A DNA stretch of 64,000 nucleotides, taken from the NCBI RefSeq assembly GCF_003991155.1, contig NZ_CP031295.1. The stretch is one strand, 5' to 3'. This DNA comes from Escherichia coli (lineage in GTDB: Bacteria; Pseudomonadota; Gammaproteobacteria; Enterobacterales; Enterobacteriaceae). Positions within the stretch are counted from its first letter, which is position 1. Each line of letters starts with the position of its first letter. The notes below the pieces were generated by a model. The model was not told where the DNA came from. It did no database searches and saw only the letters and a list, made by a program, of their open reading frames with translations. Positions 1 through 64,000 of this stretch are shown here, piece after piece. The translations under genes and the position numbers were made by a program.

Positions 1-8725: not shown

Positions 8726-9997
8726 TCAGAATGAAGCAATGGGGATCTCAGTCCATTGTGTTGTATACGAAGGCGAGAGCATTTCCCGTTTCATTTGCCA
8801 TTCAGGGGCGGTTCCTCGCCCCGCAAACCACACTTTCCCTTTTCCAGACTGGTTCAGTTCATCGAGTGTTTTCATTAACTTTTCGCTGTTTTTACGGGGC
8901 TGGATCTCATCAAATAATCCCGGCTGCGCTATACCCGATGGTGTGAAATCAGCCAGCATGACTCCTGCCTTCATATAGCGGTACCCTTCACGCCAGACAT
9001 GGTTTAACGCTCTGCATGCTGCGGCAATAATGTCCCGGCTGTCCTGTGTGGGTAATGGAAGCTTTTCCACAGCGGCATTGCTGTAACAGGGTTCTTTTAC
9101 TGCAAAGGGGGATGTCCGTACAAATGTCGTCACCTGCCGGCAATACTGACGCTCCCCACGTAGTTTCTCTGCGGCCCGCTCTGCATACTGAACAACAGCC
9201 TGGTGCATGGCATCTTTGTCTGTGATTCGTTCACCAAAACTGCGACTACAGACAATCTGCTGTTTTGCCGGTGGTGCTTCTTCCAGGGATATGCAGGACT
9301 CGCCGTTGAGTTCGCGTACCGTACGCTCAAGAATGACGCTGAAGTTTTTCCGGATGAATGCCGTGTTAGCCTGCGCCAGCTGCAGTGCTGTGTTAATACC
9401 CAGCGCATTCAGCTTTTCCGTCAGTCTGCGTCCTACTCCCCAGACCTCACCAACTGGCTGCAGCCCCAGTAGCTTCAAGATCCGATTACGGTTTTCTGCC
9501 TCCAGCGCGACCACACCGGAAAACTGTGGCCATTGCTTTGTTGCCCACTGTGCACTTTTAGCCAGCGTTTTTGTAGGCGCAATGCCCACCCCCATGGTGA
9601 GTCCTGTCCAGCTCTTTACCTGTTCCCTGAGCTGATGACCAAAAACCTCCGGAGAGATGCAATGATTTATCCCCCGCAAATCAATGAACATTTCATCAAT
9701 TGAGTAGGGCTCAACTGCGGGAGAAAGCGACTCCAGAACAGCCATGACCCGTTGGCTCATGCTGTGGTACAGCGCATAATTGCTGGAAAATACATGTATT
9801 TTCTTCTCCAGGCGCATCTGTCTCACCTGAAACCAGGGCTGCCCCATTCTGATGCCAAGGGCTTTTGCCTCCGGGCTGCGCGCGATCACACAGCCATCGT
9901 TATTGCTGAGTACGATGACCGGTTCGTTGCGAAGGTCCGGGCGGAAAACTTTTTCACATGAGGCGTAGAAACTGTTGATATCAGCCAGTGCAAACAT
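8726..9997 (-). CDS. impB: error-prone Y-family polymerase subunit (UmuC/ImpB family)
   Basis: MFALADINSFYASCEKVFRP... N-terminus typical of UmuC/MucB/ImpB; 423 aa. Confidence 0.9.
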   Translation of the reverse strand: MFALADINSFYASCEKVFRPDLRNEPVIVLSNNDGCVIARSPEAKALGIRMGQPWFQVRQMRLEKKIHVFSSNYALYHSMSQRVMAVLESLSPAVEPYSIDEMFIDLRGINHCISPEVFGHQLREQVKSWTGLTMGVGIAPTKTLAKSAQWATKQWPQFSGVVALEAENRNRILKLLGLQPVGEVWGVGRRLTEKLNALGINTALQLAQANTAFIRKNFSVILERTVRELNGESCISLEEAPPAKQQIVCSRSFGERITDKDAMHQAVVQYAERAAEKLRGERQYCRQVTTFVRTSPFAVKEPCYSNAAVEKLPLPTQDSRDIIAAACRALNHVWREGYRYMKAGVMLADFTPSGIAQPGLFDEIQPRKNSEKLMKTLDELNQSGKGKVWFAGRGTAPEWQMKREMLSPSYTTQWTEIPIASF

Positions 9998-10434
9998 CAG
10001 CGTAACTCCCGCGTCCTGTGTATCACGTGAGTGACAACACCAAAAATACAGATGTTTTCCGGATACAGTGTGCGGAATTCCGGGCTGTCTGAAACCGGCT
10101 CCAGTGCCGGGCGTGGGCGCAACAGCAGTCGTTTGACGGTGAACTCACCGTCGATCTCAGCGATAACGATGTCCCCGTGTTGTGGTTTCTCGGCCCTGTC
10201 CACTACCAGCAGATCACCATTCTGCACGCCAGCCTGGTTCATCGATTCACCGCTGGCGCGCAGAAAGAAGGTGGCTGCAGGTCTGCTGATGCAATAGCTG
10301 TTCAGATCCAGTTCCTGCTCAGCATAATCAGTGGCAGGCGAAGGAAAACCGGCCTGGCAACGATCGGCAAACAACGGTCGCACGTAACTGTCATCGCCTG
10401 AAGGGTCAGCCGGACGGTGATAAACGGTACTCAT
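9997..10434 (-). CDS. impA: UmuD/ImpA-like S24 peptidase
   Basis: LexA-type autocleaving domain with SGESM serine motif; translationally coupled to impB. Confidence 0.85.
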   Translation of the reverse strand: MSTVYHRPADPSGDDSYVRPLFADRCQAGFPSPATDYAEQELDLNSYCISRPAATFFLRASGESMNQAGVQNGDLLVVDRAEKPQHGDIVIAEIDGEFTVKRLLLRPRPALEPVSDSPEFRTLYPENICIFGVVTHVIHRTRELR

Positions 10435-10679
10435 GCTGCAGGCAGCCAGCTGTCGTCCTGCCAGATTTCTTCCAGCAGAGACAGGATACGTTCTTTATCC
10501 TTGTCGTTGCGGGCTCCTGTGACAGATACAGACGGGGCGCTGCCCTGGTCAATACGCAGCCAGATTTCCGGGTAGTGTGGTTTCAGACGTTGTTCGATTT
10601 CATTCTGTAGCGCCTGAAGTGTGCCTGATTTGAGGTTTTTTGTGCTCTGGCGGTCGAAAAGAATTTCAATGCGGATCAT
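10431..10679 (-). CDS. impC: ImpC-like small protein
   Basis: First gene of the three-gene operon; start placed at MIRIEILFDRQ (ATG 10677-10679). Confidence 0.7.
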   Translation of the reverse strand: MIRIEILFDRQSTKNLKSGTLQALQNEIEQRLKPHYPEIWLRIDQGSAPSVSVTGARNDKDKERILSLLEEIWQDDSWLPAA

Positions 10680-10702
10680 GTTCTCATCTCCCTTTTTTAT
10701 TG

Positions 10703-10718
10703 CTGTATGTATATACAG
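10703..10718. promoter_or_regulatory. LexA box (SOS operator) upstream of impC
   Basis: CTGTATGTATATACAG fits the CTGT-N8-ACAG consensus, about 25 bp upstream of the impC start. Confidence 0.75.
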
Positions 10719-11072
10719 TATTCTAATAACTGAATCCACACACAGTCAAATGTCATTATTGTGACTAAAAAACGCTCAATTCTCTGAGAGTGTGGCTGTA
10801 TGCCTGCTGTGGACTGCTGTGTCCAGCTTATCCACAGCATTTTGCGCACGGTTCTGTGAATAAAATACCTGGTTACCCAGGCCGTGCCGGCACGTTAACC
10901 GGGCTGCATCCGATGCAAGTGTGTCGCTGTCGCCGGCCTCCTCACCCGGTCACGTTTCGTCGTTCCTCCTCCACGCGCTGCGGCTTCGGGGCCGCACCTG
11001 CATTCGTATGCGGTCGCCCGGTTACAGGTGCGGCACGGCCTGATGGAGGCCGCATGTGAGAGGAGAATTCCC

Positions 11073-11999
11073 ATGCCAAACTGGTGCTCGAATCGTATGC
11101 ATTTTTCTGGTGAACCGGCACAGATTGCTGAGATTAAACGACTGGCCAGCGGTGCCGTCACACCGCTTTATCGCCGCGCCACAAATGAAGGTATTCAGCT
11201 GTTTCTGGCCGGAAGTGCCGGACTTCTGCAGACCACTGAAGATGTGCAGTTTGAACCGTGCCCCGGACTGACGGATGCCGGACGTGGTGTTGTATCGCCG
11301 GAGAATATCGCGTTCACCCGCTGGCTGACACACCTGCAGAACGGTGTACTGCTGGATGAGCAAAACTGCCTGATGCTGCATGAACTCTGGCTGCAGAGTG
11401 GTACTGGCCAGCGTCGCTGGGAAGGATTACCGGATGAGGTCAGGGAAACCATCACCGTGCATTTCACCGCAAAAAGAGGTGACTGGTGTGGCTTCTGGAG
11501 TAACGAGGATGTATCGGTGTGGTGGAACCGTCTGTGTGACAATGTACTGCCGGAAAAAACCATGCCGTTTGACCTGCTGACGGTTCTGCCCACCCGCCTG
11601 GATGTTGAAGTGAATGGCTTTAACGGTGGTGTTCTGAACGGTGTTCCTTCTGCGTATCACTGGTATACGGAACAGTATGGCGTGAAGTGGCCTGTGGGGT
11701 ATGAGGTGAATATCAGCCGTCAGGGAGAAAACTTCATTCAAGTGGATTTCGACACGCCGTGGTGTCAGCCGGAAAGCAACGTTGTTGCAGAATTAAGCCG
11801 CCGTTTCGGCTGCACGCTGGAGCACTGGTACGCCGAACAGGGCTGCAATTTCTGTGGCTGGCAGCGATATGAGCGTGGAGAGCTTGTTGATGTGCTGTGG
11901 GGGGAACTGGAATGGTCTTCCCCGACAGATGATGATGAGCTGCCGGAAGTCACCGCGCCGGAGTGGATAGTCGACAAGGTGGCGCATTACGGGGGATGA
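11073..11999 (+). CDS. conserved leading-region protein, Cys/Trp-rich, unknown function (308 aa)
   Basis: ORF with GAGAGGAG RBS; many W and C residues (PNWCSNRMHF, WCGFWSNEDVSVWWNRLC); no enzymatic motif recognised. Confidence 0.65.
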   Translation: MPNWCSNRMHFSGEPAQIAEIKRLASGAVTPLYRRATNEGIQLFLAGSAGLLQTTEDVQFEPCPGLTDAGRGVVSPENIAFTRWLTHLQNGVLLDEQNCLMLHELWLQSGTGQRRWEGLPDEVRETITVHFTAKRGDWCGFWSNEDVSVWWNRLCDNVLPEKTMPFDLLTVLPTRLDVEVNGFNGGVLNGVPSAYHWYTEQYGVKWPVGYEVNISRQGENFIQVDFDTPWCQPESNVVAELSRRFGCTLEHWYAEQGCNFCGWQRYERGELVDVLWGELEWSSPTDDDELPEVTAPEWIVDKVAHYGG

Positions 12000-12012
12000 A
12001 GTATGACGGAGA

Positions 12013-12038
12013 CGGGCGGGCAACCGCCCGTTTCTTTT
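12013..12038 (+). terminator. rho-independent terminator
   Basis: GGGCGGGCAACCGCCCG hairpin followed by TTTCTTTT. Confidence 0.6.
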
Positions 12039-12383
12039 CCGACAAAGGATGTCGCCGTGCTCCTCTTTTTACTGCGCCGGCTGACGCGGCGCGGCAGGAA
12101 CGCTGCCTGTGGTCAGTGTCCCGCGTCCGGCGGGCACGGGACGGGCGCTTTTACTGCTCCCGGCTGGCACCGGTGACAGTGTACGCCAGCCTGTCGCCCT
12201 TTTCTGATGAACGCCCTTCAAGCCGCTTTCGCGGCATATTCTCGCCGTCAAAAAGACGACGGCTGCGATATTCCACGGTCGGCCTGACCCGTTACCGGAC
12301 GCGGTGAACAGCCCACAGGCAGCGGGGAACGGGCACCACAGGGGTGCCCTCCCGGTGCCCTCTGTAAGAGAAGGAGCGTTGTT

Positions 12384-13067
12384 ATGTCCCGTTTTGTCCT
12401 TGGTAACTGCATCGATGTTATGACGCGTATCCCTGATAACGCCATTGATTTCATATTAACTGACCCGCCATATCTCGTCGGTTTTCGTGACCGTTCCGGG
12501 CGCACCATCGCCGGCGATAAAACCGATGAATGGCTGCAACCGGCCTGTAATGAAATGTACCGCGTACTCAAAAAAGACGCGCTGATGGTGAGCTTCTACG
12601 GCTGGAACCGCGTCGATCGCTTTATGGCCGCCTGGAAAAATGCGGGATTCAGCGTTGTTGGTCACCTGGTCTTCACCAAAAACTACACATCGAAGGCCGC
12701 ATATGTGGGCTATCGCCACGAATGCGCCTACATCCTGGCAAAAGGCCGTCCACGTCTGCCACAAAACCCGCTGCCGGACGTGCTGGGCTGGAAATATTCT
12801 GGCAATCGTCATCACCCGACGGAAAAGCCCGTTACCAGCCTGCAACCGCTGATTGAGAGCTTCACACACCCGAACGCAATTGTGCTGGACCCGTTTGCAG
12901 GCAGCGGCTCAACCTGCGTCGCCGCCCTCCAGTCCGGACGCCGGTATATCGGTATCGAGCTGCTTGAGCAGTATCACCGTGCCGGGCAGCAACGCCTTGC
13001 CGCCGTGCAACGGGCCATGCAGCAGGGGGCCGCGAATGATGACTGGTTTATGCCGGAGGCTGCGTAA
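12384..13067 (+). CDS. orphan DNA methyltransferase, beta-class (motif IV before motif I)
   Basis: DPPY motif (ILTDPPYLVGF) near the N-terminus and SAM-binding FAGSGST near the C-terminus; no adjacent restriction gene. Confidence 0.85.
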   Translation: MSRFVLGNCIDVMTRIPDNAIDFILTDPPYLVGFRDRSGRTIAGDKTDEWLQPACNEMYRVLKKDALMVSFYGWNRVDRFMAAWKNAGFSVVGHLVFTKNYTSKAAYVGYRHECAYILAKGRPRLPQNPLPDVLGWKYSGNRHHPTEKPVTSLQPLIESFTHPNAIVLDPFAGSGSTCVAALQSGRRYIGIELLEQYHRAGQQRLAAVQRAMQQGAANDDWFMPEAA

Positions 13068-13289
13068 ATGAACTATGCCGGACACGAAAAACTTCGCGCC
13101 GACGTGGCGGAGGTGGCCAACACCATGTGTGACCTTCGGGCCAGGCTGAACGATATGGAGCATCGCTGTCGCTTTGATTCCGATGTGCTTGTTGAACGCC
13201 TGACACGCCAGACGCTGTATCGCGCCAATCGCCTGTTTATGGAGGCGTATACCGAAATTCTGGAACTGGATTCCTGCTTCAAAGATTGA
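13068..13289 (+). CDS. hypothetical protein (73 aa)
   Basis: ATG overlaps the methyltransferase stop (translational coupling); no motif recognised. Confidence 0.5.
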   Translation: MNYAGHEKLRADVAEVANTMCDLRARLNDMEHRCRFDSDVLVERLTRQTLYRANRLFMEAYTEILELDSCFKD

Positions 13290-13302
13290 GAAGGAGACGA
13301 GA

Positions 13303-13737
13303 ATGTACGGAACATGCGAAACGCTATGCCGGGAGCTGGCAGCAAAGTATCCGGGAGACGCGCCGCTGATGCTGGTTATCTGGTCCCCGGAAGAGATTCA
13401 GGCACTGGCTGACGGTATGGAAATTTCTCTGACCGATCATGAAATCAGGACCGTCCTGGCGCGCATGGAGGACATCCCGGAAGACCAGCGGACTGAATCC
13501 GGTATTTCTTCCGCCGCGGTGATGGAGATTATCAGCAACGTGAGCGAAAACCGCCAGGTGACCGTCCCTGCTGAACTGCTGGCGTCCCTGATTCAGACCG
13601 CTGAACAGGCACTGTGGAAACGTGAGTGGGCCGCCCGTGATAACGGCCTCGCCGTCCCGGAATGCGTTACCCGCCGTCAGGCGGTGGTTAATCAGGCCCG
13701 CACCCTGCTGAAAAACAACACACACGAAAACAACTGA
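13303..13737 (+). CDS. conserved leading-region protein (144 aa), paralog of 15453..15875
   Basis: Shares N-terminal MY-x-T, SLTD-x-E and RQVTVPA motifs with the 140-aa protein at 15453; GGAG RBS. Confidence 0.65.
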
Positions 13738-13787
13738 TGTTATCGCCGCCTGCCCTGCGGGCGGCGATACAGGGAGAACGCTTAATC

Positions 13788-14564
13788 ATGAACGAAAACA
13801 GCACGCTGAACGCACTGATTTGTCGTCACGCCCGTAACCTGCTGCTGGCGCAGGGCTGGCCGGAAGAGACGGATGTTGACCAGCGAAATCCGAACTATCC
13901 GGGCTGGATCAGCATTTACGTGCGGCTGGATGCGCCCCGGCTGGCGACGTTACTTATCAACCGTCACGGCGGCGTACTGCCGCCGCTCCTGGCCTCCGCC
14001 ATTCAGAGACTGACCGGAACCGGGGCGGAACTGGTACTGTCCGGCAGTCAGTGGCAGTCGCTGCCGGTACTTCCGGCAGACGGAACGCAGGTGTCTTTCC
14101 CGTATGCCGGAGAATGGCTGACCGAAGACGAAATCAGGGCTGTTCTTGATGCGGTGCACGATGCGGTACGAAGCATCTGTTACCAGGTGGCAGAAGATGC
14201 GCGGCGTATCCGTGCGGCGCTGACCACCACCGGTCAGACGTTGCTGACCCGCCAGACGCGCCGCTTTCGCCTGGTCGTGAAGGAAAGCGATCACCCCTGC
14301 TGGCTCGATGAAGATGACGAAAACCTGCCCGTGGTGCTCGATGCCATCGTGAACCGGGGAGCACGTTTTTCGTCGGTGGAAATGTATCTGGTCAGTGAGT
14401 GTATTGAGCATATCCTGTCCAGTGGGCTGGCCTGCGATGTGCTGCGTATACCGGATGAACCGCCCCGCCGCTGGTTTGACCGTGGTGTTCTGCGGGAGGT
14501 GGTCCGGGAAGCCCGGACCGAAATCCGCAGCATGGCGGATGCCCTGGCAAAAATCCGGAAATGA
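13788..14564 (+). CDS. conserved leading-region protein (258 aa), unknown function
   Basis: Long ORF; start placed at MNENSTLN (ATG 13788) just downstream of a hairpin; no motif recognised. Confidence 0.6.
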
Positions 14565-14571
14565 TGACGAT

Positions 14572-14596
14572 GGCGGGGAAAATCCCCGCCTTTTTC
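14572..14596 (+). terminator. rho-independent terminator
   Basis: GGCGGGGAAAATCCCCGCC hairpin followed by TTTTT. Confidence 0.7.
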
Positions 14597-14980
14597 CTGC
14601 CGGTCCCCGGACAGAGCACAAAGGAAGTCGCCGCCGGCTCCGCTTTACCCGGCCATGCAGGGCATGGCCTTGTGGTTTTTCAGTTATGTGGCCTCAGCGT
14701 CGTGTGCGGGCTGTGCCGTGCCTCCATCTTAGCCGGGCTGGCGTTGATGCAAGGGTACGCTTCGCCGCTGCGGTCACCCGGTCCCTCCTTCCCGTCTGCC
14801 GTGATTTTCCGGTCGTTCACCCGCTCAGATTTCGCGGTCTCACCCTGCAACTCCCGTCAGCCGTGTGCGTCAGGCTGCGGCTTCCCTTGCGCCCCTGCAT
14901 CCCCGCCTGTTCGCCCGGCTTTTATGGAGGCACGGCACCGCCCGGTGTCGCGGAATATGTGAACAACGGAGGAAAACATC

Positions 14981-15406
14981 ATGCAATATGCGAAACCTGT
15001 CACTCTGAATGTTGAAGAGTGCGACCGTCTCTCCTTTCTGCCGTATCTGTTTGGCAACGATTTTCTGTATGCCGAGGCGTATGTGTACGCGCTGGCGCAA
15101 AAAATGATGCCGGAATATCAGGGAGGCTTCTGGCACTTCATCCGCCTACCGGACGGTGGCGGTTACATGATGCCGGATGGCGACCGTTTCCACATGGTGA
15201 ACGGTGCAAACTGGTTTGACCGTACCGTGAGTGCTGATGCCGCAGGCATCATCCTGACCTCCCTTGTGATTAACCGCCAGTTGTGGCTGTACCACGACAG
15301 CGGGGATGCAGGACTGACCCAGCTTTACCGGATGCGCGATGCGCAGTTGTGGCGTCACATCGAATTTCACCCCGAATGCAACGCGATTTACGCGGCTCTG
15401 GACTGA
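14981..15406 (+). CDS. klcA: KlcA/ArdB-family antirestriction protein
   Basis: 141 aa; [12 protein letters not shown]...[17 protein letters not shown]...[10 protein letters not shown] resembles KlcA/ArdB as recalled. Confidence 0.8.
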
Positions 15407-15452
15407 TTAACGGACGGGGCGGCAATGCCGCCCCTGTAAAGGAGACGAGAAC

Positions 15453-15875
15453 ATGTACTGTACTGTTAAAGAAATTATCCGCGAAGTGCTGGATACAGAC
15501 GTGCCGGACAGTGAATGCGTTTTTGCCGTAGTGCTGACCCGTGGGGATGTGCGTCACATAGCCCAGGACTGGAGTCTGACAGACGATGAGCTGGAAACCG
15601 TCATGCAGCGGCTGGACGATGCCTTTGAATATGGTGCGGATGTCAGCGTTGTTCACGGCGTTGTTCGTGAACTGATGGAAGAAAAGCGCGCCAGCCGTCA
15701 GGTGACAGTCCCGGCGGTGATGCTGGAAAAAGTGATGGCGCTGGCAGGCAGTGAAATGAAGCGCCTGTATGCCGTCGGGAGTGAGAACGGGGGCGACGGT
15801 GACGCATTCGTCAGGGAGGAACGCGAAGCAATGGACGTTGTGTTACAGGCGCTGGACGGGGAGACGATGTCATGA
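15453..15875 (+). CDS. conserved leading-region protein (140 aa), paralog of 13303..13737
   Basis: Shared motifs with the 144-aa protein (SLTDDELETV, RQVTVPAVMLEKV). Confidence 0.65.
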   Translation: MYCTVKEIIREVLDTDVPDSECVFAVVLTRGDVRHIAQDWSLTDDELETVMQRLDDAFEYGADVSVVHGVVRELMEEKRASRQVTVPAVMLEKVMALAGSEMKRLYAVGSENGGDGDAFVREEREAMDVVLQALDGETMS

Positions 15876-16063
15876 ATATCAGCACAGAAACCCGCGAAAT
15901 TCTGCGTAATTACAGGGCCGTGATTAATGCGCGGCGTCGTGAAATGGGGCAGAAACCGCTCACCACCGCGCAGATTGTTGATGAAATCTGCGATTTTGTG
16001 GCGAATCAGCAGGCGGTTTTCCTGGGCGGTCACTACATCTTACAGGGTAGCAGAAACAGGTGA
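15872..16063 (+). CDS. small hypothetical protein (63 aa)
   Basis: Start overlaps the previous stop (ATGTCATGA); no motif. Confidence 0.5.
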   Translation: MNISTETREILRNYRAVINARRREMGQKPLTTAQIVDEICDFVANQQAVFLGGHYILQGSRNR

Positions 16064-16224
16064 TACAGGGGCAGGCGGTGGAGGCCGCCTGTCAGTCCGC
16101 GCGAAAACCCCTGGCAGGCTGACGCCTGCCGGAAGGGAAGCGGGCCACGCTGGCGCGTCGCCCGTTACCCTTCCCGTCTGTGATGTGTCTGACTCAGGAG
16201 TGTTTCTTTCTTATGTTATGGAAC

Positions 16225-16870
16225 TGTTCCTGATGTTGTTGTTCCTTTATCTGCTGCTCTGATTCTGACTACTGCAGTGTTGTTCTGTCTGCCGGGCGCA
16301 CCTTCGGCTCCCGGCTGCCTGGCGGCATCCGGTCGTCAGGCCCGACTCCGACAGGCAGCTGCTGGCGCACCCGCCAGTCTCCGCCGAACCCGCTGGCGCG
16401 GTTTCGGGCTGTCGCTACGGTCCGATGCGTGAAAACCCCGGGCTTGCAGCGACCGTTCCGGTCGCGCCACCCTTGTCGCGCCGTGGCCTGCGCTCCCGGC
16501 ATCCCGGCAAAAGGCCGCCGGGATGTAAGGGGCAACGCCGTTTCGCGCACGCGCTCTCCGTCGTTGCGGCGGGTCCCTGCTCATTGCCTGCCGGTGCCAC
16601 ACACCCGTATGAGTCCCTGTCGCCGGGGGCTGATACAGCCACAACCTGCCGCACTGACTGTCCAGGGTAAATGAACAGCCCACAAAATTTTTTACCCAAA
16701 ACCCGGTAAAAAATTTTGCGTTCTGCCCAGGACAGGTGCGTCAGGCCGTGGCAGTGATGCCCCTTGCGGCGAAGGTTCTCAAACGGGTGAAGTTCATACC
16801 ACAGGGAATACAGCAGCAGGTTCCCGCGAAACGTCAAAACCGCGGCTCCCGAAACTCAACGGGTGATGTT
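16225..16870 (+). repeat. GC-rich structured repeat, copy 1 (Frpo/ssi-like single-strand promoter candidate)
   Basis: About 650 bp near-identical to 19510-20185 and 24965-25608; internal palindrome AAAATTTTTTACC...GGTAAAAAATTTT at 16684-16718. Confidence 0.7.
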
Positions 16871-17097
16871 CTTTAAAAATCAGGATTTATTTCAGACTCC
16901 GGCAATACGCATTTATGTGTTCTGTCAGTCATCCGGCTGGCAGGTAATGAGAACGCAGGAACAGAAGGAGGAAAACACCGGAGAACGTCAGACGCAGATA
17001 TGAAAAAAGCAGGTCAGGGACCTGCTTAATCCACACCGCAGAGACTGCACGAACAGTCTTTACGGTTTCATTAATTAACGTCATAAGAGGCTAAATT

Positions 17098-17328
17098 ATG
17101 ACAGTAAGTATTGTTTCACCTTCCGCAGCGGCTGTAAAGCCCCGCCGTCATCCCCGTTTCAGACGCGAAGACATCCCCGCGCCGGAAATTGACCCCGTGC
17201 TGAAAGCCTTCGGGCGACACATTGCCCGGAGTTTTCACCGGGGGCGTGGTGTACACATCCCCGCCATGAAAAACACGGCCTTCGGGCAGGTGCTCCGCAC
17301 ACTCGAACTGAAACGCGCTTTTAACTGA
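17098..17328 (+). CDS. small basic hypothetical protein (76 aa)
   Basis: First ORF downstream of repeat copy 1; AGAGG RBS. Confidence 0.5.
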   Translation: MTVSIVSPSAAAVKPRRHPRFRREDIPAPEIDPVLKAFGRHIARSFHRGRGVHIPAMKNTAFGQVLRTLELKRAFN

Positions 17329-17379
17329 TGAGGTGAGCCGCCCCGCGAGGGGCGGCAACAGACGGAAGGAGAACATTTT

Positions 17380-18741
17380 ATGACATTAGCAGCAATCACC
17401 ATGACCGCCCCGGAAGCCGCCAGCCCTGTGCAGATGTACCGCGCGACCTACTCACCGGATGACAACAAACTGCGCCTGTATGCCGTGTCACGTCTTGACC
17501 CGGAGACGTATAAAAAAGTGCATGATGCCGGTTTCCGCTGGGCACCAAAACAGGCGCTGTTTGTCGCGCCAGCCTGGACACCGGGCCGGGAAGACGTGCT
17601 CCTCTCACTTGCCGGAGAGATTGAGGATGAAGACAGCACGCTCGCTGAACGTCAGGAAGCACGGGCGGAGCGGTTTACCGGATACAGCGGAAAGCGGGCC
17701 AGTGAATCCGCACAGGCACTTGATGAAGTGGAAAGACTGGCCGCGATGATCCCGCCCGGTCAGCCCATTCTTGTGGGGCATCACAGCGAACGCCGCGCCC
17801 GTCGTGATGCGCAGCGTATTGAAAACGGCATGAAACGAGCCGTGATGCTCTTTGAACGTGCGGAATACTGGGAAGAGCGGGCGCGGTCGGCACTGCTTCA
17901 CGCGAAGTATAAAGAACGTCCGGACGTTCGCTGGCGTCGTATCAAAAAAATCGAAGCTGATTTGCGCAAGGCTGAAAAGACCATCGCGCAGTCGCAGAAA
18001 TATCTGACGATGTGGCGGGCTGAATCGCTGGATCTGAATATGGCAAAACTCATCAGCAGTCATGACCATATCAGCGCCTGTTTCCCGCTGGATACGTATC
18101 CGCGCCCGGCAGAAAAAAGCCAGTATGAAGGAAGTCGATCGTTATGGTCGGCCCTGGATGATGACATCATCACCACGGAGCAGGCCCGCGAAATTGCGAT
18201 CCGCTGTCATGAACGGCAGATTCAGCGTCAGCAACGCTGGGTTAACCACTATCAGAACCGCCTGATCTATGAGCGTGCCATGCTGGACGAAAGCGGCGGC
18301 GTGGTTACCCGGACACAGGATTTTGAGCCGGGCGGACAGGTTTTCAGCCGGGGCGAGTGGCTGACTATCATCCGCGTGAACAAAAGCAACGGGGCGGTGA
18401 GTTCAGTCACAACGCCGAATTACAGTTTTCTCGGGTACAGCGGCACGATGAAAGTGACGCCCGATCGCATTACGGACTACAAAGCACCATCGGCAGAAGA
18501 GGCTGCCGTCGCCAGTCAGGCCGCTAAGCGTCCGCCGGTAGTCAACTATCCGGGGGAAGGTTTCCGGGAAATGACAAAGGCACAGTGGGCCGCCCTGCCC
18601 CGGGACTGTAAGGCCGTGCGCAGTGTGGCAGAAGCAGAAGACCACGGGGCATACCGGTACCGCCGCACAATGGACAATAATTTCCGCCTGGTGAATGTGT
18701 ATATCTCCGACATGAAAATCACGGAAATCCCACAGAAATAA
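17380..18741 (+). CDS. conserved leading-region protein (453 aa), unknown function
   Basis: Long ORF with GGAGAA RBS; Arg/Glu-rich central region; no catalytic motif recognised. Confidence 0.7.
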   Translation: MTLAAITMTAPEAASPVQMYRATYSPDDNKLRLYAVSRLDPETYKKVHDAGFRWAPKQALFVAPAWTPGREDVLLSLAGEIEDEDSTLAERQEARAERFTGYSGKRASESAQALDEVERLAAMIPPGQPILVGHHSERRARRDAQRIENGMKRAVMLFERAEYWEERARSALLHAKYKERPDVRWRRIKKIEADLRKAEKTIAQSQKYLTMWRAESLDLNMAKLISSHDHISACFPLDTYPRPAEKSQYEGSRSLWSALDDDIITTEQAREIAIRCHERQIQRQQRWVNHYQNRLIYERAMLDESGGVVTRTQDFEPGGQVFSRGEWLTIIRVNKSNGAVSSVTTPNYSFLGYSGTMKVTPDRITDYKAPSAEEAAVASQAAKRPPVVNYPGEGFREMTKAQWAALPRDCKAVRSVAEAEDHGAYRYRRTMDNNFRLVNVYISDMKITEIPQK

Positions 18742-18788
18742 GGTATATCCCCCCGGGAAAATCCCCGGGGGATGACGGAGATAATGAT

Positions 18789-19352
18789 ATGCACAGTCAG
18801 TTAAGAGAACGTATCCGGCTGATGCGCGCAAGGCTGGATAACGCCGCGCCGGTTGCTGAAATCCGGGCTGAATCTCAGCTTTTTGTGACTCCTGCCCCGG
18901 TCTGTGATCGCCTGGTGATGCTGGCGGAGATCAGCAACCGTGATCACATTCTGGAACCCTCTGCCGGCACCGGGGCCATACTGCGGGCGATTCGGGATAC
19001 CGCGCCGGGGGCCATGTGTGATGCGGTGGAAATCAACAGCGGGCTGGTCCGGTATCTGCGGGAAAATTTTAACGGTGTCAGGGTTCAGTGTGGCGACTTC
19101 ATGGAATGGCAGCCGGTGCAGTATTACAGCCGGGTTATCATGAATCCGCCGTTCAGCCACGGGCAGGATATCCGGCATATCCTGCGGGCCTTTTCCCTGT
19201 TGCGTCCGGGGGGCGTGCTGGTCGCCGTCTGTCTCAACGGACCACGCCAGCAGGAGAAGCTGTTACCGTTTTCTGACGTCCGCGAGGAGCTGCCGCGCGG
19301 CACGTTTGCTTATACCGATGTCCCGACGATGATTATTCGTCTGCGTGCCTGA
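18789..19352 (+). CDS. small orphan DNA methyltransferase, gamma-like order (motif I before motif IV)
   Basis: SAM-binding LEPSAGTGAIL followed by VIMNPPFSHGQD (NPPF); only 187 aa. Confidence 0.75.
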   Translation: MHSQLRERIRLMRARLDNAAPVAEIRAESQLFVTPAPVCDRLVMLAEISNRDHILEPSAGTGAILRAIRDTAPGAMCDAVEINSGLVRYLRENFNGVRVQCGDFMEWQPVQYYSRVIMNPPFSHGQDIRHILRAFSLLRPGGVLVAVCLNGPRQQEKLLPFSDVREELPRGTFAYTDVPTMIIRLRA

Positions 19353-19509
19353 AGACGCCGGGCAGGCGGGAGGATAAATGCCCGTCTGCCCGCGCCGGGA
19401 AAAGACCGCGCGCCGGTGGCGCTGAAAGGGGCCGCGCTCACGCGCCGCCCCTTTCATTACGCGGACGTTCTGATGGGGGCTTCTGTTTCTTCATGCCTGT
19501 CATTTGTCT

Positions 19510-20185
19510 GTTACTGATGTTGTTGTTCCTGCTACTGTTCTTCTTTTTCCTGCTGCTCTGATTCTGACTACTGCAGTGTTGTCCTGTCTGCCGGGCGCAC
19601 CTTCGGCTCCCGGCTGCCTGGCGGCATCCGGTCGTCAGGCCCGACTCCGACAGGCAGCTGCTGGCGCACCTGCCAGTCTCCGCCGAACCCGCTGGCGCGG
19701 TTTCGGGCTGTCGCTACGGTCCGATGCGTGAAAACCCCTGGCTTGCAGCGACCGTTCCGGTCGCGCCGCCTCTGTCGCGCCGTGGCCTGCGCTCCTGGCA
19801 TCCCGGCAAAAGACCGCCGGGATGTAAGGGGCAACGCCGTTTCGCAAACCGCGCTTCACGTCGTTGCGGCGGGTCCCTGCCCGTTGTTCTGTCCGGTGCC
19901 ATTCACCTGTTTAAGCCCCTGTCGCCGGGGGCAAAGACAGCCACAACCGTCTCCGCCAGTCCAGGGGTGAAATGTACATCCCGCAAAACTTTTTGCCCAA
20001 AAGCAGGCAAAAACTTTTGCGGGATGTACATTTCACCCCCGGACAGTCGTTTCCGTCCGTGGCAGTGATGCCCCTTGCGGCGAAGGTTCTCAAAAAGGTG
20101 ATGGTGAATACCGGAGGGAACAAAAGGCAGGTCCCCGCAAAACGTCAAAACCGCGGCTCCCGAAACTCAAAAGATGATGGGGGCT
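19510..20185 (+). repeat. GC-rich structured repeat, copy 2 (Frpo/ssi-like), upstream of ssb
   Basis: Near-identical to copies 1 and 3; long hairpin 19962-20041 (GGGGTGAAATGTACATCCCGCAAAACTTTTTGCC ... GGCAAAAACTTTTGCGGGATGTACATTTCACCCC) with a single central mismatch. Confidence 0.7.
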
Positions 20186-20212
20186 GAAAACATCAACAGA
20201 AGGAGGCACATC

Positions 20213-20752
20213 ATGGCAGTTCGTGGCATTAACAAGGTCATTCTCGTAGGACGCCTGGGAAAAGATCCGGAAGTCCGTTACATCCCCAACGGGGGCGCAG
20301 TGGCAAACCTGCAGGTGGCCACATCAGAAAGCTGGCGTGACAAACAGACGGGGGAGATGCGGGAGCAGACAGAATGGCATCGTGTGGTGCTGTTCGGCAA
20401 GCTCGCGGAAGTGGCAGGTGAATATCTGCGCAAGGGCGCGCAGGTCTACATCGAAGGTCAGCTTCGCACCCGTAGCTGGGAGGATAACGGTATCACCCGT
20501 TACGTCACCGAAATTCTTGTTAAGACCACGGGCACCATGCAGATGCTGGGACGTGCCGCAGGTGCTCAGACTCAGCCGGAAGAGGGGCAACAGTTCAGCG
20601 GTCAGTATCAGCCGGAACCACAGGCGGAGGCCGGTACGAAAAAAGGAGGCGCAAAAACGAAAGGCCGTGGACGTAAGGCCACGCAGCCGGAGTCGCAGCC
20701 GCAACCGCCGGAGAGTGACGATTACGGGTTTTCAGATGATATCCCGTTCTGA
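20213..20752 (+). CDS. ssb: plasmid single-stranded DNA-binding protein
   Basis: [25 protein letters not shown]-fold N-terminus, Gly/Gln-rich linker, acidic tail DDIPF; AGGAGG RBS. Confidence 0.95.
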
Positions 20753-20766
20753 ACGACTGACTGTGA

Positions 20767-21042
<276 letters not shown>

Positions 21043-21106
21043 GAGAGGTGCCGGACGGGGATCACGTCCGGCAGACATACAACCACCCCGGTCAAAGGAG
21101 AAATAT

Positions 21107-23065
21107 ATGTCAGTTACAGAGTCTAAGGTAAAAACGGAGCGTAAATCCAGCCGTAAACCTGCAAAAACGCAGGAAACAGTCCTGTCGGCCCTGCTGGCGG
21201 AGACGGCTGAAGTGAGCGTGCCGCTGGCCTCGCTGATTAAGTCACCGCTGAATGTGCGCACGGTGCCGTATTCTGCGGAGTCCGTCAGCGAACTGGCAGA
21301 GTCCATTAAGGGCGTCGGCCTGCTGCAGAATCTGGTTGTTCATGCCCTGCCAGGTGACCGTTACGGTGTCGCCGCAGGCGGTCGCCGACTGGCAGCACTC
21401 AACATGCTGGCAGAGCGCAACATCCTTCCGGCTGACTGGCCTGTCCGCGTGAAGGTTATTCCGCAGGAACTGGCGACTGCCGCATCAATGACTGAAAACG
21501 GTCATCGTCGGGATATGCACCCTGCCGAACAGATTGCCGGATTCCGCGCAATGGCGCAGGAAGGCAAAACACCTGCACAAATCGGTGATTTGCTGGGCTA
21601 TTCACCCCGCCACGTTCAGCGAATGCTGAAACTGGCAGACCTTGCGCCTGTCATCCTCGATGCGCTGGCAGAAGACCGCATCACCACAGAGCACTGTCAG
21701 GCGCTGGCGCTGGAGAACGACACCGCGCGTCAGGTGCAGGTGTTTGAAGCCGCCTGTCAGTCGGGATGGGGCGGTAAACCGGAAGTACAGACCATTCGTC
21801 GTCTGGTGACCGAAAGTGAAGTGGCGGTGGCGGGGAACAGTAAATTCCGCTTCGTGGGGGCTGATGCCTTCTCGCCAGACGAACTGCGCACCGATTTGTT
21901 CAGCGACGACGAGGGTGGCTATGTGGACTGCGTGGCGCTCGATGCCGCCCTGCTGGAAAAACTCCAGGCTGTCGCAGAGTTCCTTCGGGAAGCCGAAGGC
22001 TGGGAATGGTGCGCCGGACGCATGGAGCCTGTCGGTGAGTGCCGTGAGGATGCCGGAACATACCGCTGTCTGCCGGAGCCGGAAGCGGTGCTGACCGAGG
22101 CGGAAGAAGAACGTCTGAACGAACTGATGGCACGTTACGACGCGCTGGAAAACCAGTGTGAGGAATCTGACCTGCTGGAAGCAGAAATGAAGCTGATGCG
22201 CTGCATGGCGAAGGTCAGAGCGTGGACGCCGGAGATGCGTGCCGGAGGTGGAGTGGTGGTGTCCTGGCGTTATGGAAACGTATGTGTCCAGCGTGGTGTG
22301 CAGTTACGCAGTGAGGATGATGCGGCTGACGACGCTGACCGCACGGAACAGGTGCAGGAAAAAGCGTCAGTGGAGGAAATCAGTCTGCCACTGCTGACGA
22401 AAATGTCCTCAGAGCGCACGCTGGCAGTCCAGGCAGCACTGATGCAGCAACCGGACAAATCCCTGACACTGCTGGCATGGACGCTCTGCCTGAATGTGTT
22501 TGGCAGCGGAGCGTACAGTAAACCAGCACAAATCAGCCTGGAATGTAAACATTATTCGCTGACCAGCGATGCGCCATCGGGGAAGGAAGGTGCCGCATTC
22601 ATGGCGCTGATGGCAGAAAAAGCCCGTCTTGCTGCCCTGTTACCGGAGGGATGGTCACGGGACATGACGACATTCCTGTCACTCAGTCAGGAGGTGCTGT
22701 TATCCCTGCTCAGTTTCTGCACCGCATGCAGCCTTAACGGTGTCCAGACCCGTGAGTATGGTCACACGTCACGCAGTCCGCTGGACACGCTGGAGAGCGC
22801 CATCGGTTTTCACATGCGCGACTGGTGGCAGCCGACAAAAGCAAACTTCTTCGGACACCTGAAAAAGCCGCAGATTATCGCAGCCCTGAATGAGGCAGGA
22901 CTGTCCGGTGCTGCACGGGATGCAGAGAAGATGAAGAAAGGTGATGCGGCTGAACATGCAGAGCACCATATGAAAGACAACCGCTGGGTGCCTGGCTGGA
23001 TGTGTGCACCACATCCACAGACGGATACCACTGAACGCACCGATAACCTGGCTGATGCCGCCTGA
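21107..23065 (+). CDS. large ParB/Srx-domain protein of the leading region (652 aa)
   Basis: N-terminal ParB-like motif GLLQNLVVHALPGDRYGVAAGGRRLAAL; long acidic and Cys-containing C-terminal extension. Confidence 0.8.
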   Translation: MSVTESKVKTERKSSRKPAKTQETVLSALLAETAEVSVPLASLIKSPLNVRTVPYSAESVSELAESIKGVGLLQNLVVHALPGDRYGVAAGGRRLAALNMLAERNILPADWPVRVKVIPQELATAASMTENGHRRDMHPAEQIAGFRAMAQEGKTPAQIGDLLGYSPRHVQRMLKLADLAPVILDALAEDRITTEHCQALALENDTARQVQVFEAACQSGWGGKPEVQTIRRLVTESEVAVAGNSKFRFVGADAFSPDELRTDLFSDDEGGYVDCVALDAALLEKLQAVAEFLREAEGWEWCAGRMEPVGECREDAGTYRCLPEPEAVLTEAEEERLNELMARYDALENQCEESDLLEAEMKLMRCMAKVRAWTPEMRAGGGVVVSWRYGNVCVQRGVQLRSEDDAADDADRTEQVQEKASVEEISLPLLTKMSSERTLAVQAALMQQPDKSLTLLAWTLCLNVFGSGAYSKPAQISLECKHYSLTSDAPSGKEGAAFMALMAEKARLAALLPEGWSRDMTTFLSLSQEVLLSLLSFCTACSLNGVQTREYGHTSRSPLDTLESAIGFHMRDWWQPTKANFFGHLKKPQIIAALNEAGLSGAARDAEKMKKGDAAEHAEHHMKDNRWVPGWMCAPHPQTDTTERTDNLADAA

Positions 23066-23119
23066 TAAACAACCACACCGCCCCGCCGGAGACGGGGCGG
23101 CAGCAAGGGAGATACCGTG

Positions 23120-23554
23120 ATGAAAACTGAACTGACCCTGAATGTATTACAGACCATGAGCGCACAGGAATATGAAGATATCCGGGCAGCCGGAAGTGAT
23201 GAACGTCGTGAGCTGACACACGCCGTGATGCGGGAACTGGATGCGCCGGACAACTGGACGATGAACGGCGAGTACGGCAGCGAGTTTGGCGGATTTTTCC
23301 CCGTCCAGGTCCGTTTCACGCCTGCCCACGAACGTTTCCACCTGGCGTTATGTTCACCGGGCGATGTCTCTCAGGTCTGGGTGCTGGTTCTGGTGAATGC
23401 CGGTGGTGAGCCGTTTGCGGTGGTTCAGGTACAGCGGCGGTTTGCACCGGAAGCCGTCAGCCATTCACTGGCACTGGCGGCGTCACTGGACGCGCAGGGG
23501 TACAGCGTCAGTGACATCATCCATATCCTGATGGCGGAAGGAGGTCAGGCATGA
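23120..23554 (+). CDS. psiB: plasmid SOS inhibition protein PsiB
   Basis: [46 protein letters not shown]... matches F PsiB as recalled. Confidence 0.9.
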
Positions 23555-24270
23555 GCGCACGTTCACAGGCACTGGTTCCTCTCAGCACAGAGCAACAGGC
23601 CGCATGGCGGGCGGTGGCGGAGACCGAAAAACGCCGCCATCAGGGTAACACGCTGGCTGAATATCCGTATGCGGGGGCGTTTTTCCGCTGTCTGAACGGA
23701 AGCCGCAGGATATCGCTGTCTGACCTGCGATTTTTCATGCCGTCCCTGACCGCAGAAGAACTGCACGGCAACCGTCTTCAGTGGCTGTATGCCATCGATG
23801 TGCTGATTGAAACACAGGGCGAGGTCTGCCTCCTTCCCCTTCCCGGTGATGCAGCAGAGCGCTTGTTCCCGTCGGTGCGGTTTCGTGTCAGGGAACGCAG
23901 TCGCCATAAATCCGCGCTGGTCATGCAGAAGTACAGCCGCCAGCAGGCGAGGGAGGCAGAGCAGAAAGCCCGTGCGTACCAGGCGCTGGTCGCTCAGGCT
24001 GAAATCGAACTGGCATTCCATTCGCCGGAAACAGTCGGAAGCTGGCATGCACGCTGGAGTGACCGGGTGGCAGAGCATGACCTGGAAACCCTGTTCTGGC
24101 AGTGGGGCGAGCGTTTTCCGTCACTGGCCGGAATGGAACGCTGGCAGTGGCAGGATATGCCATTCTGGCAGGTCATCGCAGAGGCTGGTATGGCGGCAAG
24201 GGTGGTCGGTCATGCTGTTCGTGAGATGGAGCGGTGGATGGTGCCGAACAAACTCCGGGAGGCAGCGTGA
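23551..24270 (+). CDS. psiA: PsiA
   Basis: Translationally coupled to psiB; 239 aa matching F PsiA as recalled. Confidence 0.9.
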
Positions 24271-24491
24271 TGCGGCAACAATCACACGGATTTCCCGTGA
24301 ACGGTCTGAATGAGCGGATTATTTTCAGGGAAAGTGAGTGTGGTCAGCGTGCAGGTATATGGGCTATGATGTGCCCGGCGCTTGAGGCTTTCTGCCTCAT
24401 GACGTGAAGGTGGTTTGTTGCCGTGTTGTGTGGCAGAAAGAAGATAGCCCCGTAGTAAGTTAATTTTCATTAACCACCACGAGGCATCCCT

Positions 24492-24704
24492 ATGTCTAGT
24501 CCACATCAGGATAGCCTCTTACCGCGCTTTGCGCAAGGAGAAGAAGGCCATGAAACTACCACGAAGTTCCCTTGTCTGGTGTGTGTTGATCGTGTGTCTC
24601 ACACTGTTGATATTCACTTATCTGACACGAAAATCGCTGTGCGAGATTCGTTACAGAGACGGACACAGGGAGGTGGCGGCTTTCATGGCTTACGAATCCG
24701 GTAA
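24492..24704 (+). CDS. mok: mok-like overlapping leader ORF of the hok locus (flmC-like)
   Basis: ORF overlapping hok in another frame, as in hok/sok-type loci. Confidence 0.45.
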
Positions 24705-24708
24705 GTAG
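24550..24708 (+). CDS. hok: Hok-family membrane toxin (F FlmA-like, 52 aa)
   Basis: [52 protein letters not shown] read directly from 24550. Confidence 0.85.
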
Positions 24709-24964
24709 CAACCTGGAGGCGGGCGCAGGCCCGCCTTTTCAGGACTGATGCTGGTCTGACTACTGAAGCGCCTTTATAAAGGGGCTGCTGGTTCGCCGGT
24801 AGCCCCTTTCTCCTTGCTGATGTTGTACGGGCATGAACAACCTGACTTCAGGAAGGTCGTTTCCCTTCAGGAACGGGGATGAACGCGCGCCTGCGGCGCC
24901 CGTTCTTTTCCCCCGCCTTCTCTGGTTATGGCCTGTCAGAAATCACATCACCTTCCCTGTGATT

Positions 24965-25608
24965 ATTCTCTTTTTCTTCCTGCTCTGATTCTGACTACTG
25001 CAGTGTTGTCCTGTCTGCCGGGCGTACCTTCGGCTCCCGGCTGCCTGGCGGCATCCGGTCGTCAGGCCCGACTCCGACAGGCAGCTGCTGGCGCACCTGC
25101 CAGTCTCCGCCGAACCCGCTGGCGCGGTTTCGGGCTGTCGCTACGGTCCGATGCGTGAAAACCCCTGGCTTGCAGCGACCGTTCCGGTCGCGCCGCCTCT
25201 GTCGCGCCGTGACCTGCGCTCCCGGCATCCCGGCAAAAGGCGCCGGGATGTAAGGCGCAACGCCGTTTCGCAAACCGCGCTTCACGTCGTTGCGGCGGGT
25301 CCCTGCCCGTTGTTGTGTCCGGTGCCATTCACCAGTTTAAGCCCCTGTCGCCGGGGGCATAGACAGCCACAACCGTCTCCGCCAGTCCAGGGGTGAAATG
25401 CACATCCCGCAAAACTTTTTGCCCAGAAGCAGGCAAAAACTTTTGCGGTCTGCCCCCGGACAGTCGTTTCCGGCCGTGGCAGTGATGCCCCATGCGGCGA
25501 AGGTTCTCAAACAGGTGATGGTGAATACCGGAGGGAACAAAAGGCAGGTCCCCGCAAAACGTCAAAACCGCGGCTCCCGAAACTCAACAGATGATGGGGG
25601 CTGAAAAC
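24965..25608 (+). repeat. GC-rich structured repeat, copy 3 (Frpo/ssi-like)
   Basis: Near-identical to copy 2; palindrome GCAAAACTTTTTGCC...GGCAAAAACTTTTGC at 25407-25448. Confidence 0.7.
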
Positions 25609-25628
25609 CAGAGAGAGGAGAAAGCAGG

Positions 25629-25916
25629 ATGAGTACCCGAAATATCCACGTTAACACCGCGTCGTACACGCTTCTTGTTGCCGGGAAGAAAAAAAACACC
25701 GGGGAAGAGTGGGACGTCCTGGAATTCAGCAGCCTGACTGAGCTGAAAAAATATCGCAAAAGCCACCCGGAAAAGATGGCCTTCAGTTATAGCTACGCGC
25801 TCAGTCAGGGTGTGGATAAGCAGTTCCGCCATATCAACATTGCGGAAGCCGATCACTTCAAACAGTTCCTGCGTCAGATTAAGCGTGCCGGCCTCGATAT
25901 CCGGGCGATCTGCTGA
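25629..25916 (+). CDS. small conserved hypothetical protein (95 aa)
   Basis: First ORF after repeat copy 3; GAGAGGAG RBS. Confidence 0.6.
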   Translation: MSTRNIHVNTASYTLLVAGKKKNTGEEWDVLEFSSLTELKKYRKSHPEKMAFSYSYALSQGVDKQFRHINIAEADHFKQFLRQIKRAGLDIRAIC

Positions 25917-26033
25917 CCGGATGTGATGAATATCCCTCCTGATTGTTGCAATCTTGTTAATGGAGATCGGGGGGATGATATTAAGCGGAAAAATTTTTTA
26001 TTAAATTTATTCTTTCATAAAGGAGTAGCTGTT

Positions 26034-26855
26034 ATGCGATTAGCTTCCCGTTTTGGTCGGTATAATTCCATCCGCCGTGAACGTCCTTTAACGGATGATG
26101 AATTAATGCAGTTCGTGCCTTCGGTATTTTCCGGTGATAAACATGAGTCCCGGAGTGAACGTTATACGTATATTCCAACAATCAATATCATCAATAAGTT
26201 ACGTGATGAAGGTTTCCAGCCATTCTTTGCCTGTCAGAGTCGGATTCGTGATTTGGGACGTCGCGAATACAGTAAACATATGTTACGTCTTCGCAGGGAA
26301 GGGCATATTAACGGACAGGAAGTTCCTGAAATTATCCTGCTTAATTCACATGATGGTTCATCCAGTTATCAGATGATCCCCGGAATTTTTCGTTTTGTCT
26401 GCACAAATGGCCTGGTGTGCGGAAATAATTTTGGCGAAATCCGCGTTCCACATAAAGGTGATATTGTCGGGCAGGTTATCGAGGGAGCGTATGAAGTGCT
26501 CGGTGTCTTTGATAAGGTCACTGATAATATGGAGGCGATGAAAGAAATTCATCTTAACAGTGACGAGCAACATTTATTTGGCAGAGCTGCACTGATGGTC
26601 AGGTATGAAGATGAAAATAAAACGCCAGTGACACCTGAACAGATAATTACTCCCCGTCGTCGGGAAGACAAACAGAACGATCTCTGGACAACCTGGCAGC
26701 GGGTTCAGGAGAATATGATAAAAGGTGGATTATCGGGGCGAAGTGCCTCCGGGAAAAATACCAGGACAAGAGCCATTACAGGTATTGATGGTGATATAAG
26801 AATCAACAAGGCGTTATGGGTGATTGCCGAACAGTTCAGAAAGTGGAAGTCATGA
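26034..26855 (+). CDS. conserved leading-region protein (273 aa), unknown function
   Basis: ORF with AAGGAG RBS; start placed at MRLASRFGRY; family often annotated only as a DUF in F-like plasmids (recollection, unverified). Confidence 0.7.
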   Translation: MRLASRFGRYNSIRRERPLTDDELMQFVPSVFSGDKHESRSERYTYIPTINIINKLRDEGFQPFFACQSRIRDLGRREYSKHMLRLRREGHINGQEVPEIILLNSHDGSSSYQMIPGIFRFVCTNGLVCGNNFGEIRVPHKGDIVGQVIEGAYEVLGVFDKVTDNMEAMKEIHLNSDEQHLFGRAALMVRYEDENKTPVTPEQIITPRRREDKQNDLWTTWQRVQENMIKGGLSGRSASGKNTRTRAITGIDGDIRINKALWVIAEQFRKWKS

Positions 26856-26866
26856 TAATATAAGTA

Positions 26867-26894
26867 AAGCCCCGAAAAAATTTTCGGGGCTTTA
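26867..26894. terminator. bidirectional hairpin terminator
   Basis: AAAGCCCCGAAAAAATTTTCGGGGCTTT perfect palindrome between convergent genes. Confidence 0.65.
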
Positions 26895-27151
26895 CTTATA
26901 TTATCATTTTTCGGCATTGCTGTGTCGTCTGATATACCTCAATTTCATCAACCGGATTTCCGGTTGTCTGTAAATATTGTGCCCGCGAAAAATGGTCTGG
27001 CAGGAGGCTGCACAGTTACCGGGTATATATAAGATGGGTTCCCGCTTCGCGGGGCTTCGGCCAGTCAGTATTGTCACTCATATGATATTTTTGTGTGTGG
27101 CCTTCCATGCCGCTTTTGCGGCATAACCGGTATCTGACAATGTCTGTAAGA

Positions 27152-27661
27152 TTAATTGTTCTGCACGCTGTTAATTTCCGGAAGTGATTTCTTCGTGGCC
27201 GGAAGTCGGATACCTTTACTGCTTTTTATCCCAGTATAAATCCGGTAAACATCTGATGCGTAGGCAAGACGTCTCTGGTTCTGGCGTTCGGTTTTCCTGA
27301 ATCCGGCATTGTATGCACCAACGGCCTCCCAGGTGACGCCCCATTTTTTAAATGCTATTGCCAGATAATAAGCACCGGTATAAATGTTCATGCAGGGATC
27401 TGTTGTCAGATGTTCTGGCTTAATTCCGTAGCGGGCCAGTTCGTTAAAATGCTGGGAATCTACCTGCATCAGTCCGCTGCCATATCCCGTTACCGGATTA
27501 ATACCGATGGCATTAACCCGGTAACGGGATTCTTGCCATGATATTGCTCTCAGTAAATCAGGATCTATTTTGTAATCCCGGCCTGCAAGATCAAAGCAAT
27601 CAGTGGCCTGGCAGATCTCATTTATAAACATCAGGCAGATGGCTAACATCCATTTTTTCAT
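27152..27661 (-). CDS. lytic transglycosylase (F gene X / orf169-like)
   Basis: Signal peptide [12 protein letters not shown] and SLT motif ISWQESRY; sits next to oriT and is transcribed away from it. Confidence 0.85.
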
Positions 27662-28074
27662 TTTTCCACCTCTGGTGACTTTATCCGTAAATAATTTAAC
27701 CCACTCCACAAAAAGGCTCAACAGGTTGGTGGTTCTCACCACCAAAAGCACCACACCCCACGCAAAAACAAGTTTTTGCTGATTTTTCTTTATAAATAGA
27801 GAGTTATGACAAATTAGTTCTTCTTGCTCTCTTTGTGATATTTAAAAAAGCGGTGTTGGCGCAGCTACAACACCGCGCCGACACCGCTTTTTAGGGGTGG
27901 TACTGACTATTTTCATAAAAAACATCATCTTATATTAGGGGTGCTGCTAGCGGCGCGGTGTGTTTTTTTACAGGACGCCCCTGGGGGCGCTGCTAGCGGT
28001 GCGTCCCTGTTTGCATTATGAATTTTAGTGTTTCGAAATTAACTTTATTTTATGTTCAAAAAAGGTAATCTCTA
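27662..28074 (-). other. oriT: origin of transfer (oriT), F-type, nic site near 27752/27753 on the reverse strand
   Basis: Reverse complement of 27740-27775 reads TTTGCGTGGGGTGTGGTGCTTTTGGTG (F nic region as recalled); inverted repeats and AT-rich tracts between gene X and traM. Confidence 0.85.
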
Positions 28075-28458
28075 ATGGCTAAGGTGAACCTGTATATCAG
28101 CAATGATGCCTATGAAAAAATAAATGCGATTATTGAGAAGCGTCGACAGGAAGGGGCAAGGGAAAAAGATGTCAGTTTTTCAGCAACAGCTTCAATGCTT
28201 CTTGAACTGGGGCTTCGTGTACATGAGGCTCAGATGGAGCGTAAAGAGTCTGCATTTAATCAGACTGAGTTTAATAAATTGCTTCTTGAATGCGTTGTAA
28301 AAACACAATCATCAGTAGCGAAAATTTTGGGTATTGAGTCTCTCAGTCCTCATGTCTCCGGAAATCCAAAGTTTGAATATGCCAATATGGTTGAAGATAT
28401 CAGGGAGAAGGTATCATCTGAGATGGAACGATTTTTTCCAAAAAATGATGATGAATAA
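28075..28458 (+). CDS. traM: TraM relaxosome accessory protein
   Basis: MAKVNLYISNDAYEKINAIIEKRRQEGAREKDVSFSATASMLLELGLR... matches F TraM. Confidence 0.95.
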   Translation: MAKVNLYISNDAYEKINAIIEKRRQEGAREKDVSFSATASMLLELGLRVHEAQMERKESAFNQTEFNKLLLECVVKTQSSVAKILGIESLSPHVSGNPKFEYANMVEDIREKVSSEMERFFPKNDDE

Positions 28459-28564
28459 AAGAAATTTGACTTCGTTCAAATATCAGAGTTTTTATGATTT
28501 AAAAAGGTGACAGTACGAAAGATAATTAGTATATTAATTACGTGGTTAATGCCACGTTAAAATT

Positions 28565-28650
28565 TGAATTTGAAAATCGCCGATGCAGGGAGTTCTCTCC
28601 TCCCTGCATCGACTGTCCATAGAATCCTTTGTGAGGAGGTTCCTATGTAT
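28565..28650 (-). ncRNA. finP: FinP antisense RNA (complementary to the traJ leader)
   Basis: Stem-loop GATGCAGGGAG...CTCCCTGCATC in the traJ 5' UTR overlapping the traJ RBS; position as in F-like plasmids; boundaries approximate. Confidence 0.5.
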
Positions 28651-29334
28651 CCGATGGATCGTATTCAACAAAAACATGCTCGTCAAATAGATCTGCTGGA
28701 AAATCTGACGGCAGTTATTCAGGATTATCCAAATCCAGCCTGTATCAGGGACGAAACTGGAAAATTTATTTTTTGCAATACGCTGTTTCATGAGTCATTT
28801 CTTACACAAGATCAAAGTGCTGAAAAATGGCTTCTGTCGCAGAGAGATTTTTGTGAATTGATCTCTGTCACAGAGATGGAAGCATACAGGAATGAGCATA
28901 CGCATCTTAATCTTGTAGAGGATGTTTTTATTCAGAACAGATTCTGGACAATATCTGTCCAGTCATTTCTTAATGGACACAGAAATATTATTCTGTGGCA
29001 ATTTTATGATGCTGCTCATGTTCGTCATAAAGACAGTTATAATCAAAAAACGATTGTCAGTGATGATATCAGAAATATAATCAGAAGAATGAGTGATGAT
29101 TCTTCTGTATCATCATATGTAAATGATGTCTTTTACTTATATAGCACCGGAATCAGTCATAATGCTATAGCAAGAATATTAAATATATCCATCTCCACAT
29201 CAAAGAAACACGCATCTCTGATATGCGACTACTTCTCTGTTTCTAATAAAGATGAGTTAATTATCTTACTCTACAATAAAAAGTTTATTTATTATTTATA
29301 CGAGAAGGCTATGTGTATCATAAATACGCGTTAA
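28645..29334 (+). CDS. traJ: TraJ transfer activator
   Basis: MYPMDRIQQKHARQIDLLENLTAVIQDYPNPACIRDETGKF... matches F TraJ; GAGGAGG RBS. Confidence 0.9.
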   Translation: MYPMDRIQQKHARQIDLLENLTAVIQDYPNPACIRDETGKFIFCNTLFHESFLTQDQSAEKWLLSQRDFCELISVTEMEAYRNEHTHLNLVEDVFIQNRFWTISVQSFLNGHRNIILWQFYDAAHVRHKDSYNQKTIVSDDIRNIIRRMSDDSSVSSYVNDVFYLYSTGISHNAIARILNISISTSKKHASLICDYFSVSNKDELIILLYNKKFIYYLYEKAMCIINTR

Positions 29335-29426
29335 TAAGGTGTTAATAAAATATAGACTTTCCGTCTATTTACCTTTTCTGATTATTCTGTAAACATAAGT
29401 GGTAACCAGAAGATAAACAGCGGGAG

Positions 29427-29828
29427 GTGTTATTGAAAAGATTTGGTACACGTTCTGCAACAGGTAAGATGGTAAAACTAAAATTACCTGTAGATGTGGA
29501 AAGTCTATTAATTGAGGCAAGTAACAGAAGCGGAAGAAGTCGATCGTTTGAGGCAGTAATAAGACTTAAAGATCATCTTCACCGCTATCCAAAGTTTAAC
29601 AGGGCAGGGAATATCTATGGTAAGTCGCTGGTTAAGTATCTGACAATGCGTCTGGATGATGAAACTAACCAGCTACTTATTGCAGCCAAAAATCGTAGTG
29701 GATGGTGTAAAACAGATGAGGCTGCAGACAGAGTTATTGATCATTTGATCAAGTTTCCTGATTTTTATAACTCGGAGATATTCAGGGAGGCAGATAAAGA
29801 GGAAGATATAACATTTAATACACTCTAG
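29427..29828 (+). CDS. traY: TraY relaxosome accessory protein (ribbon-helix-helix)
   Basis: KRFGTRSATGKMVKLKLPVDVESLLIEASNRSGRSRSFEAVIRLKDHL; non-ATG start (GTG 29427 or TTG 29433). Confidence 0.9.
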   Translation: MLLKRFGTRSATGKMVKLKLPVDVESLLIEASNRSGRSRSFEAVIRLKDHLHRYPKFNRAGNIYGKSLVKYLTMRLDDETNQLLIAAKNRSGWCKTDEAADRVIDHLIKFPDFYNSEIFREADKEEDITFNTL

Positions 29829-29860
29829 TTTTATTCATTTATCCGAAATTGAGGTAACTT

Positions 29861-30226
29861 ATGAATGCTGTTTTAAGTGTTCAGGGTGCTTCTGCGCCCG
29901 TCAAAAAGAAGTCGTTTTTTTCTAAATTCACTCGTCTGAATATGCTTCGCCTGGCTCGCGCAGTGATCCCGGCTGCTGTTCTGATGATGTTCTTCCCGCA
30001 GCTGGCGATGGCCGCCGGCAGCAGTGGTCAGGACCTGATGGCAAGCGGTAACACCACGGTTAAGGCGACCTTCGGTAAGGACTCCAGTGTTGTTAAATGG
30101 GTTGTTCTGGCTGAAGTTCTGGTCGGTGCTGTCATGTACATGATGACCAAAAACGTCAAGTTCCTGGCCGGTTTTGCCATCATCTCTGTATTTATTGCTG
30201 TGGGTATGGCCGTCGTTGGCCTCTGA
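29861..30226 (+). CDS. traA: TraA propilin (F-pilin)
   Basis: [23 protein letters not shown]...[32 protein letters not shown] is F propilin. Confidence 0.95.
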
Positions 30227-30240
30227 CAGGAAATAAAACG

Positions 30241-30552
30241 ATGTCGGGAGACGAGAATAAACTTAAGAAATATCGTTTCCCGGAAACACTGACCAACCAG
30301 AGCCGCTGGTTTGGCCTGCCACTGGATGAACTGATCCCCGCAGCAATCTGTATTGGCTGGGGTATCACAACATCGAAATATCTGTTCGGTATTGGTGCAG
30401 CGGTTCTGGTTTATTTCGGGATTAAAAAACTGAAAAAAGGGCGGGGCAGTTCCTGGTTACGTGACCTGATTTACTGGTATATGCCAACAGCCCTGCTGCG
30501 CGGTATTTTTCATAATGTTCCCGATTCGTGTTTCCGGCAGTGGATTAAATAG
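30241..30552 (+). CDS. traL: TraL
   Basis: Position and sequence as in the F tra operon. Confidence 0.9.
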
Positions 30553-30573
30553 AACTGATACCAGGATTGTTAT

Positions 30574-31140
30574 ATGGAACACGGTGCCCGTTTAAGTACC
30601 AGTCGTGTAATGGCCATCGCCTTTATATTTATGTCAGTGCTTATTGTTCTCAGCCTCTCTGTTAACGTCATTCAGGGGGTGAATAACTACCGTCTTCAGA
30701 ATGAGCAACGCACTGCCGTGACGCCAATGGCATTTAATGCCCCCTTTGCCGTGTCACAGAACAGTGCCGACGCCTCTTATTTACAGCAGATGGCGCTGTC
30801 ATTTATTGCCCTCCGTCTGAATGTTTCATCAGAAACCGTCGATGCCTCACATCAGGCGCTTCTGCAATATATCCGCCCGGGCGCACAGAACCAGATGAAA
30901 GTTATTCTGGCTGAAGAAGCGAAGCGTATTAAAAACGATAACGTGAACTCAGCCTTTTTCCAGACCAGTGTTCGTGTCTGGCCTCAGTATGGCCGTGTGG
31001 AAATTCGAGGTGTGCTTAAAACCTGGATTGGTGATTCAAAACCTTTCACTGATATCAAACATTACATCCTTATTCTGAAGCGGGAAAACGGGGTGACCTG
31101 GCTGGATAATTTCGGGGAAACAGACGATGAGAAAAAATAA
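30574..31140 (+). CDS. traE: TraE
   Basis: [28 protein letters not shown] matches F TraE. Confidence 0.9.
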
Positions 31141-31855
31141 TACGGCAATAATATTCGGCAGCCTGTTTTTTTCCTGCAGCGTGATGGCCGCAAACGGTAC
31201 GCTGGCCCCCACCGTGGTGCCAATGGTGAACGGTGGTCAGGCCAGTATTGCCATCAGCAATACCAGCCCGAATCTGTTTACCGTTCCCGGTGACCGGATT
31301 ATCGCCGTGAACAGTCTGGATGGTGCCCTGACCAATAATGAGCAGACCGCCTCCGGCGGTGTGGTGGTTGCCACCGTCAACAAAAAGCCCTTTACGTTCA
31401 TTCTGGAAACAGAACGTGGTCTGAATCTTTCCATTCAGGCCGTTCCCCGTGAAGGCGCGGGGCGTACCATTCAGCTGGTCAGTGACCTGCGCGGAACCGG
31501 AGAAGAAGCCGGTGCGTGGGAAACGTCCACGCCTTACGAATCCCTGCTTGTGACCATCAGCCAGGCCGTCCGTGGCGGAAAATTACCCGCAGGCTGGTAT
31601 CAGGTCCCAGTGACAAAGGAAACCCTGCAGGCCCCGGCGGGGCTGTCTTCAGTGGCAGATGCCGTATGGACGGGGAATCACCTGAAGATGGTCCGCTTTG
31701 CCGTGGAAAATAAAACGCTGTCTGCCCTGAATATCCGGGAAAGTGACTTCTGGCAGCCGGGAACCCGTGCCGTGATGTTCAGCCAGCCTGCCAGCCAGTT
31801 ACTGGCAGGTGCGCGCATGGATGTGTATGTCATCCGTGACGGGGAGGGCAACTGA
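31127..31855 (+). CDS. traK: TraK (secretin-like)
   Basis: Position and sequence as in F. Confidence 0.9.
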
Positions 31856-33282
31856 TGGCCAGTATCAATACCATTGTGAAACGCAAGCAGTACCTGTGGC
31901 TGGGGATTGTGGTTGTCGGTACAGCCTCCGCGATTGGTGGGGCACTGTATCTGTCTGATGTGGACATGTCCGGTAACGGTGAAACCGTGGCTGAACAGGA
32001 GCCTGTGCCGGATATGACCGGTGTGGTGGATACGACCTTTGATGACAAGGTGCGTCAGCATGCCACCACCGAGATGCAGGTGACGGCAGCGCAGATGCAG
32101 AAGCAGTATGAGGAAATCCGTCGTGAGCTGGATGTTCTGAACAAACAGCGCGGTGATGACCAGCGTCGTATTGAAAAGTTGGGACAGGACAATGCCGCCC
32201 TGGCAGAGCAGGTAAAAGCCCTGGGTGCTAATCCCGTCACGGCGACCGGTGAGCCTGTACCGCAGATGCCTGCCTCACCGCCCGGCCCGGAAGGCGAACC
32301 ACAGCCAGGAAACACCCCCGTATCCTTCCCGCCGCAGGGCAGCGTTGCTGTTCCACCGCCGACGGCGTTTTATCCCGGGAATGGTGTCACGCCACCACCA
32401 CAGGTGACGTACCAGTCTGTGCCGGTGCCTAACCGGATACAGCGTAAGGTGTTTACCCGTAATGAGGGAAAACAGGGACCATCACTGCCGTACATTCCGT
32501 CAGGAAGTTTTGCGAAAGCCATGCTGATTGAAGGGGCGGATGCCAATGCCTCTGTCACCGGTAATGAATCCACGGTGCCGATGCAGCTGCGTATCACCGG
32601 CCTGGTGGAAATGCCGAACAGCAAGACGTATGACGCAACGGGATGTTTTGTTGGTCTGGAAGCCTGGGGGGATGTGTCCAGTGAGCGTGCCATTGTACGT
32701 ACCCGCAATATCAGCTGCCTGAAGGACGGCAAAACTATTGATATGCCGATTAAGGGGCATGTCAGCTTCCGGGGTAAAAACGGTATCAAGGGCGAAGTGG
32801 TGATGCGTAACGGCAAAATCCTCGGCTGGGCATGGGGCGCGGGATTTGTTGACGGTATCGGTCAGGGAATGGAGCGCGCCTCCCAGCCGGCTGTCGGGCT
32901 GGGTGCCACTGCTGCTTACGGGGCCGGCGATGTCCTTAAAATGGGTATCGGTGGCGGCGCATCGAAAGCCGCACAGACGCTCAGTGACTACTACATCAAA
33001 CGTGCCGAACAGTATCACCCGGTGATACCGATTGGTGCGGGCAACGAAGTGACCGTGGTGTTCCAGGACGGCTTCCAGCTGAAAACCGTGGAAGAGATGG
33101 CGCTGGAACGCACGCAGAGCAGAGCGGAAGAAGACAATCCGGAAAGTCCGGTTCCTGTTCCGCCATCAGCTGAAAGTCATCTTAACGGCTTTAATACTGA
33201 CCAGATGCTGAAGCAGCTGGGCAACCTGAATCCGCAGCAGTTTATGTCCGGCAGTCAGGGAGGGGGCAATGATGGCAAATAA
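31855..33282 (+). CDS. traB: TraB (VirB10-like)
   Basis: 475 aa with Pro-rich region; F order. Confidence 0.9.
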   Translation: MASINTIVKRKQYLWLGIVVVGTASAIGGALYLSDVDMSGNGETVAEQEPVPDMTGVVDTTFDDKVRQHATTEMQVTAAQMQKQYEEIRRELDVLNKQRGDDQRRIEKLGQDNAALAEQVKALGANPVTATGEPVPQMPASPPGPEGEPQPGNTPVSFPPQGSVAVPPPTAFYPGNGVTPPPQVTYQSVPVPNRIQRKVFTRNEGKQGPSLPYIPSGSFAKAMLIEGADANASVTGNESTVPMQLRITGLVEMPNSKTYDATGCFVGLEAWGDVSSERAIVRTRNISCLKDGKTIDMPIKGHVSFRGKNGIKGEVVMRNGKILGWAWGAGFVDGIGQGMERASQPAVGLGATAAYGAGDVLKMGIGGGASKAAQTLSDYYIKRAEQYHPVIPIGAGNEVTVVFQDGFQLKTVEEMALERTQSRAEEDNPESPVPVPPSAESHLNGFNTDQMLKQLGNLNPQQFMSGSQGGGNDGK

Positions 33283-33862
33283 TACGTCGTCCCGTCAGGC
33301 GGGCCATGCCGCCCGGTATGTTGTCGCCCGGGTTCTGCGAGGACTGTTCTGGTGTCTGAAGTACACCGTCATTCTGCCACTGGCCACAATGGCCCTGATG
33401 GCTCTGTTTGTTTTATGGAAGGACAACACCACGCCGGGGAAATTACTGGTTAAGGAGATTAACTTCGTAAGACAAACAGCACCTGCCGGACAGTTCCCGG
33501 TCAGTGAATGCTGGTTTTCTTCCTCTGATTCTTCAGGCAGATCAGAAATACAGGATATCTGCCATTACCGCGCGGCTGATGCTGCAGATTATGTCAGGGA
33601 GACTGACCGGTCACTGATGCAACTGGTCACCGCATTATGGGCAACACTGGCACTGATGTATGTCTCGCTGGCAGCGATCACCGGGAAATATCCGGTGCGA
33701 CCCGGAAAAATGAAATGTATCCGGGTGGTAACCGCAGATGAACATCTGAAGGAAGTTTATACGGAAGACGCTTCCCTGCCGGGAAAAATCAGGAAATGCC
33801 CTGTTTATCTTCCTGATGACAGAACAAACAGAAACAACGGAGATAAAAATGAACATGCGTAA
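33269..33862 (+). CDS. traP: TraP
   Basis: 197 aa membrane protein in F order. Confidence 0.85.
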   Translation: MMANNTSSRQAGHAARYVVARVLRGLFWCLKYTVILPLATMALMALFVLWKDNTTPGKLLVKEINFVRQTAPAGQFPVSECWFSSSDSSGRSEIQDICHYRAADAADYVRETDRSLMQLVTALWATLALMYVSLAAITGKYPVRPGKMKCIRVVTADEHLKEVYTEDASLPGKIRKCPVYLPDDRTNRNNGDKNEHA

Positions 33863-34046
33863 TATTAATGTTATTACAGCCCTCTCTGTGCCGGGTAAAA
33901 CCGTGTCAGATGATTTTATGCATGCTGTTCTCAGTAACTGCGCCACAAGAATCGTACTTCCTGCACCGGAGAAATTCGGTTCTGAGTCATTGCCGGACAA
34001 TTTTAATATGACTGCTGTCGGTGTGATGAAGAATTCAGAAATATAA
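33849..34046 (+). CDS. trbD: TrbD
   Basis: 65 aa MNMRNINVITALSVPGKTVSDDF...; F order. Confidence 0.8.
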   Translation: MNMRNINVITALSVPGKTVSDDFMHAVLSNCATRIVLPAPEKFGSESLPDNFNMTAVGVMKNSEI

Positions 34047-34057
34047 GGAACCCTTCG

Positions 34058-34309
34058 ATGAATAAGCTGGTTTCTGATGGCAGCGTCAAAAAAATAAATT
34101 ATCCGGTGCTGTATGAGTCCGGAATAACACCTCCGTTATGTGAAGTCAGTGCACCAGAACCTGATGCGGGTGGGAAACGCATTGTGGCATATGTTTATAA
34201 ATCATCACGGAGTACGGTTTTTGAAAATCCTGACATTGTAAAAACCTGTACGGTCAGGGATTTGAAGAAGGATTTTGTGAACTGCGATGAGAAAGGTGAG
34301 GGACAATGA
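34058..34309 (+). CDS. trbG: TrbG
   Basis: 83 aa; F order. Confidence 0.8.
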   Translation: MNKLVSDGSVKKINYPVLYESGITPPLCEVSAPEPDAGGKRIVAYVYKSSRSTVFENPDIVKTCTVRDLKKDFVNCDEKGEGQ

Positions 34310-34821
34310 AACAGATTTCTTTCTTTATTCCTCTGCTGGGGACCTTATTACTTTCCGGCTGTGCCGGAACCAGTACGGAATTTGAGTGTAACGCCACCAC
34401 ATCCGATACCTGTATGACGATGGAGCAGGCCAATGAGAAGGCCAAAAAACTGGAGCAGTCCTCAGAAGCAAAGCCGGTTGCGGCATCACTGCCGCGCCTG
34501 GCTGAAGGGAACTTCCGGACAATGCCGGTGCAGACCGTCACCGCGACCACTCCGTCCGGCAGCAGACCTGCGGTGACAGCACATCCGGAGCAGAAACTGC
34601 TGGCACCTCGCCCGCTGTTTACCGCTGCCCGGGAAGTGAAAACGGTTGTTCCGGTCAGTTCAGTTACGCCGGTAACACCTCCTCGTCCGCTAAGAACGGG
34701 TGAGCAGACGGCAGCATTATGGATAGCGCCTTATATTGATAACCAGGATGTTTATCATCAGCCATCCAGCGTGTTTTTTGTTATTAAACCGTCTGCGTGG
34801 GGAAAACCACGTATTAATTAA
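34306..34821 (+). CDS. traV: TraV lipoprotein
   Basis: Lipobox LLSGCAG; F order. Confidence 0.9.
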   Translation: MKQISFFIPLLGTLLLSGCAGTSTEFECNATTSDTCMTMEQANEKAKKLEQSSEAKPVAASLPRLAEGNFRTMPVQTVTATTPSGSRPAVTAHPEQKLLAPRPLFTAAREVKTVVPVSSVTPVTPPRPLRTGEQTAALWIAPYIDNQDVYHQPSSVFFVIKPSAWGKPRIN

Positions 34822-34955
34822 CTGGCCCTGAAGTTGTATATCAGCCGGCAATGCCGGCGGGCTTTCTGTATTCAAAATCTGCCTGTAAAACGAGTGCCCT
34901 GTGCGTGAAAAGGGATGGGCGGTAGCGTGTCAGAACATGTCGGGAGGAATATTCC

Positions 34956-35177
34956 GTGAGTGATGAAGCCGATGAAGCATATTCAGTGACAGAACAACTG
35001 ACCATGACAGGAATAAACCGGATACGCCAGAAAATAAATGCTCATGGTATTCCTGTTTATCTCTGTGAAGCATGCGGAAATCCTATTCCGGAAGCCCGGC
35101 GGAAAATATTTCCCGGTGTGACGTTGTGCGTTGAATGTCAGGCGTATCAGGAAAGACAGAGAAAACATTATGCATAA
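34956..35177 (+). CDS. traR: TraR (DksA-like zinc finger)
   Basis: C4 motif CEACGNPIPEARRKIFPGVTLCVECQ. Confidence 0.9.
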   Translation: MSDEADEAYSVTEQLTMTGINRIRQKINAHGIPVYLCEACGNPIPEARRKIFPGVTLCVECQAYQERQRKHYA

Positions 35178-35336
35178 GTCAGTCGCAGAACATAGTGATT
35201 TAATTCCGGATGAACATGAGTGGATATTCAGAAAACAGAAATCTTTGTATATGCGCCGGGAAATGGCGCGTTAATTACAGGTATTCCCTTCATGGCTACC
35301 GCATTTCTCGCTTTATTTTTCAACTAAGGAATTCAT

Positions 35337-37964
35337 GTGAATAACCCACTTGAGGCCGTCACTCAGGCGGTTAACTCCCTCGTCACAGCACTGAAACTGC
35401 CTGACGAATCCGCAAAGGCCAATGAAGTTCTGGGCGAAATGAGCTTCCCGCAGTTCAGCCGTCTGCTGCCGTACCGTGATTACAACCAGGAATCCGGTCT
35501 GTTCATGAATGACACCACGATGGGCTTTATGCTGGAAGCCATCCCCATCAATGGGGCGAATGAGTCCATTGTGGAGGCCCTCGATCACATGCTGCGCACC
35601 AAACTGCCGCGCGGTATTCCGTTGTGTATCCATCTGATGTCCAGTCAGCTGGTTGGTGACAGGATTGAATACGGGCTGCGTGAGTTCTCCTGGTCAGGTG
35701 AACAGGCTGAACGGTTTAACGCCATTACCCGGGCCTATTATATGAAAGCGGCAGCGACACAGTTTCCGCTGCCGGAGGGGATGAATCTGCCCCTGACCCT
35801 GCGCCATTACCGGGTGTTTATCTCGTACTGTTCTCCTTCGAAGAAAAAAAGCCGGGCCGACATTCTGGAAATGGAAAACCTGGTGAAAATCATCCGGGCG
35901 TCGTTACAGGGGGCCAGTATCACCACACAGACGGTGGATGCACAGGCCTTTATCGATATTGTCGGGGAGATGATTAACCATAACCCGGACTCCCTGTATC
36001 CGAAAAGACGTCAGCTGGACCCGTATTCTGATCTGAATTATCAGTGTGTGGAGGACAGTTTTGATCTGAAAGTCCGGGCTGATTACCTGACGCTGGGCCT
36101 GCGTGAGAACGGCAGGAACAGCACGGCCCGCATCCTGAATTTCCATCTGGCCCGTAACCCGGAAATCGCCTTCCTGTGGAACATGGCCGACAACTACAGC
36201 AACCTGCTGAACCCGGAACTGTCCATCTCCTGTCCGTTCATCCTGACGCTGACTCTGGTGGTGGAAGACCAGGTGAAAACCCACAGCGAAGCCAACCTGA
36301 AGTACATGGACCTGGAGAAAAAGTCGAAGACCTCCTATGCCAAATGGTTTCCGTCCGTGGAGAAAGAGGCGAAGGAGTGGGGGGAACTGCGTCAGCGGCT
36401 GGGCTCCGGTCAGTCCTCTGTCGTGTCCTACTTCCTCAACATCACAGCATTCTGCAAGGACAATAATGAAACGGCGCTGGAAGTGGAGCAGGACATCCTG
36501 AACAGCTTCCGTAAAAACGGTTTTGAGCTGATTTCACCGCGCTTTAACCACATGCGCAATTTCCTGACCTGCCTGCCCTTTATGGCCGGGAAAGGGCTGT
36601 TTAAACAGTTGAAAGAGGCCGGAGTGGTTCAGCGCGCAGAGAGCTTTAATGTTGCCAACCTGATGCCGTTAGTGGCGGATAACCCCCTGACACCGGCAGG
36701 TCTGCTGGCACCCACCTACCGTAACCAGCTGGCGTTTATCGATATTTTCTTCCGGGGGATGAATAACACCAACTACAACATGGCGGTCTGTGGCACCTCC
36801 GGGGCCGGTAAAACCGGGCTGATACAGCCACTTATCCGCAGCGTGCTGGACTCCGGAGGCTTTGCCGTGGTGTTTGACATGGGGGATGGATACAAGTCCC
36901 TGTGTGAGAACATGGGCGGGGTGTATCTGGACGGTGAAACCCTGCGTTTTAACCCGTTTGCGAACATCACCGATATTGACCAGTCAGCGGAGCGTGTCCG
37001 TGACCAGTTGTCGGTGATGGCCAGCCCCAACGGTAACCTGGATGAAGTGCATGAAGGTCTGCTGCTGCAGGCGGTCAGGGCCTCCTGGCTGGCTAAAAAG
37101 AACAGGGCGCGCATCGATGATGTGGTGGATTTCCTGAAAAACGCCCGTGATAACGACCAGTATGTCGAGTCACCGACCATCCGCAGCCGTCTGGATGAAA
37201 TGATTGTCCTGCTGGATCAATATACCGCCGGCGGCACTTACGGCCGGTATTTTAACTCTGATGAGCCGTCCCTGCGGGATGATGCGAAAATGGTGGTGCT
37301 GGAGCTGGGCGGACTGGAAGACCGTCCGTCACTGCTGGTTGCGGTGATGTTCAGCCTCATTATTTACATCGAGAACAGGATGTACCGCACGCCGCGTAAC
37401 CTCAAAAAACTGAACGTCATTGATGAGGGATGGCGTCTGCTGGACTTCAAAAATCACAAGGTCGGTGAGTTTATTGAGAAAGGTTACCGTACCGCCCGCC
37501 GTCATACCGGTGCCTATATCACCATCACACAGAACATCGTCGACTTTGACTCTGACAAGGCCTCCAGTGCTGCCCGCGCGGCATGGGGTAACTCCTCCTA
37601 CAAAATTATCCTCAAACAGAGTGCGAAGGAGTTCGCGAAATACAACCAGCTGTATCCGGACCAGTTCCTGCCACTGCAGCGTGACATGATTGGTAAGTTC
37701 GGTGCGGCCAAAGATCAGTGGTTCAGTTCCTTCCTGCTGCAGGTGGAAAACCATTCCTCCTGGCACCGTCTGTTTGTGGACCCGTTAAGCCGCGCCATGT
37801 ACAGCTCTGACGGCCCGGATTTTGAGTTTGTGCAGCAGAAGCGTAAAGAGGGGCTGAGTATTCATGAGGCGGTATGGCAGCTGGCGTGGAAGAAGTCAGG
37901 GCCGGAGATGGCTTCGCTGGAAGCCTGGCTGGAAGAACATGAGAAATACAGGAGTGTGGCATGA
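35337..37964 (+). CDS. traC: TraC (VirB4-like ATPase)
   Basis: 875 aa; Walker A GTSGAGKTG. Confidence 0.95.
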   Translation: MNNPLEAVTQAVNSLVTALKLPDESAKANEVLGEMSFPQFSRLLPYRDYNQESGLFMNDTTMGFMLEAIPINGANESIVEALDHMLRTKLPRGIPLCIHLMSSQLVGDRIEYGLREFSWSGEQAERFNAITRAYYMKAAATQFPLPEGMNLPLTLRHYRVFISYCSPSKKKSRADILEMENLVKIIRASLQGASITTQTVDAQAFIDIVGEMINHNPDSLYPKRRQLDPYSDLNYQCVEDSFDLKVRADYLTLGLRENGRNSTARILNFHLARNPEIAFLWNMADNYSNLLNPELSISCPFILTLTLVVEDQVKTHSEANLKYMDLEKKSKTSYAKWFPSVEKEAKEWGELRQRLGSGQSSVVSYFLNITAFCKDNNETALEVEQDILNSFRKNGFELISPRFNHMRNFLTCLPFMAGKGLFKQLKEAGVVQRAESFNVANLMPLVADNPLTPAGLLAPTYRNQLAFIDIFFRGMNNTNYNMAVCGTSGAGKTGLIQPLIRSVLDSGGFAVVFDMGDGYKSLCENMGGVYLDGETLRFNPFANITDIDQSAERVRDQLSVMASPNGNLDEVHEGLLLQAVRASWLAKKNRARIDDVVDFLKNARDNDQYVESPTIRSRLDEMIVLLDQYTAGGTYGRYFNSDEPSLRDDAKMVVLELGGLEDRPSLLVAVMFSLIIYIENRMYRTPRNLKKLNVIDEGWRLLDFKNHKVGEFIEKGYRTARRHTGAYITITQNIVDFDSDKASSAARAAWGNSSYKIILKQSAKEFAKYNQLYPDQFLPLQRDMIGKFGAAKDQWFSSFLLQVENHSSWHRLFVDPLSRAMYSSDGPDFEFVQQKRKEGLSIHEAVWQLAWKKSGPEMASLEAWLEEHEKYRSVA

Positions 37965-38347
37965 GTTCAACGCAGAAACCCGCCGACGTCACGGCAGAAC
38001 AACGCATCCACTGGTGGTGGATGGTGCCGGGATGCCTGGCAATGGTGTTACTGAACGCAGCCGTCAGTTACGGCATTGTCAGACTGAACGCACCGGTGAC
38101 TGTCGCCTTCAACATGAAACAGACCGTGGATGCGTTTTTTGACAGCGCCAGTCAGAAACAACTGTCAGAAGCACAGTCAAAAGCCCTTTCAGCGCGTTTT
38201 AACACGGCACTGGAAGCCAGCCTGCAGGCGTGGCAGCAGAAACACCACGCGGTCATTCTGGTGTCGCCTGCTGTGGTACAGGGGGCACCGGATATCACCC
38301 GGGAAATCCAGCAGGATATTGCCCGGCGAATGAGGGCGGAACCATGA
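37961..38347 (+). CDS. trbI: TrbI
   Basis: 128 aa; F order. Confidence 0.85.
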   Translation: MSSTQKPADVTAEQRIHWWWMVPGCLAMVLLNAAVSYGIVRLNAPVTVAFNMKQTVDAFFDSASQKQLSEAQSKALSARFNTALEASLQAWQQKHHAVILVSPAVVQGAPDITREIQQDIARRMRAEP

Positions 38348-38976
38348 GATGCCGGGGGCTGATTGCCCTGCTGATATGGGGGCAGAGTGTGGCCGCCGCC
38401 GATCTTGGTACCTGGGGCGATCTGTGGCCGGTAAAGGAGCCGGACATGCTGACGGTGATCATGCAGCGCCTGACGGCACTGGAGCAGTCCGGTGAGATGG
38501 GCCGGAAAATGGATGCCTTTAAGGAGCGGGTGATCCGCAACAGTCTGCGGCCCCCTGCCGTGCCCGGTATCGGACGCACGGAGAAATACGGCAGCCGGTT
38601 GTTTGACCCGTCCGTCAGACTGGCTGCGGATATCCGGGATAACGAAGGGCGGGTGTTTGCCCGTCAGGGTGAAGTGATGAATCCGCTGCAGTATGTTCCT
38701 TTTAACCAGACGCTGTATTTCATCAATGGCGATGATCCGGCGCAGGTGGCCTGGATGAAACGCCAGACGCCGCCCACACTGGAGAGCAAAATTATCCTCG
38801 TGCAGGGCAGTATCCCGGAGATGCAGAAAGCGCTGGACAGCCGTATTTACTTTGACCAGAACGGTGTGCTCTGCCAGCGCCTCGGCATTGATCAGGTCCC
38901 GGCACGGGTGAGCGCCGTTCCCGGCGATCGCTTCCTGAAGGTGGAATTTATTCCGGCAGAGGAGGGCAGAAAATGA
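38344..38976 (+). CDS. traW: TraW
   Basis: Signal peptide MRCRGLIALLIWGQSVAA; F order. Confidence 0.9.
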   Translation: MRCRGLIALLIWGQSVAAADLGTWGDLWPVKEPDMLTVIMQRLTALEQSGEMGRKMDAFKERVIRNSLRPPAVPGIGRTEKYGSRLFDPSVRLAADIRDNEGRVFARQGEVMNPLQYVPFNQTLYFINGDDPAQVAWMKRQTPPTLESKIILVQGSIPEMQKALDSRIYFDQNGVLCQRLGIDQVPARVSAVPGDRFLKVEFIPAEEGRK

Positions 38977-39965
38977 AGCGAGGCCTGTGGCTGCTGATGT
39001 TCTTCCTTCTCGCCGGTCATGTCCCTGCGGCGTCTGCGGATTCTGCCTGTGAGGGGCGTTTTGTAAACCCGATCACGGATATCTGCTGGAGCTGTATTTT
39101 CCCGCTCTCGCTGGGCAGTATCAAAGTCAGTCAGGGTAAGGTCCCCGACACGGCGAACCCGTCGATGCCCATTCAGATTTGTCCGGCACCGCCGCCGCTG
39201 TTCAGGCGTATCGGGCTGGCCATTGGTTACTGGGAGCCGATGGCGCTGACGGACGTCACCCGGTCACCGGGATGCATGGTTAACCTGGGCTTCAGCCTGC
39301 CGGCTTTTGGTAAAACGGCACAGGGAACGGCGAAAAAGGATGAGAAGCAGGTGAACGGGGCGTTCTATCACGTTCACTGGTACAAATACCCGCTGACGTA
39401 CTGGCTGAACATCATCACATCGCTGGGCTGTCTGGAAGGTGGTGACCTGGATATCGCTTATCTTTCTGAAATTGACCCCACCTGGACGGACAGCAGCCTG
39501 ACCACCATTCTCAATCCGGAAGCTGTCATCTTTGCCAATCCGATAGCACAGGGGGCCTGTGCAGCAGATGCCATTGCCAGCGCCTTTAATATGCCTCTCG
39601 ATGTTCTGTTCTGGTGTGCCGGTTCGCAGGGCAGTATGTACCCGTTCAATGGCTGGGTGAGTAATGAGTCCAGTCCGTTGCAGTCCTCCCTGCTGGTCAG
39701 TGAACGCATGGCGTTCAAGCTGCACCGTCAGGGCATGATTATGGAAACCATCGGGAAAAATAACGCCGTCTGTAATGAATATCCGTCCCCAATCCTGCCC
39801 AAAGAACGCTGGCGTTACCAGATGGTGAATATGTATCCGGACAGCGGGCAGTGCCACCCGTTCGGGCGCAGCGTGACCCGCTGGGAAACCGGGAAAAATC
39901 CGCCCAACACAAAGAAAAACTTCGGCTACCTGATGTGGCGTAAACGTAACTGTGTCTTCCTGTGA
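38973..39965 (+). CDS. traU: TraU
   Basis: 330 aa; F order. Confidence 0.9.
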   Translation: MKRGLWLLMFFLLAGHVPAASADSACEGRFVNPITDICWSCIFPLSLGSIKVSQGKVPDTANPSMPIQICPAPPPLFRRIGLAIGYWEPMALTDVTRSPGCMVNLGFSLPAFGKTAQGTAKKDEKQVNGAFYHVHWYKYPLTYWLNIITSLGCLEGGDLDIAYLSEIDPTWTDSSLTTILNPEAVIFANPIAQGACAADAIASAFNMPLDVLFWCAGSQGSMYPFNGWVSNESSPLQSSLLVSERMAFKLHRQGMIMETIGKNNAVCNEYPSPILPKERWRYQMVNMYPDSGQCHPFGRSVTRWETGKNPPNTKKNFGYLMWRKRNCVFL

Positions 39966-39970
39966 GGTGA

Positions 39971-40606
39971 ATGATGAAGCTGAGTATGAAATCTCTGGCA
40001 GCACTGCTGATGATGCTGAACGGGGCGGTTATGGCGTCAGAAAACGTGAACACTCCTGAAAACCGCCAGTTCCTGAAGCAGCAGGAAAATTTAAGCAGAC
40101 AACTGCGTGAAAACCTGACCATCAGCTGAAAGCCGGGCGGAGAAGCAGGTGCTGGAAACCCCTTCAGCGTTCAGATAACCATTTCTGGATGAGCTGGTTC
40201 GTAAACAGCAGGCTTCGCAGGACGGGAAACCCGGCAGGGTGCTCTGTATTTTGTGTCGTTTTCCATTCCCGAAGAGGGGCTGAAACGAATGCTGGGCGAA
40301 ACCCGGCACTACGGTATACCCGCCACACTGCGGGGCATGGTGAACAATGACCTGAAGACCACCGCTGAAGCCGTGCTGTCCCTGGTGAAAGACGGCGCGA
40401 CTGATGGTGTTCAGATCGACCCGACGCTGTTTTCACAGTACGGCATTCGCAGTGTACCGGCACTGGTGGTGTTCTGCAGTCATGGATACGACATCATCCG
40501 GGGAAACCTGCGGGTCGGCCAGGCGCTGGAGAAAGTGGCCGCCACGGGTGACTGCCGGCAGGTGGCTCATGATTTACTGGCAGGGAAAGGAGATTCCGGG
40601 AAATGA
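39971..40606 (+). pseudogene. trbC: trbC disrupted by frameshift(s): N-terminal signal-peptide part and C-terminal part in different frames
   Basis: MMKLSMKSLAALLMMLNGAVMASENVNTPENRQFLKQQENLSRQLRENLTIS stops at 40126-40128; TrbC-like continuation (SFSIPEEGLKRMLGETRH ... GDSGK) is in another frame from 40253. Confidence 0.7.
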
Positions 40607-42411
40607 AACGTATTTTACCTCTGATACTGGCTCTGGTTGCCGGCATGGCACAGGCTGACAGCAACAGTGATTACCGGGCCGGTTCTGATTTTGCTCACCA
40701 GATCAAAGGGCAGGGAAGCAGCAGTATTCAGGGCTTTAAGCCACAGGAGAGTATCCCCGGCTATAACGCGAATCCGGACGAGACAAAATATTACGGTGGC
40801 GTGACTGCCGGCGGGGATGGCGGCCTGAAAAATGACGGCACCACGGAATGGGCGACCGGTGAAACCGGAAAAACCATTACAGAGTCATTCATGAACAAGC
40901 CGAAAGACATTCTTTCACCGGATGCACCGTTTATCCAGACCGGCAGGGATGTGGTGAACCGGGCTGACAGCATTGTGGGAAACACCGGGCAGCAGTGCAG
41001 TGCGCAGGAGATTAGCAGGAGTGAATACACGAATTACACCTGTGAGCGGGATTTACAGGTGGAGCAGTACTGCACACGAACTGCCCGTATGGAGCTGCAG
41101 GGGAGTACCACATGGGAAACCCGGACGCTGGAGTATGAAATGAGTCAGCTACCTGCACGTGAAGTGAATGGTCAGTATGTTGTCTCCATTACCTCTCCCG
41201 TTACCGGTGAAATTGTCGATGCGCATTACAGCTGGAGTCGTACTTACTTGCAGAAGAGTGTACCTATGACAATTACAGTACTGGGAACCCCACTGAGCTG
41301 GAATGCCAAATACTCAGCAGATGCCTCATTTACACCAGTACAGAAAACACTGACTGCCGGTGTGGCTTTTACGTCATCTCACCCCGTCCGGGTCGGGAAT
41401 ACAAAATTCAAACGTCATACGGCAATGAAGCTGCGTCTGGTTGTCAGGGTAAAAAAAGCCTCGTACACCCCGTATGTTGTCTGGTCTGAAAGCTGCCCGT
41501 TCAGCAAGGAGCAGGGGAAACTGACAAAAACAGAATGTACGGAGGCTGGCGGGAACAGGACGCTGGTGAAAGACGGTCAGTCATACAGCATGTACCAGAG
41601 CTGCTGGGCATACCGGGACACGTATGTCACGCAGTCAGCAGACAAGGGAACCTGTCAGACCTACACCGACAATCCTGCCTGTACCCTGGTGTCACACCAG
41701 TGTGCCTTTTACTCCGAAGAAGGTGCCTGTCTGCATGAATATGCCACGTACTCCTGTGAGTCAAAAACATCCGGGAAAGTGATGGTCTGTGGGGGAGACG
41801 TATTCTGTCTCGATGGCGAATGCGATAAGGCTCAGAGCGGGCAGAGTAATGATTTTGCCGAAGCCGTTTCTCAGCTGGCGGCACTGGCCGCAGCAGGTAA
41901 GGATGTTGCGGCGCTGAACGGGGGGGATGTCCGTGCTTTCACCGGTCAGGCGAAATTTTGTAAGAAGGCTGCAGCCGGATACAGCAACTGCTGTAAGGAC
42001 AGCGGCTGGGGACAGGATATCGGGCTGGCCAAATGCAGCAGTGATGAAAAGGCCCTGGCTAAAGCAAAATCAAACAAACTGACCGTCAGCGTCGGGGAGT
42101 TCTGTTCGAAGAAAGTGCTGGGTGTCTGTCTGGAGAAAAAACGCAGCTACTGTCAGTTTGATTCGAAGCTGGCGCAGATAGTCCAGCAGCAGGGGCGCAA
42201 CGGTCAGTTGCGTATCAGTTTTGGTAGTGCGAAGCATCCTGACTGTCGGGGGATTACGGTTGATGAGCTGCAGAAAATTCAGTTCAACAGACTGGATTTC
42301 ACTAACTTCTACGAAGACCTGATGAATAACCAGAAAATCCCGGACAGTGGCGTTCTGACGCAGAAAGTGAAAGAGCAGATTGCTGACCAGCTGAAACAGG
42401 CAGGACAGTAA
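40603..42411 (+). CDS. traN: TraN (mating-pair stabilisation, Cys-rich outer membrane protein)
   Basis: 602 aa, signal peptide, many Cys; F order. Confidence 0.95.
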   Translation: MKRILPLILALVAGMAQADSNSDYRAGSDFAHQIKGQGSSSIQGFKPQESIPGYNANPDETKYYGGVTAGGDGGLKNDGTTEWATGETGKTITESFMNKPKDILSPDAPFIQTGRDVVNRADSIVGNTGQQCSAQEISRSEYTNYTCERDLQVEQYCTRTARMELQGSTTWETRTLEYEMSQLPAREVNGQYVVSITSPVTGEIVDAHYSWSRTYLQKSVPMTITVLGTPLSWNAKYSADASFTPVQKTLTAGVAFTSSHPVRVGNTKFKRHTAMKLRLVVRVKKASYTPYVVWSESCPFSKEQGKLTKTECTEAGGNRTLVKDGQSYSMYQSCWAYRDTYVTQSADKGTCQTYTDNPACTLVSHQCAFYSEEGACLHEYATYSCESKTSGKVMVCGGDVFCLDGECDKAQSGQSNDFAEAVSQLAALAAAGKDVAALNGGDVRAFTGQAKFCKKAAAGYSNCCKDSGWGQDIGLAKCSSDEKALAKAKSNKLTVSVGEFCSKKVLGVCLEKKRSYCQFDSKLAQIVQQQGRNGQLRISFGSAKHPDCRGITVDELQKIQFNRLDFTNFYEDLMNNQKIPDSGVLTQKVKEQIADQLKQAGQ

Positions 42412-42434
42412 GGTATGGGAAATAACCGGGGGAA

Positions 42435-42695
42435 ATGATGAAAGTCATATTCACGTCGAACCGTTTTATTGATTTTCTTATCCGGCTTTTGATTACAGCG
42501 ATTGTCATTTCTCCGGTAATTATCTGGTCGTGGGATACGGTAAAAGAAACCACGGCAGACGGGATGCTTGCCGCTGCTTTCGTTATCCTTTACTCCGGTG
42601 TGCTCCTGTTTATTCTGTATTTTTGTTTTTCTGCCCTGACTGACCTGCAGAAACCTGATGAAAGAAAAAGTGATGAAAGGAATGAAGATGAATAA
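42435..42695 (+). CDS. trbE: TrbE
   Basis: 86 aa; F order. Confidence 0.8.
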   Translation: MMKVIFTSNRFIDFLIRLLITAIVISPVIIWSWDTVKETTADGMLAAAFVILYSGVLLFILYFCFSALTDLQKPDERKSDERNEDE

Positions 42696-43431
42696 AGCAT
42701 TACTGCCACTGTTACTCTGCTGCTTTATTTTTCCGGCGTCAGGAAAAGATGCAGGCTGGCAGTGGTATAACGAGAAAATAAATCCGAAGGAAAAAGAAAA
42801 TAAACCTGTATCTGCAGCCCCCCGTCAGGAACCGGATATTATGCAGAAACTGGCCGCACTGCAGACGGCAACAAAGCGGGCGCTGTACGAAGCCATTCTG
42901 TATCCCGGCGTGGATAATTTTGTGAAATATTTCCGGCTGCAAAATTACTGGACTCAGCAGGCCGGGCTTTTCACCATGAGCGCCAGAAAGGCCATGCTGG
43001 CACATCCTGAACTGGACTATAACCTGCAGTACAGCCATTACAACGGCACGGTACGGAACCAGCTGGCAGCAGACCAGGCGCAGCAGCGACAGGCCATTGC
43101 GAAACTGGCTGAACACTACGGCATCATGTTTTTTTACCGGGGGCAGGACCCCATCGACGGGCAACTGGCGCAGGTCATTAATGGCTTCCGGGATACGTAT
43201 GGTCTGAGTGTTATTCCCGTTTCCGTGGATGGCGTGATTAATCCGCTGTTGCCGGATTCCCGGACTGACCAGGGGCAGGCGCAGCGCCTCGGCGTGAAAT
43301 ATTTCCCGGCCATGATGCTGGTTGACCCGAAACAGGGCAGTATTCGCCCGTTATCATACGGCTTTATTTCGCAGGACGACCTGGCAAAACAGTTCCTGAA
43401 CGTTTCTGAAGATTTTAAACCCAATTTTTAA
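42688..43431 (+). CDS. traF: TraF
   Basis: Signal peptide MNKALLPLLLCCFIFPASG; F order. Confidence 0.9.
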   Translation: MNKALLPLLLCCFIFPASGKDAGWQWYNEKINPKEKENKPVSAAPRQEPDIMQKLAALQTATKRALYEAILYPGVDNFVKYFRLQNYWTQQAGLFTMSARKAMLAHPELDYNLQYSHYNGTVRNQLAADQAQQRQAIAKLAEHYGIMFFYRGQDPIDGQLAQVINGFRDTYGLSVIPVSVDGVINPLLPDSRTDQGQAQRLGVKYFPAMMLVDPKQGSIRPLSYGFISQDDLAKQFLNVSEDFKPNF

Positions 43432-43446
43432 TCGCGGATTTGATTT

Positions 43447-43815
43447 ATGAGTGAAGATTATTTGAAAATGTTTACAGGTGTTGTTCTGTTAATATTTGTC
43501 ATTATTGCCGGTTATTTCTTTTCTGAGCGTAATGACAGGAAAATGTTTCTCCTGAGCTCACTGGTTTTCCTTGTTATTAATATCGCGTGTTTATATGTGC
43601 TTACCGCCAGTCTCTGGTTTCTGTGTGGTGCAATTATGAGTCAGGGCGCAGCACTGGTTGTTTCAATAGTTGCGGCCGCATTACCGGACGTTACGAGCTT
43701 CGACAGGTTCAGAAGAATATTTATCTGTATTGTGTTGTCATCGGTATGGTCCGGAGTGATGTGGTTTTTTATAAGGGGGGCTTATGACAGGCTAAGTCAT
43801 ATAAAACGGTCATAA
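43447..43815 (+). CDS. trbA: TrbA
   Basis: 122-aa membrane protein between traF and traQ. Confidence 0.75.
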   Translation: MSEDYLKMFTGVVLLIFVIIAGYFFSERNDRKMFLLSSLVFLVINIACLYVLTASLWFLCGAIMSQGAALVVSIVAAALPDVTSFDRFRRIFICIVLSSVWSGVMWFFIRGAYDRLSHIKRS

Positions 43816-44111
43816 AAACCATACAAAATAATGAGGTTGATTACTGAAGACCATATGATAAACCATACCGCAATCCAGTGGCTTCTGAATAGCTCACAAA
43901 AATAAATATAGATAATTGAAAATAACCATAATACAACGATGCCTGCTGCGATACTTAATAAACTTATTACAAGATAGTCAGGGAAGGCATTGACCGGTAA
44001 TGAATGTGATGCTGCATATATCAGCGCAATAATTGCCGCATTTCCCGGTAACGACTCTCTTATTATGTTTCTGATTATTTCCAGTTTTTCTTTAAAAGAT
44101 CGCTTTTCCAT
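43797..44111 (-). CDS. artA: ArtA (antisense ORF within the tra operon)
   Basis: 104-aa hydrophobic ORF on the opposite strand at the F artA position. Confidence 0.65.
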   Translation of the reverse strand: MEKRSFKEKLEIIRNIIRESLPGNAAIIALIYAASHSLPVNAFPDYLVISLLSIAAGIVVLWLFSIIYIYFCELFRSHWIAVWFIIWSSVINLIILYGFYDRFI

Positions 44112-44191
44112 TTGTACCTCTGATTAATATCACACAAACGCGAATATTACAGACATGAATACTCTCATGTAAATAATAACCGGAGTTTAAC

Positions 44192-44476
44192 ATGATAAGT
44201 AAACGCAGATTCTCTTTACCCCGGCTTGATATTACGGGAATGTGGGTATTTTCCCTGGGTGTCTGGTTTCATATCGTCGCCCGTCTTGTTTACAGCAAAC
44301 CCTGGATGGCTTTTTTTCTGGCGGAGCTGATTGCGGCCATTCTCGTACTGTTCGGCGCATACCAGGTGCTGGATGCATGGATTGCCCGTGTCAGCCGGGA
44401 AGAGCGTGAGGCACTGGAAGCCAGGCAACAGGCCATGATGGAAGGGCAGCAGGAGGGCGGACATGTCTCTCACTAA
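44192..44476 (+). CDS. traQ: TraQ (pilin chaperone)
   Basis: 94 aa MISKRRFSLPRLDITGMWVFSLG...; F order. Confidence 0.9.
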   Translation: MISKRRFSLPRLDITGMWVFSLGVWFHIVARLVYSKPWMAFFLAELIAAILVLFGAYQVLDAWIARVSREEREALEARQQAMMEGQQEGGHVSH

Positions 44477-45008
44477 ATCACTGCTGTTCACCCTGTTGCT
44501 GAGCGCCGCTGCTGTGCAGGCCTCCACCCGGGATGAAATAGAGCGACTCTGGAATCCGCAGGGTATGGCTACGCAGCCTGCACAACCGGCAGCAGGCACG
44601 TCAGCCAGGACAGCAAAGCCGGCTCCCCGCTGGTTCCGCCTCAGTAATGGCAGGCAGGTTAACCTGGCCGACTGGAAGGTGGTGCTGTTTATGCAGGGGC
44701 ATTGCCCTTACTGTCACCAGTTTGACCCGGTACTGAAACAGCTGGCACAGCAGTACGGCTTTTCCGTTTTTTCCTACACCCTGGATGGTCAGGGGGATAC
44801 GGCCTTTCCTGAAGCATTACCGGTGCCACCGGAGGTGATGCAGACCTTCTTCCCGAATATCCCGGTGGCCACACCGACCACCTTCCTGGTCAACGTCAAC
44901 ACGCTTGAGGCATTACCGCTTTTACAGGGGGCAACGGATGCCGCCGGTTTTATGGCGCGGGTGGATACCGTTTTGCAGATGTACGGAGGAAAAAAAGGTG
45001 CGAAATAA
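44463..45008 (+). CDS. trbB: TrbB (thioredoxin-like)
   Basis: CPYC active site; signal peptide. Confidence 0.9.
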   Translation: MSLTKSLLFTLLLSAAAVQASTRDEIERLWNPQGMATQPAQPAAGTSARTAKPAPRWFRLSNGRQVNLADWKVVLFMQGHCPYCHQFDPVLKQLAQQYGFSVFSYTLDGQGDTAFPEALPVPPEVMQTFFPNIPVATPTTFLVNVNTLEALPLLQGATDAAGFMARVDTVLQMYGGKKGAK

Positions 45009-45279
45009 GCAGGTGGTGTTACTCATTGCCGGAATATCCGGCATCGTGACGGGAATAATCGTCAGCCTGAATATCCCCTTTATCCGTCAGGGGCTTTTTT
45101 ATCCCGCCAGCCCTGTAGAAATTGTCGTTTCGCTGAGTCTTACCTTTTCTGTTTCTGTTGTGTTTTTTGTGGGGGCAATTGTGGGATGGATTTCGGTGTC
45201 TGAAATATATTACAGCCGCATGACCGGTCTGAATGAATCATCGGAAATATCAGAGGGAACTTATAATGAGAGAAAATAA
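44998..45279 (+). CDS. trbJ: TrbJ
   Basis: GTG start; RNKQVVLLIAGISGIVTGIIVSL; F order. Confidence 0.75.
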   Translation: MRNKQVVLLIAGISGIVTGIIVSLNIPFIRQGLFYPASPVEIVVSLSLTFSVSVVFFVGAIVGWISVSEIYYSRMTGLNESSEISEGTYNERK

Positions 45280-45646
45280 AAGTAATCCTGAGCTCAAAAT
45301 CAGAAGTACAGAACGAGATTATAAATACATTTCCAGAATTACTGGCAGGTATGCTGGGTTGTCTCTGGTATTCCTGACTGCCGGAATTGTTTTATGGACA
45401 GTTATGGATATTATTTTTGATGCCTGTATTGATTCGTGGAAAGCGGACCCGGAATTAAATAATTCGAGTTATATGTGGAATATCCTGATATATGCCATTC
45501 CGTATGCGTTATATGCGCTTGCAGCCGGGTTTCTTGTTACATTTTTTTCTGTCCCCAATGTACGAATTAATATACGGAAATATCGAGATATTCCTGCTGA
45601 AATGTCGTATGCACCGGGAGAACACATTAAGGGAGGGCAAGAATGA
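45266..45646 (+). CDS. trbF: TrbF
   Basis: 126 aa; F order. Confidence 0.8.
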   Translation: MRENKSNPELKIRSTERDYKYISRITGRYAGLSLVFLTAGIVLWTVMDIIFDACIDSWKADPELNNSSYMWNILIYAIPYALYALAAGFLVTFFSVPNVRINIRKYRDIPAEMSYAPGEHIKGGQE

Positions 45647-47019
45647 TGCCACGCATTAAACCTCTTCTGGTTCTTTGTGCCGCCTTACTGACGGTGACGC
45701 CTGCAGCGTCAGCGGATGTGAACAGCGACATGAATCAGTTCTTTAATAAGCTGGGATTTGCTTCCAATACCACACAGCCGGGCGTCTGGCAGGGGCAGGC
45801 CGCCGGCTATGCTTACGGTGGCTCCCTGTATGCCCGTACTCAGGTCAAAAATGTTCAGCTAATTTCCATGACGCTGCCGGATATCAATGCTGGATGTGGC
45901 GGCATCGACGCCTATCTCGGCTCGTTCAGTTTTATTAATGGTGAGCAGTTGCAGCGTTTTGTTAAGCAGATTATGAGCAATGCTGCCGGTTACTTTTTTG
46001 ACCTTGCCCTGCAGACAACGGTGCCGGAAATAAAAACCGCAAAAGACTTCGTGCAGAAAATGGCAAGCGACATTAACAGTATGAACCTCAGTTCCTGCCA
46101 GGCTGCACAGGGGATTATCGGCGGGCTTTTCCCCCGGACGCAGGTGTCCCAGCAAAAAGTCTGTCAGGACATTGCCGGTGAGAGCAATATTTTTGCTGAC
46201 TGGGCGGCTTCCCGGCAGGGATGTACCGTTGGCGGGAAATCTGACAGTGTCAGGGATAAAGCCAGCGACAAGGATAAGGAGCGGGTGACCAAAAACATCA
46301 ACATCATGTGGAATGCGCTTTCCAAAAACAGAATGTTTGACGGCAACAAAGAGCTGAAAGAATTTGTGATGACGCTGACCGGCTCACTGGTGTTTGGTCC
46401 CAACGGCGAAATCACACCGCTGTCAGCCAGAACCACTGACCGCTCAATTATCCGGGCCATGATGGAAGGCGGCACAGCAAAAATTTATCACTGCAACGAT
46501 TCTGATAAATGCCTGAAAGTGGTGGCAGACACACCGGTGACTATCAGCCGGGATAATGCACTGAAGTCTCAGATTACTAAACTTCTGGCCAGCATTCAGA
46601 ACAAGGCGGTCAGTGACACGCCTCTGGATGACAAGGAAAAAGGCTTTATTTCCAGTACCACCATCCCCGTCTTCAAATACCTGGTTGACCCGCAGATGCT
46701 CGGAGTTTCCAACAGCATGATTTACCAGCTGACGGACTATATCGGTTACGACATCCTGCTGCAGTACATTCAGGAGCTGATACAGCAGGCCCGGGCGATG
46801 GTGGCCACGGGAAATTATGACGAAGCGGTTATCGGACATATTAACGACAACATGAATGATGCCACCCGGCAGATTGCGGCGTTTCAGTCACAGGTGCAGG
46901 TACAGCAGGATGCGCTGCTGGTTGTCGATCGTCAGATGAGCTACATGCGTCAGCAGCTTTCCGCCCGCATGCTCAGTCGTTACCAAAACAACTATCACTT
47001 CGGAGGGAGCACGCGGTGA
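45643..47019 (+). CDS. traH: TraH
   Basis: 458 aa with signal peptide; F order. Confidence 0.95.
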   Translation: MMPRIKPLLVLCAALLTVTPAASADVNSDMNQFFNKLGFASNTTQPGVWQGQAAGYAYGGSLYARTQVKNVQLISMTLPDINAGCGGIDAYLGSFSFINGEQLQRFVKQIMSNAAGYFFDLALQTTVPEIKTAKDFVQKMASDINSMNLSSCQAAQGIIGGLFPRTQVSQQKVCQDIAGESNIFADWAASRQGCTVGGKSDSVRDKASDKDKERVTKNINIMWNALSKNRMFDGNKELKEFVMTLTGSLVFGPNGEITPLSARTTDRSIIRAMMEGGTAKIYHCNDSDKCLKVVADTPVTISRDNALKSQITKLLASIQNKAVSDTPLDDKEKGFISSTTIPVFKYLVDPQMLGVSNSMIYQLTDYIGYDILLQYIQELIQQARAMVATGNYDEAVIGHINDNMNDATRQIAAFQSQVQVQQDALLVVDRQMSYMRQQLSARMLSRYQNNYHFGGSTR

Positions 47020-49838
47020 ATGAAGTTTATGTGATTGCCGGTGGTGAGTGGTTGCGGAATAACCTGAACGCCATTGCCGCCTTTATGGGAACCAGGACGT
47101 GGGATTCCATTGAAAAAATTGCGCTCACATTGTCTGTTCTCGCGGTGGCCGTAATGTGGGTACAGCGGCACAACGTGATGGATTTGCTGGGCTGGGTGGC
47201 CGTATTTGTGCTTATCAGCCTGCTGGTTAATGTCCGCACATCGGTGCAGATTATTGATAACAGTGACCTGGTCAAAGTTCACCGGGTGGATAATGTGCCG
47301 GTCGGACTGGCGATGCCACTTTCACTGACGACCCGTATCGGGCATGCAATGGTGGCCAGTTACGAGATGATCTTCACGCAACCGGACAGTGTCACCTACA
47401 GCAAAACGGGGATGCTGTTTGGCGCAGAACTGGTATCAAAAAGCACCGACTTTTTGTCCCGCAATCCGGAAATCGCCAATCTTTTCCAGGATTATGTGCA
47501 GAACTGTGTTATGGGGGATATTTACCTGAACCACAAATACACGCTGGAGGAGCTGATGGCCTCCGCTGATCCCTACACGCTGATTTTTTCCCGCCCCAGC
47601 CCGCTGCGGGGCGTTTATGACAGCAATAATAATTTCGTAACCTGTAAGGACGCGTCGGTTTCGCTGAAAGACAAGCTGAATCTGGACACACAGAGTGGCG
47701 GAAAAACCTGGCATTATTATGCCCAGCAGCTATTTGGTGGACGCCCTGATCCTAACCTGCTGTTCAGTACGCTGATTGGCGACAGTTACAGTTACTTCTA
47801 TGGCTCAAGTAAATCAGCCAGCCAGATCATCCGCCAGAATGTCACCATCAATGCGCTGAAGGAGGGGATCACCAGTTATGCCGCACGTAATGGTGATTCG
47901 GCCAGCCTGGTGAATCTGGCCACCACGTCATCGATGGAGAAACAACGTCTGGCACATGTCTCCATCGGTCATGTGGCGATGCGGACACTGCCCATGACGC
48001 AGACCATCCTGACGGGGATCGCCATCGGTATTTTCCCGCTCCTGGTACTGGCGGCTGTATTCAACAAACTGACGCTGTCTGTCCTGAAAGGTTATGTGTT
48101 TGCCCTGATGTGGCTGCAGTCATGGCCACTCTTGTACGCCATTCTGAACAGTGCCATGACATTTTATGCGAAACAGAATGGTGCGCCGGTGGTGCTCTCT
48201 GAAATTTCACAGATACAACTGAAATACTCCGATCTGGCTTCCACTGCCGGGTATCTTTCCATGATGATCCCGCCATTATCCTGGATGATGGTCAGGGGGC
48301 TTGGGGCCGGATTTTCCAGTGTGTACAGCCATTTCGCTTCCTCTGCTATCAGCCCGACTGCCAGTGCGGCAGGTAGTGTGGTTGACGGTAATTACTCCTA
48401 CGGCAACATGCAGACGGAAAACGTGAACGGCTTCAGCTGGAGCACCAACAGCACCACGTCGTTTGGTCAGATGATGTACCAGACCGGCAGTGGCGCAACC
48501 GCCACACAGACCCGTGACGGTAATATGGTGATGGATGCAAGCGGAGCGATGTCCCGTTTACCGGTCGGTATCAATGCAACGCGTCAGATTGCAGTGGCAC
48601 AACAGGAAATGGCCCGGGAGGCGTCGAACAGAGCAGAAAGTGCCCTGCATGGTTTCAGCAGCAGTATTGCCAGTGCCTGGAACACGCTCAGTCAGTTTGG
48701 TTCTAACCGGGGGAGCAGTGACTCTGTCACCAGTGGTGCTGACAGTACGATGAGTGCACAGGACTCCATGATGGCCAGCCGTATGCGCAGTGCAGTGGAA
48801 AGCTATGCGAAGGCGCATAATATCAGTAATGAGCAGGCGACTCAGGAACTGGCATCCAGAAGTACGAGAGCTTCTGCCGGGATGTATGGAGATGCTCATG
48901 CTGAATGGGGGGTTAAACCTAAAATTCTTGGTGTTGGTGGAGGATTAGGCGTTAGAGGTGGTGGTCGGGCTGGCATTGACTGGAGTGATGATGATGCGCA
49001 TCAGGCCAGCAGTGGTTCACGGGCCAGCTATGATGCTCGTCATGATATTGACGCTAAAGCCAGTAAGGACTTTAAAGAGGCCAGCGATTACTTTACCAGT
49101 CGCAAAGTCAGTGAATCCGGCAGCCATACTGACAATAATGCTGATTCCCGGGTGGATCAACTGTCTGCAGCCCTGAATTCAGCGAAACAGAGTTACGACC
49201 AGTACACGACGAATATGACCCGCAGCCATGAATATGCTGAAATGGCATCCCGTACTGAAAGCATGAGTGGGCAGATGAGCGAAGATTTGTCGCAACAGTT
49301 TGCACAGTATGTGATGAAACACGCACCGCAGGATGCCGAAGCTATTCTGACAAATACCAGTTCGCCGGAGATTGCAGAACGCCGTCGGGCAATGGCCTGG
49401 TCTTTTGTGCAGGAACAGATACAGCCTGGTGTTGATAATGCCTGGCGGGAATCCCGTGGCGATATTGGTAAAGGAATGGAGAGCGTACCTTCGGGTGGAG
49501 GCAGTCAGGATATTATTGCTGACCATCAGGGACATCAGGCCATTATTGAGCAAAGAACGCAGGACAGTAATATCCGTAATGATGTAAAACATCAGGTTGA
49601 TAATATGGTCACAGAATATAAAGGGAATATAGGTGATACTCAGAACAGCATACGTGGCGAGGAAAATATTGTAAGAGGACAGTATTCTGAACTGCAGAAT
49701 CACCATAAAACAGAGGCATTATCTCAGAATAATAAATATAATGAAGAAAAGTCGGCTCAGGAAAGAATGCCCGGGGCTGACAGTCCACAGGAACTGATGA
49801 AAAGGGCAAAGGAGTATCAGGATAAGTATAAGCAATAA
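47016..49838 (+). CDS. traG: TraG (mating-pair stabilisation / entry exclusion partner)
   Basis: 940 aa; F order. Confidence 0.95.
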   Translation: MNEVYVIAGGEWLRNNLNAIAAFMGTRTWDSIEKIALTLSVLAVAVMWVQRHNVMDLLGWVAVFVLISLLVNVRTSVQIIDNSDLVKVHRVDNVPVGLAMPLSLTTRIGHAMVASYEMIFTQPDSVTYSKTGMLFGAELVSKSTDFLSRNPEIANLFQDYVQNCVMGDIYLNHKYTLEELMASADPYTLIFSRPSPLRGVYDSNNNFVTCKDASVSLKDKLNLDTQSGGKTWHYYAQQLFGGRPDPNLLFSTLIGDSYSYFYGSSKSASQIIRQNVTINALKEGITSYAARNGDSASLVNLATTSSMEKQRLAHVSIGHVAMRTLPMTQTILTGIAIGIFPLLVLAAVFNKLTLSVLKGYVFALMWLQSWPLLYAILNSAMTFYAKQNGAPVVLSEISQIQLKYSDLASTAGYLSMMIPPLSWMMVRGLGAGFSSVYSHFASSAISPTASAAGSVVDGNYSYGNMQTENVNGFSWSTNSTTSFGQMMYQTGSGATATQTRDGNMVMDASGAMSRLPVGINATRQIAVAQQEMAREASNRAESALHGFSSSIASAWNTLSQFGSNRGSSDSVTSGADSTMSAQDSMMASRMRSAVESYAKAHNISNEQATQELASRSTRASAGMYGDAHAEWGVKPKILGVGGGLGVRGGGRAGIDWSDDDAHQASSGSRASYDARHDIDAKASKDFKEASDYFTSRKVSESGSHTDNNADSRVDQLSAALNSAKQSYDQYTTNMTRSHEYAEMASRTESMSGQMSEDLSQQFAQYVMKHAPQDAEAILTNTSSPEIAERRRAMAWSFVQEQIQPGVDNAWRESRGDIGKGMESVPSGGGSQDIIADHQGHQAIIEQRTQDSNIRNDVKHQVDNMVTEYKGNIGDTQNSIRGEENIVRGQYSELQNHHKTEALSQNNKYNEEKSAQERMPGADSPQELMKRAKEYQDKYKQ

Positions 49839-49853
49839 TACTGTGTTTGGGAG

Positions 49854-50351
49854 ATGATAATGAGATGTTTAGCCCATATTGCTCTGGTAACAGTGATACA
49901 GTTTATCGCCTGTTATCTGGCTGATTGGGGGAATGCCGAAACAGTTTTTATGCTGTTCTTCATAGTGCTATGGCAGGGACTGTTTATCTGGTTGTTCTCT
50001 CAAATACGAAAAAAACGGGATGTGTCGGATGAGTTTAAGTTTAGTAAAGGCGTTTGGTATATAACGATGCCAGTATCTTCCTTACTCTCTCCGTTATTAA
50101 GCCTGATGGTTTTTATCATTGGTACACTATACGAATTAAGGCAAGTTAGTGGTTGCATAAGCATAAAAAAATGGGGGCAAAATCAACTCAAAGACCAATA
50201 TGATGGGAGTGAAAAGTTAGACTTCGGGGGCATTGAACAGACCCCAACGATCTACTATAACCCTTCAACCGGATATCCTATGCATGGAGGCTTTGATTCA
50301 GCGGGAAATACTTTTGGGACTCGTTGGCAGGACTATTATGACAGGCAATAA
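49854..50351 (+). CDS. traS: TraS (entry exclusion, inner membrane)
   Basis: Hydrophobic 165-aa protein between traG and traT; called by position. Confidence 0.7.
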
Positions 50352-50382
50352 GAAAACTGTAGTTTGTAAAAAAGGTAATTTG

Positions 50383-51114
50383 ATGAAAACAAAAAAATTG
50401 ATGATGGTTACACTGGTCAGTTCCACTCTGGCCCTTTCAGGGTGTGGTGCGATGAGCACAGCAATCAAGAAGCGTAACCTTGAGGTGAAGACTCAGATGA
50501 GTGAGACCATCTGGCTTGAACCCGCCAGCGAACGCACGGTATTTCTGCAGATCAAAAACACGTCTGATAAAGACATGAGTGGGCTGCAGGGCAAAATTGC
50601 TGATGCTGTGAAAGCAAAAGGGTATCAGGTGGTGACTTCTCCGGATAAAGCCTACTACTGGATTCAGGCGAATGTGCTGAAGGCCGATAAGATGGATCTG
50701 CGGGAGTCTCAGGGATGGCTGAACCGTGGTTATGAAGGCGCAGCAGTTGGTGCAGCGTTAGGTGCCGGTATCACCGGATATAATTCCAATTCTGCCGGTG
50801 CCACACTCGGTGTGGGCCTTGCTGCCGGTCTGGTGGGTATGGCTGCAGATGCGATGGTGGAAGATGTGAACTATACCATGATCACGGATGTGCAGATTGC
50901 AGAGCGTACTAAGGCAACGGTGACAACGGATAATGTTGCCGCCCTGCGTCAGGGCACATCAGGTGCGAAAATTCAGACCAGTACTGAAACAGGTAACCAG
51001 CATAAATACCAGACCCGTGTGGTCTCAAATGCGAACAAGGTTAACCTGAAATTTGAAGAGGCGAAGCCTGTTCTCGAAGACCAGCTGGCCAAATCAATCG
51101 CAAATATTCTCTGA
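50383..51114 (+). CDS. traT: TraT surface exclusion lipoprotein
   Basis: Lipobox LALSGCGA; matches F TraT. Confidence 0.95.
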
Positions 51115-51123
51115 TTATCTTCC

Positions 51124-51220
51124 GGAGGCTGGTCTGACCGGCCTCCTGACTGACGCCTCGCTTTGCTCGTTGTCCAACCCCGGGGAGAAATAAAATAAAT
51201 TTTATTTCTCCCCGGCGTTT
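51124..51220 (+). terminator. tandem hairpins after traT
   Basis: GGAGGCTGGTCTGACCGGCCTCC, then CCCCGGGGAGAAATAAAAT...ATTTTATTTCTCCCCGG. Confidence 0.7.
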
Positions 51221-51366
51221 CCGAAATAAATATGAAAACACTGAGCGGTTGTGCAAATTCTTTGTGCGACCGTGAAGTGTTGCCGGCGAAGCCGGAATTT
51301 AACGGTTATTAATCTTTTCATCATTAATAATCAGTCCGACTGACTTTCTTTCTTCAGAATATCATC

Positions 51367-53507
51367 ATGAGTTTTAACGCAAAGGATATGACCCAGGGCG
51401 GTCAGATTGCGTCCATGCGTATCCGCATGTTCAGTCAGATCGCCAATATCATACTTTACTGCCTGTTTATTTTTTTCTGGATCCTAGTTGGTCTGGTTTT
51501 ATGGGTAAAAATAAGCTGGCAGACGTTTGTGAATGGCTGCATTTACTGGTGGTGCACCACGCTGGAAGGCATGCGGGATTTAATCAGGTCCCAGCCGGTC
51601 TATGAGATCCAGTATTACGGCAAAACCTTCCGGATGAACGCGGCTCAGGTACTGCATGATAAATATATGATCTGGTGCGGAGAGCAGCTATGGTCCGCAT
51701 TCGTTCTGGCCACAGTTGTGGCACTGGTTATTGCCTGATTACCTTCTTTGTTGTCTCACGGATTCTGGGGCGTCAGGGTAAACAACAGAGCGAAAATGAA
51801 GTCACAGGTGGTCGTCAGCTGACAGACAATCCGAAAGACGTTGCCCGGATGCTGAAAAAGACGGCAAGGACTCCGATATACGGATTGGCGACCTGCCGAT
51901 TATCCGGGATTCCGAAATCAGAACTTCTGTCTGCACGGCACGGTCGGGGCCGGTAAGTCGGAAGTTATCCGTCGTCTGGCCAACTACGCCCGTCAGCGTG
52001 GAGATATGGTGGTGATTTATGACCGTTCAGGGAATTTGTTAAAAGTTACTATGATCCCTCCATCGATAAAATCCTGAATCCGCTGGATGCCCGCTGTGCC
52101 GCACGGGATTTGTGGAAGAGTGCCTGACACAGCCAGATTTTGATAATACCGCAAATACTCTGATCCCGATGGGGACAAAAGAGGACCCGTTCTGGCAGGG
52201 TTCAGGACGTACCATTTTTGCGGAAGCGGCATACCTGATGCGTAATGACCCCAACCGCAGCTACAGCAAACTGGTGGACACACTGCTTTCCATCAAAATT
52301 GAAAAGCTGCGTACCTTCCTGCGTAATTCACCGGCGGCCAACCTGGTGGAAGAGAAAATCGAGAAAACGGCCATATCCATCCGTGCTGTGCTGACCAACT
52401 ACGTGAAAGCCATCCGTTACCTGCAGGGGATTGAGCATAACGGTGAGTCTTTACCATCCGTGACTGGATGCGTGGTGTCCGGAAGATCAGAAAAACGGCT
52501 GGCTGTTTATCTCGTCGAATGCCGACACCCATGCCTCCCTGAAGCCGGTGATCTCCATGTGGCTGTCCATTGCCATTCGTGGTCTGCTGGCAATGGGAGA
52601 AAACCGTAACCGTCGTGTGTGGTTTTCTGTGATGAGCTACCCACGTTACACAAACTGCCGGACTGGTGGAGATCCTGCCGGAAGCCCGTAAGTTCGGTGG
52701 CTGTTATGTGTTTGGTATCCAGTCTATGCCCAGCTGGAAGATATCTACGGTGAAAGCGGCTGCCACGCTGTTTGACGTCATGAACACCCGTGCCTTTTTC
52801 GTTCTCCCAGCCATAAGATTGCAGAGTTCGCTGCCGGTGAGATTGGTGAGAAAGAGCACCTGAAAGCCAGCGAGCAGTATTCCTACGGTGCTGATCCGGT
52901 ACGTGACGGGGTATCGACCGGTAAGGATATGGAGCGTCAGACGCTGGTCAGTTATTCCGACATTCAGTCTCTGCCGGATCTGACCTGTTATGTCACCCTG
53001 CCCGGACCGTATCCGGCAGTAAAACTCTCCCTGAAATATCAGACACGACCGAAGGTCGCTCCGGAGTTTATTCCGCGTGACATCAACCCGGAAATGGAGA
53101 ACCGTCTGAGTGCCGTACTTGCCGCAAGGGAAGCAGAAGGTCGTCAGATGGCCAGCCTCTTCGAACCGGATGTCCCGGAGGTTGTTTCCGGAGAAGACGT
53201 GACTCAGGCTGAACAGCCGCAACAGCCGGTGTCTCCTGCCATCAACGATAAGAAGTCAGATGCAGGTGTGAATGTTCCGGCAGGGGGGATCGAGCAGGAG
53301 CTGAAAATGAAACCGGAAGAAGAGATGGAACAGCAACTGCCACCCGGGATCAGTGAATCCGGTGAAGTGGTGGATATGGCCGTTTATGAGGCATGGCAAC
53401 GGGAGCAGAATCCGGATATCCAGCAGAAGATGCAGCGTCGTGAAGAGGTGAACATCAATGTGCACCGGGAGCGCGGGGAGGATGTTGAGCCGGGAGATGA
53501 TTTCTGA
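51367..53507 (+). pseudogene. traD: traD (coupling protein) fragmented into at least five reading-frame segments
   Basis: TraD-like peptide runs in ORFs 51367-51738, 51675-51956, 52112-52609, 52666-52863 and 52929-53507, each in a different frame; Walker [12 protein letters not shown] is in yet another frame near 51935. Confidence 0.8.
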
Positions 53508-53515
53508 TGAACAGG

Positions 53516-53914
53516 TCAGCTCCAGTCTTCAATTCTCAGACCGTCCACACGTTCAAATTCCCGGGTGTTATTAGTCACAATAATCAGTCCCCGACTGCGG
53601 GCATGACCTGCGATCATTTGATCAAATGGCCCGACAGGGCGTCCCTGACGGGCAAGTTCTGCTCTTATCTGGCCGCTGTGTGTGGCTGCGGCAGCGTCGT
53701 AATCCAGAACATCAATGCGGGAAACAAATCCCTCGATCACAGCGAGATTACGTTCAGGCATCTGGCTTTTTTCTGCACCATATATCAGCTCCATCAGGGT
53801 GACCGAACTGATACACATTCTCCCCTGGTTCAGGTTAAAACGCTCCCTGACGCTGGCGGGTTTGTTCTTTATCGTGAAAATGCAGATGTTGGTATCGAGC
53901 ATAAACTTCAGCAT
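53516..53914 (-). CDS. vapC: VapC PIN-domain toxin
   Basis: MLKFMLDTNICIF PIN N-terminus; 132 aa. Confidence 0.85.
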   Translation of the reverse strand: MLKFMLDTNICIFTIKNKPASVRERFNLNQGRMCISSVTLMELIYGAEKSQMPERNLAVIEGFVSRIDVLDYDAAAATHSGQIRAELARQGRPVGPFDQMIAGHARSRGLIIVTNNTREFERVDGLRIEDWS

Positions 53915-54141
53915 CAGAATGACTCCCTTTCCTGCATGCCGGGCTGTTCCCTGTTATCCATAAAATCGGCGCTGACGTTGTGTCCGTCGAACCATTCGTC
54001 CCATGTCTCTCCGGCTGGCGTAATGATTCTGGTTCGTCCGACAGCAATCACTTCAACGCGTTTTACGTTTTCCGGCAATGCAACCGCTTTTGGCAGTCTG
54101 ACCGCCTGGCTGCGGTTGCTGAAAAATACGGTGGTTTCCAT
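53914..54141 (-). CDS. vapB: VapB antitoxin
   Basis: 75-aa ORF immediately upstream of, and coupled to, vapC. Confidence 0.8.
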   Translation of the reverse strand: METTVFFSNRSQAVRLPKAVALPENVKRVEVIAVGRTRIITPAGETWDEWFDGHNVSADFMDNREQPGMQERESF

Positions 54142-54222
54142 TATTTGCCTCCTTATGTGGATATGTCTTGTGTATATCCATTGTGGGATTGATACCGGGA
54201 TATGTCAAAGGGATATACGTTT

Positions 54223-57200
54223 ATGATGAGTATCGCGCAGGTCAGATCGGCCGGAAGTGCCGGTAACTATTATACCGACAAGGATAATTACTATGTGCTG
54301 GGCAGCATGGGAGAACGCTGGGCCGGCAGGGGGGCTGAACAGCTGGGGCTGCAGGGCAGCGTCGATAAGGATGTTTTTACCCGTCTTCTGGAGGGGAAGC
54401 TGCCGGACGGAGCGGATTTAAGCCGCATGCAGGATGGCAGTAATAAGCATCGTCCCGGCTACGACCTGACCTTCTCCGCCCCCAAAAGTGTCTCCGTGAT
54501 GGCCATGTTAGGCGGTGATAAACGTCTTATTGATGCACATAACCAGGCCGTGGATTTTGCTGTCCGTCAGGTGGAGGCGCTGGCTTCCACACGGGTTATG
54601 ACGGACGGACAGTCAGAAACGGTGCTGACCGGTAATCTGGTGATGGCACTGTTTAACCACGACACCAGTCGCGATCAGGAACCACAGTTACACACACATG
54701 CGGTAGTGGCCAATGTCACGCAGCATAACGGCGAGTGGAAGACATTGAGCAGTGACAAAGTGGGGAAAACGGGGTTCATTGAGAATGTGTACGCTAATCA
54801 GATTGCCTTCGGCAGGCTCTACCGGGAAAAACTGAAAGAGCAGGTTGAGGCGCTAGGCTATGAAACGGAAGTGGTTGGTAAGCACGGTATGTGGGAGATG
54901 CCGGGCGTACCGGTGGAGGCCTTCTCCGGACGCTCACAGGCTATCCGGGAGGCCGTCGGGGAAGACGCCTCGCTGAAATCCCGGGATGTGGCGGCACTGG
55001 ATACGCGAAAATCCAAACAGCACGTCGATCCTGAAGTCAGAATGGCTGAATGGATGCAGACGCTGAAGGAAACCGGGTTCGACATCCGGGCGTATCGTGA
55101 CGCGGCGGACCAACGGGCGGAGACCCGCACGCAGACGCCCGGACCCGCTTCACAGGACGGGCCGGATGTGCAGCAGGCGGTGACACAGGCCATTGCCGGA
55201 TTAAGTGAACGCAAAGTGCAGTTTACGTACACGGACGTGCTGGCCAGAACGGTCGGCATACTGCCGCCGGAAAATGGTGTGATTGAACGGGCACGCGCCG
55301 GTATCGATGAGGCCATCAGCCGTGAGCAGCTTATCCCCCTCGATCGTGAGAAGGGGCTGTTCACGTCCGGGATTCATGTGCTCGATGAGCTGTCAGTCCG
55401 GGCACTCAGTCGTGACATCATGAAACAGAACCGGGTGACCGTACATCCGGAGAAAAGTGTCCCCCGGACGGCCGGTTACAGCGATGCGGTCAGTGTTCTG
55501 GCACAGGATCGCCCGTCGCTGGCTATTGTGTCCGGGCAGGGCGGTGCAGCCGGGCAGCGTGAGCGGGTGGCGGAGCTGGTCATGATGGCCCGGGAGCAGG
55601 GGCGGGAGGTGCAGATTATCGCCGCTGACCGTCGCTCGCAGATGAACCTGAAGCAGGATGAACGGCTGTCCGGTGAGCTGATAACCGGACGTCGTCAGCT
55701 GCAGGAGGGCATGGCCTTCACGCCGGGCAATACTGTTATCGTTGACCAGGGCGAAAAACTCTCCCTGAAAGAGACGTTAACCCTGCTGGACGGTGCCGCA
55801 CGTCATAACGTACAGGTCCTGATAACCGACAGCGGGCAGCGAACCGGTACAGGCAGTGCACTGATGGCCATGAAAGATGCCGGGGTGAACACATATCGCT
55901 GGCAGGGGGGAGAACAGCGGCCGGCCACCATCATCAGTGAACCGGACCGTAATGTCCGCTATGCCCGGCTGGCAGGAGATTTTGCTGCCAGCGTGAAAGC
56001 CGGAGAAGAGAGCGTGGCACAGGTCAGCGGGGTACGGGAACAGGCCATACTGACACAGGCCATTCGCAGTGAGCTGAAAACACAGGGCGTGCTCGGACGC
56101 CCGGAGGTAACCATGACCGCCCTGTCGCCGGTCTGGCTGGACAGCCGGAGCCGTTATCTGCGGGATATGTACCGTCCGGGGATGGTGATGGAGCAGTGGA
56201 ACCCGGAGACACGCAGTCATGACCGCTATGTTATCGACCGGGTGACGGCGCAGAGTAACAGCCTGACCCTGCGGGATGCGCAGGATGAAACGCAGGTGGT
56301 GCGTATTTCCTCCCTGGACAGCAGCTGGTCGCTGTTCCGGCCGGAAAAAATGCCGGTGGCAGACGGCGAGCGACTGAGGGTGACAGGGAAAATTCCCGGA
56401 CTCCGCGTCTCCGGCGGTGACCGCCTGCAGGTGGCATCCGTCAGTGAAGATGCGATGACGGTTGTTGTGCCGGGGCGGGCTGAACCGGCCTCCCTGCCTG
56501 TGAGCGATTCACCATTCATGGCACTGAAGCTGGAGAACGGCTGGGTGGAAACGCCCGGGCATTCCGTCAGCGACAGTGCGAAGGTTTTTGCCTCCGTCAC
56601 ACAGATGGCAATGGACAACGCCACCCTGAACGGTCTGGCCCGCAGCGGTCGTGATGTCCGGCTGTATTCCTCACTGGATGAAACCCGTACTGCGGAAAAA
56701 CTTGCCCGCCATCCCTCCTTTACGGTGGTTTCTGAGCAGATAAAGGCGCGTGCCGGTGAGACATTGCTGGAAACCGCTATCAGTCTGCAGAAAACCGGGC
56801 TTCACACGCCGGCACAGCAGGCTATTCATCTGGCGCTTCCTGTGGTGGAAAGTAAAAACCTGGCCTTCAGCATGGTGGACCTGCTGACAGAGGCGAAGTC
56901 GTTTGCTGCAGAAGGAACCAGTTTTACTGAACTGGGAGGGGAAATCAATGCGCAGATAAAACGCGGTGATTTACTGTATGTGGATGTGGCAAAAGGCTAT
57001 GGCACAGGCCTGCTGGTTTCCCGTGCGTCGTATGAGGCAGAAAAGAGCATTCTTCGCCATATTCTCGAAGGTAAGGAGGCGGTCACGCCACTGATGGAGA
57101 GAGTACCTGGCGAACTCATGGAGAAACTGACATCAGGACAGCGTGCCGCTACCCGCATGATACTGGAAACGTCCGACCGTTTCACGGTGGTGCAGGGCTA

Positions 57201-59493
57201 TGCCGGTGTGGGTAAGACCACACAGTTCCGGGCGGTGATGTCAGCCGTGAACATGCTGCCGGAGAGTGAACGTCCCCGTGTCGTGGGGCTGGGGCCCACG
57301 CACCGTGCGGTCGGTGAGATGCGCAGCGCCGGCGTGGATGCACAGACGCTGGCGTCCTTTCTGCATGACACGCAGCTGCTGCAGCGCAGCGGAGAAACGC
57401 CGAATTTCAGCAACACGCTGTTCCTGCTCGATGAGAGCTCTATGGTGGGCAATACCGACATGGCACGGGCATACGCCCTGATTGCGGCCGGTGGCGGTCG
57501 TGCCGTGGCCAGTGGTGACACGGACCAGTTGCAGGCCATCGCGCCCGGTCAGCCTTTCCGTCTCCAGCAGACGCGCAGTGCTGCCGATGTGGTCATCATG
57601 AAGGAGATTGTGCGTCAGACGCCGGAACTGCGGGAGGCGGTATACAGCCTGATTAACCGGGATGTGGAAAGGGCACTGTCCGGGCTTGAGAGTGTGAAAC
57701 CGTCTCAGGTTCCCCGTCAGGAGGGCGCATGGGCACCGGAGCACTCCGTGACGGAGTTCAGTCACAGCCAGGAAGCGAAACTGGCAGAAGCGCAGCAGAA
57801 GGCGATGCTGAAAGGCGAGGCTTTCCCGGATATCCCCATGACACTGTATGAAGCCATTGTCCGCGACTATACCGGCAGGACACCGGAAGCACGGGAGCAG
57901 ACGCTGATTGTCACACACCTGAATGAGGACCGGCGCGTACTGAACAGCATGATTCATGATGCACGGGAAAAGGCCGGTGAGCTGGGCAAAGAGCAGGTCA
58001 TGGTGCCTGTCCTGAACACAGCGAATATACGTGACGGAGAACTGCGTCGTCTCTCCACCTGGGAGAATAACCCGGATGCCCTTGCCCTGGTGGATAGTGT
58101 GTATCACCGGATTGCCGGTATCAGCAAGGATGACGGGCTGATAACCCTGGAGGATGCGGAAGGTAACACGCGGCTGATTTCGCCCCGGGAGGCGGTGGCT
58201 GAAGGCGTCACACTGTACACCCCGGACACCATCCGGGTGGGAACCGGTGACCGGATGCGCTTCACGAAGAGTGACCGGGAGCGAGGTTATGTGGCCAACA
58301 GCGTCTGGACGGTGACAGCGGTTTCCGGTGACAGTGTCACGCTGTCGGACGGACAGCAGATCCGGGTGATTCGCCCAGGTCAGGAGCGGGCAGAGCAACA
58401 TATTGACCTGGCTTATGCCATCACCGCCCACGGTGCGCAGGGGGCAAGTGAAACCTTTGCCATCGCGCTTGAAGGCACGGAAGGTAACCGGAAACTGATG
58501 GCCGGCTTTGAGTCAGCCTACGTGGCCCTGTCGCGTATGAAGCAGCATGTGCAGGTGTACACCGATAACCGTCAGGGCTGGACGGATGCCATCAACAATG
58601 CCGTACAGAAAGGAACTGCCCACGATGTGCTAGAGCCGAAATCGGACCGGGAGGTCATGAATGCAGAGCGGCTGTTCAGTACGGCGCGGGAGCTGCGGGA
58701 CGTGGTGGCCGGCCGTGCCGTTCTCCGTCAGGCAGGGCTGGCCGGGGGAGACAGTCCTGCACGGTTTATTGCACCCGGGCGCAAATATCCGCAGCCGTAT
58801 GTGGCACTGCCGGCTTTTGACCGTAACGGCAAGTCAGCTGGTATCTGGCTGAACCCGCTGACCACGGATGACGGAAACGGGCTGCGGGGCTTCAGTGGTG
58901 AAGGCCGGGTGAAAGGCAGCGGGGATGCGCAGTTCGTGGCCCTGCAGGGCAGCCGTAACGGAGAGAGCCTGCTGGCTGATAATATGCAGGATGGTGTCCG
59001 GATTGCCCGTGATAATCCTGACAGCGGTGTGGTGGTAAGAATCGCCGGTGAAGGTCGTCCGTGGAATCCCAGAACCATCACCGGTGGTCGCGTGTGGGGG
59101 GATATCCCGGACAACAGCGTTCAGCCGGGAGCCGGAAATGGCGAACCGGTCACGGCAGAGGTACTGGCACAGCGGCAGGCTGAAGAGGCCATCCGCCGTG
59201 AAACGGAACGCCGTGCGGATGAAATTGTCCGTAAAATGGCAGAGAACAAACCTGACCTGCCGGACGGCAAAACAGAGCAGGCTGTCAGGGATATTGCCGG
59301 GCTGGAGCGTGACCGGTCTGCCATATCTGAACGGGAAGCCGCGCTGCCGGAGAGTGTACTGCGTGAACCACAACGGGTGCGGGAAGCGGTCCGGGAGGTT
59401 GCCCGGGAAAATCTGCTGCAGGAGCGACTGCAGCAGATGGAGCGGGATATGGTTCGTGACCTGCAGAAAGAGAAAACCCTGGGCGGAGACTGA
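54223..59493 (+). CDS. traI: TraI relaxase-helicase
   Basis: MMSIAQVRSAGSAGNYYTDKDNYYVLGSMGERWAG relaxase N-terminus; helicase Walker A GYAGVGKTT; about 1756 aa. Confidence 0.95.
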   Translation: MMSIAQVRSAGSAGNYYTDKDNYYVLGSMGERWAGRGAEQLGLQGSVDKDVFTRLLEGKLPDGADLSRMQDGSNKHRPGYDLTFSAPKSVSVMAMLGGDKRLIDAHNQAVDFAVRQVEALASTRVMTDGQSETVLTGNLVMALFNHDTSRDQEPQLHTHAVVANVTQHNGEWKTLSSDKVGKTGFIENVYANQIAFGRLYREKLKEQVEALGYETEVVGKHGMWEMPGVPVEAFSGRSQAIREAVGEDASLKSRDVAALDTRKSKQHVDPEVRMAEWMQTLKETGFDIRAYRDAADQRAETRTQTPGPASQDGPDVQQAVTQAIAGLSERKVQFTYTDVLARTVGILPPENGVIERARAGIDEAISREQLIPLDREKGLFTSGIHVLDELSVRALSRDIMKQNRVTVHPEKSVPRTAGYSDAVSVLAQDRPSLAIVSGQGGAAGQRERVAELVMMAREQGREVQIIAADRRSQMNLKQDERLSGELITGRRQLQEGMAFTPGNTVIVDQGEKLSLKETLTLLDGAARHNVQVLITDSGQRTGTGSALMAMKDAGVNTYRWQGGEQRPATIISEPDRNVRYARLAGDFAASVKAGEESVAQVSGVREQAILTQAIRSELKTQGVLGRPEVTMTALSPVWLDSRSRYLRDMYRPGMVMEQWNPETRSHDRYVIDRVTAQSNSLTLRDAQDETQVVRISSLDSSWSLFRPEKMPVADGERLRVTGKIPGLRVSGGDRLQVASVSEDAMTVVVPGRAEPASLPVSDSPFMALKLENGWVETPGHSVSDSAKVFASVTQMAMDNATLNGLARSGRDVRLYSSLDETRTAEKLARHPSFTVVSEQIKARAGETLLETAISLQKTGLHTPAQQAIHLALPVVESKNLAFSMVDLLTEAKSFAAEGTSFTELGGEINAQIKRGDLLYVDVAKGYGTGLLVSRASYEAEKSILRHILEGKEAVTPLMERVPGELMEKLTSGQRAATRMILETSDRFTVVQGYAGVGKTTQFRAVMSAVNMLPESERPRVVGLGPTHRAVGEMRSAGVDAQTLASFLHDTQLLQRSGETPNFSNTLFLLDESSMVGNTDMARAYALIAAGGGRAVASGDTDQLQAIAPGQPFRLQQTRSAADVVIMKEIVRQTPELREAVYSLINRDVERALSGLESVKPSQVPRQEGAWAPEHSVTEFSHSQEAKLAEAQQKAMLKGEAFPDIPMTLYEAIVRDYTGRTPEAREQTLIVTHLNEDRRVLNSMIHDAREKAGELGKEQVMVPVLNTANIRDGELRRLSTWENNPDALALVDSVYHRIAGISKDDGLITLEDAEGNTRLISPREAVAEGVTLYTPDTIRVGTGDRMRFTKSDRERGYVANSVWTVTAVSGDSVTLSDGQQIRVIRPGQERAEQHIDLAYAITAHGAQGASETFAIALEGTEGNRKLMAGFESAYVALSRMKQHVQVYTDNRQGWTDAINNAVQKGTAHDVLEPKSDREVMNAERLFSTARELRDVVAGRAVLRQAGLAGGDSPARFIAPGRKYPQPYVALPAFDRNGKSAGIWLNPLTTDDGNGLRGFSGEGRVKGSGDAQFVALQGSRNGESLLADNMQDGVRIARDNPDSGVVVRIAGEGRPWNPRTITGGRVWGDIPDNSVQPGAGNGEPVTAEVLAQRQAEEAIRRETERRADEIVRKMAENKPDLPDGKTEQAVRDIAGLERDRSAISEREAALPESVLREPQRVREAVREVARENLLQERLQQMERDMVRDLQKEKTLGGD

Positions 59494-59512
59494 CACAGGA
59501 AGATAAACGCTG

Positions 59513-60259
59513 ATGACAACGGATAACACGAACACAACACGTAATGATTCACTGGCTGCCCGGACCGATACCTGGTTGCAGTCGTTGCTGGTCTGGTCAC
59601 CCGGACAGCGGGATATCATCAAAACGGTGGCACTGGTGCTGATGGTTCTGGACCATGCAAACCGCATTCTGCATCTGGACCAGTCGTGGATGTTTCTGGT
59701 CGGGCGTGGGGCCTTTCCGCTGTTTGCCCTGGTGTGGGGGCTGAATCTGTCCCGTCATACGCATATCCGGCAGGAGGCCATTAACCGGCTGTGGGGATGG
59801 GCGGTGATTGCCCAGTTCGCATATTATCTGGCCGGCTTTCCTTGGTATGAGGGGAATATCCTGTTTGCCTTTGCAGTTGCGGCACAGGTGCTGACATGGT
59901 GTGAAACGCGCACCTGGTGGCGTTCCGCAGAGACCATGTTGCTTCTGGCAATGTGGTTGCCTTTCTCCGGCACCAGTTACGGCATTGCCGGGCTGCTGAT
60001 GCTGGCAGTCAGCCACAGGCTGTACCGGGCGGAAGACAGAATGGAACGTCTGGCGCTGGTCGCCTGCCTGCTGGCTGTTATTCCGGCGCTTAACCTTGCC
60101 ACCAGTGATGCAGCGGCGGTGGCCGGCCTTGTGATGACGGTGCTGACTGTTGGTCTGGTGTCCTGTACAGGGAAATCACTACCCCGTTTCTGGTACGGGG
60201 ATTTTTTCCCGACGTTCTATGCCTGTCATCTTACTGTGCTGGGCGTTCTGGCTGTGTGA
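59513..60259 (+). CDS. traX: TraX (pilin acetylase)
   Basis: 248-aa polytopic membrane protein after traI. Confidence 0.9.
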   Translation: MTTDNTNTTRNDSLAARTDTWLQSLLVWSPGQRDIIKTVALVLMVLDHANRILHLDQSWMFLVGRGAFPLFALVWGLNLSRHTHIRQEAINRLWGWAVIAQFAYYLAGFPWYEGNILFAFAVAAQVLTWCETRTWWRSAETMLLLAMWLPFSGTSYGIAGLLMLAVSHRLYRAEDRMERLALVACLLAVIPALNLATSDAAAVAGLVMTVLTVGLVSCTGKSLPRFWYGDFFPTFYACHLTVLGVLAV

Positions 60260-60317
60260 CTGGTATGATGCTGGCGCTGATTCTGCTTATTAATAAACAA
60301 CATAACACAGGATATTT

Positions 60318-61178
60318 ATGAAAATTACGGATCACAAACTCCCTGAAGGTATTGCCCTGACATTTCGTGTCCCGGAAGGAAATATAAAACATCCTTTGAT
60401 TCTCTTATGCCATGGATTTTGCGGTATCCGGAATGTTCTGCTGCCTTCCTTTGCGAATGCGTTTACAGAAGCCGGGTTTGCAACGATTACTTTTGATTAT
60501 CGTGGATTCGGTGAGAGTGAAGGGGAACGAGGTCGTCTGGTTCCGGCAATGCAGACCGAAGATATTATTTCAGTTATCAATTGGGCAGAAAAGCAGGTAT
60601 GTATTGATAATCAGCGTATAGGATTATGGGGAACATCGCTGGGTGGGTGTCATGTATTCAATGCAGCTGCGCAGGATAAAAGAGTGAAAAGTATTGTCAG
60701 CCAGCTGGCTTTTGCTGACGGTGAGGTTCTGGTTACCGGAGAAATGAATGAACTGGAGAAAGCTTCTTTTCTGTCCACGCTGAATAAAATGGCAGAAAAG
60801 AAGAAAAATACCGGGAAAGAGATGTTTGTGGGGGTTACCCGGGTACTGAGTGATAATGAATCAAAGGTATTCTTCGAGAAGGTAAAAGGTCAGTATCCTG
60901 AAATGGATATAAAAATACCTTTCCTTACGGTTATGGAGACGTTGCAATATAAACCGGCAGAGAGCGCAGCCAAAGTACAGTGCCCAGTTTTGGTTGTTAT
61001 TGCCGGCCAGGATAGTGTTAATCCACCAGAACAGGGAAGAGCCTTATATGATGCTGTTGCTTCTGGTACTAAGGAATTATACGAGGAAGCTGACGCATGC
61101 CATTATGATATTTATAAAGGCGCGTTTTTTGAACGTGTGGCGGCAGTACAGACGCAATGGTTTAAAAAACATCTTTAA
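60318..61178 (+). CDS. alpha/beta-fold hydrolase
   Basis: GxSxG nucleophile elbow (LWGTSLGGC) and HGFCG oxyanion-hole-like motif; 286 aa. Confidence 0.7.
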   Translation: MKITDHKLPEGIALTFRVPEGNIKHPLILLCHGFCGIRNVLLPSFANAFTEAGFATITFDYRGFGESEGERGRLVPAMQTEDIISVINWAEKQVCIDNQRIGLWGTSLGGCHVFNAAAQDKRVKSIVSQLAFADGEVLVTGEMNELEKASFLSTLNKMAEKKKNTGKEMFVGVTRVLSDNESKVFFEKVKGQYPEMDIKIPFLTVMETLQYKPAESAAKVQCPVLVVIAGQDSVNPPEQGRALYDAVASGTKELYEEADACHYDIYKGAFFERVAAVQTQWFKKHL

Positions 61179-61280
61179 TTGTCGGTATTAATATGTCAGA
61201 GGTCGTTGAGGTCAGCTTAATATCATAGTGAGTAGTTTCAACGACCTGGAGGACATATTTTCACAAAGGTCAGGGCAATC

Positions 61281-61841
61281 ATGACAGAGCAGAAACGACC
61301 GGTACTGACACTGAAACGGAAAACGGAAGGGGAAACACCGACCCGGAGCCGGAAAACCATCATCAATGTCACCACGCCACCAAAATGGAAGGTGAAAAAG
61401 CAGAAACTGGCGGAGAAGGCTGCCCGGGAAGCAGAGCTGGCGGCGAAGAAAGCACAGGCCAGACAGGCGCTGTCCATTTATCTGACGCTGCCCTCGCTGG
61501 ATGAGGCGGTGAACACTCTGAAACCTTGGTGGCCGGGATTGTTTGACGGTAACACGCCCCGGCTTCTGGCCTGCGGTATCCGGGACGTGTTACTGGAAGA
61601 CGTGGCGCAGCGGAATATCCCGCTCTCGCATAAAAAACTGCGCCGGGCGCTGAAGGCCATCACCCGTTCAGAAAGCTATCTGTGTGCCATGAAAGCCGGT
61701 GCCTGCCGGTATGACACGGAAGGGTATGTGACGGAGCATATTTCTCAGGAGGAGGAAGCGTATGCGGCAGGGCGTTTGGAGAAAATTCGCCGCCAGAACC
61801 GGACAAAGGCAGAACTTCAGGCCGTGCTTGATGGGAAATAA
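61281..61841 (+). CDS. finO: FinO fertility inhibition protein (intact)
   Basis: 186 aa, Lys-rich N-terminus; matches FinO as recalled. Confidence 0.9.
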
Positions 61842-61846
61842 AAAAA

Positions 61847-61875
61847 GCCTCCCCGGAAACCGGGGAGGCTGAAAC
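61847..61875 (+). terminator. rho-independent terminator after finO
   Basis: AGCCTCCCCGGAAACCGGGGAGGCT hairpin. Confidence 0.7.
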
Positions 61876-61976
61876 AATAAGGCTTAAAAGGAAATAACTT
61901 CCGTACCCGAAAGGAAGCCAGTCCACTGAATTATTTACCACAATAATACTGACGACTAAAAGGGAGGAGCAGAAAA

Positions 61977-62189
61977 ATGAATGGATTCAGAAACAGTTCA
62001 CGGAACGGTCAGGTCTGGCGTTACCAGCGTGCCGGCGGGCGGGCCGTTATTCTGGAGGTCAGTGGACGCTGGATGGAAGCGGCAGAAGCATGGCGACGGG
62101 CTGCCTGCATAGCTCCCCGGACAGACTGGCAACAGTTTGCCCGGAAAAGGGCTGAACACTGCCACCGGCGCTGCCGGGGAAGGGTGTAA
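61977..62189 (+). CDS. small basic hypothetical protein (70 aa)
   Basis: ORF with AGGGAGG RBS; Arg/Trp-rich; uncertain. Confidence 0.35.
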   Translation: MNGFRNSSRNGQVWRYQRAGGRAVILEVSGRWMEAAEAWRRAACIAPRTDWQQFARKRAEHCHRRCRGRV

Positions 62190-62869
62190 CGAAAAAAGCA
62201 GCCTTCATTACTCCAGGAGTCAGAAGGCTGAAAGGAGTTTATGAGATTTGCTTTTTTTAATATCCGGTCGGGCAGTATGACCGGCCAGTTCTGAGTAGCA
62301 CAGAGTTTTTTCCGTATTAAGTCGCGATTTTATATTTTGTGATTAATTTCACAAAATAAGGTCTTATTCAATGTGTGCTGCGATATTCAGGGGGGCTGAA
62401 ATACAGGTGCCATTTATCTGATATGGAGAATAACATGAGGAAATATATTCCACTGGTATTATTTATCTTTTCATGGCCGGTATTGTCTGCAGATGTTCAC
62501 GGGCAGATTTATGCACCAGACAGAATGAATGTTAATTAGTTTATGAATACAACAGGGGCTGATCAGCAATCACCGGAACATCGTAGCTGACGCGTTCGCA
62601 ATGCTCAGTTGTCCCCCCCGGAAACGGGAAAAAGTAAGTTTTCCCCCGCTCCCGGCGTTTTTGTAACAAAAACAGGCAAATGGGGGTAATAGTCAGCAAC
62701 AGGGAATGTGGTATTATCGCGGCGGGTGTTTGAGCCTTTCTGGTTCAGGCAAGACGCAGGTACCAGAAATGCGAAGACCCCACTCGTTAATCCATTAACT
62801 CGTGAGGTCTGCATGAAGTACCTTAACACTACTGATTGTAGCCTCTTCTTTGCTGAGAGGTCAAAGTTT

Positions 62870-63019
62870 ATGACGAAATATGCCCTTATCGGGTTGCTCG
62901 CCGTGTGCGCCACGGTGTTGTGTTTTTCACTGATATTCAGGGAACGGTTATGTGAGCTGAATATTCACAGAGGAAATACAGTGGTGCAGGTAACTCTGGC
63001 CTACGAAGCACGGAAGTAA
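62870..63019 (+). CDS. srnB: Hok/Gef-family toxin (SrnB/PndA-like, 49 aa) with in-frame upstream extension from 62813
   Basis: MTKYALIGLLAVCATVLCFSLIFRERLCELNIHRGNTVVQVTLAYEARK resembles the Hok toxin at 24550. Confidence 0.75.
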   Translation: MTKYALIGLLAVCATVLCFSLIFRERLCELNIHRGNTVVQVTLAYEARK

Positions 63020-63302
63020 GCTGCCGGGCGGGGACGGAAGTCCCCGCTTTCCGGAAGTGTGAGGTATTTCAGGGGCAGACACCCTATATACCAGAAACAG
63101 CCGGTCCCGCCCGGGGCCGGCACCCTGGCTAAGGCATTTCCAGCTTTTCAGTCATTTCATTATCAAAATCACATTAAACGGTCGTAATCAGACATGATTT
63201 GTGCGCCAACACAGATCATCGTCACAACTTTCAAGTCGCTGATTTCAAAAAACTGTAGTATTCTCTGCGAAACGATCCCTGTTTGAGAATTGAGGAGGCG
63301 AG

Positions 63303-63560
63303 ATGTCGCAGACAGAAAATGCAGTGACTTCCTCATCAGGCACCAAGCGTACATACCGGAAAGGTAACCCTGTTCCGGCCAGAGAGAGGCAAAGAGCTTC
63401 TCTGGCTCGCAGAAGCAACACTCATAAGGCTTTTCATGCGGTTATTCAGGCCCGGTTAAAAGACAGGCTGAGTGAACTGGCGGATGAGGAAGGTATTACT
63501 CAGGCGCAGATGCTTGAAAAACTGATTGAATCAGAGCTGAAACGCAGAGCGACTTCGTAA
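63303..63560 (+). CDS. copB: IncFII-type replication control protein CopB/RepA2
   Basis: [11 protein letters not shown]... with C-terminal [19 protein letters not shown] matches CopB as recalled. Confidence 0.8.
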
Positions 63561-63689
63561 ATATTCACATTCTTGCTTATCTCAGGAGTGAGTGGTAGAT
63601 TGCTGATCGTTTAAGGAATTTTGTGGCTGGCCACGCCGTAAGGTGGCAGGGAACTGGTTCTGATGTGGATTTACAGGAGCCAGAAAAGC

Positions 63690-63790
63690 GAAAACCCCGA
63701 TAATCTTCTTCAAGTTTGGCGACTAGAAAGATTACCGGGGCCCCATAAAACCGCATAGCCAACAATTCAGCTATGCGGGGAGTATAGTTA
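63690..63790 (-). ncRNA. copA: putative CopA antisense RNA / CopT target region
   Basis: Long imperfect hairpins (CCCCGATAATCTT...AAGATTACCGGGG and CCGCATAGC...GCTATGCGG) between copB and the leader peptide; boundaries approximate. Confidence 0.35.
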
Positions 63791-63791
63791 T

Positions 63792-63866
63792 ATGCCCGGA
63801 AAAGTTCAAGACTTCTTTCTGTGCTCACTCCTTCTGTGCATTGTAAGTGCAGGATGGTGTGGCTAA
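63792..63866 (+). CDS. tap: replication leader peptide (Tap/RepA6-like, 24 aa)
   Basis: [24 protein letters not shown] read from 63792. Confidence 0.5.
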
Positions 63867-64000
63867 TCATGAAACACATTCAGTAATAGCGGGTGGGATT
63901 GAATCAGATCTTCACATTGATTCCAGCAAGTATCCTCACCCGTTTTGCAGCCTTCTCCAGAAAAGGGCTCATTTTGACTCCTTCAAGCATCTGATCTTCA

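Follow-up and report, generated by a model that had tools for sequence, protein, structure and literature searches.

Two genes for small toxins of the Hok family lie in a 64,000-nucleotide stretch of Escherichia coli DNA (GCF_003991155.1, NZ_CP031295.1), which we refer to as the window and in which positions are counted from the first letter. The first toxin gene, hok, occupies 24550..24708 on the plus strand and encodes 52 amino acids. The second, srnB, occupies 62870..63019 on the same strand and encodes 49 amino acids (MTKYALIGLLAVCATVLCFSLIFRERLCELNIHRGNTVVQVTLAYEARK). The classical F plasmid and many IncF plasmids are collinear with the window, and plasmid pCREC-544_1 is 100% identical to it at both loci. 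The annotated gene order of pCREC-544_1 runs from sopAB, ssb, psiB and a Hok-family toxin through traM to traI, traX and finO, and then to a Hok/Gef family protein, repA2, tap and repA1. F and pCREC-544_1 each carry both loci, separated by about 39 kb that include the tra operon; in F the Hok-family toxin is annotated at 63009-63134 and the Hok/Gef protein at 2926-3075, beside repA. In the window, hok directly follows psiB-psiA (the ORF at 23551-24270 we take to be PsiA) and precedes traM by about 3.5 kb, and srnB is located between finO and repA2/CopA/repA1, directly upstream of the IncFII-type replication control genes. Rfam places the traJ 5' UTR/FinP at about 28.5 kb and CopA at 63686-63774. 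An earlier note on this DNA had described a replicon with two toxin loci of the Hok family, a FlmA/Hok-like one in the leading region and an SrnB/PndA-like one near the replication region. All of its coordinates and sequences are present in the window, and the psiB-psiA/traM and finO/repA2 neighbours show that both location statements are right. No third Hok-family gene was found in a tblastn comparison of Hok, SrnB and PndA with the six frames of the whole window, the next best match having an E value of at least 0.05.

The Hok protein encoded in the window scores 76.5 bits against Pfam HOK_GEF (PF01848; cut-off 22) and 126.4 bits against the NCBIfam model 'Hok family toxin' (cut-off 73), and is identical to the Swiss-Prot entry 'Protein Hok' (RepID=HOK_ECOLX). 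The hok ATG sits inside a longer ORF at 24529..24708. The mok leader ORF (24492..24704, plus strand, 70 aa) has its start 58 nt upstream of the hok ATG and is read in another frame than hok, as had been claimed for this FlmA/Hok-like toxin. Its product matches NCBIfam NF010277, an equivalog for 'modulator of post-segregation killing protein', with 151.6 bits (cut-off 110) and Pfam DUF5431 with 140 bits; it is the protein named 'Protein FlmC homolog' (FLMC2_ECOLX). Automatic annotation presents the locus differently. The NCBI pipeline calls the leading-region Hok of F and pCREC-544_1 as a 126-bp (41-aa) ORF from an internal GTG that corresponds to window position 24583, whereas the experimentally established Hok has 52 aa from the ATG at 24550. 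The RefSeq records of the two plasmids annotate no mok, sok or srnC features.

The ends of the hok transcripts were set with the R1 hok/sok reagents of Faridani et al. (2006; PMC1635323), all of which match the window without a mismatch. Primer hok F (24377-24395) sets the mRNA 5' end at 24377, and primer hok R (24724-24737) sets the processed 3' end at 24737, giving a processed, translatable mRNA of 361 nt. The R1 hok ORF probe matches exactly at 24654-24708, within the hok coding sequence. The full-length mok-hok mRNA spans 24377..24776 (plus strand), its 3' end following from the published statement that the 'terminal 39 nt' are removed (PMC1635323). A promoter-like site, TGGTCA-18-TATGAT (24341..24370, plus strand; 9/12 in the consensus scan), ends 7 nt short of the 5' end published for the hok mRNA of R1. 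Numbered from +1 at 24377, the mok ATG lies at nt 116-118 and the hok ATG at nt 174-176, in agreement with the R1 positions T117, G118 and G176 mutated by Le Rhun et al. (2022; PMC9841398). The processed mRNA ends in a predicted 3' stem-loop (24716..24737, plus strand) that corresponds to the 'road-block' to exonucleolytic trimming of PMC1635323. The tac element GGCGCUU at the mRNA 5' end (24377..24383, plus strand) pairs with AAGCGCC at 24766..24772 (plus strand), the fbi or 3' fold-back inhibitory sequence, in the MFE fold of the full-length RNA; the tac/fbi mechanism has been described (PMC9841398).

The Sok antisense RNA was delimited in the same way. Primer sok R (24481-24501, minus strand) sets its 5' end at 24501 and primer sok F (24438-24459) its 3' end at 24438, so that Sok runs over 24438..24501 on the minus strand and has the published length of 64 nt. 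In its predicted fold a single-stranded 5' tail of 11 nt precedes a long hairpin, with a U-rich tail at the other end, and Sok covers the SD sequence and start codon of mok. The target of anti-Sok PNA-1 (24491-24501) is exactly the 11-nt single-stranded tail. The putative sok promoter, TTGCGC-17-TATCCT (24508..24536), was read from the minus strand 6-7 nt upstream of the published Sok 5' end; with 7/12 consensus positions it falls below what the scanner flagged.

Locus 1 agrees with R1 hok/mok/sok (parB) in all the features compared: the 52-aa Hok is identical, Mok has 70 aa and Sok 64 nt, and the mRNA 5' end and processed 3' end are the same. No difference in functional elements was seen between the two, the comparison being made through published oligonucleotides and proteins. 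The flm locus of F (flmA/flmB/flmC) likewise follows psiA in the leading region, has the same layout and is 93.3% identical to locus 1. FlmA of F carries Y39, whereas the window Hok carries H39 as does R1 Hok. Moreover, 20 of the 35 differences between locus 1 and flm fall in the 65-nt Sok/target segment at 24438-24502 (about 12870-12930 in F). H39 together with this clustering identifies the window locus as R1-type rather than F-type in its antisense specificity, and the clustering is consistent with a divergence of antisense specificity between otherwise near-identical loci.

At the second locus, the translated srnB product is identical to that of F srnB and corresponds to RefSeq WP_001312851.1 in both F and pCREC-544_1. 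It scores 37.3 bits against HOK_GEF, above the cut-off, and 32.9 bits against NCBIfam 'Hok family toxin', below the cut-off of that subfamily (73). An ATG at 62813 lies 57 nt (19 codons) upstream of the srnB ATG, in frame and with no stop between them, which bears out the in-frame upstream extension attributed to this SrnB/PndA-like toxin. The resulting 68-aa ORF, reportedly named srnB' by the Gerdes group, spans 62813-63019; its leader segment MKYLNTTDCSLFFAERSKF (62813..62869, plus strand) is the counterpart of mok. The 68-aa ORF is already in public databases, in a cluster that includes Swiss-Prot SRNB_ECOLI, from which the window differs by F13 in place of L13. The in-frame extension has thus long been known and is no peculiarity of the window.

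The srnB mRNA is predicted to span 62724..63085 (plus strand), with its 5' end placed from the promoter and the Rfam match and its 3' end from the end-pairing. The consensus scan found its promoter, TAGTCA-16-TATTAT with an extended -10 TG, at 62690..62717 (plus strand). The first nucleotides of the mRNA, GGGUGUUUG (62724..62732, plus strand), are equivalent to tac and pair in the MFE fold with the fbi-equivalent CAGACACCC (63076..63084, plus strand). Shortly after the srnB stop codon, a G+C-rich 3' stem-loop (63026..63049, plus strand) is the likely counterpart of the hok road-block hairpin, a function assigned by analogy. On the minus strand, the strong promoter TTGACC-18-TACAAT (62835..62864; 10/12 in the consensus scan) would drive SrnC, an antisense RNA of about 67 nt whose predicted ends (62762..62829, minus strand) follow from the promoter position and the fold. 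SrnC is predicted to have the layout of Sok: about 14 nt of single-stranded 5' tail come before a hairpin, and a U-rich tail follows. The leader SD sequence (GAGG, 62805-62808) and the leader ATG at 62813 are both covered by SrnC; the srnB ATG lies outside it. An 'endogenous constitutive PsrnC promoter' has been reported for the F locus, where SrnB kills E. coli, and does so with a delay when SrnC is expressed from its own constitutive promoter (PMC12390103). The text of that report does not state whether the 49-aa or the 68-aa form of SrnB was cloned.

Locus 2 resembles F srnB/srnC in its place between finO and repA2, in the 49-aa toxin, in the in-frame 68-aa ORF and in the srnC promoter, and its DNA is 97.1% identical over 456 nt. 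The two differ at residue 13 of the leader (L13 in F, F13 in the window) and in the 5' element, in which F has a C at the position of window 62730 and thus nine Watson-Crick pairs, whereas the window has a U and hence a U-G wobble. The sequence upstream of about 62695 differs as well, including the -35 of the mRNA promoter. The pndA/pndB/pndC loci of IncI and IncB/K/Z plasmids (R483, R64) are more distant, with toxins 45-50% identical to SrnB, and share the locus design and the motif at the 5' end; their 67-aa leader ORF is out of frame like mok and unlike that of srnB. In a sub-lineage of IncF and Klebsiella plasmids, the srnB copies have the promoter and the first ~50 nt of the mRNA replaced, and the toxin of the copy in NZ_CP063516.1 (584-835 of the fetched segment) ends early (…VTLA). 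The srnB copies of this sub-lineage are probably decayed loci.

The two window loci share one design. In both, an antisense RNA with a promoter of its own, a hairpin and a U-tail covers the start region of the leader ORF, and the 5' end of the mRNA pairs with its 3' end in the MFE folds (24377-83 with 24766-72; 62724-32 with 63076-84). Both leaders match Rfam RF01794 over model positions 1-157, the full length of the model, with scores of 88.9 bits (24376-24552) and 90.2 bits (62724-62882) against a gathering score of 59. These matches lie on the plus strand, that of the mRNA; the model therefore represents the leader that holds the Sok target and not literally the antisense RNA, and the Rfam 'sok' matches were rejected as locations of the antisense genes. 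The end-pairing was followed into related loci, namely the pnd loci of R64 and of an IncK2/Z plasmid and srnB-like loci of Morganella, Providencia and Photobacterium. In these loci the predicted mRNA begins with 7-10 nt whose complement lies about 360-395 nt downstream, and the two segments co-vary. The 5' and 3' elements are GGCGCUU and AAGCGCC in both hok and flm, GGGUGCUUGA and UCAAGCACCC in the Morganella locus, and GGGUGCUCU and AGAGCACCC in the Photobacterium locus; compensatory changes are seen across seven loci, among them hok, flm, srnB and those of Morganella, Providencia and Photobacterium. When the duplex energy of the 5' end with the 3' UTR was compared with that for shuffled 3' UTRs, neither locus reached significance (hok, p ~0.06; srnB, p ~0.15), so the end-pairing rests on the whole-mRNA fold and on the covariation across loci.

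Post-segregational killing, with activation after transcription arrest, has been documented for R1 hok/sok, F srnB and R483 pnd (literature cited in PMC4147584), and proteins identical to both window toxins have been reported toxic: R1 Hok (PMC9841398) and F SrnB (PMC12390103). Transcription, processing, coupling and killing at the window loci are predicted from what has been published for R1, F and R483, and would follow one path at both. The stable toxin mRNA would at first be closed by pairing between its 5' and 3' ends, and slow trimming from the 3' end would open it. Ribosomes could then bind the opened mRNA at the start of the leader ORF, and translation of the leader would let the toxin be made; alternatively, the short-lived Sok or SrnC would bind the opened mRNA over the leader start region. 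Plasmid-free cells would lose the unstable antisense RNA first and so be killed by the membrane toxin. The elements that such a path calls for were sought at each locus and found at both: antisense promoters (sok 7/12, srnC 10/12) and fold-back structures with paired ends in the MFE folds. Neither locus lacks an antisense gene or carries a toxin of an inactive type, given the exact matches of the Sok primers, the srnC promoter with its hairpin and U-tail, and toxins identical to proteins toxic in experiments.

The similarity in design does not extend to recent common descent or to shared specificity. Recent duplication was considered as the origin of the two loci and rejected; blastn of one locus against the other gave no significant DNA similarity, and the toxins are 39% identical. 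The predicted antisense/leader duplexes have energies of about -126 and -134 kcal/mol for the cognate pairs and of -34 and -40 kcal/mol for the non-cognate pairs. The antisense RNAs are thus not complementary to each other's targets, and the two loci are parallel and independent. The modules should not protect each other's targets and should be parallel rather than interchangeable. The earlier description of the pair as redundant is imprecise, since the antisense RNAs lack cross-complementarity.

The contrast between the in-frame leader of srnB and the out-of-frame leader of hok is real, and reduces to a single nucleotide in the spacing, with leader starts at -57 relative to srnB and at -58 relative to hok. 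Among the relatives compared, hok, flm and both pnd loci have leaders that start at -58, are out of frame, encode 67-70 aa and span nearly the whole toxin gene. The IncF srnB loci (the window, F and one variant) have in-frame leaders starting at -57, with ORFs of 68 aa in the window and F and of 63 aa in the variant. In Photobacterium the leader starts at -53, is out of frame and encodes 24 aa. The Morganella and Providencia srnB-like loci (about 550-850 of the fetched segments; toxins 71% and 66% identical to SrnB, respectively) have no ATG leader at the expected place and keep the 5'/3' complementarity; Morganella has ATT where F has the leader ATG. Within this small sample of relatives, an in-frame leader is found only in the IncF srnB lineage. 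Ribosomes that started at 62813 would make a 68-aa, N-terminally extended SrnB instead of an unrelated Mok-like peptide.

The note had proposed that the different leaders may reflect different regulation. A mechanistic version of this idea is that the 68-aa protein from 62813 is the real or main toxin, so that SrnC would block toxin initiation directly and not by way of coupling, and srnB would be regulated unlike hok. We consider this unlikely. The leader ATG does follow a GAGG SD sequence at a distance of 4 nt and lies in the stretch that SrnC covers, a ribosome starting there must read through the whole toxin, databases list the 68-aa form as SrnB, and the in-frame state is retained in F, in the window and in one IncF variant. 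Against this, the 49-aa unit has an SD sequence of its own, GAGAGG, 9 nt before the ATG at 62870, and it is the only unit conserved in relatives: in the Morganella and Providencia genes the toxin frame is closed by a stop 4-11 codons upstream, and the pnd and hok leaders are out of frame. In the IncF variant NZ_CP063516.1 the leader varies more (about 6 of 19 residues) than the toxin (2 of 44). Saturation mutagenesis of R1 hok/sok bears on the same point. Toxicity is abolished by stop codons in mok only if these precede the hok start; translation of mok needs to reach no further than the region where hok starts, and the Mok product itself is not required (PMC9841398). An in-frame leader would satisfy this need for translation up to the toxin start equally well, and a different regulation is therefore not indicated. 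With a common regulatory design, a spacing difference of one nucleotide and the R1 mutagenesis, the proposal of different regulation finds no support, and the control logic of srnB is most likely unchanged by the in-frame leader. There is a small chance that the in-frame leader, confined to IncF srnB among the sampled loci, lets one mRNA yield both 68-aa and 49-aa toxin isoforms, with the antisense RNA directly blocking initiation of the long one; if so, killing kinetics or potency could differ from those of mok-coupled loci.

It is very improbable that the plasmid has a single working Hok-family module and that the other locus has decayed into a non-functional remnant: decayed srnB loci do exist in other IncF plasmids such as NZ_CP063516.1, with promoter and 5' end replaced and the toxin shortened, and the window srnB has one change from F in its 5' element, but that change still pairs as U-G, both toxin ORFs are full-length and identical to proteins known to be toxic, the mRNA promoters, antisense promoters, hairpins and end-pairings are intact at both loci, and each locus is 100% identical in many independent plasmids.

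We are thus highly confident in reading the window as the backbone of an F-like (IncFII/FIC-type) conjugative plasmid with two separate, intact type I toxin-antitoxin (post-segregational killing) modules of the Hok family, an R1-type hok/mok/sok and an F-type srnB/srnC, whose leader difference is most likely without effect on control logic.

The same plasmid backbone holds further elements around the two modules. A direct repeat of about 640 bp occurs in three copies in the leading region (16225-16868, 19524-20191 and 24969-25608), with a mutual identity of 86-96%; the third copy begins about 195 nt past the 3' end of the hok mRNA. The copy at 19524-20191 contains an imperfect inverted repeat, 19869-20138 being self-complementary at 72%, and this segment has an inverted match of 68% in the copy at 24969-25608. 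In F the ~640-bp repeat occurs twice, once before ssb and once after flm. The repeats look like single-strand-promoter (Frpo/ssi-type) repeats of F-like leading regions. A third toxin-antitoxin system in the window, of type II, lies between traD and traI on the minus strand (53516-54141). It consists of vapC (53516-53914, minus strand), which encodes a 132-aa PIN-domain protein, and vapB (53914-54141, minus strand; 75 aa), and vapBC is annotated at the same place in F and pCREC-544_1. Four antisense RNAs first described on pHK01 score above the Rfam gathering score, all on the minus strand: AS-pc02 (62086-62271; 181.9 bits), which lies between finO and srnB, AS-pc01 (17004-17103), AS-traI (57072-57148) and AS-traG (47735-47820).

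Both modules are widespread. Locus 1 matches at least 5000 PLSDB plasmid records, with 1443 at 99% identity or more among the matches listed, and locus 2 matches 2909; NZ_CP024827.1 and NZ_CP024140.1 are among the top matches for both. F is known to carry flm and srnB-srnC (PMC4147584). In a comparative study of F33:A-:B- IncF plasmids, the part of the table that is shown has srnBC in 15 of 15 plasmids and hok-sok in 14 of 15, and 'pemKI, hok-sok, srnBC' is the set of addiction systems listed for nearly all of the plasmids (PMC6052338). The pair of hok/sok and srnB/srnC on an F-like plasmid is already known and is an ordinary, textbook arrangement. A recent survey of Hok diversity explicitly left out leader ORFs (bioRxiv 10.1101/2025.08.07.668861), and no family-wide map of leader frames was found in the papers searched; such a map across the Hok family is the remaining point of some value. 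The main use of the present analysis is in annotation, in that it gives coordinates for Sok, SrnC, mok and the mRNA ends, features that automatic pipelines leave out or call wrongly. A Hok-family pair together with type II systems such as VapBC is standard equipment of IncF plasmids, and such systems help explain why IncF resistance and virulence plasmids are hard to lose.

Follow-up and report, generated by a model that had tools for sequence, protein, structure and literature searches.

What do two genes situated near the transfer origin (oriT) of an IncF plasmid do in the cell that they enter? The window analysed here, a stretch of 64,000 nucleotides from an Escherichia coli IncF plasmid, contains ygeA (orf95, yubO) at positions 25629–25916 on the + strand, coding for a basic 95-aa protein (pI 9.6), and ygeB (orf273, yubP) at 26034–26855 on the same strand, coding for a 273-aa protein of the Pfam family DUF932 that is likewise basic (pI 9.25). 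The names orf95 and orf273 are those of the older F literature. The ATG of ygeB at 26034 is preceded by a ribosomal binding site, AAGGAG, at 26020–26025 (+ strand), 8 nt before the start codon as read from the sequence. Upstream of ygeA the order is psiB, psiA, hok/sok (Pfam) and the third copy of a long direct repeat, with sok at 24376–24552 (Rfam), placing the hok/sok module 1 kb upstream of ygeA-ygeB. Downstream of ygeB follow a perfect palindrome, a spacer of about 245 nt without annotation, gene X, the nic site and traM, the next gene past nic, which starts at 28075. Gene X (orf169, ygfA, yubQ), located at 27152–27661 on the - strand, encodes an SLT lytic transglycosylase (Pfam SLT, E 1.8e-22); it is convergent with ygeB and constitutes context outside the ygeA-ygeB operon. 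The F-type nic region at 27742–27763 on the - strand is an exact and unique match to GCGTGGGGTGTGGTGCTTTTGG, which we take to be the nic sequence of the F oriT.

Since nic is on the minus strand, the minus strand is the transferred one, entering 5'-first toward lower coordinates, and with both genes on the + strand it is also the template for ygeA and ygeB. Counted from nic, the 5' end of the transferred strand, ygeB ends at about 0.9 kb, ygeA starts at about 2.1 kb, and the far end of repeat copy 3 is about 2.8 kb away. The layout given in the original prediction is borne out: both ORFs are found at the positions where it had put them, they follow repeat copy 3 (24951–25608), no other leading-region gene separates them from gene X and oriT as located by the SLT match and nic, and at 0.9–2.1 kb from nic they enter the recipient very early, within seconds.

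The module has been described before. Going by near-identity and by a shared gene order with respect to Frpo1, gene X and oriT, it is the ygeA/ygeB (yubO/yubP) pair of the F plasmid, and the idea of an undescribed two-gene module had to be given up. YgeA is identical to its F orthologue at 93 of 95 residues (98%) and YgeB at 270 of 273 (99%), and the DNA is 99% identical to plasmid F (NC_002483) over 1.6 kb. The pair is already known and also very common: the 1.7 kb around ygeA-ygeB agree at 100% identity with pAPEC-1 and with many further plasmids of E. coli and Shigella, and at least 5000 PLSDB records match the region, 2671 of which span most of the query. With 98–99% identity, the expression and the phenotypes of Frpo1 and ygeA deletions reported for F should be transferable to the plasmid studied here.

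The repeat upstream of ygeA is about 650 nt long and is present in three direct copies, at 16225–16880, 19524–20191 and 24951–25608, which are 88% identical per column across the three copies. The third copy ends 20 nt before the ygeA ATG, and the minus strand of 25240–25625, taken as DNA, folds into one long imperfect hairpin (-110 kcal/mol, z -10.2), placing the hairpin of copy 3 in the transferred strand. By homology to F, copy 3 is Frpo1, the presumptive single-strand promoter driving ygeA-ygeB; Frpo1 is reportedly the promoter on single-stranded DNA described by Masai and Arai. Both the template strand and the hairpin-forming Frpo sequence upstream place ygeA and ygeB among the Frpo-controlled leading genes. 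The homologous Frpo1 sequence of F is needed for YgeA production in transconjugants, where YgeA-sfGFP is visible before conversion to double-stranded DNA and fades 25–35 min later, and donors show no detectable signal (Couturier et al. 2023, PMC9849209). Gene X of F, encoded on the opposite strand, is for that reason not expressed until the DNA has become double-stranded (PMC9849209). After donor elimination, RNA-seq found Frpo1-regulated transcripts to be enriched specifically in recipients (PMC12672017), and at the ygeB locus of F, transcription from Frpo1 is reported to serve in addition as the primer for synthesis of the complementary strand (2026 preprint 10.64898/2026.01.09.698686).

Overlapping the TGA stop codon of ygeB is a perfect 56-nt palindrome (26852–26907, both strands), with arms of 27 nt each (26852–26878 and 26881–26907) that are 100% complementary around a 2-nt centre. 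As RNA it folds with -39 kcal/mol (z -13.6), and none of 200 shuffled sequences folds as well. On the + strand it has the features of an intrinsic terminator, namely a 26–27-bp stem with a GC core, then UCAUUUUU, with a run of five U after the palindrome, and it looks like a good candidate for the terminator of the ygeA-ygeB transcript. On the - strand the GC core is trailed solely by the U-rich symmetric arm, and a bidirectional terminator is therefore plausible but weaker in that direction. The perfect bidirectional terminator placed at 26867–26894 in the original prediction is thus a real and in fact longer palindrome, whose action in both directions is the less certain part. The palindrome also forms a hairpin in the transferred strand. 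It is followed by a conserved spacer with four small hairpins (26908–27151) that reaches to the stop codon of gene X; palindrome and spacer are present in more than 4000 plasmids, and 4145 plasmids cover at least 80% of 26856–27151, nearly always without an annotated feature. In the transferred strand the spacer has a fold z of -3.6, and a search of the spacer and region against Rfam gave no family, the sole matches being sub-threshold hairpins at the palindrome.

These elements combine into a regulatory logic that we regard as very probable. The minus strand would enter 5'-first from nic at about 27752, and Frpo1 and both genes should be inside after about 2.8 kb, in a few seconds. The Frpo1 repeat would then form a long hairpin serving RNA polymerase as a promoter on single-stranded DNA, ygeA and ygeB would be transcribed transiently as far as the palindrome, and synthesis of the complementary strand would switch expression off at the conversion to double-stranded DNA.

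The deletions proposed as a check in the original prediction have largely been published for F, and loss of Frpo1 or of ygeA gives a clear conjugation defect (PMC9849209). The transconjugant frequency is 92.6% for the wild type, 25.2% for the Frpo1 deletion, 3.9% for the ygeA deletion, 14.5% for the deletion of Frpo1 and ygeA, and 32.7% for the deletion of Frpo1 and ygeAB; this corresponds to 4- to 24-fold fewer transconjugants on deletion of Frpo1 or ygeA, and ygeB alone could not be deleted (PMC9849209). These phenotypes come from isogenic K-12 matings, where restriction is no barrier, and may be due in part to Frpo1 transcription acting in cis, or to polar effects; the reported F strains include none with Frpo1 intact and both ygeA and ygeB cleanly deleted.

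The 273-aa protein had been described as lacking any assignable motif, which is wrong, since YgeB matches DUF932 (PF06067) over the full length of the model, with residues 36–262 aligned to model positions 1–227 of 227 (E 4.8e-52, 177.4 bits against a cut-off of 23). It also matches phrog_12094 (E 1.6e-137), which has no functional annotation. The NCBIfam entry TIGR03299 (phage/plasmid-like protein) is matched partially, with 19.5 bits against a cut-off of 110.7, and judging from these scores it is a distant sister subfamily of which YgeB is not a member. At 90% identity the DUF932 candidates form 6285 clusters, at 50% identity the family has 5590 representatives, and it is the third-largest leading-region family with a median position of 1 from oriT (Samuel et al. 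2024, PMC11541004, supplementary file 3). A search of the literature on yubP, yubO, yfjQ, yafZ, TIGR03299, PF06067 and DUF945 found no functional study, and the earlier remark that neither protein has an assigned molecular function stands. DUF932 fusions to autotransporter, GTPase, RadC, TraI_C or TrbI fragments look like chimeras of neighbouring genes, created by deletion or assembly, and were discarded as clues to function.

In an alignment of 113 DUF932 sequences (37–86% identity) residues H82, C123, N125, H140 and E226 of YgeB are invariant. With phage homologues added, down to 26% identity, R72, H82, N104, D107, R120, C123, N125, H140, Q225 and N258 are still invariant, and E99, H106, R209, D212, E226 and R246 are nearly so. 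In a protein this basic, the conserved residues suggest an active site or a metal site, with arginines for the binding of phosphate, rather than a DNA mimic. In the AlphaFold2 model built from the 113-sequence alignment (pLDDT 93.3, pTM 0.88) an alpha/beta subdomain, whose sheet has five to six strands, precedes a bundle of long helices. Searches of PDB chains with the sequences of YgeA and YgeB and with a YgeB profile gave chance-level matches only, and neither predicted structure has a meaningful neighbour among solved structures; a confident housekeeping fold, which the original prediction had named as speaking against it, is thus not what either protein has. The C-terminal domain of TnsE and the type III secretion chaperone-like alpha/beta fold match YgeB partially and weakly and not as a whole protein, and the His, Cys and Asn residues of YgeB have no described counterpart in them; YgeB was therefore not assigned to this group. 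The motifs PD-(D/E)XK, HNH, 'GNHD' of metallophosphoesterases and 'H-x16-C-x-N' of LD-transpeptidases, considered as candidates, are unsupported by the fold search. A Foldseek search of YgeB against viral structures returned just uncharacterised DUF932/TIGR03299 proteins, with Hdf of phage P1 absent from the top 50. Neither YgeA nor YgeB matches PADLOC or a known anti-defence domain (Pfam, PADLOC), no toxin or antitoxin domain of type II systems was found in either protein (Pfam, NCBIfam, PADLOC), and there was no membership in the known anti-restriction families (ArdA, ArdB/KlcA, ArdC and Ocr-like DNA mimics).

YgeA gives no match in Pfam, NCBIfam, PHROGs, PADLOC or PDB and no fold match, and a profile search finds it in 229 clusters, all from Enterobacteriaceae, with identities down to 44%. 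Among 80 species-level DUF932 loci, collected with a profile of 13 sequences and limited to Enterobacterales, a YgeA homologue is located within 6 kb in three, a frequency at odds with the conserved adjacency of type II toxin-antitoxin genes, and an Frpo-like sequence is present in at least seven. A Klebsiella michiganensis plasmid has an Frpo-like repeat directly 5' of DUF932, without ygeA. In IncF plasmids of Klebsiella/Enterobacter (loci L009–L011) one Frpo copy has ygeA as its first gene, followed by genes for a 154-aa protein, a 66-aa protein, an N6-methyltransferase, a 111-aa protein and others, with 4–7 genes and extra Frpo copies between ygeA and DUF932. Further Frpo copies head other cassettes, including one in which DUF932 comes after an unrelated 97-aa gene. 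In these plasmids the repeat runs into the first ~14 codons, and the N-terminus MHTRNVNVKTAAQES is for this reason common to different genes; the 97-aa gene product shares only its first ~13 residues with YgeA and was rejected as a paralogue. The separation of ygeA and DUF932 into different Frpo units indicates that the architecture is a set of Frpo-driven cassettes, in which DUF932 is, on the evidence of gene order, the stable oriT-proximal anchor and YgeA a lineage-specific first gene. YgeA is rarely found near DUF932, and a dedicated partnership would therefore be limited to one lineage; as a two-gene module the original prediction does not hold, ygeA-ygeB not being a conserved pair. Truncated YgeA variants were set aside as candidates for natural ygeA-minus plasmids, as those examined are cut by contig ends or by IS66, on contigs that do not reach far enough to show ygeB.

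The genes around DUF932 in 79 loci include RadC (43), CbeA (27), ArdB (20), GTPase (20), SLT (7), TraM (7) and relaxase (7). In a betaproteobacterial MOBF plasmid the order is SSB, DUF932, DUF3560, KleA and RadC. DUF932 is also present in 27 phage records, among them the Rak2/GAP32/CBB group with genomes of about 350 kb, where the homologue is 36–42% identical and located 10–20 kb from the start of the record; in jumbo phage CBB the gene belongs to the 22.5-kb terminal repeat, surrounded by small ORFs that all share one strand, and in Roseobacter phage CRP-235 it comes third when the genes are counted from the end. By analogy between these sites, the common theme may be the first-entering, early-expressed part of invading DNA. 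For distant representatives most contigs are shorter than 3 kb, which limits the context. In Variovorax under phage attack, alleles of an ICE-borne DUF932 gene with start-codon loss and missense changes rose to 50–70%, alongside mutations in trbE, the T4SS ATPase gene, which the authors link to phage entry (preprint 10.1101/2025.06.20.660599). The DUF932 alleles would fit the view that an inhibitor of host defence was lost, or else a factor needed for T4SS expression, and as evidence they are circumstantial.

We propose that ygeA-ygeB is an oriT-proximal operon of zygotic induction in F-like plasmids with an early role in establishment or anti-defence, in which YgeB is an enzyme-like effector and YgeA a brake, and we give this whole package a probability of roughly 45%, that is, somewhat below even. 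YgeB should be the conserved effector because its family is large, has a median position of 1 from oriT, and keeps invariant polar residues down to 26% identity. We infer that it would be an enzyme depending on a metal or on Cys/His residues, which would work in the new cell on a nucleic acid or a nucleotide, and that YgeA, a lineage-specific small basic accessory, would temper it in the E. coli-type IncF plasmids. YgeA may be a brake since deletion of ygeA is worse than loss of expression of both genes (PMC9849209). The role of YgeB is most likely to protect or establish the DNA that comes in, through anti-defence or DNA processing, and a function at the entry stage is suggested because DUF932 adjoins RadC, ArdB and SSB and sits in the terminal repeat of a jumbo phage. 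Points against the package are that the phenotype appears in isogenic matings, that the pairing is not conserved, and that PADLOC and anti-defence searches gave no match.

The alternative that survives best, although we consider it unlikely, is a function in cis, where the Frpo1 transcript would be the RNA primer for a complementary strand toward oriT, the palindrome would set the end of the RNA, and the proteins would be dispensable passengers in ordinary matings. Of the conversion events seen at the ygeB locus in F, 48% take place in the first 90 s, and rifampicin abolishes them (preprint 10.64898/2026.01.09.698686), the deletion of Frpo1 (25%) is about equal in effect to that of Frpo1 and ygeAB (33%) (PMC9849209), and the perfect 27-bp hairpin in the transferred strand lies at the end of the unit, as priming would have it. 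A primer, however, needs no two ORFs under purifying selection, and YgeB is kept with invariant polar residues across thousands of elements, including phages with double-stranded DNA. The deletion of ygeA with Frpo1 intact is moreover far worse than the deletion of Frpo1, indicating an effect at the protein level (PMC9849209). Priming in cis can coexist with the establishment operon proposed here.

The drop to 3.9% on deletion of ygeA, against 32.7% when Frpo1 and ygeAB are all removed, with partial relief by removal of Frpo1 (14.5%), would also be expected of a toxin-antidote-like pair, in which one protein does harm and the other counteracts it for addiction or self-limitation, as would the failure to delete ygeB alone (PMC9849209) and the arrangement of a small gene followed by a large one in a single operon. 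Such a pair is quite improbable, as the toxin and antitoxin domains looked for in Pfam, NCBIfam and PADLOC are missing, the genes are paired in 3 of the 80 DUF932 loci and belong to different Frpo units in Klebsiella-type IncF plasmids, and the two deletions both seem to do harm, contrary to what a simple two-part model would lead one to expect. Neither protein is detectable in established donors (PMC9849209), making post-segregational killing unlikely, and a real hok/sok module is already present 1 kb upstream.

Equally improbable is that DUF932 promotes expression of the conjugation machinery, and thereby a faster switch from transconjugant to donor, with no part in protecting DNA. The start-codon loss that reached 50–60% in Variovorax after phage attack alongside the trbE mutations (preprint 10.1101/2025.06.20.660599) could be read in this way, and the 3-h transconjugant frequencies of F include secondary transfer, so that a delay in becoming donors might give a several-fold drop. 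The structure search detected no fold of a DNA-binding regulator, however, and DUF932 is abundant in genomic islands and in phages that have no T4SS, while YgeA, and by way of the common operon probably YgeB, is off in established donors (PMC9849209). The least probable reading, a classical anti-restriction protein of the DNA-mimic or the ArdB/Hdf kind, agrees with the label given to DUF932 by Samuel et al. 2024 (PMC11541004, supplementary file 3) and with its frequent location in islands directly 5' of an ArdB/KlcA gene, the DUF932 stop codon and the next start codon overlapping in locus L002, but the label rests on 1 of 4661 members matching P1 Hdf by Foldseek (PMC11541004) and was not reproduced in the search of viral structures described above, no ArdA, ArdB or ArdC match was found in Pfam or PDB, YgeB is basic whereas DNA mimics are acidic, and the phenotype is present in isogenic matings (PMC9849209).

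Returning to the establishment operon, a bolder extension, which we put forward as speculative and rather unlikely, is that DUF932 constitutes a new class of enzymes with a fold unlike solved structures, carried in the first-entering segment of plasmids, integrative elements, islands and jumbo phages, which would disarm a host response or process the entering DNA. Its centre would be formed by Cys/His residues or a metal, with H82, H106, C123 and H140, joined by N104, D107, N125 and several arginines, and YgeA would be a dedicated brake in the E. coli-type IncF plasmids. DUF932, with its ~5600 clusters at 50% identity, is among the largest uncharacterised families on mobile DNA, and its function would explain a step common to the entry of plasmids, islands and phages and might offer a target against plasmid establishment. 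IncF plasmids carry much of the antibiotic resistance of Enterobacteriaceae, and of all parts of the F leading region, the Frpo1 unit is the only one for which published assays show a clear drop in transfer on its loss. New here are the confident model of YgeB, a protein without a solved relative, the short list of residues for mutation, and the finding that YgeA is no general partner of DUF932.

Among known systems, the first-entering DNA of phages, with early genes for host takeover as in the first-step-transfer region of T5 or in the terminal repeats of large phages, offers a parallel to the place of DUF932 as first gene after oriT, in an analogy of position alone. In enterobacterial chromosomes DUF932 is found in CP4-57-like islands, between a YfjP-type GTPase gene and ArdB, RadC, DUF987 and CbeA/CbtA. 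YfjQ and YafZ (UPF0380) of the K-12 cryptic prophages belong to the same Pfam family and have the same length, with 63–68% identity in enterobacterial chromosomes, and their islands carry a leading-region-like set of the ArdB antirestriction gene, RadC, DUF987 and CbeA/CbtA; they differ from the plasmid locus in that YgeA is missing, that the YfjP-type GTPase gene precedes, and that most loci have no adjacent oriT, SLT or Frpo. Plasmid F is the closest relative, with the same order of Frpo repeat, ygeA, ygeB, palindrome, gene X and oriT, and with few substitutions, e.g. R210 here against W in F; the palindrome is kept in F minus one base of the loop, which is accordingly one base longer here, and the F literature names two Frpo repeats whereas three of this type are present in the plasmid studied here. 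The Frpo2 operon ssb-psiB-psiA of F and ColIb-P9 has a near-identical promoter repeat and the same regulatory logic, its genes being templated by the transferred strand and transiently expressed in the recipient. Its products have known roles in single-strand DNA binding and SOS inhibition, whereas those of the Frpo1 unit have no assigned function, and their deletion barely alters the transfer frequency, while the phenotype of the Frpo1 unit is the stronger of the two.

The window contains three repeats (about 650 nt each) of the Frpo single-strand promoter type, not two, located at 16225-16880, 19524-20191 and 24951-25608. Copy 1 is followed by a small ORF and then by a gene for a protein of 453 aa (17380-18741), copy 2 by ssb, and copy 3 by ygeA (orf95) and ygeB, the latter encoding a DUF932 protein. 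The counterpart of the 453-aa gene at the same position on the related contig L110 has a DUF3560 domain and is followed by a methyltransferase-like gene. On L110 a repeat is located after the methyltransferase and leads straight into ygeA, which suggests that recombination between Frpo copies gives rise to deletions. In three Enterobacter/Klebsiella IncF plasmids (L009-L011) the Frpo-like repeats, for example those at 5530-5897, 8556-8905 and 9977-10325 in L009, take in the ribosome-binding site as well as roughly 14 codons at the start of the gene. Because they run into the coding start, unrelated genes downstream of them share the N-terminal peptide MHTRNVNVKTAAQES, and this extension of the repeat into the genes is a cassette-like route that brings new genes under the single-strand promoter.

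Within ygeA there is a 14-nt inverted repeat (25730-25743 and 25799-25812), with arms that are 93% complementary and separated by 55 nt. P0153, a rare database variant of YgeA with two members, is an in-frame inversion of the segment between the arms, and a simulated inversion that included the imperfect arms recovered it except for two residues encoded by the arms. Other rare variants (P0146, P0147 and P0151) show different internal rearrangements or frameshift patches. A run of eight A residues at 25689-25696, coding for KKK and identical in F, is a possible slippage site.

The spacer of 245 nt (26908-27151) between the palindrome overlapping the ygeB stop codon and the stop codon of gene X, which encodes an SLT lytic transglycosylase, is kept in about 4100 plasmids and is almost never annotated. 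The folded transferred strand shows four small hairpins here (z -3.6), and the spacer may serve as a primosome site or for single-strand initiation. In Klebsiella-type IncF plasmids the gap between the DUF932 and SLT genes is only about 29 nt. DUF932 homologues are also found near the left end of jumbo phage genomes of about 350 kb, namely in CBB (KU574722, 17906-18793), where the gene lies inside an annotated terminal redundant repeat of 22.5 kb, in GAP32 (NC_019401, 19933-20721) and in the phage record LT960551 (10301-11101).

Just past Frpo copy 1, the minus strand at 17004-17103 matches, above the Rfam gathering score, the antisense RNA AS-pc01, first described in plasmid pHK01. The regulatory RNAs expected of an F-like plasmid are present as the antitoxin RNA sok with the hok/flm ORF (24376-24708, ORF at 24529-24708) and as the traJ 5' UTR with antisense FinP (28540-28651). 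A ParB-like leading-region protein of 684 aa with ParB_N and HTH_ParB domains (21011-23065) occupies the position of the ParB/RepB/Spo0J-family gene in the leading region of F, and this F counterpart may be yfjB. According to a 2026 preprint, yfjB is a zygotically induced host-reprogramming factor.

Follow-up and report, generated by a model that had tools for sequence, protein, structure and literature searches.

The trbC gene of an F-type transfer operon is interrupted by six one-base losses in the analysed window, a 64,000-nt stretch of Escherichia coli contig NZ_CP031295.1 (assembly GCF_003991155.1), and this disruption is most likely not a real feature of the plasmid. The sequence pattern very probably reflects a patch of uncorrected long-read consensus in an otherwise corrected sequence, and the real plasmid would in that case carry an intact trbC of 212 codons. 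This explanation is preferred because the lesions are deletions only, every error-prone motif within the affected patch is hit, no substitutions accompany the losses, no other record shares them, and noisy assemblies mirror the same sites. For these reasons the lesions look technical, and the break does not appear to be the genuine second transfer defect that had been proposed from the letters of the sequence. The same original prediction had correctly named the gene and recognised that several frame changes interrupt it. The TrbC protein of the real plasmid is most likely a product of 212 residues that is identical to the TrbC of pPK8241.

The transfer operon in the window is of the ordinary F type (IncF, MPF_F). 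Positions 22867-64000 form a single alignment block to plasmid pCREC-544_1 (record L003) at 99.54% identity, which spans the region from psiB through traM to traX, finO, and repA, and the initial 22 kb of the window share 99.9% identity with other IncF plasmids. The gene order traW-traU-trbC-traN of the MPF_F operon is conserved: traW lies at 38344-38976, the upstream neighbour traU (38973-39965, plus strand, 330 aa) and the downstream neighbour traN (40603-42411, plus strand, 602 aa) are both intact, and the stop codon of trbC and the start of traN overlap (ATGA, 40603-40606). The position between traU and traN and the stop overlapping the traN start are likewise found for the F-type TrbC (NF010290/TIGR02742/PF09673) represented by WP_000777691.1 of pPK8241. 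TrbC is a periplasmic protein with a signal sequence of 21 residues (PMC7555446), and its C-terminal domain binds the N-terminus of TraW (PMC12999216). The view that TrbC is needed for pilus assembly, on which the expected transfer defect was based, agrees with the relevant passages of PMC7555446 and PMC12999216, where the protein is described as required for F-pilus assembly and transfer with reference to Maneewannakul et al. 1991.

As written, trbC occupies 39974-40606 on the plus strand and has a length of 633 nt, compared to 639 nt in the intact alleles, with three in-frame stops. The two predicted open reading frames are present, both on the plus strand: the N-terminal ORF at 39971-40129 comprises 52 codons from an upstream ATG (51 codons from the annotated start), and the C-terminal ORF at 40253-40606 comprises 117 codons from a mechanical GTG start and holds the TrbC_Ftype domain. 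Positions 1-47 of the NF010290 profile are matched by the former and positions 96-212 by the latter, which supports the assignment of both fragments to trbC. Scored singly against NF010290, the fragments obtained 64.9 and 256.5 bits, each under the cutoff of 333, whereas the repaired gene, which equals the pPK8241 trbC, scored 445 bits; the C-terminal ORF passed the TIGR02742 model on its own with 119 bits (cutoff 66.45). The gene as written does not provide a single uninterrupted frame of approximately 212 codons, and adding the six bases of the intact alleles restores it. The signal-peptide region and the TrbC_Ftype domain are shared with the F-type TrbC of pPK8241; unlike that gene, the window has its coding sequence distributed over ORFs of 51/52 and 117 codons.

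The arrangement of the fragments differs from the original prediction in three respects. The N-terminal 45 codons are those of the intact alleles, and the ORF ends at a TGA that is created by the first deletion and located at 40127-40129, rather than at 40126-40128; the stretch CGTGAAAACCTG is found at 40106-40117. The C-terminal part had been assigned to another frame, but single-frame translation places both ORFs in one frame, with their starts 282 nt or 94 codons apart (40253 - 39971), since the net loss amounts to six bases. The 44 residues between the ORFs are still present and are spread over three frames as KPDHQLKA, AEKQVLE, PLQRSDNHF, LDELVRKQQASQDGKP, and then RQGALYFVSF. Finally, the split does not coincide with the point at which the signal peptide gives way to the mature protein. 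The region coding for the approximately 21-residue Sec signal peptide (MKLSMKSLAALLMMLNGAVMA; length according to PMC7555446) lies at 39974-40036 on the plus strand and is the same as in the intact alleles. The N-terminal ORF thus includes approximately 30 residues of the mature protein in addition to the signal peptide, and therefore the break is not at the processing site.

The individual lesions were defined by aligning the window to the intact trbC genes of pPK8241 (L001) and pECOS88, with an additional comparison to pVPS18EC0801-2 (L004). Relative to both pPK8241 and pVPS18EC0801-2, the trbC sequence has zero substitutions and lacks exactly six bases, all of them within 40110-40232. On the plus strand, the first loss shortens a run of five A to four at 40110-40113 (GAAAAC at 40109-40114). 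The second, between 40134 and 40135, removes the T of a Dcm motif CCTGG, so that GCCTGGG reads GCCGGG. The third and fourth affect adjacent runs, A4 becoming A3 at 40156-40158 and C5 becoming C4 at 40159-40162, which together convert AAAACCCCC to AAACCCC; compared with the pCREC-544_1 allele, the same two losses read as C6 to C4. The fifth, at 40185, reduces CC to C in another CCTGG Dcm motif and turns TTTCCTGG into TTTCTGG, and the sixth shortens C4 to C3 at 40230-40232 (within GGGAAACCCGG at 40224-40234), after which the original frame is regained. Two of these sites, the A5 run and the C4 run, had been singled out beforehand and proved to be real one-base losses. The accompanying statement that the lesions lie at short homopolymers holds for four of the six sites and fails for the remaining two, which are Dcm motifs CCTGG. 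Recombination with a divergent trbC allele is rejected as the source of the patch, since the patch shows no substitutions relative to pPK8241 or pVPS18EC0801-2.

All six missing bases fall inside a low-accuracy patch of at most approximately 164 nt (40087-40252), delimited on the upstream side by the last AAAA that is still complete and on the downstream side by the first complete TTTT. When an error-prone feature is defined as a run of at least four identical bases or a CCWGG motif, positions 137-265 of the intact trbC hold exactly six such features, namely A5, CCTGG, A4, C5, CCTGG, and C4. Each of these six is one base short in the window, whereas the 12 features of this kind in the rest of trbC are all unaffected. 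This correspondence was evaluated under a chance model in which six deletions are placed randomly in the 164 nt that separate the closest unaffected features on either side, where 28 positions belong to features. Under this model, the probability that all six deletions land in features is 2.4e-5, and the probability that every feature is hit exactly once is approximately 5e-7. The clustering is similarly extreme: in none of 200,000 simulations did six out of 19 randomly placed deletions come to lie within 121 nt.

Beyond the patch, the sequence is well preserved. The 41-kb alignment with pCREC-544_1 contains 167 substitutions and 21 indel columns; 19 of the latter represent bases missing from the window, and these are confined to two patches, in trbC (6) and in traD (13). 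Among 50 coding sequences mapped from pCREC-544_1, 47 have the same length and no stops, including traI (5.3 kb), traG, and traC; the exceptions are trbC (-6), traD (-13), and trbA (+1 G). The genes that flank trbC differ from their relatives through substitutions only. The block at 22867-64000 still contains 643 runs of at least four bases and 98 CCWGG sites, which, together with the 47 preserved coding sequences, indicates that the errors are local and not general.

The second low-accuracy patch lies in traD (51367-53507), where 13 single bases present in pSA186_3 and pCREC-544_1 are missing at 51731-52800 on the plus strand, in agreement with the earlier suggestion that trbC and traD carry the same type of error. 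The affected sites are runs of T3, A6, G4, T4, G3, and T5, CC and GG doublets, a GAGA repeat, and one CCTGG, and at 51757 and 52102 the window has CACGG in place of the Dcm motif CCTGG that is seen in pCREC-544_1 and pSA186_3. From its sequence, the traD patch appears to carry the same artefact signature as the trbC patch, although it is hit far less completely, with approximately one quarter of its error-prone features affected. The 3' end of trbA (43447-43795) is a separate case: a run of six G at 43770-43775 corresponds to five G in pCREC-544_1 and pECOS88 and changes the final residues before the stop from FFIRGLMTG to FFIRGAYDRLSHIKRS, and the additional G could be an over-called base of the run or a genuine variant.

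The six-deletion trbC allele was not found in the plasmid or E. coli genome collections. In tallies of the best records among 2,295 E. coli genome and 2,690 plasmid records, none reached 99% identity over 40090-40260; the best matches were 96.6% identical, with 171 nt in the window aligned to 177 nt, and the difference consists of exactly the six bases. An exact 40-mer across the first two deletions had zero matches in the GTDB representative genomes, and an exact-protein look-up found neither the 52-aa nor the 117-aa ORF product on record. Versions of these products with 51 and 105 aa are on record, on other assemblies with indels of their own. The truncated 51-aa product occurs on approximately 21-23 other public contigs, most of which are visibly noisy in that their traU and traN are fragmented too.

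The contigs retrieved through these two products show at which sites trbC is prone to indels in public assemblies, with the provision that those compared via the 51-aa product were chosen for carrying the first deletion. Two of them, L005 (GCA_013422845.1) and L014, have five of the six trbC sites in common with the window, including both CCTGG motifs; they additionally err at GGGG (position 533) and at CCAGG (position 552), where the window does not. The first CCTGG motif also lacks a base in L005, L013, and L014. Shortening of C5 to C4 is also seen in L005, L008-L010, L013, L014, L017-L019, L023, and L025, the loss in the second CCTGG is the same in L014 and related in L005, with L020 and L022 also short of a base in this motif, and the final C4 to C3 loss is common to L005 and L014. 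Contigs found via the 105-aa product carry single indels, either at the C5 run (n=5: L017-L019, L023, and L025; position 189) or in the second CCTGG (n=2: L020 and L022; position 219), and the A5 to A4 loss (position 137) is the sole trbC lesion in L006, L007, L011, and L012. Contigs with a single one-base trbC deletion often keep traU and traN intact, and in these the deletion may be either a leftover long-read error or a genuine frameshift that recurs. Altogether, the A5, C5, and CCTGG sites of trbC recur as indels in at least 15 further contigs, and since the same sites are miscalled across independent noisy assemblies, they represent recurrent trouble spots in public assemblies.

These observations bear on several explanations in which at least part of the trbC damage is biological. 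Slippage at homopolymers occurs in vivo, and natural F-like plasmids commonly lose tra functions; in them, a single frameshift, nonsense mutation, or IS insertion interrupts a transfer gene within a recognisable operon, and the window likewise has an interrupted transfer gene in such an operon. The trbC gene could be a genuine multi-hit pseudogene in which one frameshift was followed by more one-base deletions, leaving a plasmid without F-pili and, with traD broken, non-conjugative. The three in-frame stops, the disruption of traD, and the single trbC frameshifts in other public assemblies would all fit this explanation, and the C-terminal fragment, which has no signal peptide, could not enter the periplasm, the place of action of TrbC (PMC7555446). 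The pattern of the lesions nevertheless makes it improbable. Unlike natural tra pseudogenes in F-like plasmids, the window has six deletions within 121 nt with zero substitutions or insertions, in a setting where the flanking genes vary by substitution only, and no other record shares them. Real tra pseudogenes in such plasmids are typically single lesions inherited within a lineage, and Dcm sites are known to mutate from C to T by deamination and not to lose bases; the loss of T or C inside CCTGG is not slippage either. A pseudogene would likewise not be expected to have every error-prone motif hit inside the patch and none of the 12 outside it, to be absent from approximately 5,000 related records, or to reside among coding sequences of which 47 of 50 are perfectly kept, which is unlike a decaying operon. 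Neither lesions inherited by related plasmids nor substitutions of the kind left by relaxed selection were found; the variant consists of deletions at Dcm motifs and homopolymers, its sites recur in noisy assemblies, and it is absent from independent high-quality records of this allele.

A mixed origin, with one real deletion and five technical ones, is less probable again. The most plausible candidate for the real event would be the A5 to A4 loss at 40110, which alone truncates TrbC and which, being the only trbC lesion in four contigs, may mark a recurrent site of real slippage; those contigs, however, may themselves derive from long-read data, two of them (L006 and L007) have a split traN, and nothing singles out the A5 site from the other five in the same bounded patch. 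It is very unlikely that the six trbC and thirteen traD deletions are all real and arose in a local episode of -1 frameshift mutagenesis. Such an episode might occur, for example, when a Y-family polymerase fills gaps with low fidelity in the course of break repair, and umuDC-like genes are located on the plasmid at approximately 8.7-10.4 kb; the outcome would be two short tracts full of one-base losses within an operon that is pristine elsewhere. Slippage and phase variation classically occur at homopolymers, and the net loss of six bases restores the downstream frame, as low or switchable production of TrbC through programmed ribosomal frameshifting or phase variation might suggest. This last explanation would need five successive shifts past three stops, at runs of just 3-5 nt and at two sites with no runs at all, in a gene that approximately 5,000 relatives encode in one plain frame, and its probability is negligible.

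An uncorrected stretch of long-read consensus would account for the details of the trbC patch. In the proposed scenario, a stretch of at most approximately 164 nt (about 40087-40252) would be raw nanopore-type consensus in which each homopolymer of at least four bases and each Dcm-methylated CCTGG reads one base short. The six losses would shift the frame five times and then restore it by coincidence, six being a multiple of three. Polishing may have failed locally, for example in a gap of short-read coverage, or where reads mapped to several places or the segment was shared with another replicon. In nanopore consensus sequences of Enterobacteriaceae, errors at Dcm motifs (CCAGG/CCTGG) dominate, followed by errors in homopolymer length (Wick et al. 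2019, PMC6591954), and residual errors outlast short-read polishing where short-read alignment is unreliable (Polypolish, PMC8812927). The trbC lesions resemble the residual errors of these studies (PMC6591954, PMC8812927) in being confined to CCTGG motifs and homopolymers, in being deletions only, and in falling at recurrent sites. Unlike such errors, which are distributed sequence-wide, those of the window are restricted to two short segments (of at most 164 nt and of approximately 1.07 kb), and therefore a local failure of correction is indicated rather than an unpolished assembly. We infer the technical cause, the nanopore platform, and the local failure of polishing from the pattern of the bases. 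Older technologies (Sanger read ends, 454, and Ion Torrent) were set aside on similar grounds, given that Dcm motifs, and not runs, account for two of the six sites in trbC and for three in traD.

The result matters chiefly for assembly quality control. Read literally, the record would describe an F-like plasmid that is non-conjugative or makes no pili and whose trbC and traD are pseudogenes, and scoring it in this way would distort both mobility predictions and pseudogene counts. If the deletions were true, the plasmid would be without pilus assembly and without the coupling protein. The comparison provides a rule for separating artefact from biology that needs no reads: the broken gene is compared with an otherwise identical intact allele, and three questions are asked, namely whether the differences are deletions only, whether every homopolymer and CCWGG motif in a bounded patch is affected, and whether the same sites recur in noisy assemblies.

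Several minor features were observed elsewhere in the operon and on the plasmid. In traN, 20 nt present in the window at 41196-41215 are missing from pVPS18EC0801-2, where traN is unannotated, and at this position the disrupted copy appears to be that of the reference plasmid and not that of the window. A vapBC toxin-antitoxin pair with both genes intact is located on the minus strand at 53516-54141, between traD and traI as in pCREC-544_1. Upstream of an rclA-like oxidoreductase gene, the window lacks one base at position 2573 (CC to C) when compared with plasmids to which its initial 22 kb are otherwise 99.9% identical, and this site appears to be intergenic. The leading region contains three copies of a sequence of approximately 650 nt (16239-16868, 19538-20191, and 24966-25608) that are 87-97% alike; this repeat precedes ssb/psiB-type genes and is found in the reference plasmids too.

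Follow-up and report, generated by a model that had tools for sequence, protein, structure and literature searches.

Frameshifts in the traD gene of an F-like plasmid sequence from Escherichia coli: probable nanopore errors in three unpolished islands

In nanopore consensus sequences of Enterobacteriaceae, the majority of errors fall at Dcm motifs and, after these, in the length of homopolymers (Wick et al. 2019, PMC6591954). For E. coli in particular, nanopore-specific false variants at CC(A/T)GG made up 93.1% and 97.7% of the total in two cases, and they were mainly A→G and T→C changes at the central base of the motif (Greig et al. 2019, PMC6703438).

We compare with this pattern the gene traD in a window of 64,000 nucleotides of E. 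coli DNA (the whole stretch analysed, from contig NZ_CP031295.1, to which all positions refer). Its comparison alleles are the intact traD genes of NZ_CP157091, NZ_CP042247 and NZ_CP024827 (plasmid pCREC-544_1). The lesions lie in dense clusters, termed islands and read here as probable errors, of which two (E2 and E3) fall in traD:

51367..53507, plus strand: traD, F-type type IV coupling protein gene, broken as given according to both the list of open reading frames and the alignment to intact alleles
51731..52117, plus strand: putative error island E2, with five one-base deletions and two apparent Dcm-site miscalls CCTGG→CACGG
E2 deletions, one base each: 51730/1; 51854 (A6→A5); 51918 (CC→C); 52028/9 (G run shortened); 52117 (GG→G)
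E2 Dcm-site changes: 51757-61 and 52102-06 (dinucleotides 51758-9 and 52103-4), which would give W132R and W248R
52135..52375, plus strand: clean traD segment between E2 and E3, with 11 informative sites of pCREC-544_1 type and 0 lesions
52447..52799, plus strand: putative error island E3, with seven deletion events
E3 deletions: 52447-9, 52480, 52622, 52662 (in CCTGG), 52723, 52751 (two bases, GAGA→GA), 52799

In keeping with an F-like tra operon, the gene lies between traT (50383-51111) and traI (54223-59493), and more than 4,000 plasmid records, in which traD is annotated as intact, match the stretch at 95-98% identity. As given here, each of the three frames of 51367-53507 contains 15-33 stops, and the list of open reading frames holds only pieces of the gene: an N-terminal one of 123 codons, several short ones and a C-terminal one of 192 codons (52929-53507). 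A preliminary description of the window, made from the sequence alone, had reported both this fragmentation and the intact final 192 codons, and the list of open reading frames bears it out. Each of the five frame junctions that it named corresponds to a real one-base deletion relative to the intact alleles, although its count fell short: base-by-base alignment gives 12 deletion events, amounting to 13 bases and all within 51730-52799, with no insertions, so that seven more events, those in 52447-52799, join the five. Its reading of the lesions as losses from homopolymers does not hold for all of them: the deletion at 52662 lies in a Dcm site (depending on the allele assumed), and it had not taken in the two further Dcm sites that read CACGG. 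At the C-terminus of TraD, a Gln/Pro-rich repeat (around 53211; CAGCCGCAA units) differs in copy number among plasmids, that of pBCE049-1 being 72 bases longer than the window's – an ordinary length polymorphism.

Beneath the lesions lies what looks like an ordinary gene. Restoring the 13 bases yields an open reading frame of 717 amino acids, free of internal stops and as long as TraD of pCREC-544_1. The two proteins have six amino-acid differences, of which two are the W→R changes at the CACGG Dcm sites and are probably miscalls too. The repaired protein passes as an F-type TraD over its full length, scoring 1628.6 bits against NF010254 (cutoff 1221) and 826.3 bits against TIGR02759 (cutoff 521), and it carries the Walker A motif GTVGAGKS and the Walker B motif CDELPTL; the fragments as given score 265, 250 and 340 bits, each on a separate slice of the profile. 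Among the substituted bases that separate repaired traD from the pCREC-544_1 allele, 32 are synonymous and eight non-synonymous. Judged from the aligned bases, the pattern is that of a functional allele overlaid with errors, not of a gene that has drifted through 12 frameshifts.

Damage of the same kind is found in a second gene of the operon, and the genes that follow traD are undisturbed:

39974..40606, plus strand: trbC, with about 40 codons scrambled and three in-frame stops on translation
40109..40229, plus strand: putative error island E1, in trbC, with five deletion events (six bases)
E1 deletions: 40109 (A5→A4); 40134 (CCTGG→CC-GG); 40158 (C6→C4); 40184 (CCTGG→-CTGG); 40229 (C4→C3)
53516..54141, minus strand: vapC/vapB toxin-antitoxin pair between traD and traI, intact, 100% identical to that of pCREC-544_1 and outside the damage
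54223..59493, plus strand: traI, relaxase/helicase, intact, its protein 100% identical to TraI of pCREC-544_1

The net loss of six bases in trbC lets the frame recover downstream, and the gene matches its reference over the full length at 79% identity (tblastn). When the proteins of the two closest plasmids were mapped onto the window by tblastn, 63 of 66 were intact, most at 100% identity; besides traD and trbC the only exception is trbA, whose last four codons are altered by an additional G at 43775 (G6 as compared with G5 in pCREC-544_1). The G6 form is also present in CP057486.1 and CP057492.1 and may have arisen naturally or may be a length error that recurs. The tra operon therefore cannot be called otherwise complete, as the preliminary description had it, given the deletions and stops in trbC and the changed end of trbA; its statement that traC, traN, traG and traI are intact is correct, and the same is true of traH. 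As traI is intact and its product identical to the reference, the downstream flank can be taken as free of errors. The vapBC insertion between traD and traI is present in pCREC-544_1 and pBCE049-1 and absent from pUTME-14-1, and an open reading frame of 239 codons that overlaps it on the plus strand (53507-54226) is probably spurious.

By its similarity to sequenced plasmids, the window joins two F-like types already known into a mosaic: positions 1-34033 match LHM10-1 (NZ_CP037904) at 99.2% (99.9% over the first 14 kb), and 22867-64000 match pCREC-544_1 at 99.5%. The LHM10-1-like part includes an intact umuD/Y-family polymerase (umuC-like) pair (8729-10434, minus strand) with a dinI-like gene, 100% identical to LHM10-1. 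Around traD, the segments 40484-51680 and 52842-64000 (22.4 kb together) show two differences from pCREC-544_1, or 0.09 per kb, both in the former and none in the latter. Within the pCREC-type tra region lie four patches of LHM10-1 type (39009-39632, 40109-40483, 51681-52117 and 52448-52841), and all the deletions of traD and trbC sit in LHM10-1-type segments. The informative sites of traD accordingly alternate – pCREC type up to 51642, LHM10-1 type from 51681 to 52117, pCREC type from 52135 to 52375, LHM10-1 type from 52448 to 52841 and pCREC type again from 52937 – and each island in the gene is bounded by pCREC-544_1-type sites, E2 at 51642 and 52135, E3 at 52375 and 52937.

Several simple accounts of where the islands lie were considered and rejected. 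Errors do not accompany every LHM10-1-type segment, since that at 39009-39632 is free of indels, as is the divergent stretch of traC at 37000-38000, with its 48 substitutions. Nor are the islands the most divergent segments, in which polishing reads might have failed to map, E3 having about 2.3% informative sites and the clean segment that separates E2 from E3 4.6%. In size they would fit fixed polishing windows of 500 bases, yet the distance from the start of E2 to that of E3, at 696-804 bases, is no multiple of 500, so that the two share no grid. Finally, the window is not error-laden as a whole: beyond the 63 intact proteins, its left half holds only ordinary allelic variation, in which repeat-unit indels and G-run lengths agree with one or other of the references. 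Length variants in the leading region at 19528, 20023 and 25968 – a CTGCTA repeat that differs by 36 bases, an indel of 9 bases and a run of 6 G where relatives have 8 or 10 – lack the signature of the islands and look natural.

The lesions themselves are of a distinctive kind. Over the 41 kb alignable to pCREC-544_1 there are 19 indel events, of which 17 are deletions of one or two bases, all inside the three islands; their clustering within 1.6 kb of that alignment, of which the preliminary description had singled out the part in traD as unusual, has a probability of about 1e-24 under uniformity. The islands, about 120-390 bp long between their outermost lesions, carry some 22 events per kb, affecting 1-4% of bases. 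All 17 small indels in E1, E2 and E3 are deletions (binomial P = 1.5e-5), with 19 bases lost, and the chance of loss rises with the length of the run: 6 of 135 runs of two bases are shortened (4%), 2 of 34 runs of three (6%), 4 of 10 runs of four (40%) and 4 of 6 runs of five or more (67%), whereas in the local flanks none of 550 runs is. This deletion bias and dependence on run length are what a nanopore consensus artefact requires. Against a panel of six alleles, what is private to the window in traD amounts to its 13 lost bases and its altered Dcm sites, and no private substitution lies outside Dcm sites in the traD and trbC islands. The marks of a pseudogene hit many times over – private substitutions, mixed indels, larger events – are not seen, there being no insertion and no event of more than two bases, and the damaged regions contain no IS elements, large deletions or insertions.

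The second signature concerns the Dcm sites. All five CCWGG sites inside the islands are corrupted, as against none of the 55 elsewhere in 39003-64000 (Fisher P = 1.8e-7), their forms being CC-GG, -CTGG, CACGG, CACGG and -CTGG; the deletion at 52662 counts as a Dcm site only if the LHM10-1-type allele is the underlying sequence, and with this allele-dependent site discounted 4 of 5 are corrupted (P = 1e-5). Errors concentrated at CCWGG motifs are, again, what a nanopore consensus artefact demands. C→T is the change expected from deamination of 5-methylcytosine. Natural mutagenesis of Dcm sites, whether by such deamination or by very-short-patch repair, was therefore rejected: C→T is not among the changes, and three of the sites have lost a base instead.

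An unrelated record serves as a positive control. Over 35.7 kb, CP042630.1 (pNCYU-25-82-3) differs from LHM10-1 by 36 substitutions, every one of them within Dcm motifs (1.3% of bases), and 11 of its 24 small indels lie at Dcm motifs. Between 100000 and 138251 the genes traA, traK, traB, traC, traW, traU, traF, traG and most of traI have no protein in its gene table, and the record appears, from these features of its sequence, to carry uncorrected nanopore errors. At the site corresponding to position 51757 of the window it shows the identical change, CCTGG→CACGG, and at the second site CCTGG→CCCGG. To find one and the same miscall at this site in two unrelated sequences is a sign that the reading process errs systematically.

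The lesions are, moreover, unique to the window. By megablast, the traD deletions were common to none of the 4,244 plasmid records and none of the 3,264 E. coli records that contain the segment, the best matches all spanning 1164 bases rather than the window's 1151, and exact-product look-up found no record of the truncated N-terminal traD product. An exact DNA pattern built around two of the window's deletions, in which allelic sites were masked, had no match in genome and metagenome collections; the control pattern, with the two bases restored, was present in at least 120 contigs from metagenomes. Of the full-length traD copies in metagenomes, all 106 are free of every deletion and open the same 12 gaps against the window; CCTGG is retained at the first Dcm site in 116 of 116 copies from metagenomes, and the TGG codon at the second in 107 of 107. 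The sharing of lesions among related plasmids that would be expected of an inherited pseudogene is thus absent.

Taken together – deletion-only, run-length-dependent and Dcm-targeted lesions, no private substitutions, near-identical flanks, and lesions shared with no relative – these observations favour an artefact, and the frameshifts are very probably errors of nanopore base-calling or consensus, confined to three unpolished islands in an otherwise short-read-accurate assembly. Both the platform and the reason why polishing skipped the islands are what we infer from the pattern. On this explanation, native DNA would have been read through a pore that under-called homopolymers and miscalled Dcm-methylated CCWGG in the three islands; these miscalls would have removed 19 bases in 17 events and broken traD and trbC on paper only, the underlying gene being an ordinary intact F-type traD allele. 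Short reads may have been unplaceable in the islands, for example if drawn to a co-resident F-like plasmid with the same LHM10-1-type segments; the coincidence of the islands with such segments suggests that the short reads may have been placed elsewhere. Alternatively, a local gap in short-read coverage may have been filled from long reads.

Some points weigh against a nanopore origin. The error density in the islands exceeds that of the usual deep nanopore consensus, so that the islands would have to rest on very shallow coverage or on reads that are close to raw. The cause of the overlap between the three islands and LHM10-1-type segments in a pCREC-544_1-type background is uncertain. Plasmids with truly inactivated tra genes, furthermore, exist.

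An artefact of another sequencing method is improbable, though it fares better than the biological explanations. Homopolymer under-calling by 454 or Ion Torrent chemistry, poor Sanger reads from gap closure, or a consensus that fuses two co-resident traD alleles into a chimera could also leave deletion-only lesions dependent on homopolymer length, and the islands are sized like Sanger reads or gap fills and match the switches of allele type, as the consensus of a mixed template might. Corruption of five Dcm sites out of five, however, is specific to native methylated DNA read through a pore, whereas flow-based and Sanger methods read unmethylated copies, and the same site-specific miscalls recur in CP042630.1.

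Real decay is less probable still. It would have traD (and trbC) inactivated once, further frameshifts then accumulating under relaxed selection in a plasmid that is truly non-transmissible; the frames are indeed broken in the sequence as given, and decayed tra regions are found in nature. Yet neutral decay at any uniform rate could not have put 12 independent indels into 1.07 kb while adding no private substitutions except at Dcm sites and leaving 22 kb of flanks with only two differences. Insertions, large deletions and IS elements are lacking, the ratio of synonymous to non-synonymous changes is that of a selected allele, and neither the clean 241-bp segment between the islands nor the intact last 192 codons would be expected in a dead gene, quite apart from the failure of any relative to carry any of the same lesions.

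On F' episomes, short runs are known to suffer −1 deletions through the action of Pol IV. The least probable explanation of all is nevertheless real local hypermutation, in which gene-conversion tracts from a co-resident LHM10-1-type plasmid, made by error-prone synthesis, would have brought showers of −1 frameshifts and Dcm-site lesions and inactivated traD and trbC in one step: the three islands, as LHM10-1-type segments within pCREC-544_1-type sequence, do resemble conversion tracts, the −1 deletions do fall in short runs and the window does encode a UmuDC-like Y-family polymerase (8729-10434), but the error rate needed (1-4% per base) exceeds by orders of magnitude that of any known polymerase, translesion synthesis gives no reason for CCTGG→CACGG changes aimed at Dcm sites, the unrelated, nanopore-type record CP042630.1 has the miscall of position 51757 too, which points to the instrument, and other LHM10-1-type segments are clean.

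The preliminary description had left the choice between biology and a localised artefact open, and the lesion spectrum, the Dcm sites, the flanks and the uniqueness of the lesions now speak for the artefact and against relaxed selection or hypermutation. Its further suggestion that the plasmid cannot transfer itself is left unsupported as a consequence. Were the frameshifts real, they would mean that a widespread F plasmid type, associated with resistance and virulence, had been locked in its host, and would suggest an unusual local mutational process. As features of the plasmid, though, they are almost certainly not real, and the damage to traD most likely says nothing about the plasmid's ability to transfer. 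A non-conjugative label, or the annotation of traD and trbC as pseudogenes, would accordingly be wrong, and predictions of gene content or mobility drawn from the same assembly should be screened for similar unpolished islands. A simple test that needs no reads is available: to tally the Dcm sites, to see whether indels run in one direction, and to count the substitutions that are private with respect to close relatives.

Among described phenomena, the islands share with residual Oxford Nanopore consensus errors in Enterobacteriaceae (PMC6591954, PMC6703438) the corruption of CCWGG, including the central T→C change, as well as the length-dependent shortening of homopolymers, the excess of deletions over insertions and the spurious frameshifted genes that result, a signature that CP042630.1 bears in the same tra genes. 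They differ in distribution: such errors are elsewhere spread out, whereas here they form three dense islands and the rest of the 64-kb window is error-free. In this respect the islands are closer to the errors left by short-read polishing where reads cannot be placed (as in the Polypolish paper, PMC8812927), which likewise appear as islands of long-read error in short-read-accurate sequence; unlike that case, no repeat is visible within the window, and a second copy would have to lie elsewhere in the genome, for example on a co-resident F-like plasmid. With the decayed tra regions of non-conjugative F-like plasmids the window has in common the broken frames of traD and trbC, but IS insertions, large deletions, insertions and substitutions alongside the lesions are all missing, the genes next to the damage match functional homologues at 100% identity, and no relative has the same lesions. 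The closest gene, finally, is TraD of the F plasmid (NF010254/TIGR02759), which the repaired gene resembles in its full length, its Walker motifs and its place between traT and traI, and from which the gene as given departs in being split into many short frames.

Follow-up and report, generated by a model that had tools for sequence, protein, structure and literature searches.

A vapBC cassette lying backwards between traD and traI of an F-type plasmid, and an open frame on the transfer strand that may relay ribosomes across it

When a toxin-antitoxin pair lies backwards inside a transfer operon, what becomes of the transfer strand opposite it? We analyzed a 64,000-nucleotide stretch of Escherichia coli plasmid DNA (NZ_CP031295.1; the window, in whose numbering positions are given unless another record is named). 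A sequence-only reading of this DNA had placed a PIN-domain toxin and its antitoxin on the minus strand between traD and traI, and ORF calls with Pfam and NCBIfam searches locate both genes there, at 53516..54141. The features on which the argument depends are the following.

51367..53507, plus strand: traD, coupling protein gene, stop codon at 53505-53507 (NCBIfam TraD, matched on fragments)
53507..54226, plus strand: trbH, a 239-codon ORF antisense to the whole of vapC and vapB
53508..54223, no strand assigned: the 716-bp cassette, with ATGA on either side, from alignment with empty-site plasmids
53516..53914, minus strand: vapC, 132 amino acids (ORF and profile searches)
53914..54141, minus strand: vapB, 75 amino acids (ORF and profile searches)
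54142..54222, minus strand: divergent spacer of 81 bp with predicted vapBC promoter and operators (promoter and repeat scans)
54223..59493, plus strand: traI, relaxase/helicase, with the start as annotated in plasmids 100% identical over 53300-54400

Both vapC and vapB are intact in the window, with the antitoxin gene first and a one-base overlap between the vapB stop and the vapC start (ATGA at 53914). VapC matched the Pfam PIN family (E = 1.9e-21, 77 bits, cut-off 23.6) and the NCBIfam ‘tRNA(fMet)-specific endonuclease VapC’ subfamily (289 bits, cut-off 143), and its acidic catalytic residues D7, E42, D98 and E119 are present and unchanged across six homologues. VapB scored 110.6 bits against NCBIfam VapB (cut-off 60) and 24.4 bits against Pfam MazE_antitoxin, slightly below the cut-off of 24.7, and is taken as an antitoxin whose N-terminal DNA-binding domain is of the AbrB/MazE type. 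The stop codons of traD and vapC are separated by 8 bp and the start codons of vapB and traI by 81 bp; a traD-vapCB-traI arrangement with these identities is far beyond chance. The locus is almost certainly the VapBC (MvpAT) type II toxin-antitoxin module of enteric plasmids, at the site that it normally occupies in the F plasmid. In such modules VapC cleaves initiator tRNA, VapB binds and inhibits VapC, and the two together repress their own promoter; when the plasmid is lost, labile VapB decays and is no longer made, the cell is arrested, and the plasmid is thereby stabilized. Based on 97-98% identity to the Shigella proteins, we infer that VapC of the window is a PIN RNase cutting initiator tRNA(fMet) and is neutralized by VapB, and that the module probably stabilizes its plasmid, as has been established for the near-identical Shigella and pSLT pairs.

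The 81-bp spacer, which the traI ATG directly abuts, contains a predicted vapBC promoter with -35 TTGACA (54208-54203), a 17-nt spacer and -10 CACAAT (54185-54180), matching at 10 of 12 positions, and a strong Shine-Dalgarno sequence (AAGGAGG) lies upstream of vapB. An inverted repeat, TGGATAT-N9-ATATCCA, lies at 54158-54180 over the predicted -10 region, and a second GGATAT-bearing site at 54198-54221 covers the predicted -35 box. Spacers of pSLT, Edwardsiella and S. proteamaculans show both operator-type motifs, and that of Shigella shows the second site. The promoter with its inverted-repeat operators is thus predicted to be of the autoregulated type, and the VapB-VapC complex would repress it within the spacer adjoining traI. 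Autoregulation of vapBC through inverted repeats is attributed to Winther & Gerdes 2012 in a 2025 Shigella preprint. Another promoter-like match (54169-54140) was set aside since it overlaps the vapB start codon. Minus-strand terminator-like matches were also rejected as a vapBC terminator; they are weak, two fall inside vapC, and their number is near the shuffled expectation.

The layout and the stabilizing role of the module are already known, annotated and published. The pair is closely related to the Shigella pINV MvpAT/VapBC (PDB 6SD6, 3TND), VapC being identical to 6SD6_C at 129 of 132 positions (3 residues differ) and VapB to 6SD6_A at 73 of 75 (2 residues differ). Shigella pINV shares the window's operator/promoter spacer and the place after traD, whereas its tra flanks are remnants beside IS elements and the tra region of the window is whole, with traJ, traI, traX and finO intact. 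The vapBC2ST module of Salmonella Typhimurium pSLT (PSLT107/PSLT106) has the same site, orientation and 726-nt open stretch as the window, with 94.7% identity for VapC, 92% for VapB (which is one residue longer in pSLT) and 87.7% at the nucleotide level. A backwards vapBC between traD and traI is annotated in the classic F plasmid (NC_002483) and in S. sonnei pINV, and pSLT is annotated with PSLT105 ‘trbH’ on one strand and PSLT106/107 on the opposite one. Lobato-Marquez et al. (PMC5065971) described vapBC2ST as ‘encoded within the trbH gene’ and reported a 5.5-fold rise in pSLT loss upon its disruption, while a proteomic study detected VapB2 and VapC2 peptides (PMC4366850).

Within PLSDB, the vapBC lineage of the window is present at all in 1289 records, and the complete stretch from the traD end through vapCB to the traI start in 1164 of the 4208 records that match any part of it. 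A literature search for vapBC with traD and traI returned nothing that describes the layout by that wording, and the pAA and S. sonnei preprints were uninformative on the position of the module. The vagCD pairs near FIA/ccdAB of ST131-type IncF plasmids (pEC958, pEC_L8) are likewise PIN plus MazE-type addiction pairs, a likeness drawn from their description rather than their sequence, but their place on the plasmid is a different one, outside the tra operon; the vagC/vagD papers concern those copies near the FIA replicon and were rejected as a source on this module. It is textbook knowledge that vapBC contributes to the maintenance of virulence and resistance plasmids of the F type. What calls for explanation is the transfer strand.

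The pair had also been called inserted, and comparison with plasmids that lack it supports this. Empty-site F-like plasmids (E. coli p010_A, L090; Klebsiella pC588_2, L091) read TTCTGATGATG across the junction, where the traD stop and the traI ATG overlap by one base (TGATG). The window instead has the junctions TTCTGATGA-ACAGG...CGTTT-ATGATGAGT, with 716 extra bases between them. The left junction of Edwardsiella retains ATGTTGAGTATC. In S. marcescens plasmids (L094-L096, around 1963-1990) a second copy of the opening 17 nt of traI, ATGATGAGCATTGGCCA, stands at the left junction, in its best-kept form in L095; as judged from the sequence, this direct repeat around vapBC could mediate precise loss of the cassette.

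The cassette is an old resident of the junction. Between F and pSLT, dS is 0.84 for vapC, 0.76 for vapB and 0.80 for traI; within Serratia it ranges from 0.2 to 0.7, and in every pair compared vapC and vapB are about equal to traI. Values are saturated between F and Serratia, Pantoea or Edwardsiella. By the equality of vapBC and traI dS, the cassette is old and has travelled with traI, and its presence or absence among close traI alleles would most readily reflect recombination or deletion between short repeats. In a S. proteamaculans plasmid (L006, 1760-2440), traD and vapC are separated by a 226-aa N-terminal fragment of a MobF relaxase. This fragment shares only 35% identity with the N-terminus of the resident TraI; it seems to be what is left of a replaced relaxase gene, and suggests that vapBC and traI arrived there as one block.

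Related pairs also occur at other positions around the tra genes. E. coli p3_STEC346 carries vapBC at 78% nucleotide identity between a DUF2726 gene and traD (L005, 2495-3120), and S. enterica salamae pSGSC3045-121 carries it at 73% nucleotide identity after traX (L007, 1358-1938); both are again antisense to tra, and neither has a continuous ORF on the tra strand. In E. coli pE32-2 (L092, 2510-2737) vapB adjoins traI, and no vapC or traD is annotated from traT to vapB; a deletion may have left the antitoxin as an orphan, although the PLSDB tables omit pseudogenes. In a S. dysenteriae ATCC 9754 plasmid (L099, 1501-2125) a 1-nt deletion frameshifts vapC and leaves vapB intact, which is either toxin decay or a sequencing error.

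At the occupied traD-traI site the strand opposite vapBC is open throughout. The trbH ATG overlaps the traD stop (TGATG), its TGA overlaps the traI ATG (ATGA), and its start is the ancestral traI initiation site, with GGGAG upstream; its register is codon-aligned over vapC and shifted over vapB. The trbH of F is the same ORF, running from the traD stop to the traI start opposite vapC and vapB. It is classically a transfer gene of unknown function, while the evidence gathered here is for a kept frame and not for a protein. The frame is open and ends on the traI start (ATGA or TGATG) in all ten traD-vapCB-traI loci compared (the window, F, pSLT, S. sonnei pINV, Edwardsiella tarda, Pantoea ananatis, S. 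proteamaculans and three S. marcescens plasmids). In nine of the ten it also starts on the traD stop, the exception being S. proteamaculans, in which it starts 2 nt past the ORF of the relaxase fragment. The lengths of the intervening segments differ among loci while the phase does not: the left spacer between traD and vapC measures 8, 35, 58 or 77 nt (the 58-nt spacer follows the relaxase fragment in S. proteamaculans), the right spacer between vapB and traI 78, 81, 114, 117 or 120 nt, each a multiple of 3, and the traD-traI gap 715, 751, 778 or 817 nt, each 1 mod 3.

Elsewhere the antisense frame is seldom open, by a counting method that held up when checked again. It was found open in only 5 of 79 vapBC homologues outside tra, controls that come from other species and have no traD, traI or traX within the fetched flank (up to 3.5 kb); the truly independent lineages at the traD-traI site are few, about four, and these four against the controls give p = 7e-5 (Fisher's exact test). 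Even among tra-associated copies the bridging frame is broken at other positions, by two stops upstream of traD in p3_STEC346 and by one stop after traX in pSGSC3045-121. In one of the five open controls, a Pantoea stewartii contig (L019, 2871-3596), the ORF opposite vapBC is 241 codons long and follows a 193-aa ORF on its own strand; the locus gave no TraD or TraI hit.

Could the open frame be a functionless by-product of vapBC codon usage and shared ancestry? The vapC gene lacks TTA, CTA and TCA, the codons that give antisense stops; since vapB lacks them as well, synonymous permutation within each gene is uninformative (P = 1). We therefore resampled synonymous codons with the traI codon usage of each plasmid, leaving spacers and phase out of the calculation, and the probability of an open frame over vapCB was 0.13 for the window, 0.21 for pSLT, 0.04 for Edwardsiella, 0.20 and 0.05 for Serratia and 0.46 for Pantoea. 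Some of these values, such as those for the window and Pantoea, are not tiny and would suit a by-product. The joint probability across lineages is nevertheless of the order of 1e-4 with the spacers uncounted, and ancestry cannot hold the frame open when synonymous sites are saturated between lineages. The spacers also vary in length, yet phase is kept and the stop always falls on the traI ATG, and the rarity of the open frame in homologues elsewhere argues in the same direction. We regard a by-product as very unlikely, and it is very probable that selection keeps the trbH frame open.

The Shigella pINV plasmids were considered as a natural test of relaxed constraint, their tra functions being defunct, and were rejected for this purpose as too young. 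Of four pINV plasmids examined, three retain the open frame; the exception is the S. dysenteriae 1-nt deletion, which breaks vapC as well.

If the frame is selected, the most direct reason would be that TrbH is a real transfer protein encoded opposite vapBC. The gene has long been annotated, its length and position are conserved, and TrbH has been used as a tra protein in comparative work, in which trbH was found in 8% of MOBF12 plasmids (PMC5102898). That low frequency itself speaks against a transfer protein, as does the fact that many conjugative F-like plasmids lack the whole stretch. Searches of Pfam and NCBIfam with TrbH gave no family match, and TrbH proteins are 51-57% identical where VapB and VapC are 74-84% identical. 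Synonymous rates in vapBC are not depressed relative to traI; the pair keeps pace with traI at such sites, so that no added constraint comes from the opposite frame. A transfer protein is on these grounds highly improbable. What is conserved, as far as alignments can tell, is the open frame with its junctions and not the trbH product, and the annotation would be corrected accordingly: trbH is the mirror image of vapBC.

Another reason for an open frame lies in what the cassette does to the operon. Because vapBC points against the tra genes, tra mRNA must pass through some 715 nt of vapBC antisense before it reaches traI. We propose that, after vapBC landed in the traD/traI overlap, selection would have kept the tra strand stop-free and in phase, so that ribosomes leaving traD would translate trbH up to traI and preserve translational coupling. 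The same translation would shield a stretch of mRNA in which C exceeds G from premature (Rho-type) termination. Plus-strand RNA over the cassette is 26% C and 24% G, while G makes up 31-34% in the flanking tra genes, and C exceeds G only across the cassette; left untranslated, such a C-rich stretch would be expected to favor Rho-type termination. From this comparative pattern we lean, if slightly, toward trbH being a relay ORF rather than a protein gene, one that ribosomes would enter from traD and leave by terminating on the traI start. A coupling or anti-polarity mechanism for it seems somewhat more plausible than otherwise. The explanation as a whole, which takes together the VapBC identity, the layout, the selected open frame and the bridge, we consider likely.

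The stop/start junctions agree with such a relay. Overlaps of the TGATG and ATGA type are associated with coupling in bacterial operons, and traD and traI are joined by TGATG at the empty site; at the occupied site TGATG is found at traD/trbH (S. proteamaculans excepted) and ATGA or TGATG at trbH/traI. Unlike in ordinary coupled operons, the middle ORF is here the antisense of two genes and seemingly exists only as a ribosome relay. A rule that fits the pattern is that a bridge is kept only where the cassette splits a gene pair otherwise coupled by stop/start overlap. The traT-traD gap of F is 253 nt even without a cassette, and neither upstream of traD nor after traX, at the end of the operon, is a bridge kept.

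Several observations limit how strictly the proposed bridge could be needed. In most lineages a Shine-Dalgarno-like sequence is available to traI itself, which may therefore manage without coupling. In p3_STEC346 tra mRNA crosses vapBC without a continuous ORF, and protection from Rho can therefore be only part of the explanation. Maneewannakul and Ippen-Ihler reportedly found in 1993 that transfer was unimpaired by a kan insertion in trbH of F; if so, this counts against a strict need, in derepressed F at any rate, although the kan cassette may supply read-out transcription.

We know of no described case of an antisense relay ORF between coupled genes. If correct, the relay would explain trbH and ‘as-trbH’ as an ORF kept for being translated rather than for its product, on the strand facing two real genes, and would show how an operon tolerates a backwards cassette between two coupled essential genes. 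It also gives a testable reason for the mirror frame staying open, and stop codons that are silent in vapBC offer a handle on the influence of transfer and addiction on each other.

The spacer at the right-hand end suggests a different point of contact, in which VapBC bound to its operators, or the divergent promoter itself, controls traI. Immediately ahead of traI are the -35 box and the predicted operators, the latter 2-65 bp from its ATG; the operator motifs are found again in the diverged pSLT, Edwardsiella and S. proteamaculans spacers, and the older F literature speaks of traJ-independent traI expression. The promoter scan, however, found no plus-strand promoter-like site, and repressors are usually poor roadblocks to elongating polymerase. 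Control of traI from the spacer is doubtful, with at best a slim chance of being correct. In the same region, an upstream extension of the traI frame stays open as far as an ATG at 54202, which falls within the predicted vapBC operator, so that ORF calling gives a TraI of 1763 aa, while the identical plasmids annotate the start at 54223.

Influence in the opposite direction, from transfer to addiction, was the idea attached to the sequence-only reading. In a fuller form, convergent tra transcription, or pairing of tra and vapBC mRNAs, would lower or otherwise alter vapBC expression, so that addiction or VapC activity follows tra activity. The geometry suits this: the pair is antisense to the plus-strand tra operon, the vapC stop codon lies 8 bp from that of traD, and, as there is no plus-strand terminator-like site within 53300-54400 and no convincing vapBC terminator, tra transcripts would cross vapBC. 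The module faces against tra in all four positions seen (traD-traI, upstream of traD, after traX and behind the relaxase fragment). The intact finO of the window (357 bits) implies that tra transcription would be pulsed. The 2025 Shigella preprint, moreover, reports an antisense transcript, ‘as-trbH’, of unknown function.

Set against this, our literature search returned no report of toxin-antitoxin expression or activity changing with an antisense transcript. The F plasmid is constitutively derepressed and carries the same cassette, autoregulation of the vapBC promoter should buffer interference, and the antisense orientation could merely avoid over-expression by read-through. The conserved signal, moreover, is a tra-strand frame and its phase, with no obvious feature of vapBC regulation, and thus appears to point to selection on the tra strand rather than on regulation of the toxin-antitoxin pair. 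We consider an effect of tra transcription on vapBC unlikely, with some chance of being real. The earlier interpretation is thus partly supported, insertion and antisense layout holding, while its regulatory idea is a hypothesis and not a discovery.

The traD gene itself is irregular in the window. Alignment with plasmid record L001 shows that 13 single-base deletions, lying from 51731 to 52799 and mostly in short homopolymers, leave it as three ORFs, with the last 192 codons and the stop in frame. Of 39 substitutions relative to L001, 38 fall in the same patch (51681-52841), and the surrounding 9 kb is identical save for the remaining one, at 51179. None of 4270 matching PLSDB records shares the traD deletions, the best match being 98.0% identical. 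The frameshifts are probably errors in a patch of poor-quality sequence; otherwise traD is a pseudogene, and the plasmid would then be transfer-defective, with the traD-trbH-traI chain cut upstream.

Rfam searches found no family across the cassette. They did identify AS-traI (57072-57148, minus strand) and AS-traG (47735-47820, minus), along with AS-pc01 (17004-17103, minus) and AS-pc02 (62086-62271, minus), which are described as antisense to pHK01 genes; antisense transcripts within the tra operon are thus already catalogued, none of them over vapBC. Two sok antitoxin RNA matches (24376-24552 and 62724-62882, both plus strand) mark two hok/sok-type modules, and FinP/traJ 5' UTR and CopA matches lie at 28540-28651 and 63686-63774, respectively. 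These positions indicate that the window runs from the leading region through the entire tra operon into the beginning of the FII replicon. Between traX and finO, a 286-aa ORF (60318-61178, plus strand) matches the UilS family of quorum-quenching N-acyl-homoserine lactonases with 504 bits (cut-off 400).

Follow-up and report, generated by a model that had tools for sequence, protein, structure and literature searches.

A UilS-family alpha/beta hydrolase gene of foreign composition between traX and finO of F-like plasmids

Background

The closest described system is the urea-induced UilS of Serratia marcescens RM66262 (Tuttobene et al., mBio 2024, PMC11633161). According to that report, the wild type cleared exogenous C10-AHL (AHL, N-acyl-homoserine lactone), its own long-chain AHLs and those of Pseudomonas aeruginosa, as judged with biosensors. 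A uilS mutant lost AHL removal and regained it upon complementation, and E. coli TOP10 carrying uilS removed C10-AHL (PMC11633161). Cell-free supernatants were devoid of activity, from which UilS was taken to be intracellular and cell-associated. The product is given there as 97-100% identical among clinical S. marcescens strains, and the basis for proposing the designation lactonase was the 28% identity that UilS shares with AidA of Acinetobacter (PMC11633161). Even for this prototype, opening of the lactone ring as opposed to deacylation is only deduced, since the accessible part of the study describes neither a purified enzyme nor an identified product; plasmid homologues of UilS are nowhere mentioned in the paper (PMC11633161).

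Two other groups of AHL-degrading enzymes bear comparison. AidA, AidH, AiiM and Est816 resemble the protein analysed here in their alpha/beta-hydrolase fold and metal-independent serine-hydrolase chemistry. AiiA and AiiB are AHL lactonases of the metallo-beta-lactamase type. BlcC of Agrobacterium is also a lactonase of this type, and it helps to control conjugation of the Ti plasmid (PMC7690428). The likeness to BlcC-type lactonases is one of functional analogy only (a signal-degrading lactonase tied to control of conjugative transfer), as their fold is unrelated and carries the zinc motif HxHxDH. Moreover, the AHL in Agrobacterium is the plasmid's own transfer signal, unlike in F-like plasmids, for which we know of no AHL circuit.

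As for the plasmid site itself, the interval from traX to finO in R100 contains, at 84561-85421, the gene of an alpha/beta hydrolase of 286 aa. The 286-codon traX-finO ORF of R100/R6-5 is the classical 'orf286' (Cram et al. 1991, Gene 104:85; van Biesen & Frost 1992, Mol Microbiol 6:771). A literature search on 'orf286' returned nothing relevant.

Position of the gene and the inserted block

The window, that is the whole 64,000-nucleotide stretch of Escherichia coli DNA that was analysed, contains traI at 54202..59493, followed by these features:

59513..60259, + strand: traX (pilin acetylase), the last core tra gene and upstream neighbour of the hydrolase gene (NF010260, 529.7 bits; PF05857, E=3.9e-65)
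60268..61279, + strand: low-GC block of 1,012 bp carrying the hydrolase gene (blastn breakpoints 60267/61280 against CP061263 and F, NC_002483)
60309..60312, + strand: Shine-Dalgarno sequence AGGA, 5 nt 5' of the hydrolase ATG (read from the sequence; same in five alleles)
60318..61178, + strand: uilS-family alpha/beta hydrolase gene, 286 aa, ATG start, stop included
61281..61841, + strand: finO (fertility inhibition RNA chaperone), intact, the downstream neighbour (NF010317, 356.9 bits; PF12602 and PF04352)

An earlier note on this DNA had described a 286-aa ORF between traX and finO that encodes a GTSLGG motif, and both were recovered exactly (60318-61178, + strand; residues 105-110). The R100 ORF is the same gene at the same site. 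It represents an allele with 95% nucleotide and 94.8% protein identity to the window gene, and the two are distinguished by allelic differences only (17 non-synonymous and 26 synonymous changes).

In the gene-less plasmids CP061263 and F (NC_002483), the site of the block is occupied by 44-45 bp, with identical blastn breakpoints in both. The left edge of the block lies 8 nt past the traX stop codon and the right edge 1 nt before the finO ATG. Because of the latter, plasmids with and without the block have wholly different finO leaders and ribosome-binding sites. The GC content was ~0.42-0.45 across 60200-61300, as compared to ~0.57-0.61 in the traX/finO flanks. For the hydrolase ORF alone, GC was 0.433 and GC3 0.373, against 0.57/0.65 for traX/finO; GC3 of traI, traX and finO ranged from 0.64 to 0.66. 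No signature of a mobile element was found at the block, be it IS ends, terminal inverted repeats, target-site duplication or a transposase.

The hydrolase gene is thus not a core F-type tra gene, as F lacks it, as do at least 2,777 plasmids in which traX directly adjoins finO, and its GC3 is 0.37 versus 0.64-0.66. It is cargo of foreign composition, an accessory gene of F-like plasmids.

Family assignment and predicted active site

Against the NCBIfam model NF047920 (equivalog, 'UilS family quorum-quenching N-acyl-homoserine lactonase'), the window protein scored 504.3 bits (cut-off 400, E=1.2e-151), with residues 2-286 aligned end to end to profile positions 1-285/285. For scale, S. marcescens P0122 scored 519.4, a Citrobacter member 519 and a Burkholderia member 482. 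P0122 represents 194 S. marcescens sequences clustered at 90% and stands in here for RM66262 UilS; it was reached by a second protein search with an S. inhibens query, S. marcescens having been absent from the first genome-contig scan. The window protein and P0122 shared 64% identity and 78% positives over 286 aa with 0 gaps. Among chromosomal UilS members, pairwise identity is 64-86%, a span that takes in the 64% shared by the window protein and P0122. The plasmid clade, at 62-70% identity to the chromosomal members, is therefore a somewhat long yet ordinary UilS branch. On profile score and collinearity, the window protein belongs to the UilS family.

The Pfam profile PF00561 (Abhydrolase_1) matched residues 26-268 on profile positions 1-244/245 with 114.5 bits (cut-off 25.8, E=8.5e-33). 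These two profile E-values, and the intactness of the ORF in more than 2,200 plasmid records, show that it is no chance frame. The predicted structure (pLDDT 86.8) has the canonical alpha/beta core of beta-sheet and helices with a cap, as in solved hydrolases. The residues of the predicted active site are encoded as follows:

60630..60647, + strand: nucleophile elbow G-T-S-L-G-G, with the Ser107 codon TCG at 60636-60638 (S107 invariant in 30 homologues)
61011..61013, + strand: Asp232 codon, predicted triad acid (column D232 invariant; codon taken from the sequence)
61101..61103, + strand: His262 codon, predicted triad base (column H262 invariant; codon taken from the sequence)

The GTSLG motif occupies residues 105-109, and the order Ser...Asp...His together with the HG oxyanion motif fits what is expected of an alpha/beta hydrolase. 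In 30 homologues, down to 63% identity, the invariant positions were S107, D232, H262, the oxyanion motif H32-G33 and a cap segment 'MDIKIPFLT'. Judged by profile, motif order and modelled fold, the protein is an alpha/beta hydrolase with a predicted Ser107-Asp232-His262 triad. The likeness to S. marcescens UilS comprises the length of 286 aa, collinearity without gaps, the same Ser/Asp/His triad and the HG motif. It would also extend to the cellular location, reported as cytoplasmic for UilS and predicted to be so for the window protein. No signal-peptide-like hydrophobic stretch or membrane segment was found in the window protein, whose N-terminus reads MKITDHKLPEGIALTFRVPEG, and it is predicted to be cytoplasmic, not secreted.

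The closest solved structures were 7qjm (Chloroflexus alpha/beta hydrolase '202'), the thioesterase DcsB (7d78) and E. coli YcjY (5xb6), all at 22-24% identity. At this distance, and with functions that differ or are unknown, they are uninformative on the substrate. No solved AHL lactonase emerged as a near relative by sequence or profile search, and by fold Est816 ranked only 60th.

Two other enzyme classes were considered and rejected. An AHL lactonase of the metallo-beta-lactamase (AiiA) type does not fit, as the fold is that of an alpha/beta hydrolase and the zinc HxHxDH motif is missing; this motif is in fact impossible in a protein with His only at positions 6, 25, 32, 112, 262 and 285. 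The profile of dienelactone hydrolase (PF01738, DLH) matched only in part (residues 19-128, 23.7 bits), and no single stretch passed by itself. The nucleophile of DLH is Cys (in a Cys-His-Asp arrangement), and that of the window protein is Ser107.

Distribution among plasmids and chromosomes

In the plasmid collection, 2,234 records held at least 80% of segment 60200-61300, and the uninterrupted traX-finO junction was present in at least 2,777 records. Hence ~45% of F-like plasmids carry the gene (2,234 with versus at least 2,777 without). Of 5,426 complete E. coli genomes, 1,914 (~35%) had the gene, and 2,026 of its 2,033 copies were plasmid-borne. The RefSeq label of the E. coli plasmid gene is 'uilS: UilS family quorum-quenching N-acyl-homoserine lactonase'. 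Since gene, family and name are all present in public annotation, the sequence finding is ordinary and already known: the family was defined in 2024, and the gene has been present in R100-type plasmid sequences for decades.

Sometimes, the gene was intact where its surroundings were not. In the non-conjugative pO157 (pO157-type pF8952-1), the tra operon is reduced to a traI fragment, traX, uilS and finO, and uilS is intact. In the pO145 remnant (pO145-12581, NZ_CP007138, 72614-73474), the intact gene lies between IS66 and IS600, with traX and finO gone.

A second, independent UilS lineage of 60-80% identity was found on 827 other plasmids, including large plasmids of Klebsiella, IncC and other large plasmids of Salmonella, and plasmids of Aeromonas. 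Its contexts were transposon or virulence-island regions, not tra. Plasmids have thus captured UilS repeatedly, which argues for a stand-alone benefit, independent of conjugation. The majority of the UilS family is encoded on chromosomes, in neighbourhoods free of tra genes. S. marcescens uilS itself differs from the window gene in being chromosomal, whereas the latter is plasmid-borne inside the tra operon.

Both plasmid lineages were once seen together, on scaffold2 of Klebsiella pneumoniae ATCC 13883 (NZ_KN046819, 107 kb), which carries both an F-type copy of 99% identity and a paralogue of 70%. The latter belongs to the lineage of the 827 plasmids and adjoins a Tn3 transposase/resolvase, ISL3 and IS91-type transposases and an EamA transporter. 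Copies of 76-99% identity also occurred on contigs of 316-2,196 bp in assemblies labelled Collinsella, Clostridiales, Terrisporobacter, Acinetobacter idrijaensis and Bacillus. Under those taxa, such tiny-contig copies most likely represent contamination or mis-binned plasmid fragments.

Selection on the protein

Five alleles were compared: that of the window, a 99% allele, the 95% R100-type, the 90% pO157-type and the pO145 remnant. Each of the five was intact (286 aa) and had retained the triad. Pairwise dN/dS was 0.08-0.20 for the hydrolase, while finO and traX of the same plasmids gave 0.10-0.21 and 0.29-0.31, respectively. With values as low as or below those of finO and traX, the hydrolase is under purifying selection as a protein, not as RNA alone.

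Expression signals and the finO leader

Our scan detected no promoter-like site on the + strand upstream of the hydrolase ORF, and no terminator-like site from the traX stop codon to the ORF. With no promoter of its own and no terminator after the traX stop, read-through from the tra operon would be the simplest reading.

A terminator-like hairpin does occur at 60182-60200 (CCCCGTTTCTGGTACGGGG followed by ATTTTTT), within the 3' end of traX and ~60 nt before its stop codon. It is part of conserved traX sequence and lies outside the inserted block.

S. marcescens uilS is regulated by LuxR/AHL and CpxR/urea, and no such context was detected at the window gene. Neither a CpxR nor an SdiA box was found within 220 nt upstream of the ORF. 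A single lux-like match there was rejected as a lux box, being at chance level and too near the ATG. No luxR was found within 4 kb of uilS in S. marcescens and S. inhibens, where the neighbours are a molybdopterin oxidoreductase gene, a LysR regulator gene and a TauE or HlyD-type gene. LuxR/AHL and CpxR/urea regulation is a trait of the Serratia locus, not of the UilS protein family.

Within the block, the spacer between the hydrolase stop codon and finO contains one conspicuous structure:

61190..61259, + strand: strong RNA stem-loop (MFE -31.5 kcal/mol, z = -4.1)

None of 200 shuffled sequences was equally stable, and a U-tract is absent. Complementarity of the inner arms (61200-61209/61238-61247) is 100%, and in the 90% allele G-U pairs maintain them. 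The stem-loop may be a processing or stabilising element of the upstream or the finO message.

Another candidate, a 15-nt inverted repeat linking the start of the ORF to the finO ribosome-binding region (60351-60365/61265-61279, 14/15 complementary, 899 nt apart), was rejected as probably due to chance because the 90% allele has two extra mismatches in it. The estimated chance expectation for such a repeat was ~0.03 pairs.

Function of the plasmid enzyme

The explanation we consider probable is that the gene is plasmid cargo for a cytoplasmic UilS-family hydrolase which inactivates AHLs entering the host cell, and that it is probably co-transcribed with tra. The foreign low-GC block of 1 kb came to lie precisely between the stop codon of traX and the start of finO. 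The gene, lacking a promoter and terminator of its own, would probably be transcribed by read-through of the tra operon, leading to production of a soluble cytoplasmic serine hydrolase (Ser107-Asp232-His262, oxyanion motif H32-G33). N-acyl-homoserine lactones diffusing in from neighbouring bacteria would then be inactivated, probably by opening of the lactone ring. In this way, the plasmid might blunt both the quorum signals of other species and the eavesdropping of its own host. To our knowledge, E. coli itself does not synthesise AHLs, yet it senses them via SdiA, so that what the plasmid would dampen in its host is eavesdropping.

Our literature search found no report of AHL degradation by the plasmid protein. 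From kinship with the Serratia enzyme, AHLs are most likely its substrate; the substrate, the ring-opening chemistry, the co-transcription with tra and the ecological benefit are what we infer from the data above.

Possible, though rather doubtful, is that the protein acts as a carboxylesterase, lactonase or thioesterase of a general kind and has another ester or lactone as its true substrate (for example a lactone from a plant or host, a xenobiotic ester or an acyl-thioester), AHL hydrolysis being a side activity or absent from the plasmid clade. The NF047920 score nearly equal to that of the Serratia protein stands against this, as does the retention of the triad and of all invariant UilS family columns. 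Furthermore, UilS clears several AHLs in vivo and also in E. coli (PMC11633161).

Should AHLs indeed be destroyed by the plasmid enzyme, E. coli hosts would owe a capacity for quorum quenching to their most common conjugative plasmids. The carriers include R100-type resistance plasmids and pO157. Such an activity could touch eavesdropping through SdiA, the contest with Pseudomonas or Serratia, and perhaps conjugation as well, since in E. coli donors traI of RP4 is reported to be repressed by AHL-SdiA (PMC5247672). As for pSLT, sdiA lowers its transfer 3-6-fold, and AHL was without effect there (PMC11619404). In view of these reports, it is conceivable that the enzyme and the control of transfer are linked. 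We found no study in the literature on why a signal-degrading enzyme ends the transfer operon of ~45% of F-like plasmids.

A more speculative proposal, which we hold to be unlikely, is that the block acts as a two-in-one regulatory module coupling signalling between species to plasmid fertility: a tra-dependent enzyme would clear AHLs from the donor and so relieve the effects of AHL-SdiA on conjugation or host behaviour, and the new finO leader, with its stable stem-loop, would raise FinO and thereby tighten fertility inhibition. If so, presence or absence of the block would set F-like plasmids on different strategies of transfer in mixed communities.

The finO part of this proposal could also be taken by itself. 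The block might be kept mainly for an effect in cis, the altered 5' leader raising the level or stability of finO mRNA and thus fertility inhibition, with the enzyme incidental. The entire difference of finO leaders and ribosome-binding sites between plasmids with and without the block is in line with this, and so is the stem-loop of the new leader, which is conserved, very stable and devoid of a U-tract. In a further point in its favour, van Biesen and Frost (1992) reportedly traced the stronger fertility inhibition of the R6-5 type to finO mRNA, the level of which was raised in association with orf286. Yet a merely incidental enzyme fits poorly with dN/dS of 0.08-0.20 and with every allele being intact at 286 aa. 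Nor would it explain why the ORF is intact in pO145, where finO is lost, and why homologues are selected on chromosomes and on other plasmids without finO. As the main reason for keeping the block, the cis effect is therefore very improbable, and as the sole reason it is unlikely; as an additional effect it is quite plausible.

Hardly credible, finally, is that the enzyme assists conjugation by working on pilin or envelope lipids, for example by reversing the N-acetylation of pilin by TraX or remodelling lipids of the mating junction: its position directly after traX in the tra transcription unit is the one point in favour, whereas the gene is missing from F, which is efficient at transfer, and from all the plasmids with a direct traX-finO junction, its composition is foreign, the protein has no signal peptide or membrane segment, and the family is mostly chromosomal with no tra genes near. 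Of the suggestions in the earlier note, alpha/beta hydrolase and cargo gene stand, and a role on pilin or a lipid finds no support, given the absence of the gene from F, the cytoplasmic prediction and the chromosomal relatives without tra.

Sequences downstream of finO

Directly after the finO stop codon, an 11-bp GC-rich hairpin is present at 61846-61870, preceded by an A-run on the plus strand. With its T-run on the minus strand, it scores as a leftward terminator and not as that of finO.

In comparison with R100 (locus extract 8737-9968), the window misses most of ~1.2 kb past finO, which in R100 comprises a thermonuclease-family gene, hha and a DUF2726 gene. Pieces of 50 nt and 118 nt are left of it in the window (62496-62660). 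An ORF of 54 aa at 62375-62539 resembles a truncated start of the thermonuclease gene. Further downstream, a Hok/SrnB-type toxin ORF (62708-63019) is followed by a RepA2/CopB regulator (63303-63560).

Follow-up and report, generated by a model that had tools for sequence, protein, structure and literature searches.

finO and its neighbourhood at the distal end of the tra region

Within the window (the whole stretch of Escherichia coli DNA that was analysed, 64,000 nucleotides in length), an ORF scan identified finO, the gene for the RNA chaperone FinO, at positions 61281..61841 on the plus strand. The gene begins with ATG and continues uninterrupted through 186 codons and a stop codon, which confirms what a previous reading of the sequence alone (the sequence-only reading) had proposed, namely that finO is a complete ORF of this length. 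Two Pfam domains were found in its product, FinO_N (PF12602; residues 1-62, E=1e-38, 131.5 bits with a cutoff of 25) and ProQ/FinO (PF04352; residues 73-177, E=3e-27, 95.1 bits with a cutoff of 27). In addition, the NCBIfam model NF010317 ('fertility inhibition protein FinO') was matched at 356.9 bits (cutoff 136) over model positions 1-185 of 186, and the PDB entry 1DVO, the solved structure of R100/R6-5 FinO (residues 33-184), was matched with E=4e-92. Identity to the 1DVO sequence extended to 143 of its 152 residues, the nine substitutions being conservative-looking, and W36, a residue of the N-terminal helix that is said to act in strand exchange, is retained. With a full-length ORF, both domains above the curated thresholds and a match to 1DVO that includes W36, the product belongs to the FinO family.

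The gene occupies the distal end of the tra region, and the order traI - traX - orf286 - finO is the same as in pAR349 and R100. In R100, an ANR-family gene follows finO as it does here, and R100 FinO, also of 186 aa and with the same domain layout, shares 177 of its 186 residues with the protein studied (nine differ). On the other hand, the F plasmid (NC_002483.1) has a finO that is split by IS3 and aligns with the window in two pieces, which are merely 92-94% identical to it at the DNA level. The site that corresponds to the IS3 insertion (codons ~131-134; 61673..61681), where alignments between the window and F break, is contiguous here, and neither an insertion sequence nor a frameshift, the lesions that characterize the derepressed F type, breaks the gene. 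The sequence-only reading had set this plasmid apart from derepressed F, and it was right on this point.

This part of the plasmid is widespread. The 2.4 kb around finO are 100% identical in many IncF plasmids, including pAPEC-O1-ColBM, and at least 99% identical in 375 records; the finO coding sequence itself is matched exactly in both pO83_CORR and pAR349. A simple promoter scan revealed no convincing dedicated promoter for finO. Directly downstream of the stop codon, a terminator scan detected an 11-bp GC-rich hairpin (61846..61870; fold of -24.1 kcal/mol, z=-5.1), which is likely to form the 3' end structure of the finO mRNA. Its T-run is located on the minus-strand side (AGCCTCCCCGGTTTCCGGGGAGGCT TTTTTTATTT), so that the hairpin should be a better intrinsic terminator for minus-strand transcripts arriving from downstream than for finO.

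The gene directly upstream of finO, orf286 (60318..61178, plus strand; 286 aa), encodes an alpha/beta hydrolase (Pfam Abhydrolase_1). It scored 504 bits against the NCBIfam equivalog model for UilS-family N-acyl-homoserine lactonases (cutoff 400), whereas Pfam assigned it to the alpha/beta hydrolases only. A quorum-quenching lactonase UilS has been characterized in Serratia, in a report where plasmid homologues go unmentioned (PMC11633161). R100, pAR349 and pO83_CORR carry orf286 as well, whereas F does not; in pO83_CORR the orf286 region is slightly different from that of the window. The idea that orf286 is a marker that separates strong (R6-5) from weak (R100) repressors was dropped because the R100 record carries orf286. 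We regard orf286 as genomic context of finO only, and no role in the FinOP system is implied.

In the spacer between the two genes, a long stable hairpin (61190-61259, plus strand) is followed by AUAUUUUC; the F plasmid lacks this hairpin just as it lacks orf286. The fold of 61176-61290 has a predicted energy of -31.5 kcal/mol (z=-4.1), and the hairpin could be either a leaky terminator or an element that stabilizes or processes the finO mRNA. It is conceivable, if distinctly unlikely, that orf286 and finO are co-expressed as a two-gene module with this conserved-looking hairpin in the 102-nt gap. Co-transcription, if it occurs, would link the repression of conjugation with the degradation of a quorum signal in many F-like plasmids, but not in F. 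A full-text literature search found nothing on a link between orf286 and finO.

Several additional elements were observed in the window. Just downstream of finO, an antisense RNA whose original description was from plasmid pHK01 (Rfam AS-pc02, 181.9 bits; 62086-62271, minus strand) overlaps the 3' end of the gene for the 70-aa ANR-family regulator (61977-62189, plus strand). Other antisense RNAs of the pHK01 type, AS-traI (57072-57148), AS-traG (47735-47820) and AS-pc01 (17004-17103), were all found on the minus strand above the Rfam thresholds. Two sok-type antitoxin RNAs are located in the leading region (24376-24552) and beside the replicon (62724-62882), both on the plus strand. An IncFII-type replicon begins directly beyond the finO region, its start being marked by a CopA antisense RNA (63686-63774, minus strand). 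A vapBC toxin-antitoxin pair, with both genes intact, lies between traD and traI (53516-54141, minus strand), as it also does in pAR349 and in the F record.

FinP and the traJ leader

The second component of the system was identified at the opposite end of the tra region, on the minus strand at 28573..28651, where the Rfam FinP model (RF00107) matched over its full length (positions 1-76) at 98.6 bits (gathering threshold 45, E=8e-19). The 79-nt RNA coincides with the FinP-like hairpin that the sequence-only reading had noticed antisense to the traJ leader at about 28565-28650. Its parts, assigned by folding and sequence comparison, are a 5' GAUA, stem-loop SLI (28647-28618), a GACA spacer (28617-28614), stem-loop SLII (28613-28579; 14 bp with the 7-nt loop GAGAGAA at 28599-28593) and the tail GAUUUU (28578-28573). 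The predicted fold is very stable (-38.5 kcal/mol, z=-6.9), none of 200 shuffled sequences folded as stably, and both the minimum free energy structure and the centroid contain the two stem-loops. A candidate, sigma-70-like FinP promoter was found by promoter scan at 28658..28686 on the minus strand, with -35 TTGACG (28686-28681), a 17-nt spacer and -10 TACGAT (28663-28658), which would place the 5' end of FinP (28651) 6 nt past the -10 element. This promoter is a consensus match, yet its sequence is identical to that of F. Thus, the score, the antisense placement, the arrangement of two stem-loops, GACA spacer and U-tail, and the predicted promoter of its own all assign this RNA to the FinP family. 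Chance is no plausible source of these features, nor of those of finO.

The -10 element of the predicted FinP promoter is overlapped by a GATC (Dam) site at 28657-28660. Dam methylation reportedly stimulates finP transcription in pSLT.

On the opposite strand, FinP spans the ribosome binding site (RBS; GAGGAGG, 28633-28639) and the ATG (28645-28647) of traJ. The 105-nt traJ 5' leader, the FinP target (28540..28644, plus strand), was detected by Rfam RF00243 (28540..28650, 124.3 bits) and is predicted to fold into stem-loops that mirror those of FinP, SLIIc (28581-28611) and SLIc, the latter with the RBS, preceded by a 5' hairpin. Upstream of the leader, the promoter scan predicted a traJ promoter, PJ (28507..28535, plus strand; GTGACA, 17 nt, TATATT), with 10 of 12 consensus matches. 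The traJ gene itself (28645..29334, plus strand) encodes a 229-aa protein that activates PY, the promoter of the tra operon; it was assigned by the NCBIfam F-type TraJ equivalog NF010275 at 541.7 bits. This protein is 100% identical to the TraJ of pAR349, whose accession (WP_000283385.1) is shared with the TraJ of F; F and window TraJ are the same protein.

The traM-traJ-traY segment is 100% identical in many database plasmids and 99.2% identical in F. Half of the 12 differences from F are concentrated at 28593-28599, that is, in the loop of FinP SLII, which reads UUCACGU in F and GAGAGAA here. This is the sole difference between the two FinP RNAs: SLI, the spacer, the SLII stem, the tail and the promoter are all identical, and so is the entire sequence from 28600 to 28886, which includes the FinP promoter. 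The R100 allele differs by a single change each in the SLI loop and the SLII stem and has GUCGCU as its SLII loop, and R100 TraJ (WP_000283561.1) also differs from that of the window. The FinP loop allele found here is common among plasmids; the exact 90-nt FinP region is present in 533 PLSDB plasmids, which, together with the 375 records of the finO region, implies that these alleles are maintained. Our full-text literature search found no name for this allele, which may be of the ColB2 type.

Single-base deletions in traD and trbC

In the sequence-only reading, lesions in traD and trbC were considered to make transfer competence doubtful. The lesions are indeed present in the sequence. When aligned with pAR349 and translated, traD (51367-53507) shows 13 single-base deletions (51731-52799) and many in-frame stops, and trbC (39974-40606) shows six single-base deletions within 120 bp (40109-40229), which produce about 40 garbled codons with three stops before the frame is restored. 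If these frameshifts were real, the plasmid could not transfer itself whatever FinOP does. The FinOP system, although intact, would then be a relic of a dead tra region and could act at most in trans, with FinO stabilizing FinP-like RNAs from other plasmids in the same cell; an action of FinO on RNAs of this kind from other plasmids is known (PMC8136791).

Several observations argue against this explanation. None of the deletions was found in any of the 4,502 plasmid (PLSDB) and 3,287 E. coli genome records, and the best database matches were always longer than the window, by 13 bases in traD and by six in trbC. The 19 private deletions are accompanied by almost no private substitutions; the deletions were counted from pairwise alignments, as the tally of private differences misses some of them where their placement shifts between references. 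When traD was compared with three reference alleles, nearly all of the substitutions were in the third position of codons read in the correct frame, and this held downstream of the frameshifts as well. Furthermore, 38 other genes that were checked, from the SLT transglycosylase gene to the ANR-family gene, are full-length with 96-100% amino acid identity, the end of trbA excepted. Decay would not be expected to place 19 deletions in 1.2 kb while sparing the rest.

That a region which is pristine elsewhere should contain so many deletions, and hardly any private substitutions, within 1.2 kb points to a local sequence error. Natural decay of the two genes was accordingly ranked low, both because of how far deletions outnumber substitutions and because of the codon positions at which the differences lie. 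It is therefore quite probable that the traD and trbC deletions are a sequence-quality artefact and not pseudogene decay, and that the tra region is truly dead seems rather unlikely. The lesions provide weak grounds for doubting transfer competence, and this part of the sequence-only reading does not hold well even though the lesions themselves were read correctly.

Close to the 3' end of trbA, a one-base insertion in a G-run at 43775 relative to pAR349 changes the last four residues and lengthens the ORF to 122 aa. A further homopolymer error is a possible cause.

Probable repression by FinOP and the place of the plasmid among F-like plasmids

We consider it very probable that the FinOP fertility-inhibition system in the window, which is that of a classical F-like plasmid (MOBF12 group A), is complete and functional. 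The finO gene, finP, the traJ leader and traJ are all present and intact, belong to the expected families and are identical to alleles that have been tested experimentally. The most informative comparison is with pO83_CORR (NC_017659.1), an F-like plasmid of the adherent-invasive E. coli NRG857c. Its finO coding sequence and its counterpart of the segment 28000-29400, which comprises traM, PJ, the leader, finP with its promoter and traJ, are exact matches to the window, and the accessions of its FinO (WP_000139315.1) and TraJ (WP_000283385.1) are the same. Deletion of finO in pO83_CORR derepressed a PY reporter and raised traK and traG mRNA ~100-fold (PMC12491478). This is direct evidence, from pO83_CORR, that the combination of alleles represses actively. 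It should be mentioned that most of the traB-traH block, with traV and traC among its genes, is missing from pO83_CORR but present in the window. Binding and stabilization of FinP by FinO and repression of traJ in vivo thus appear to be supported indirectly, through the identical finO allele of pO83_CORR, and from this we infer that FinOP is expressed and represses in the replicon studied as well. The proposal that tra expression is kept low in this plasmid gains support from this identity, from the uninterrupted state of the site at which F carries IS3, and from a TraJ that is the same as that of F.

The way in which repression would operate can be outlined from the arrangement of these elements and from previous studies. 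FinP would be transcribed constitutively from its own antisense promoter inside the start of traJ, and its stem-loops, being exactly complementary to the traJ leader, would form loop-loop kissing contacts that proceed to a duplex. This duplex would hide the RBS and start codon of traJ and would be exposed to degradation, so that little TraJ would be made. FinO, whose gene lies at the opposite end of the tra region, would bind FinP at the SLII base and at the 3' tail, block cleavage by RNase E at the GACA spacer and accelerate the pairing of FinP with traJ; it has been described that FinO recognizes the SLII base and the 3' tail, that RNase E attacks the GACA spacer, and that FinO both shields FinP from RNase E and speeds FinP-traJ pairing (PMC8136791). 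With TraJ low, PY would be mostly off, a small fraction of cells would be transfer-competent, and transfer would be rare until cells escape stochastically or the plasmid enters a new host. The same mechanism and the same FinP layout (two stem-loops, a GACA spacer and a 3' U-tail) apply to the FinOP system of Salmonella pSLT (PMC8136791), although pSLT FinO has 188 aa and both the FinO protein and the FinP and traJ alleles differ from those of the window.

F-like plasmids are said to differ in the level of FinO-mediated repression. That FinOP is present here and yet represses weakly or is easily overridden, because of low finO expression or of FinO substitutions, with near-derepressed transfer as a result, is a very improbable explanation: the promoter scan gave no clear finO promoter and FinO differs at nine residues from R100 and at nine from the 1DVO sequence, but conservation extends to W36 and to the FinO domain in full, and identical FinO, FinP and traJ alleles repress ~100-fold in pO83_CORR.

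A functional and repressing FinOP system is also what would be expected from the distribution of finO among relatives of this plasmid. Group A F-like plasmids are all finO+ and repressed, with the exception of F, whose transfer exceeds that of the other group A plasmids by two to three orders of magnitude (PMC5102898, PMC7690428). Repressed here means a low fraction of transfer-competent donors and not zero transfer; under FinOP, ~1-10 donors per 1000 escape repression (PMC4010749).

The FinOP module described here is standard and already known, and its combination of alleles is very common. Given that hundreds of sequenced plasmids share these alleles, the observation is correct but unremarkable. 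Its value lies in annotation: the plasmid belongs with the normal, repressed majority of F-like plasmids and not with the derepressed F type, so that ~0.1-1% of donors should transfer it and new transconjugants should show transient bursts. As for traD and trbC, the 'pseudogenes' in the record are probably sequence errors, and they offer no basis for calling the plasmid non-conjugative.
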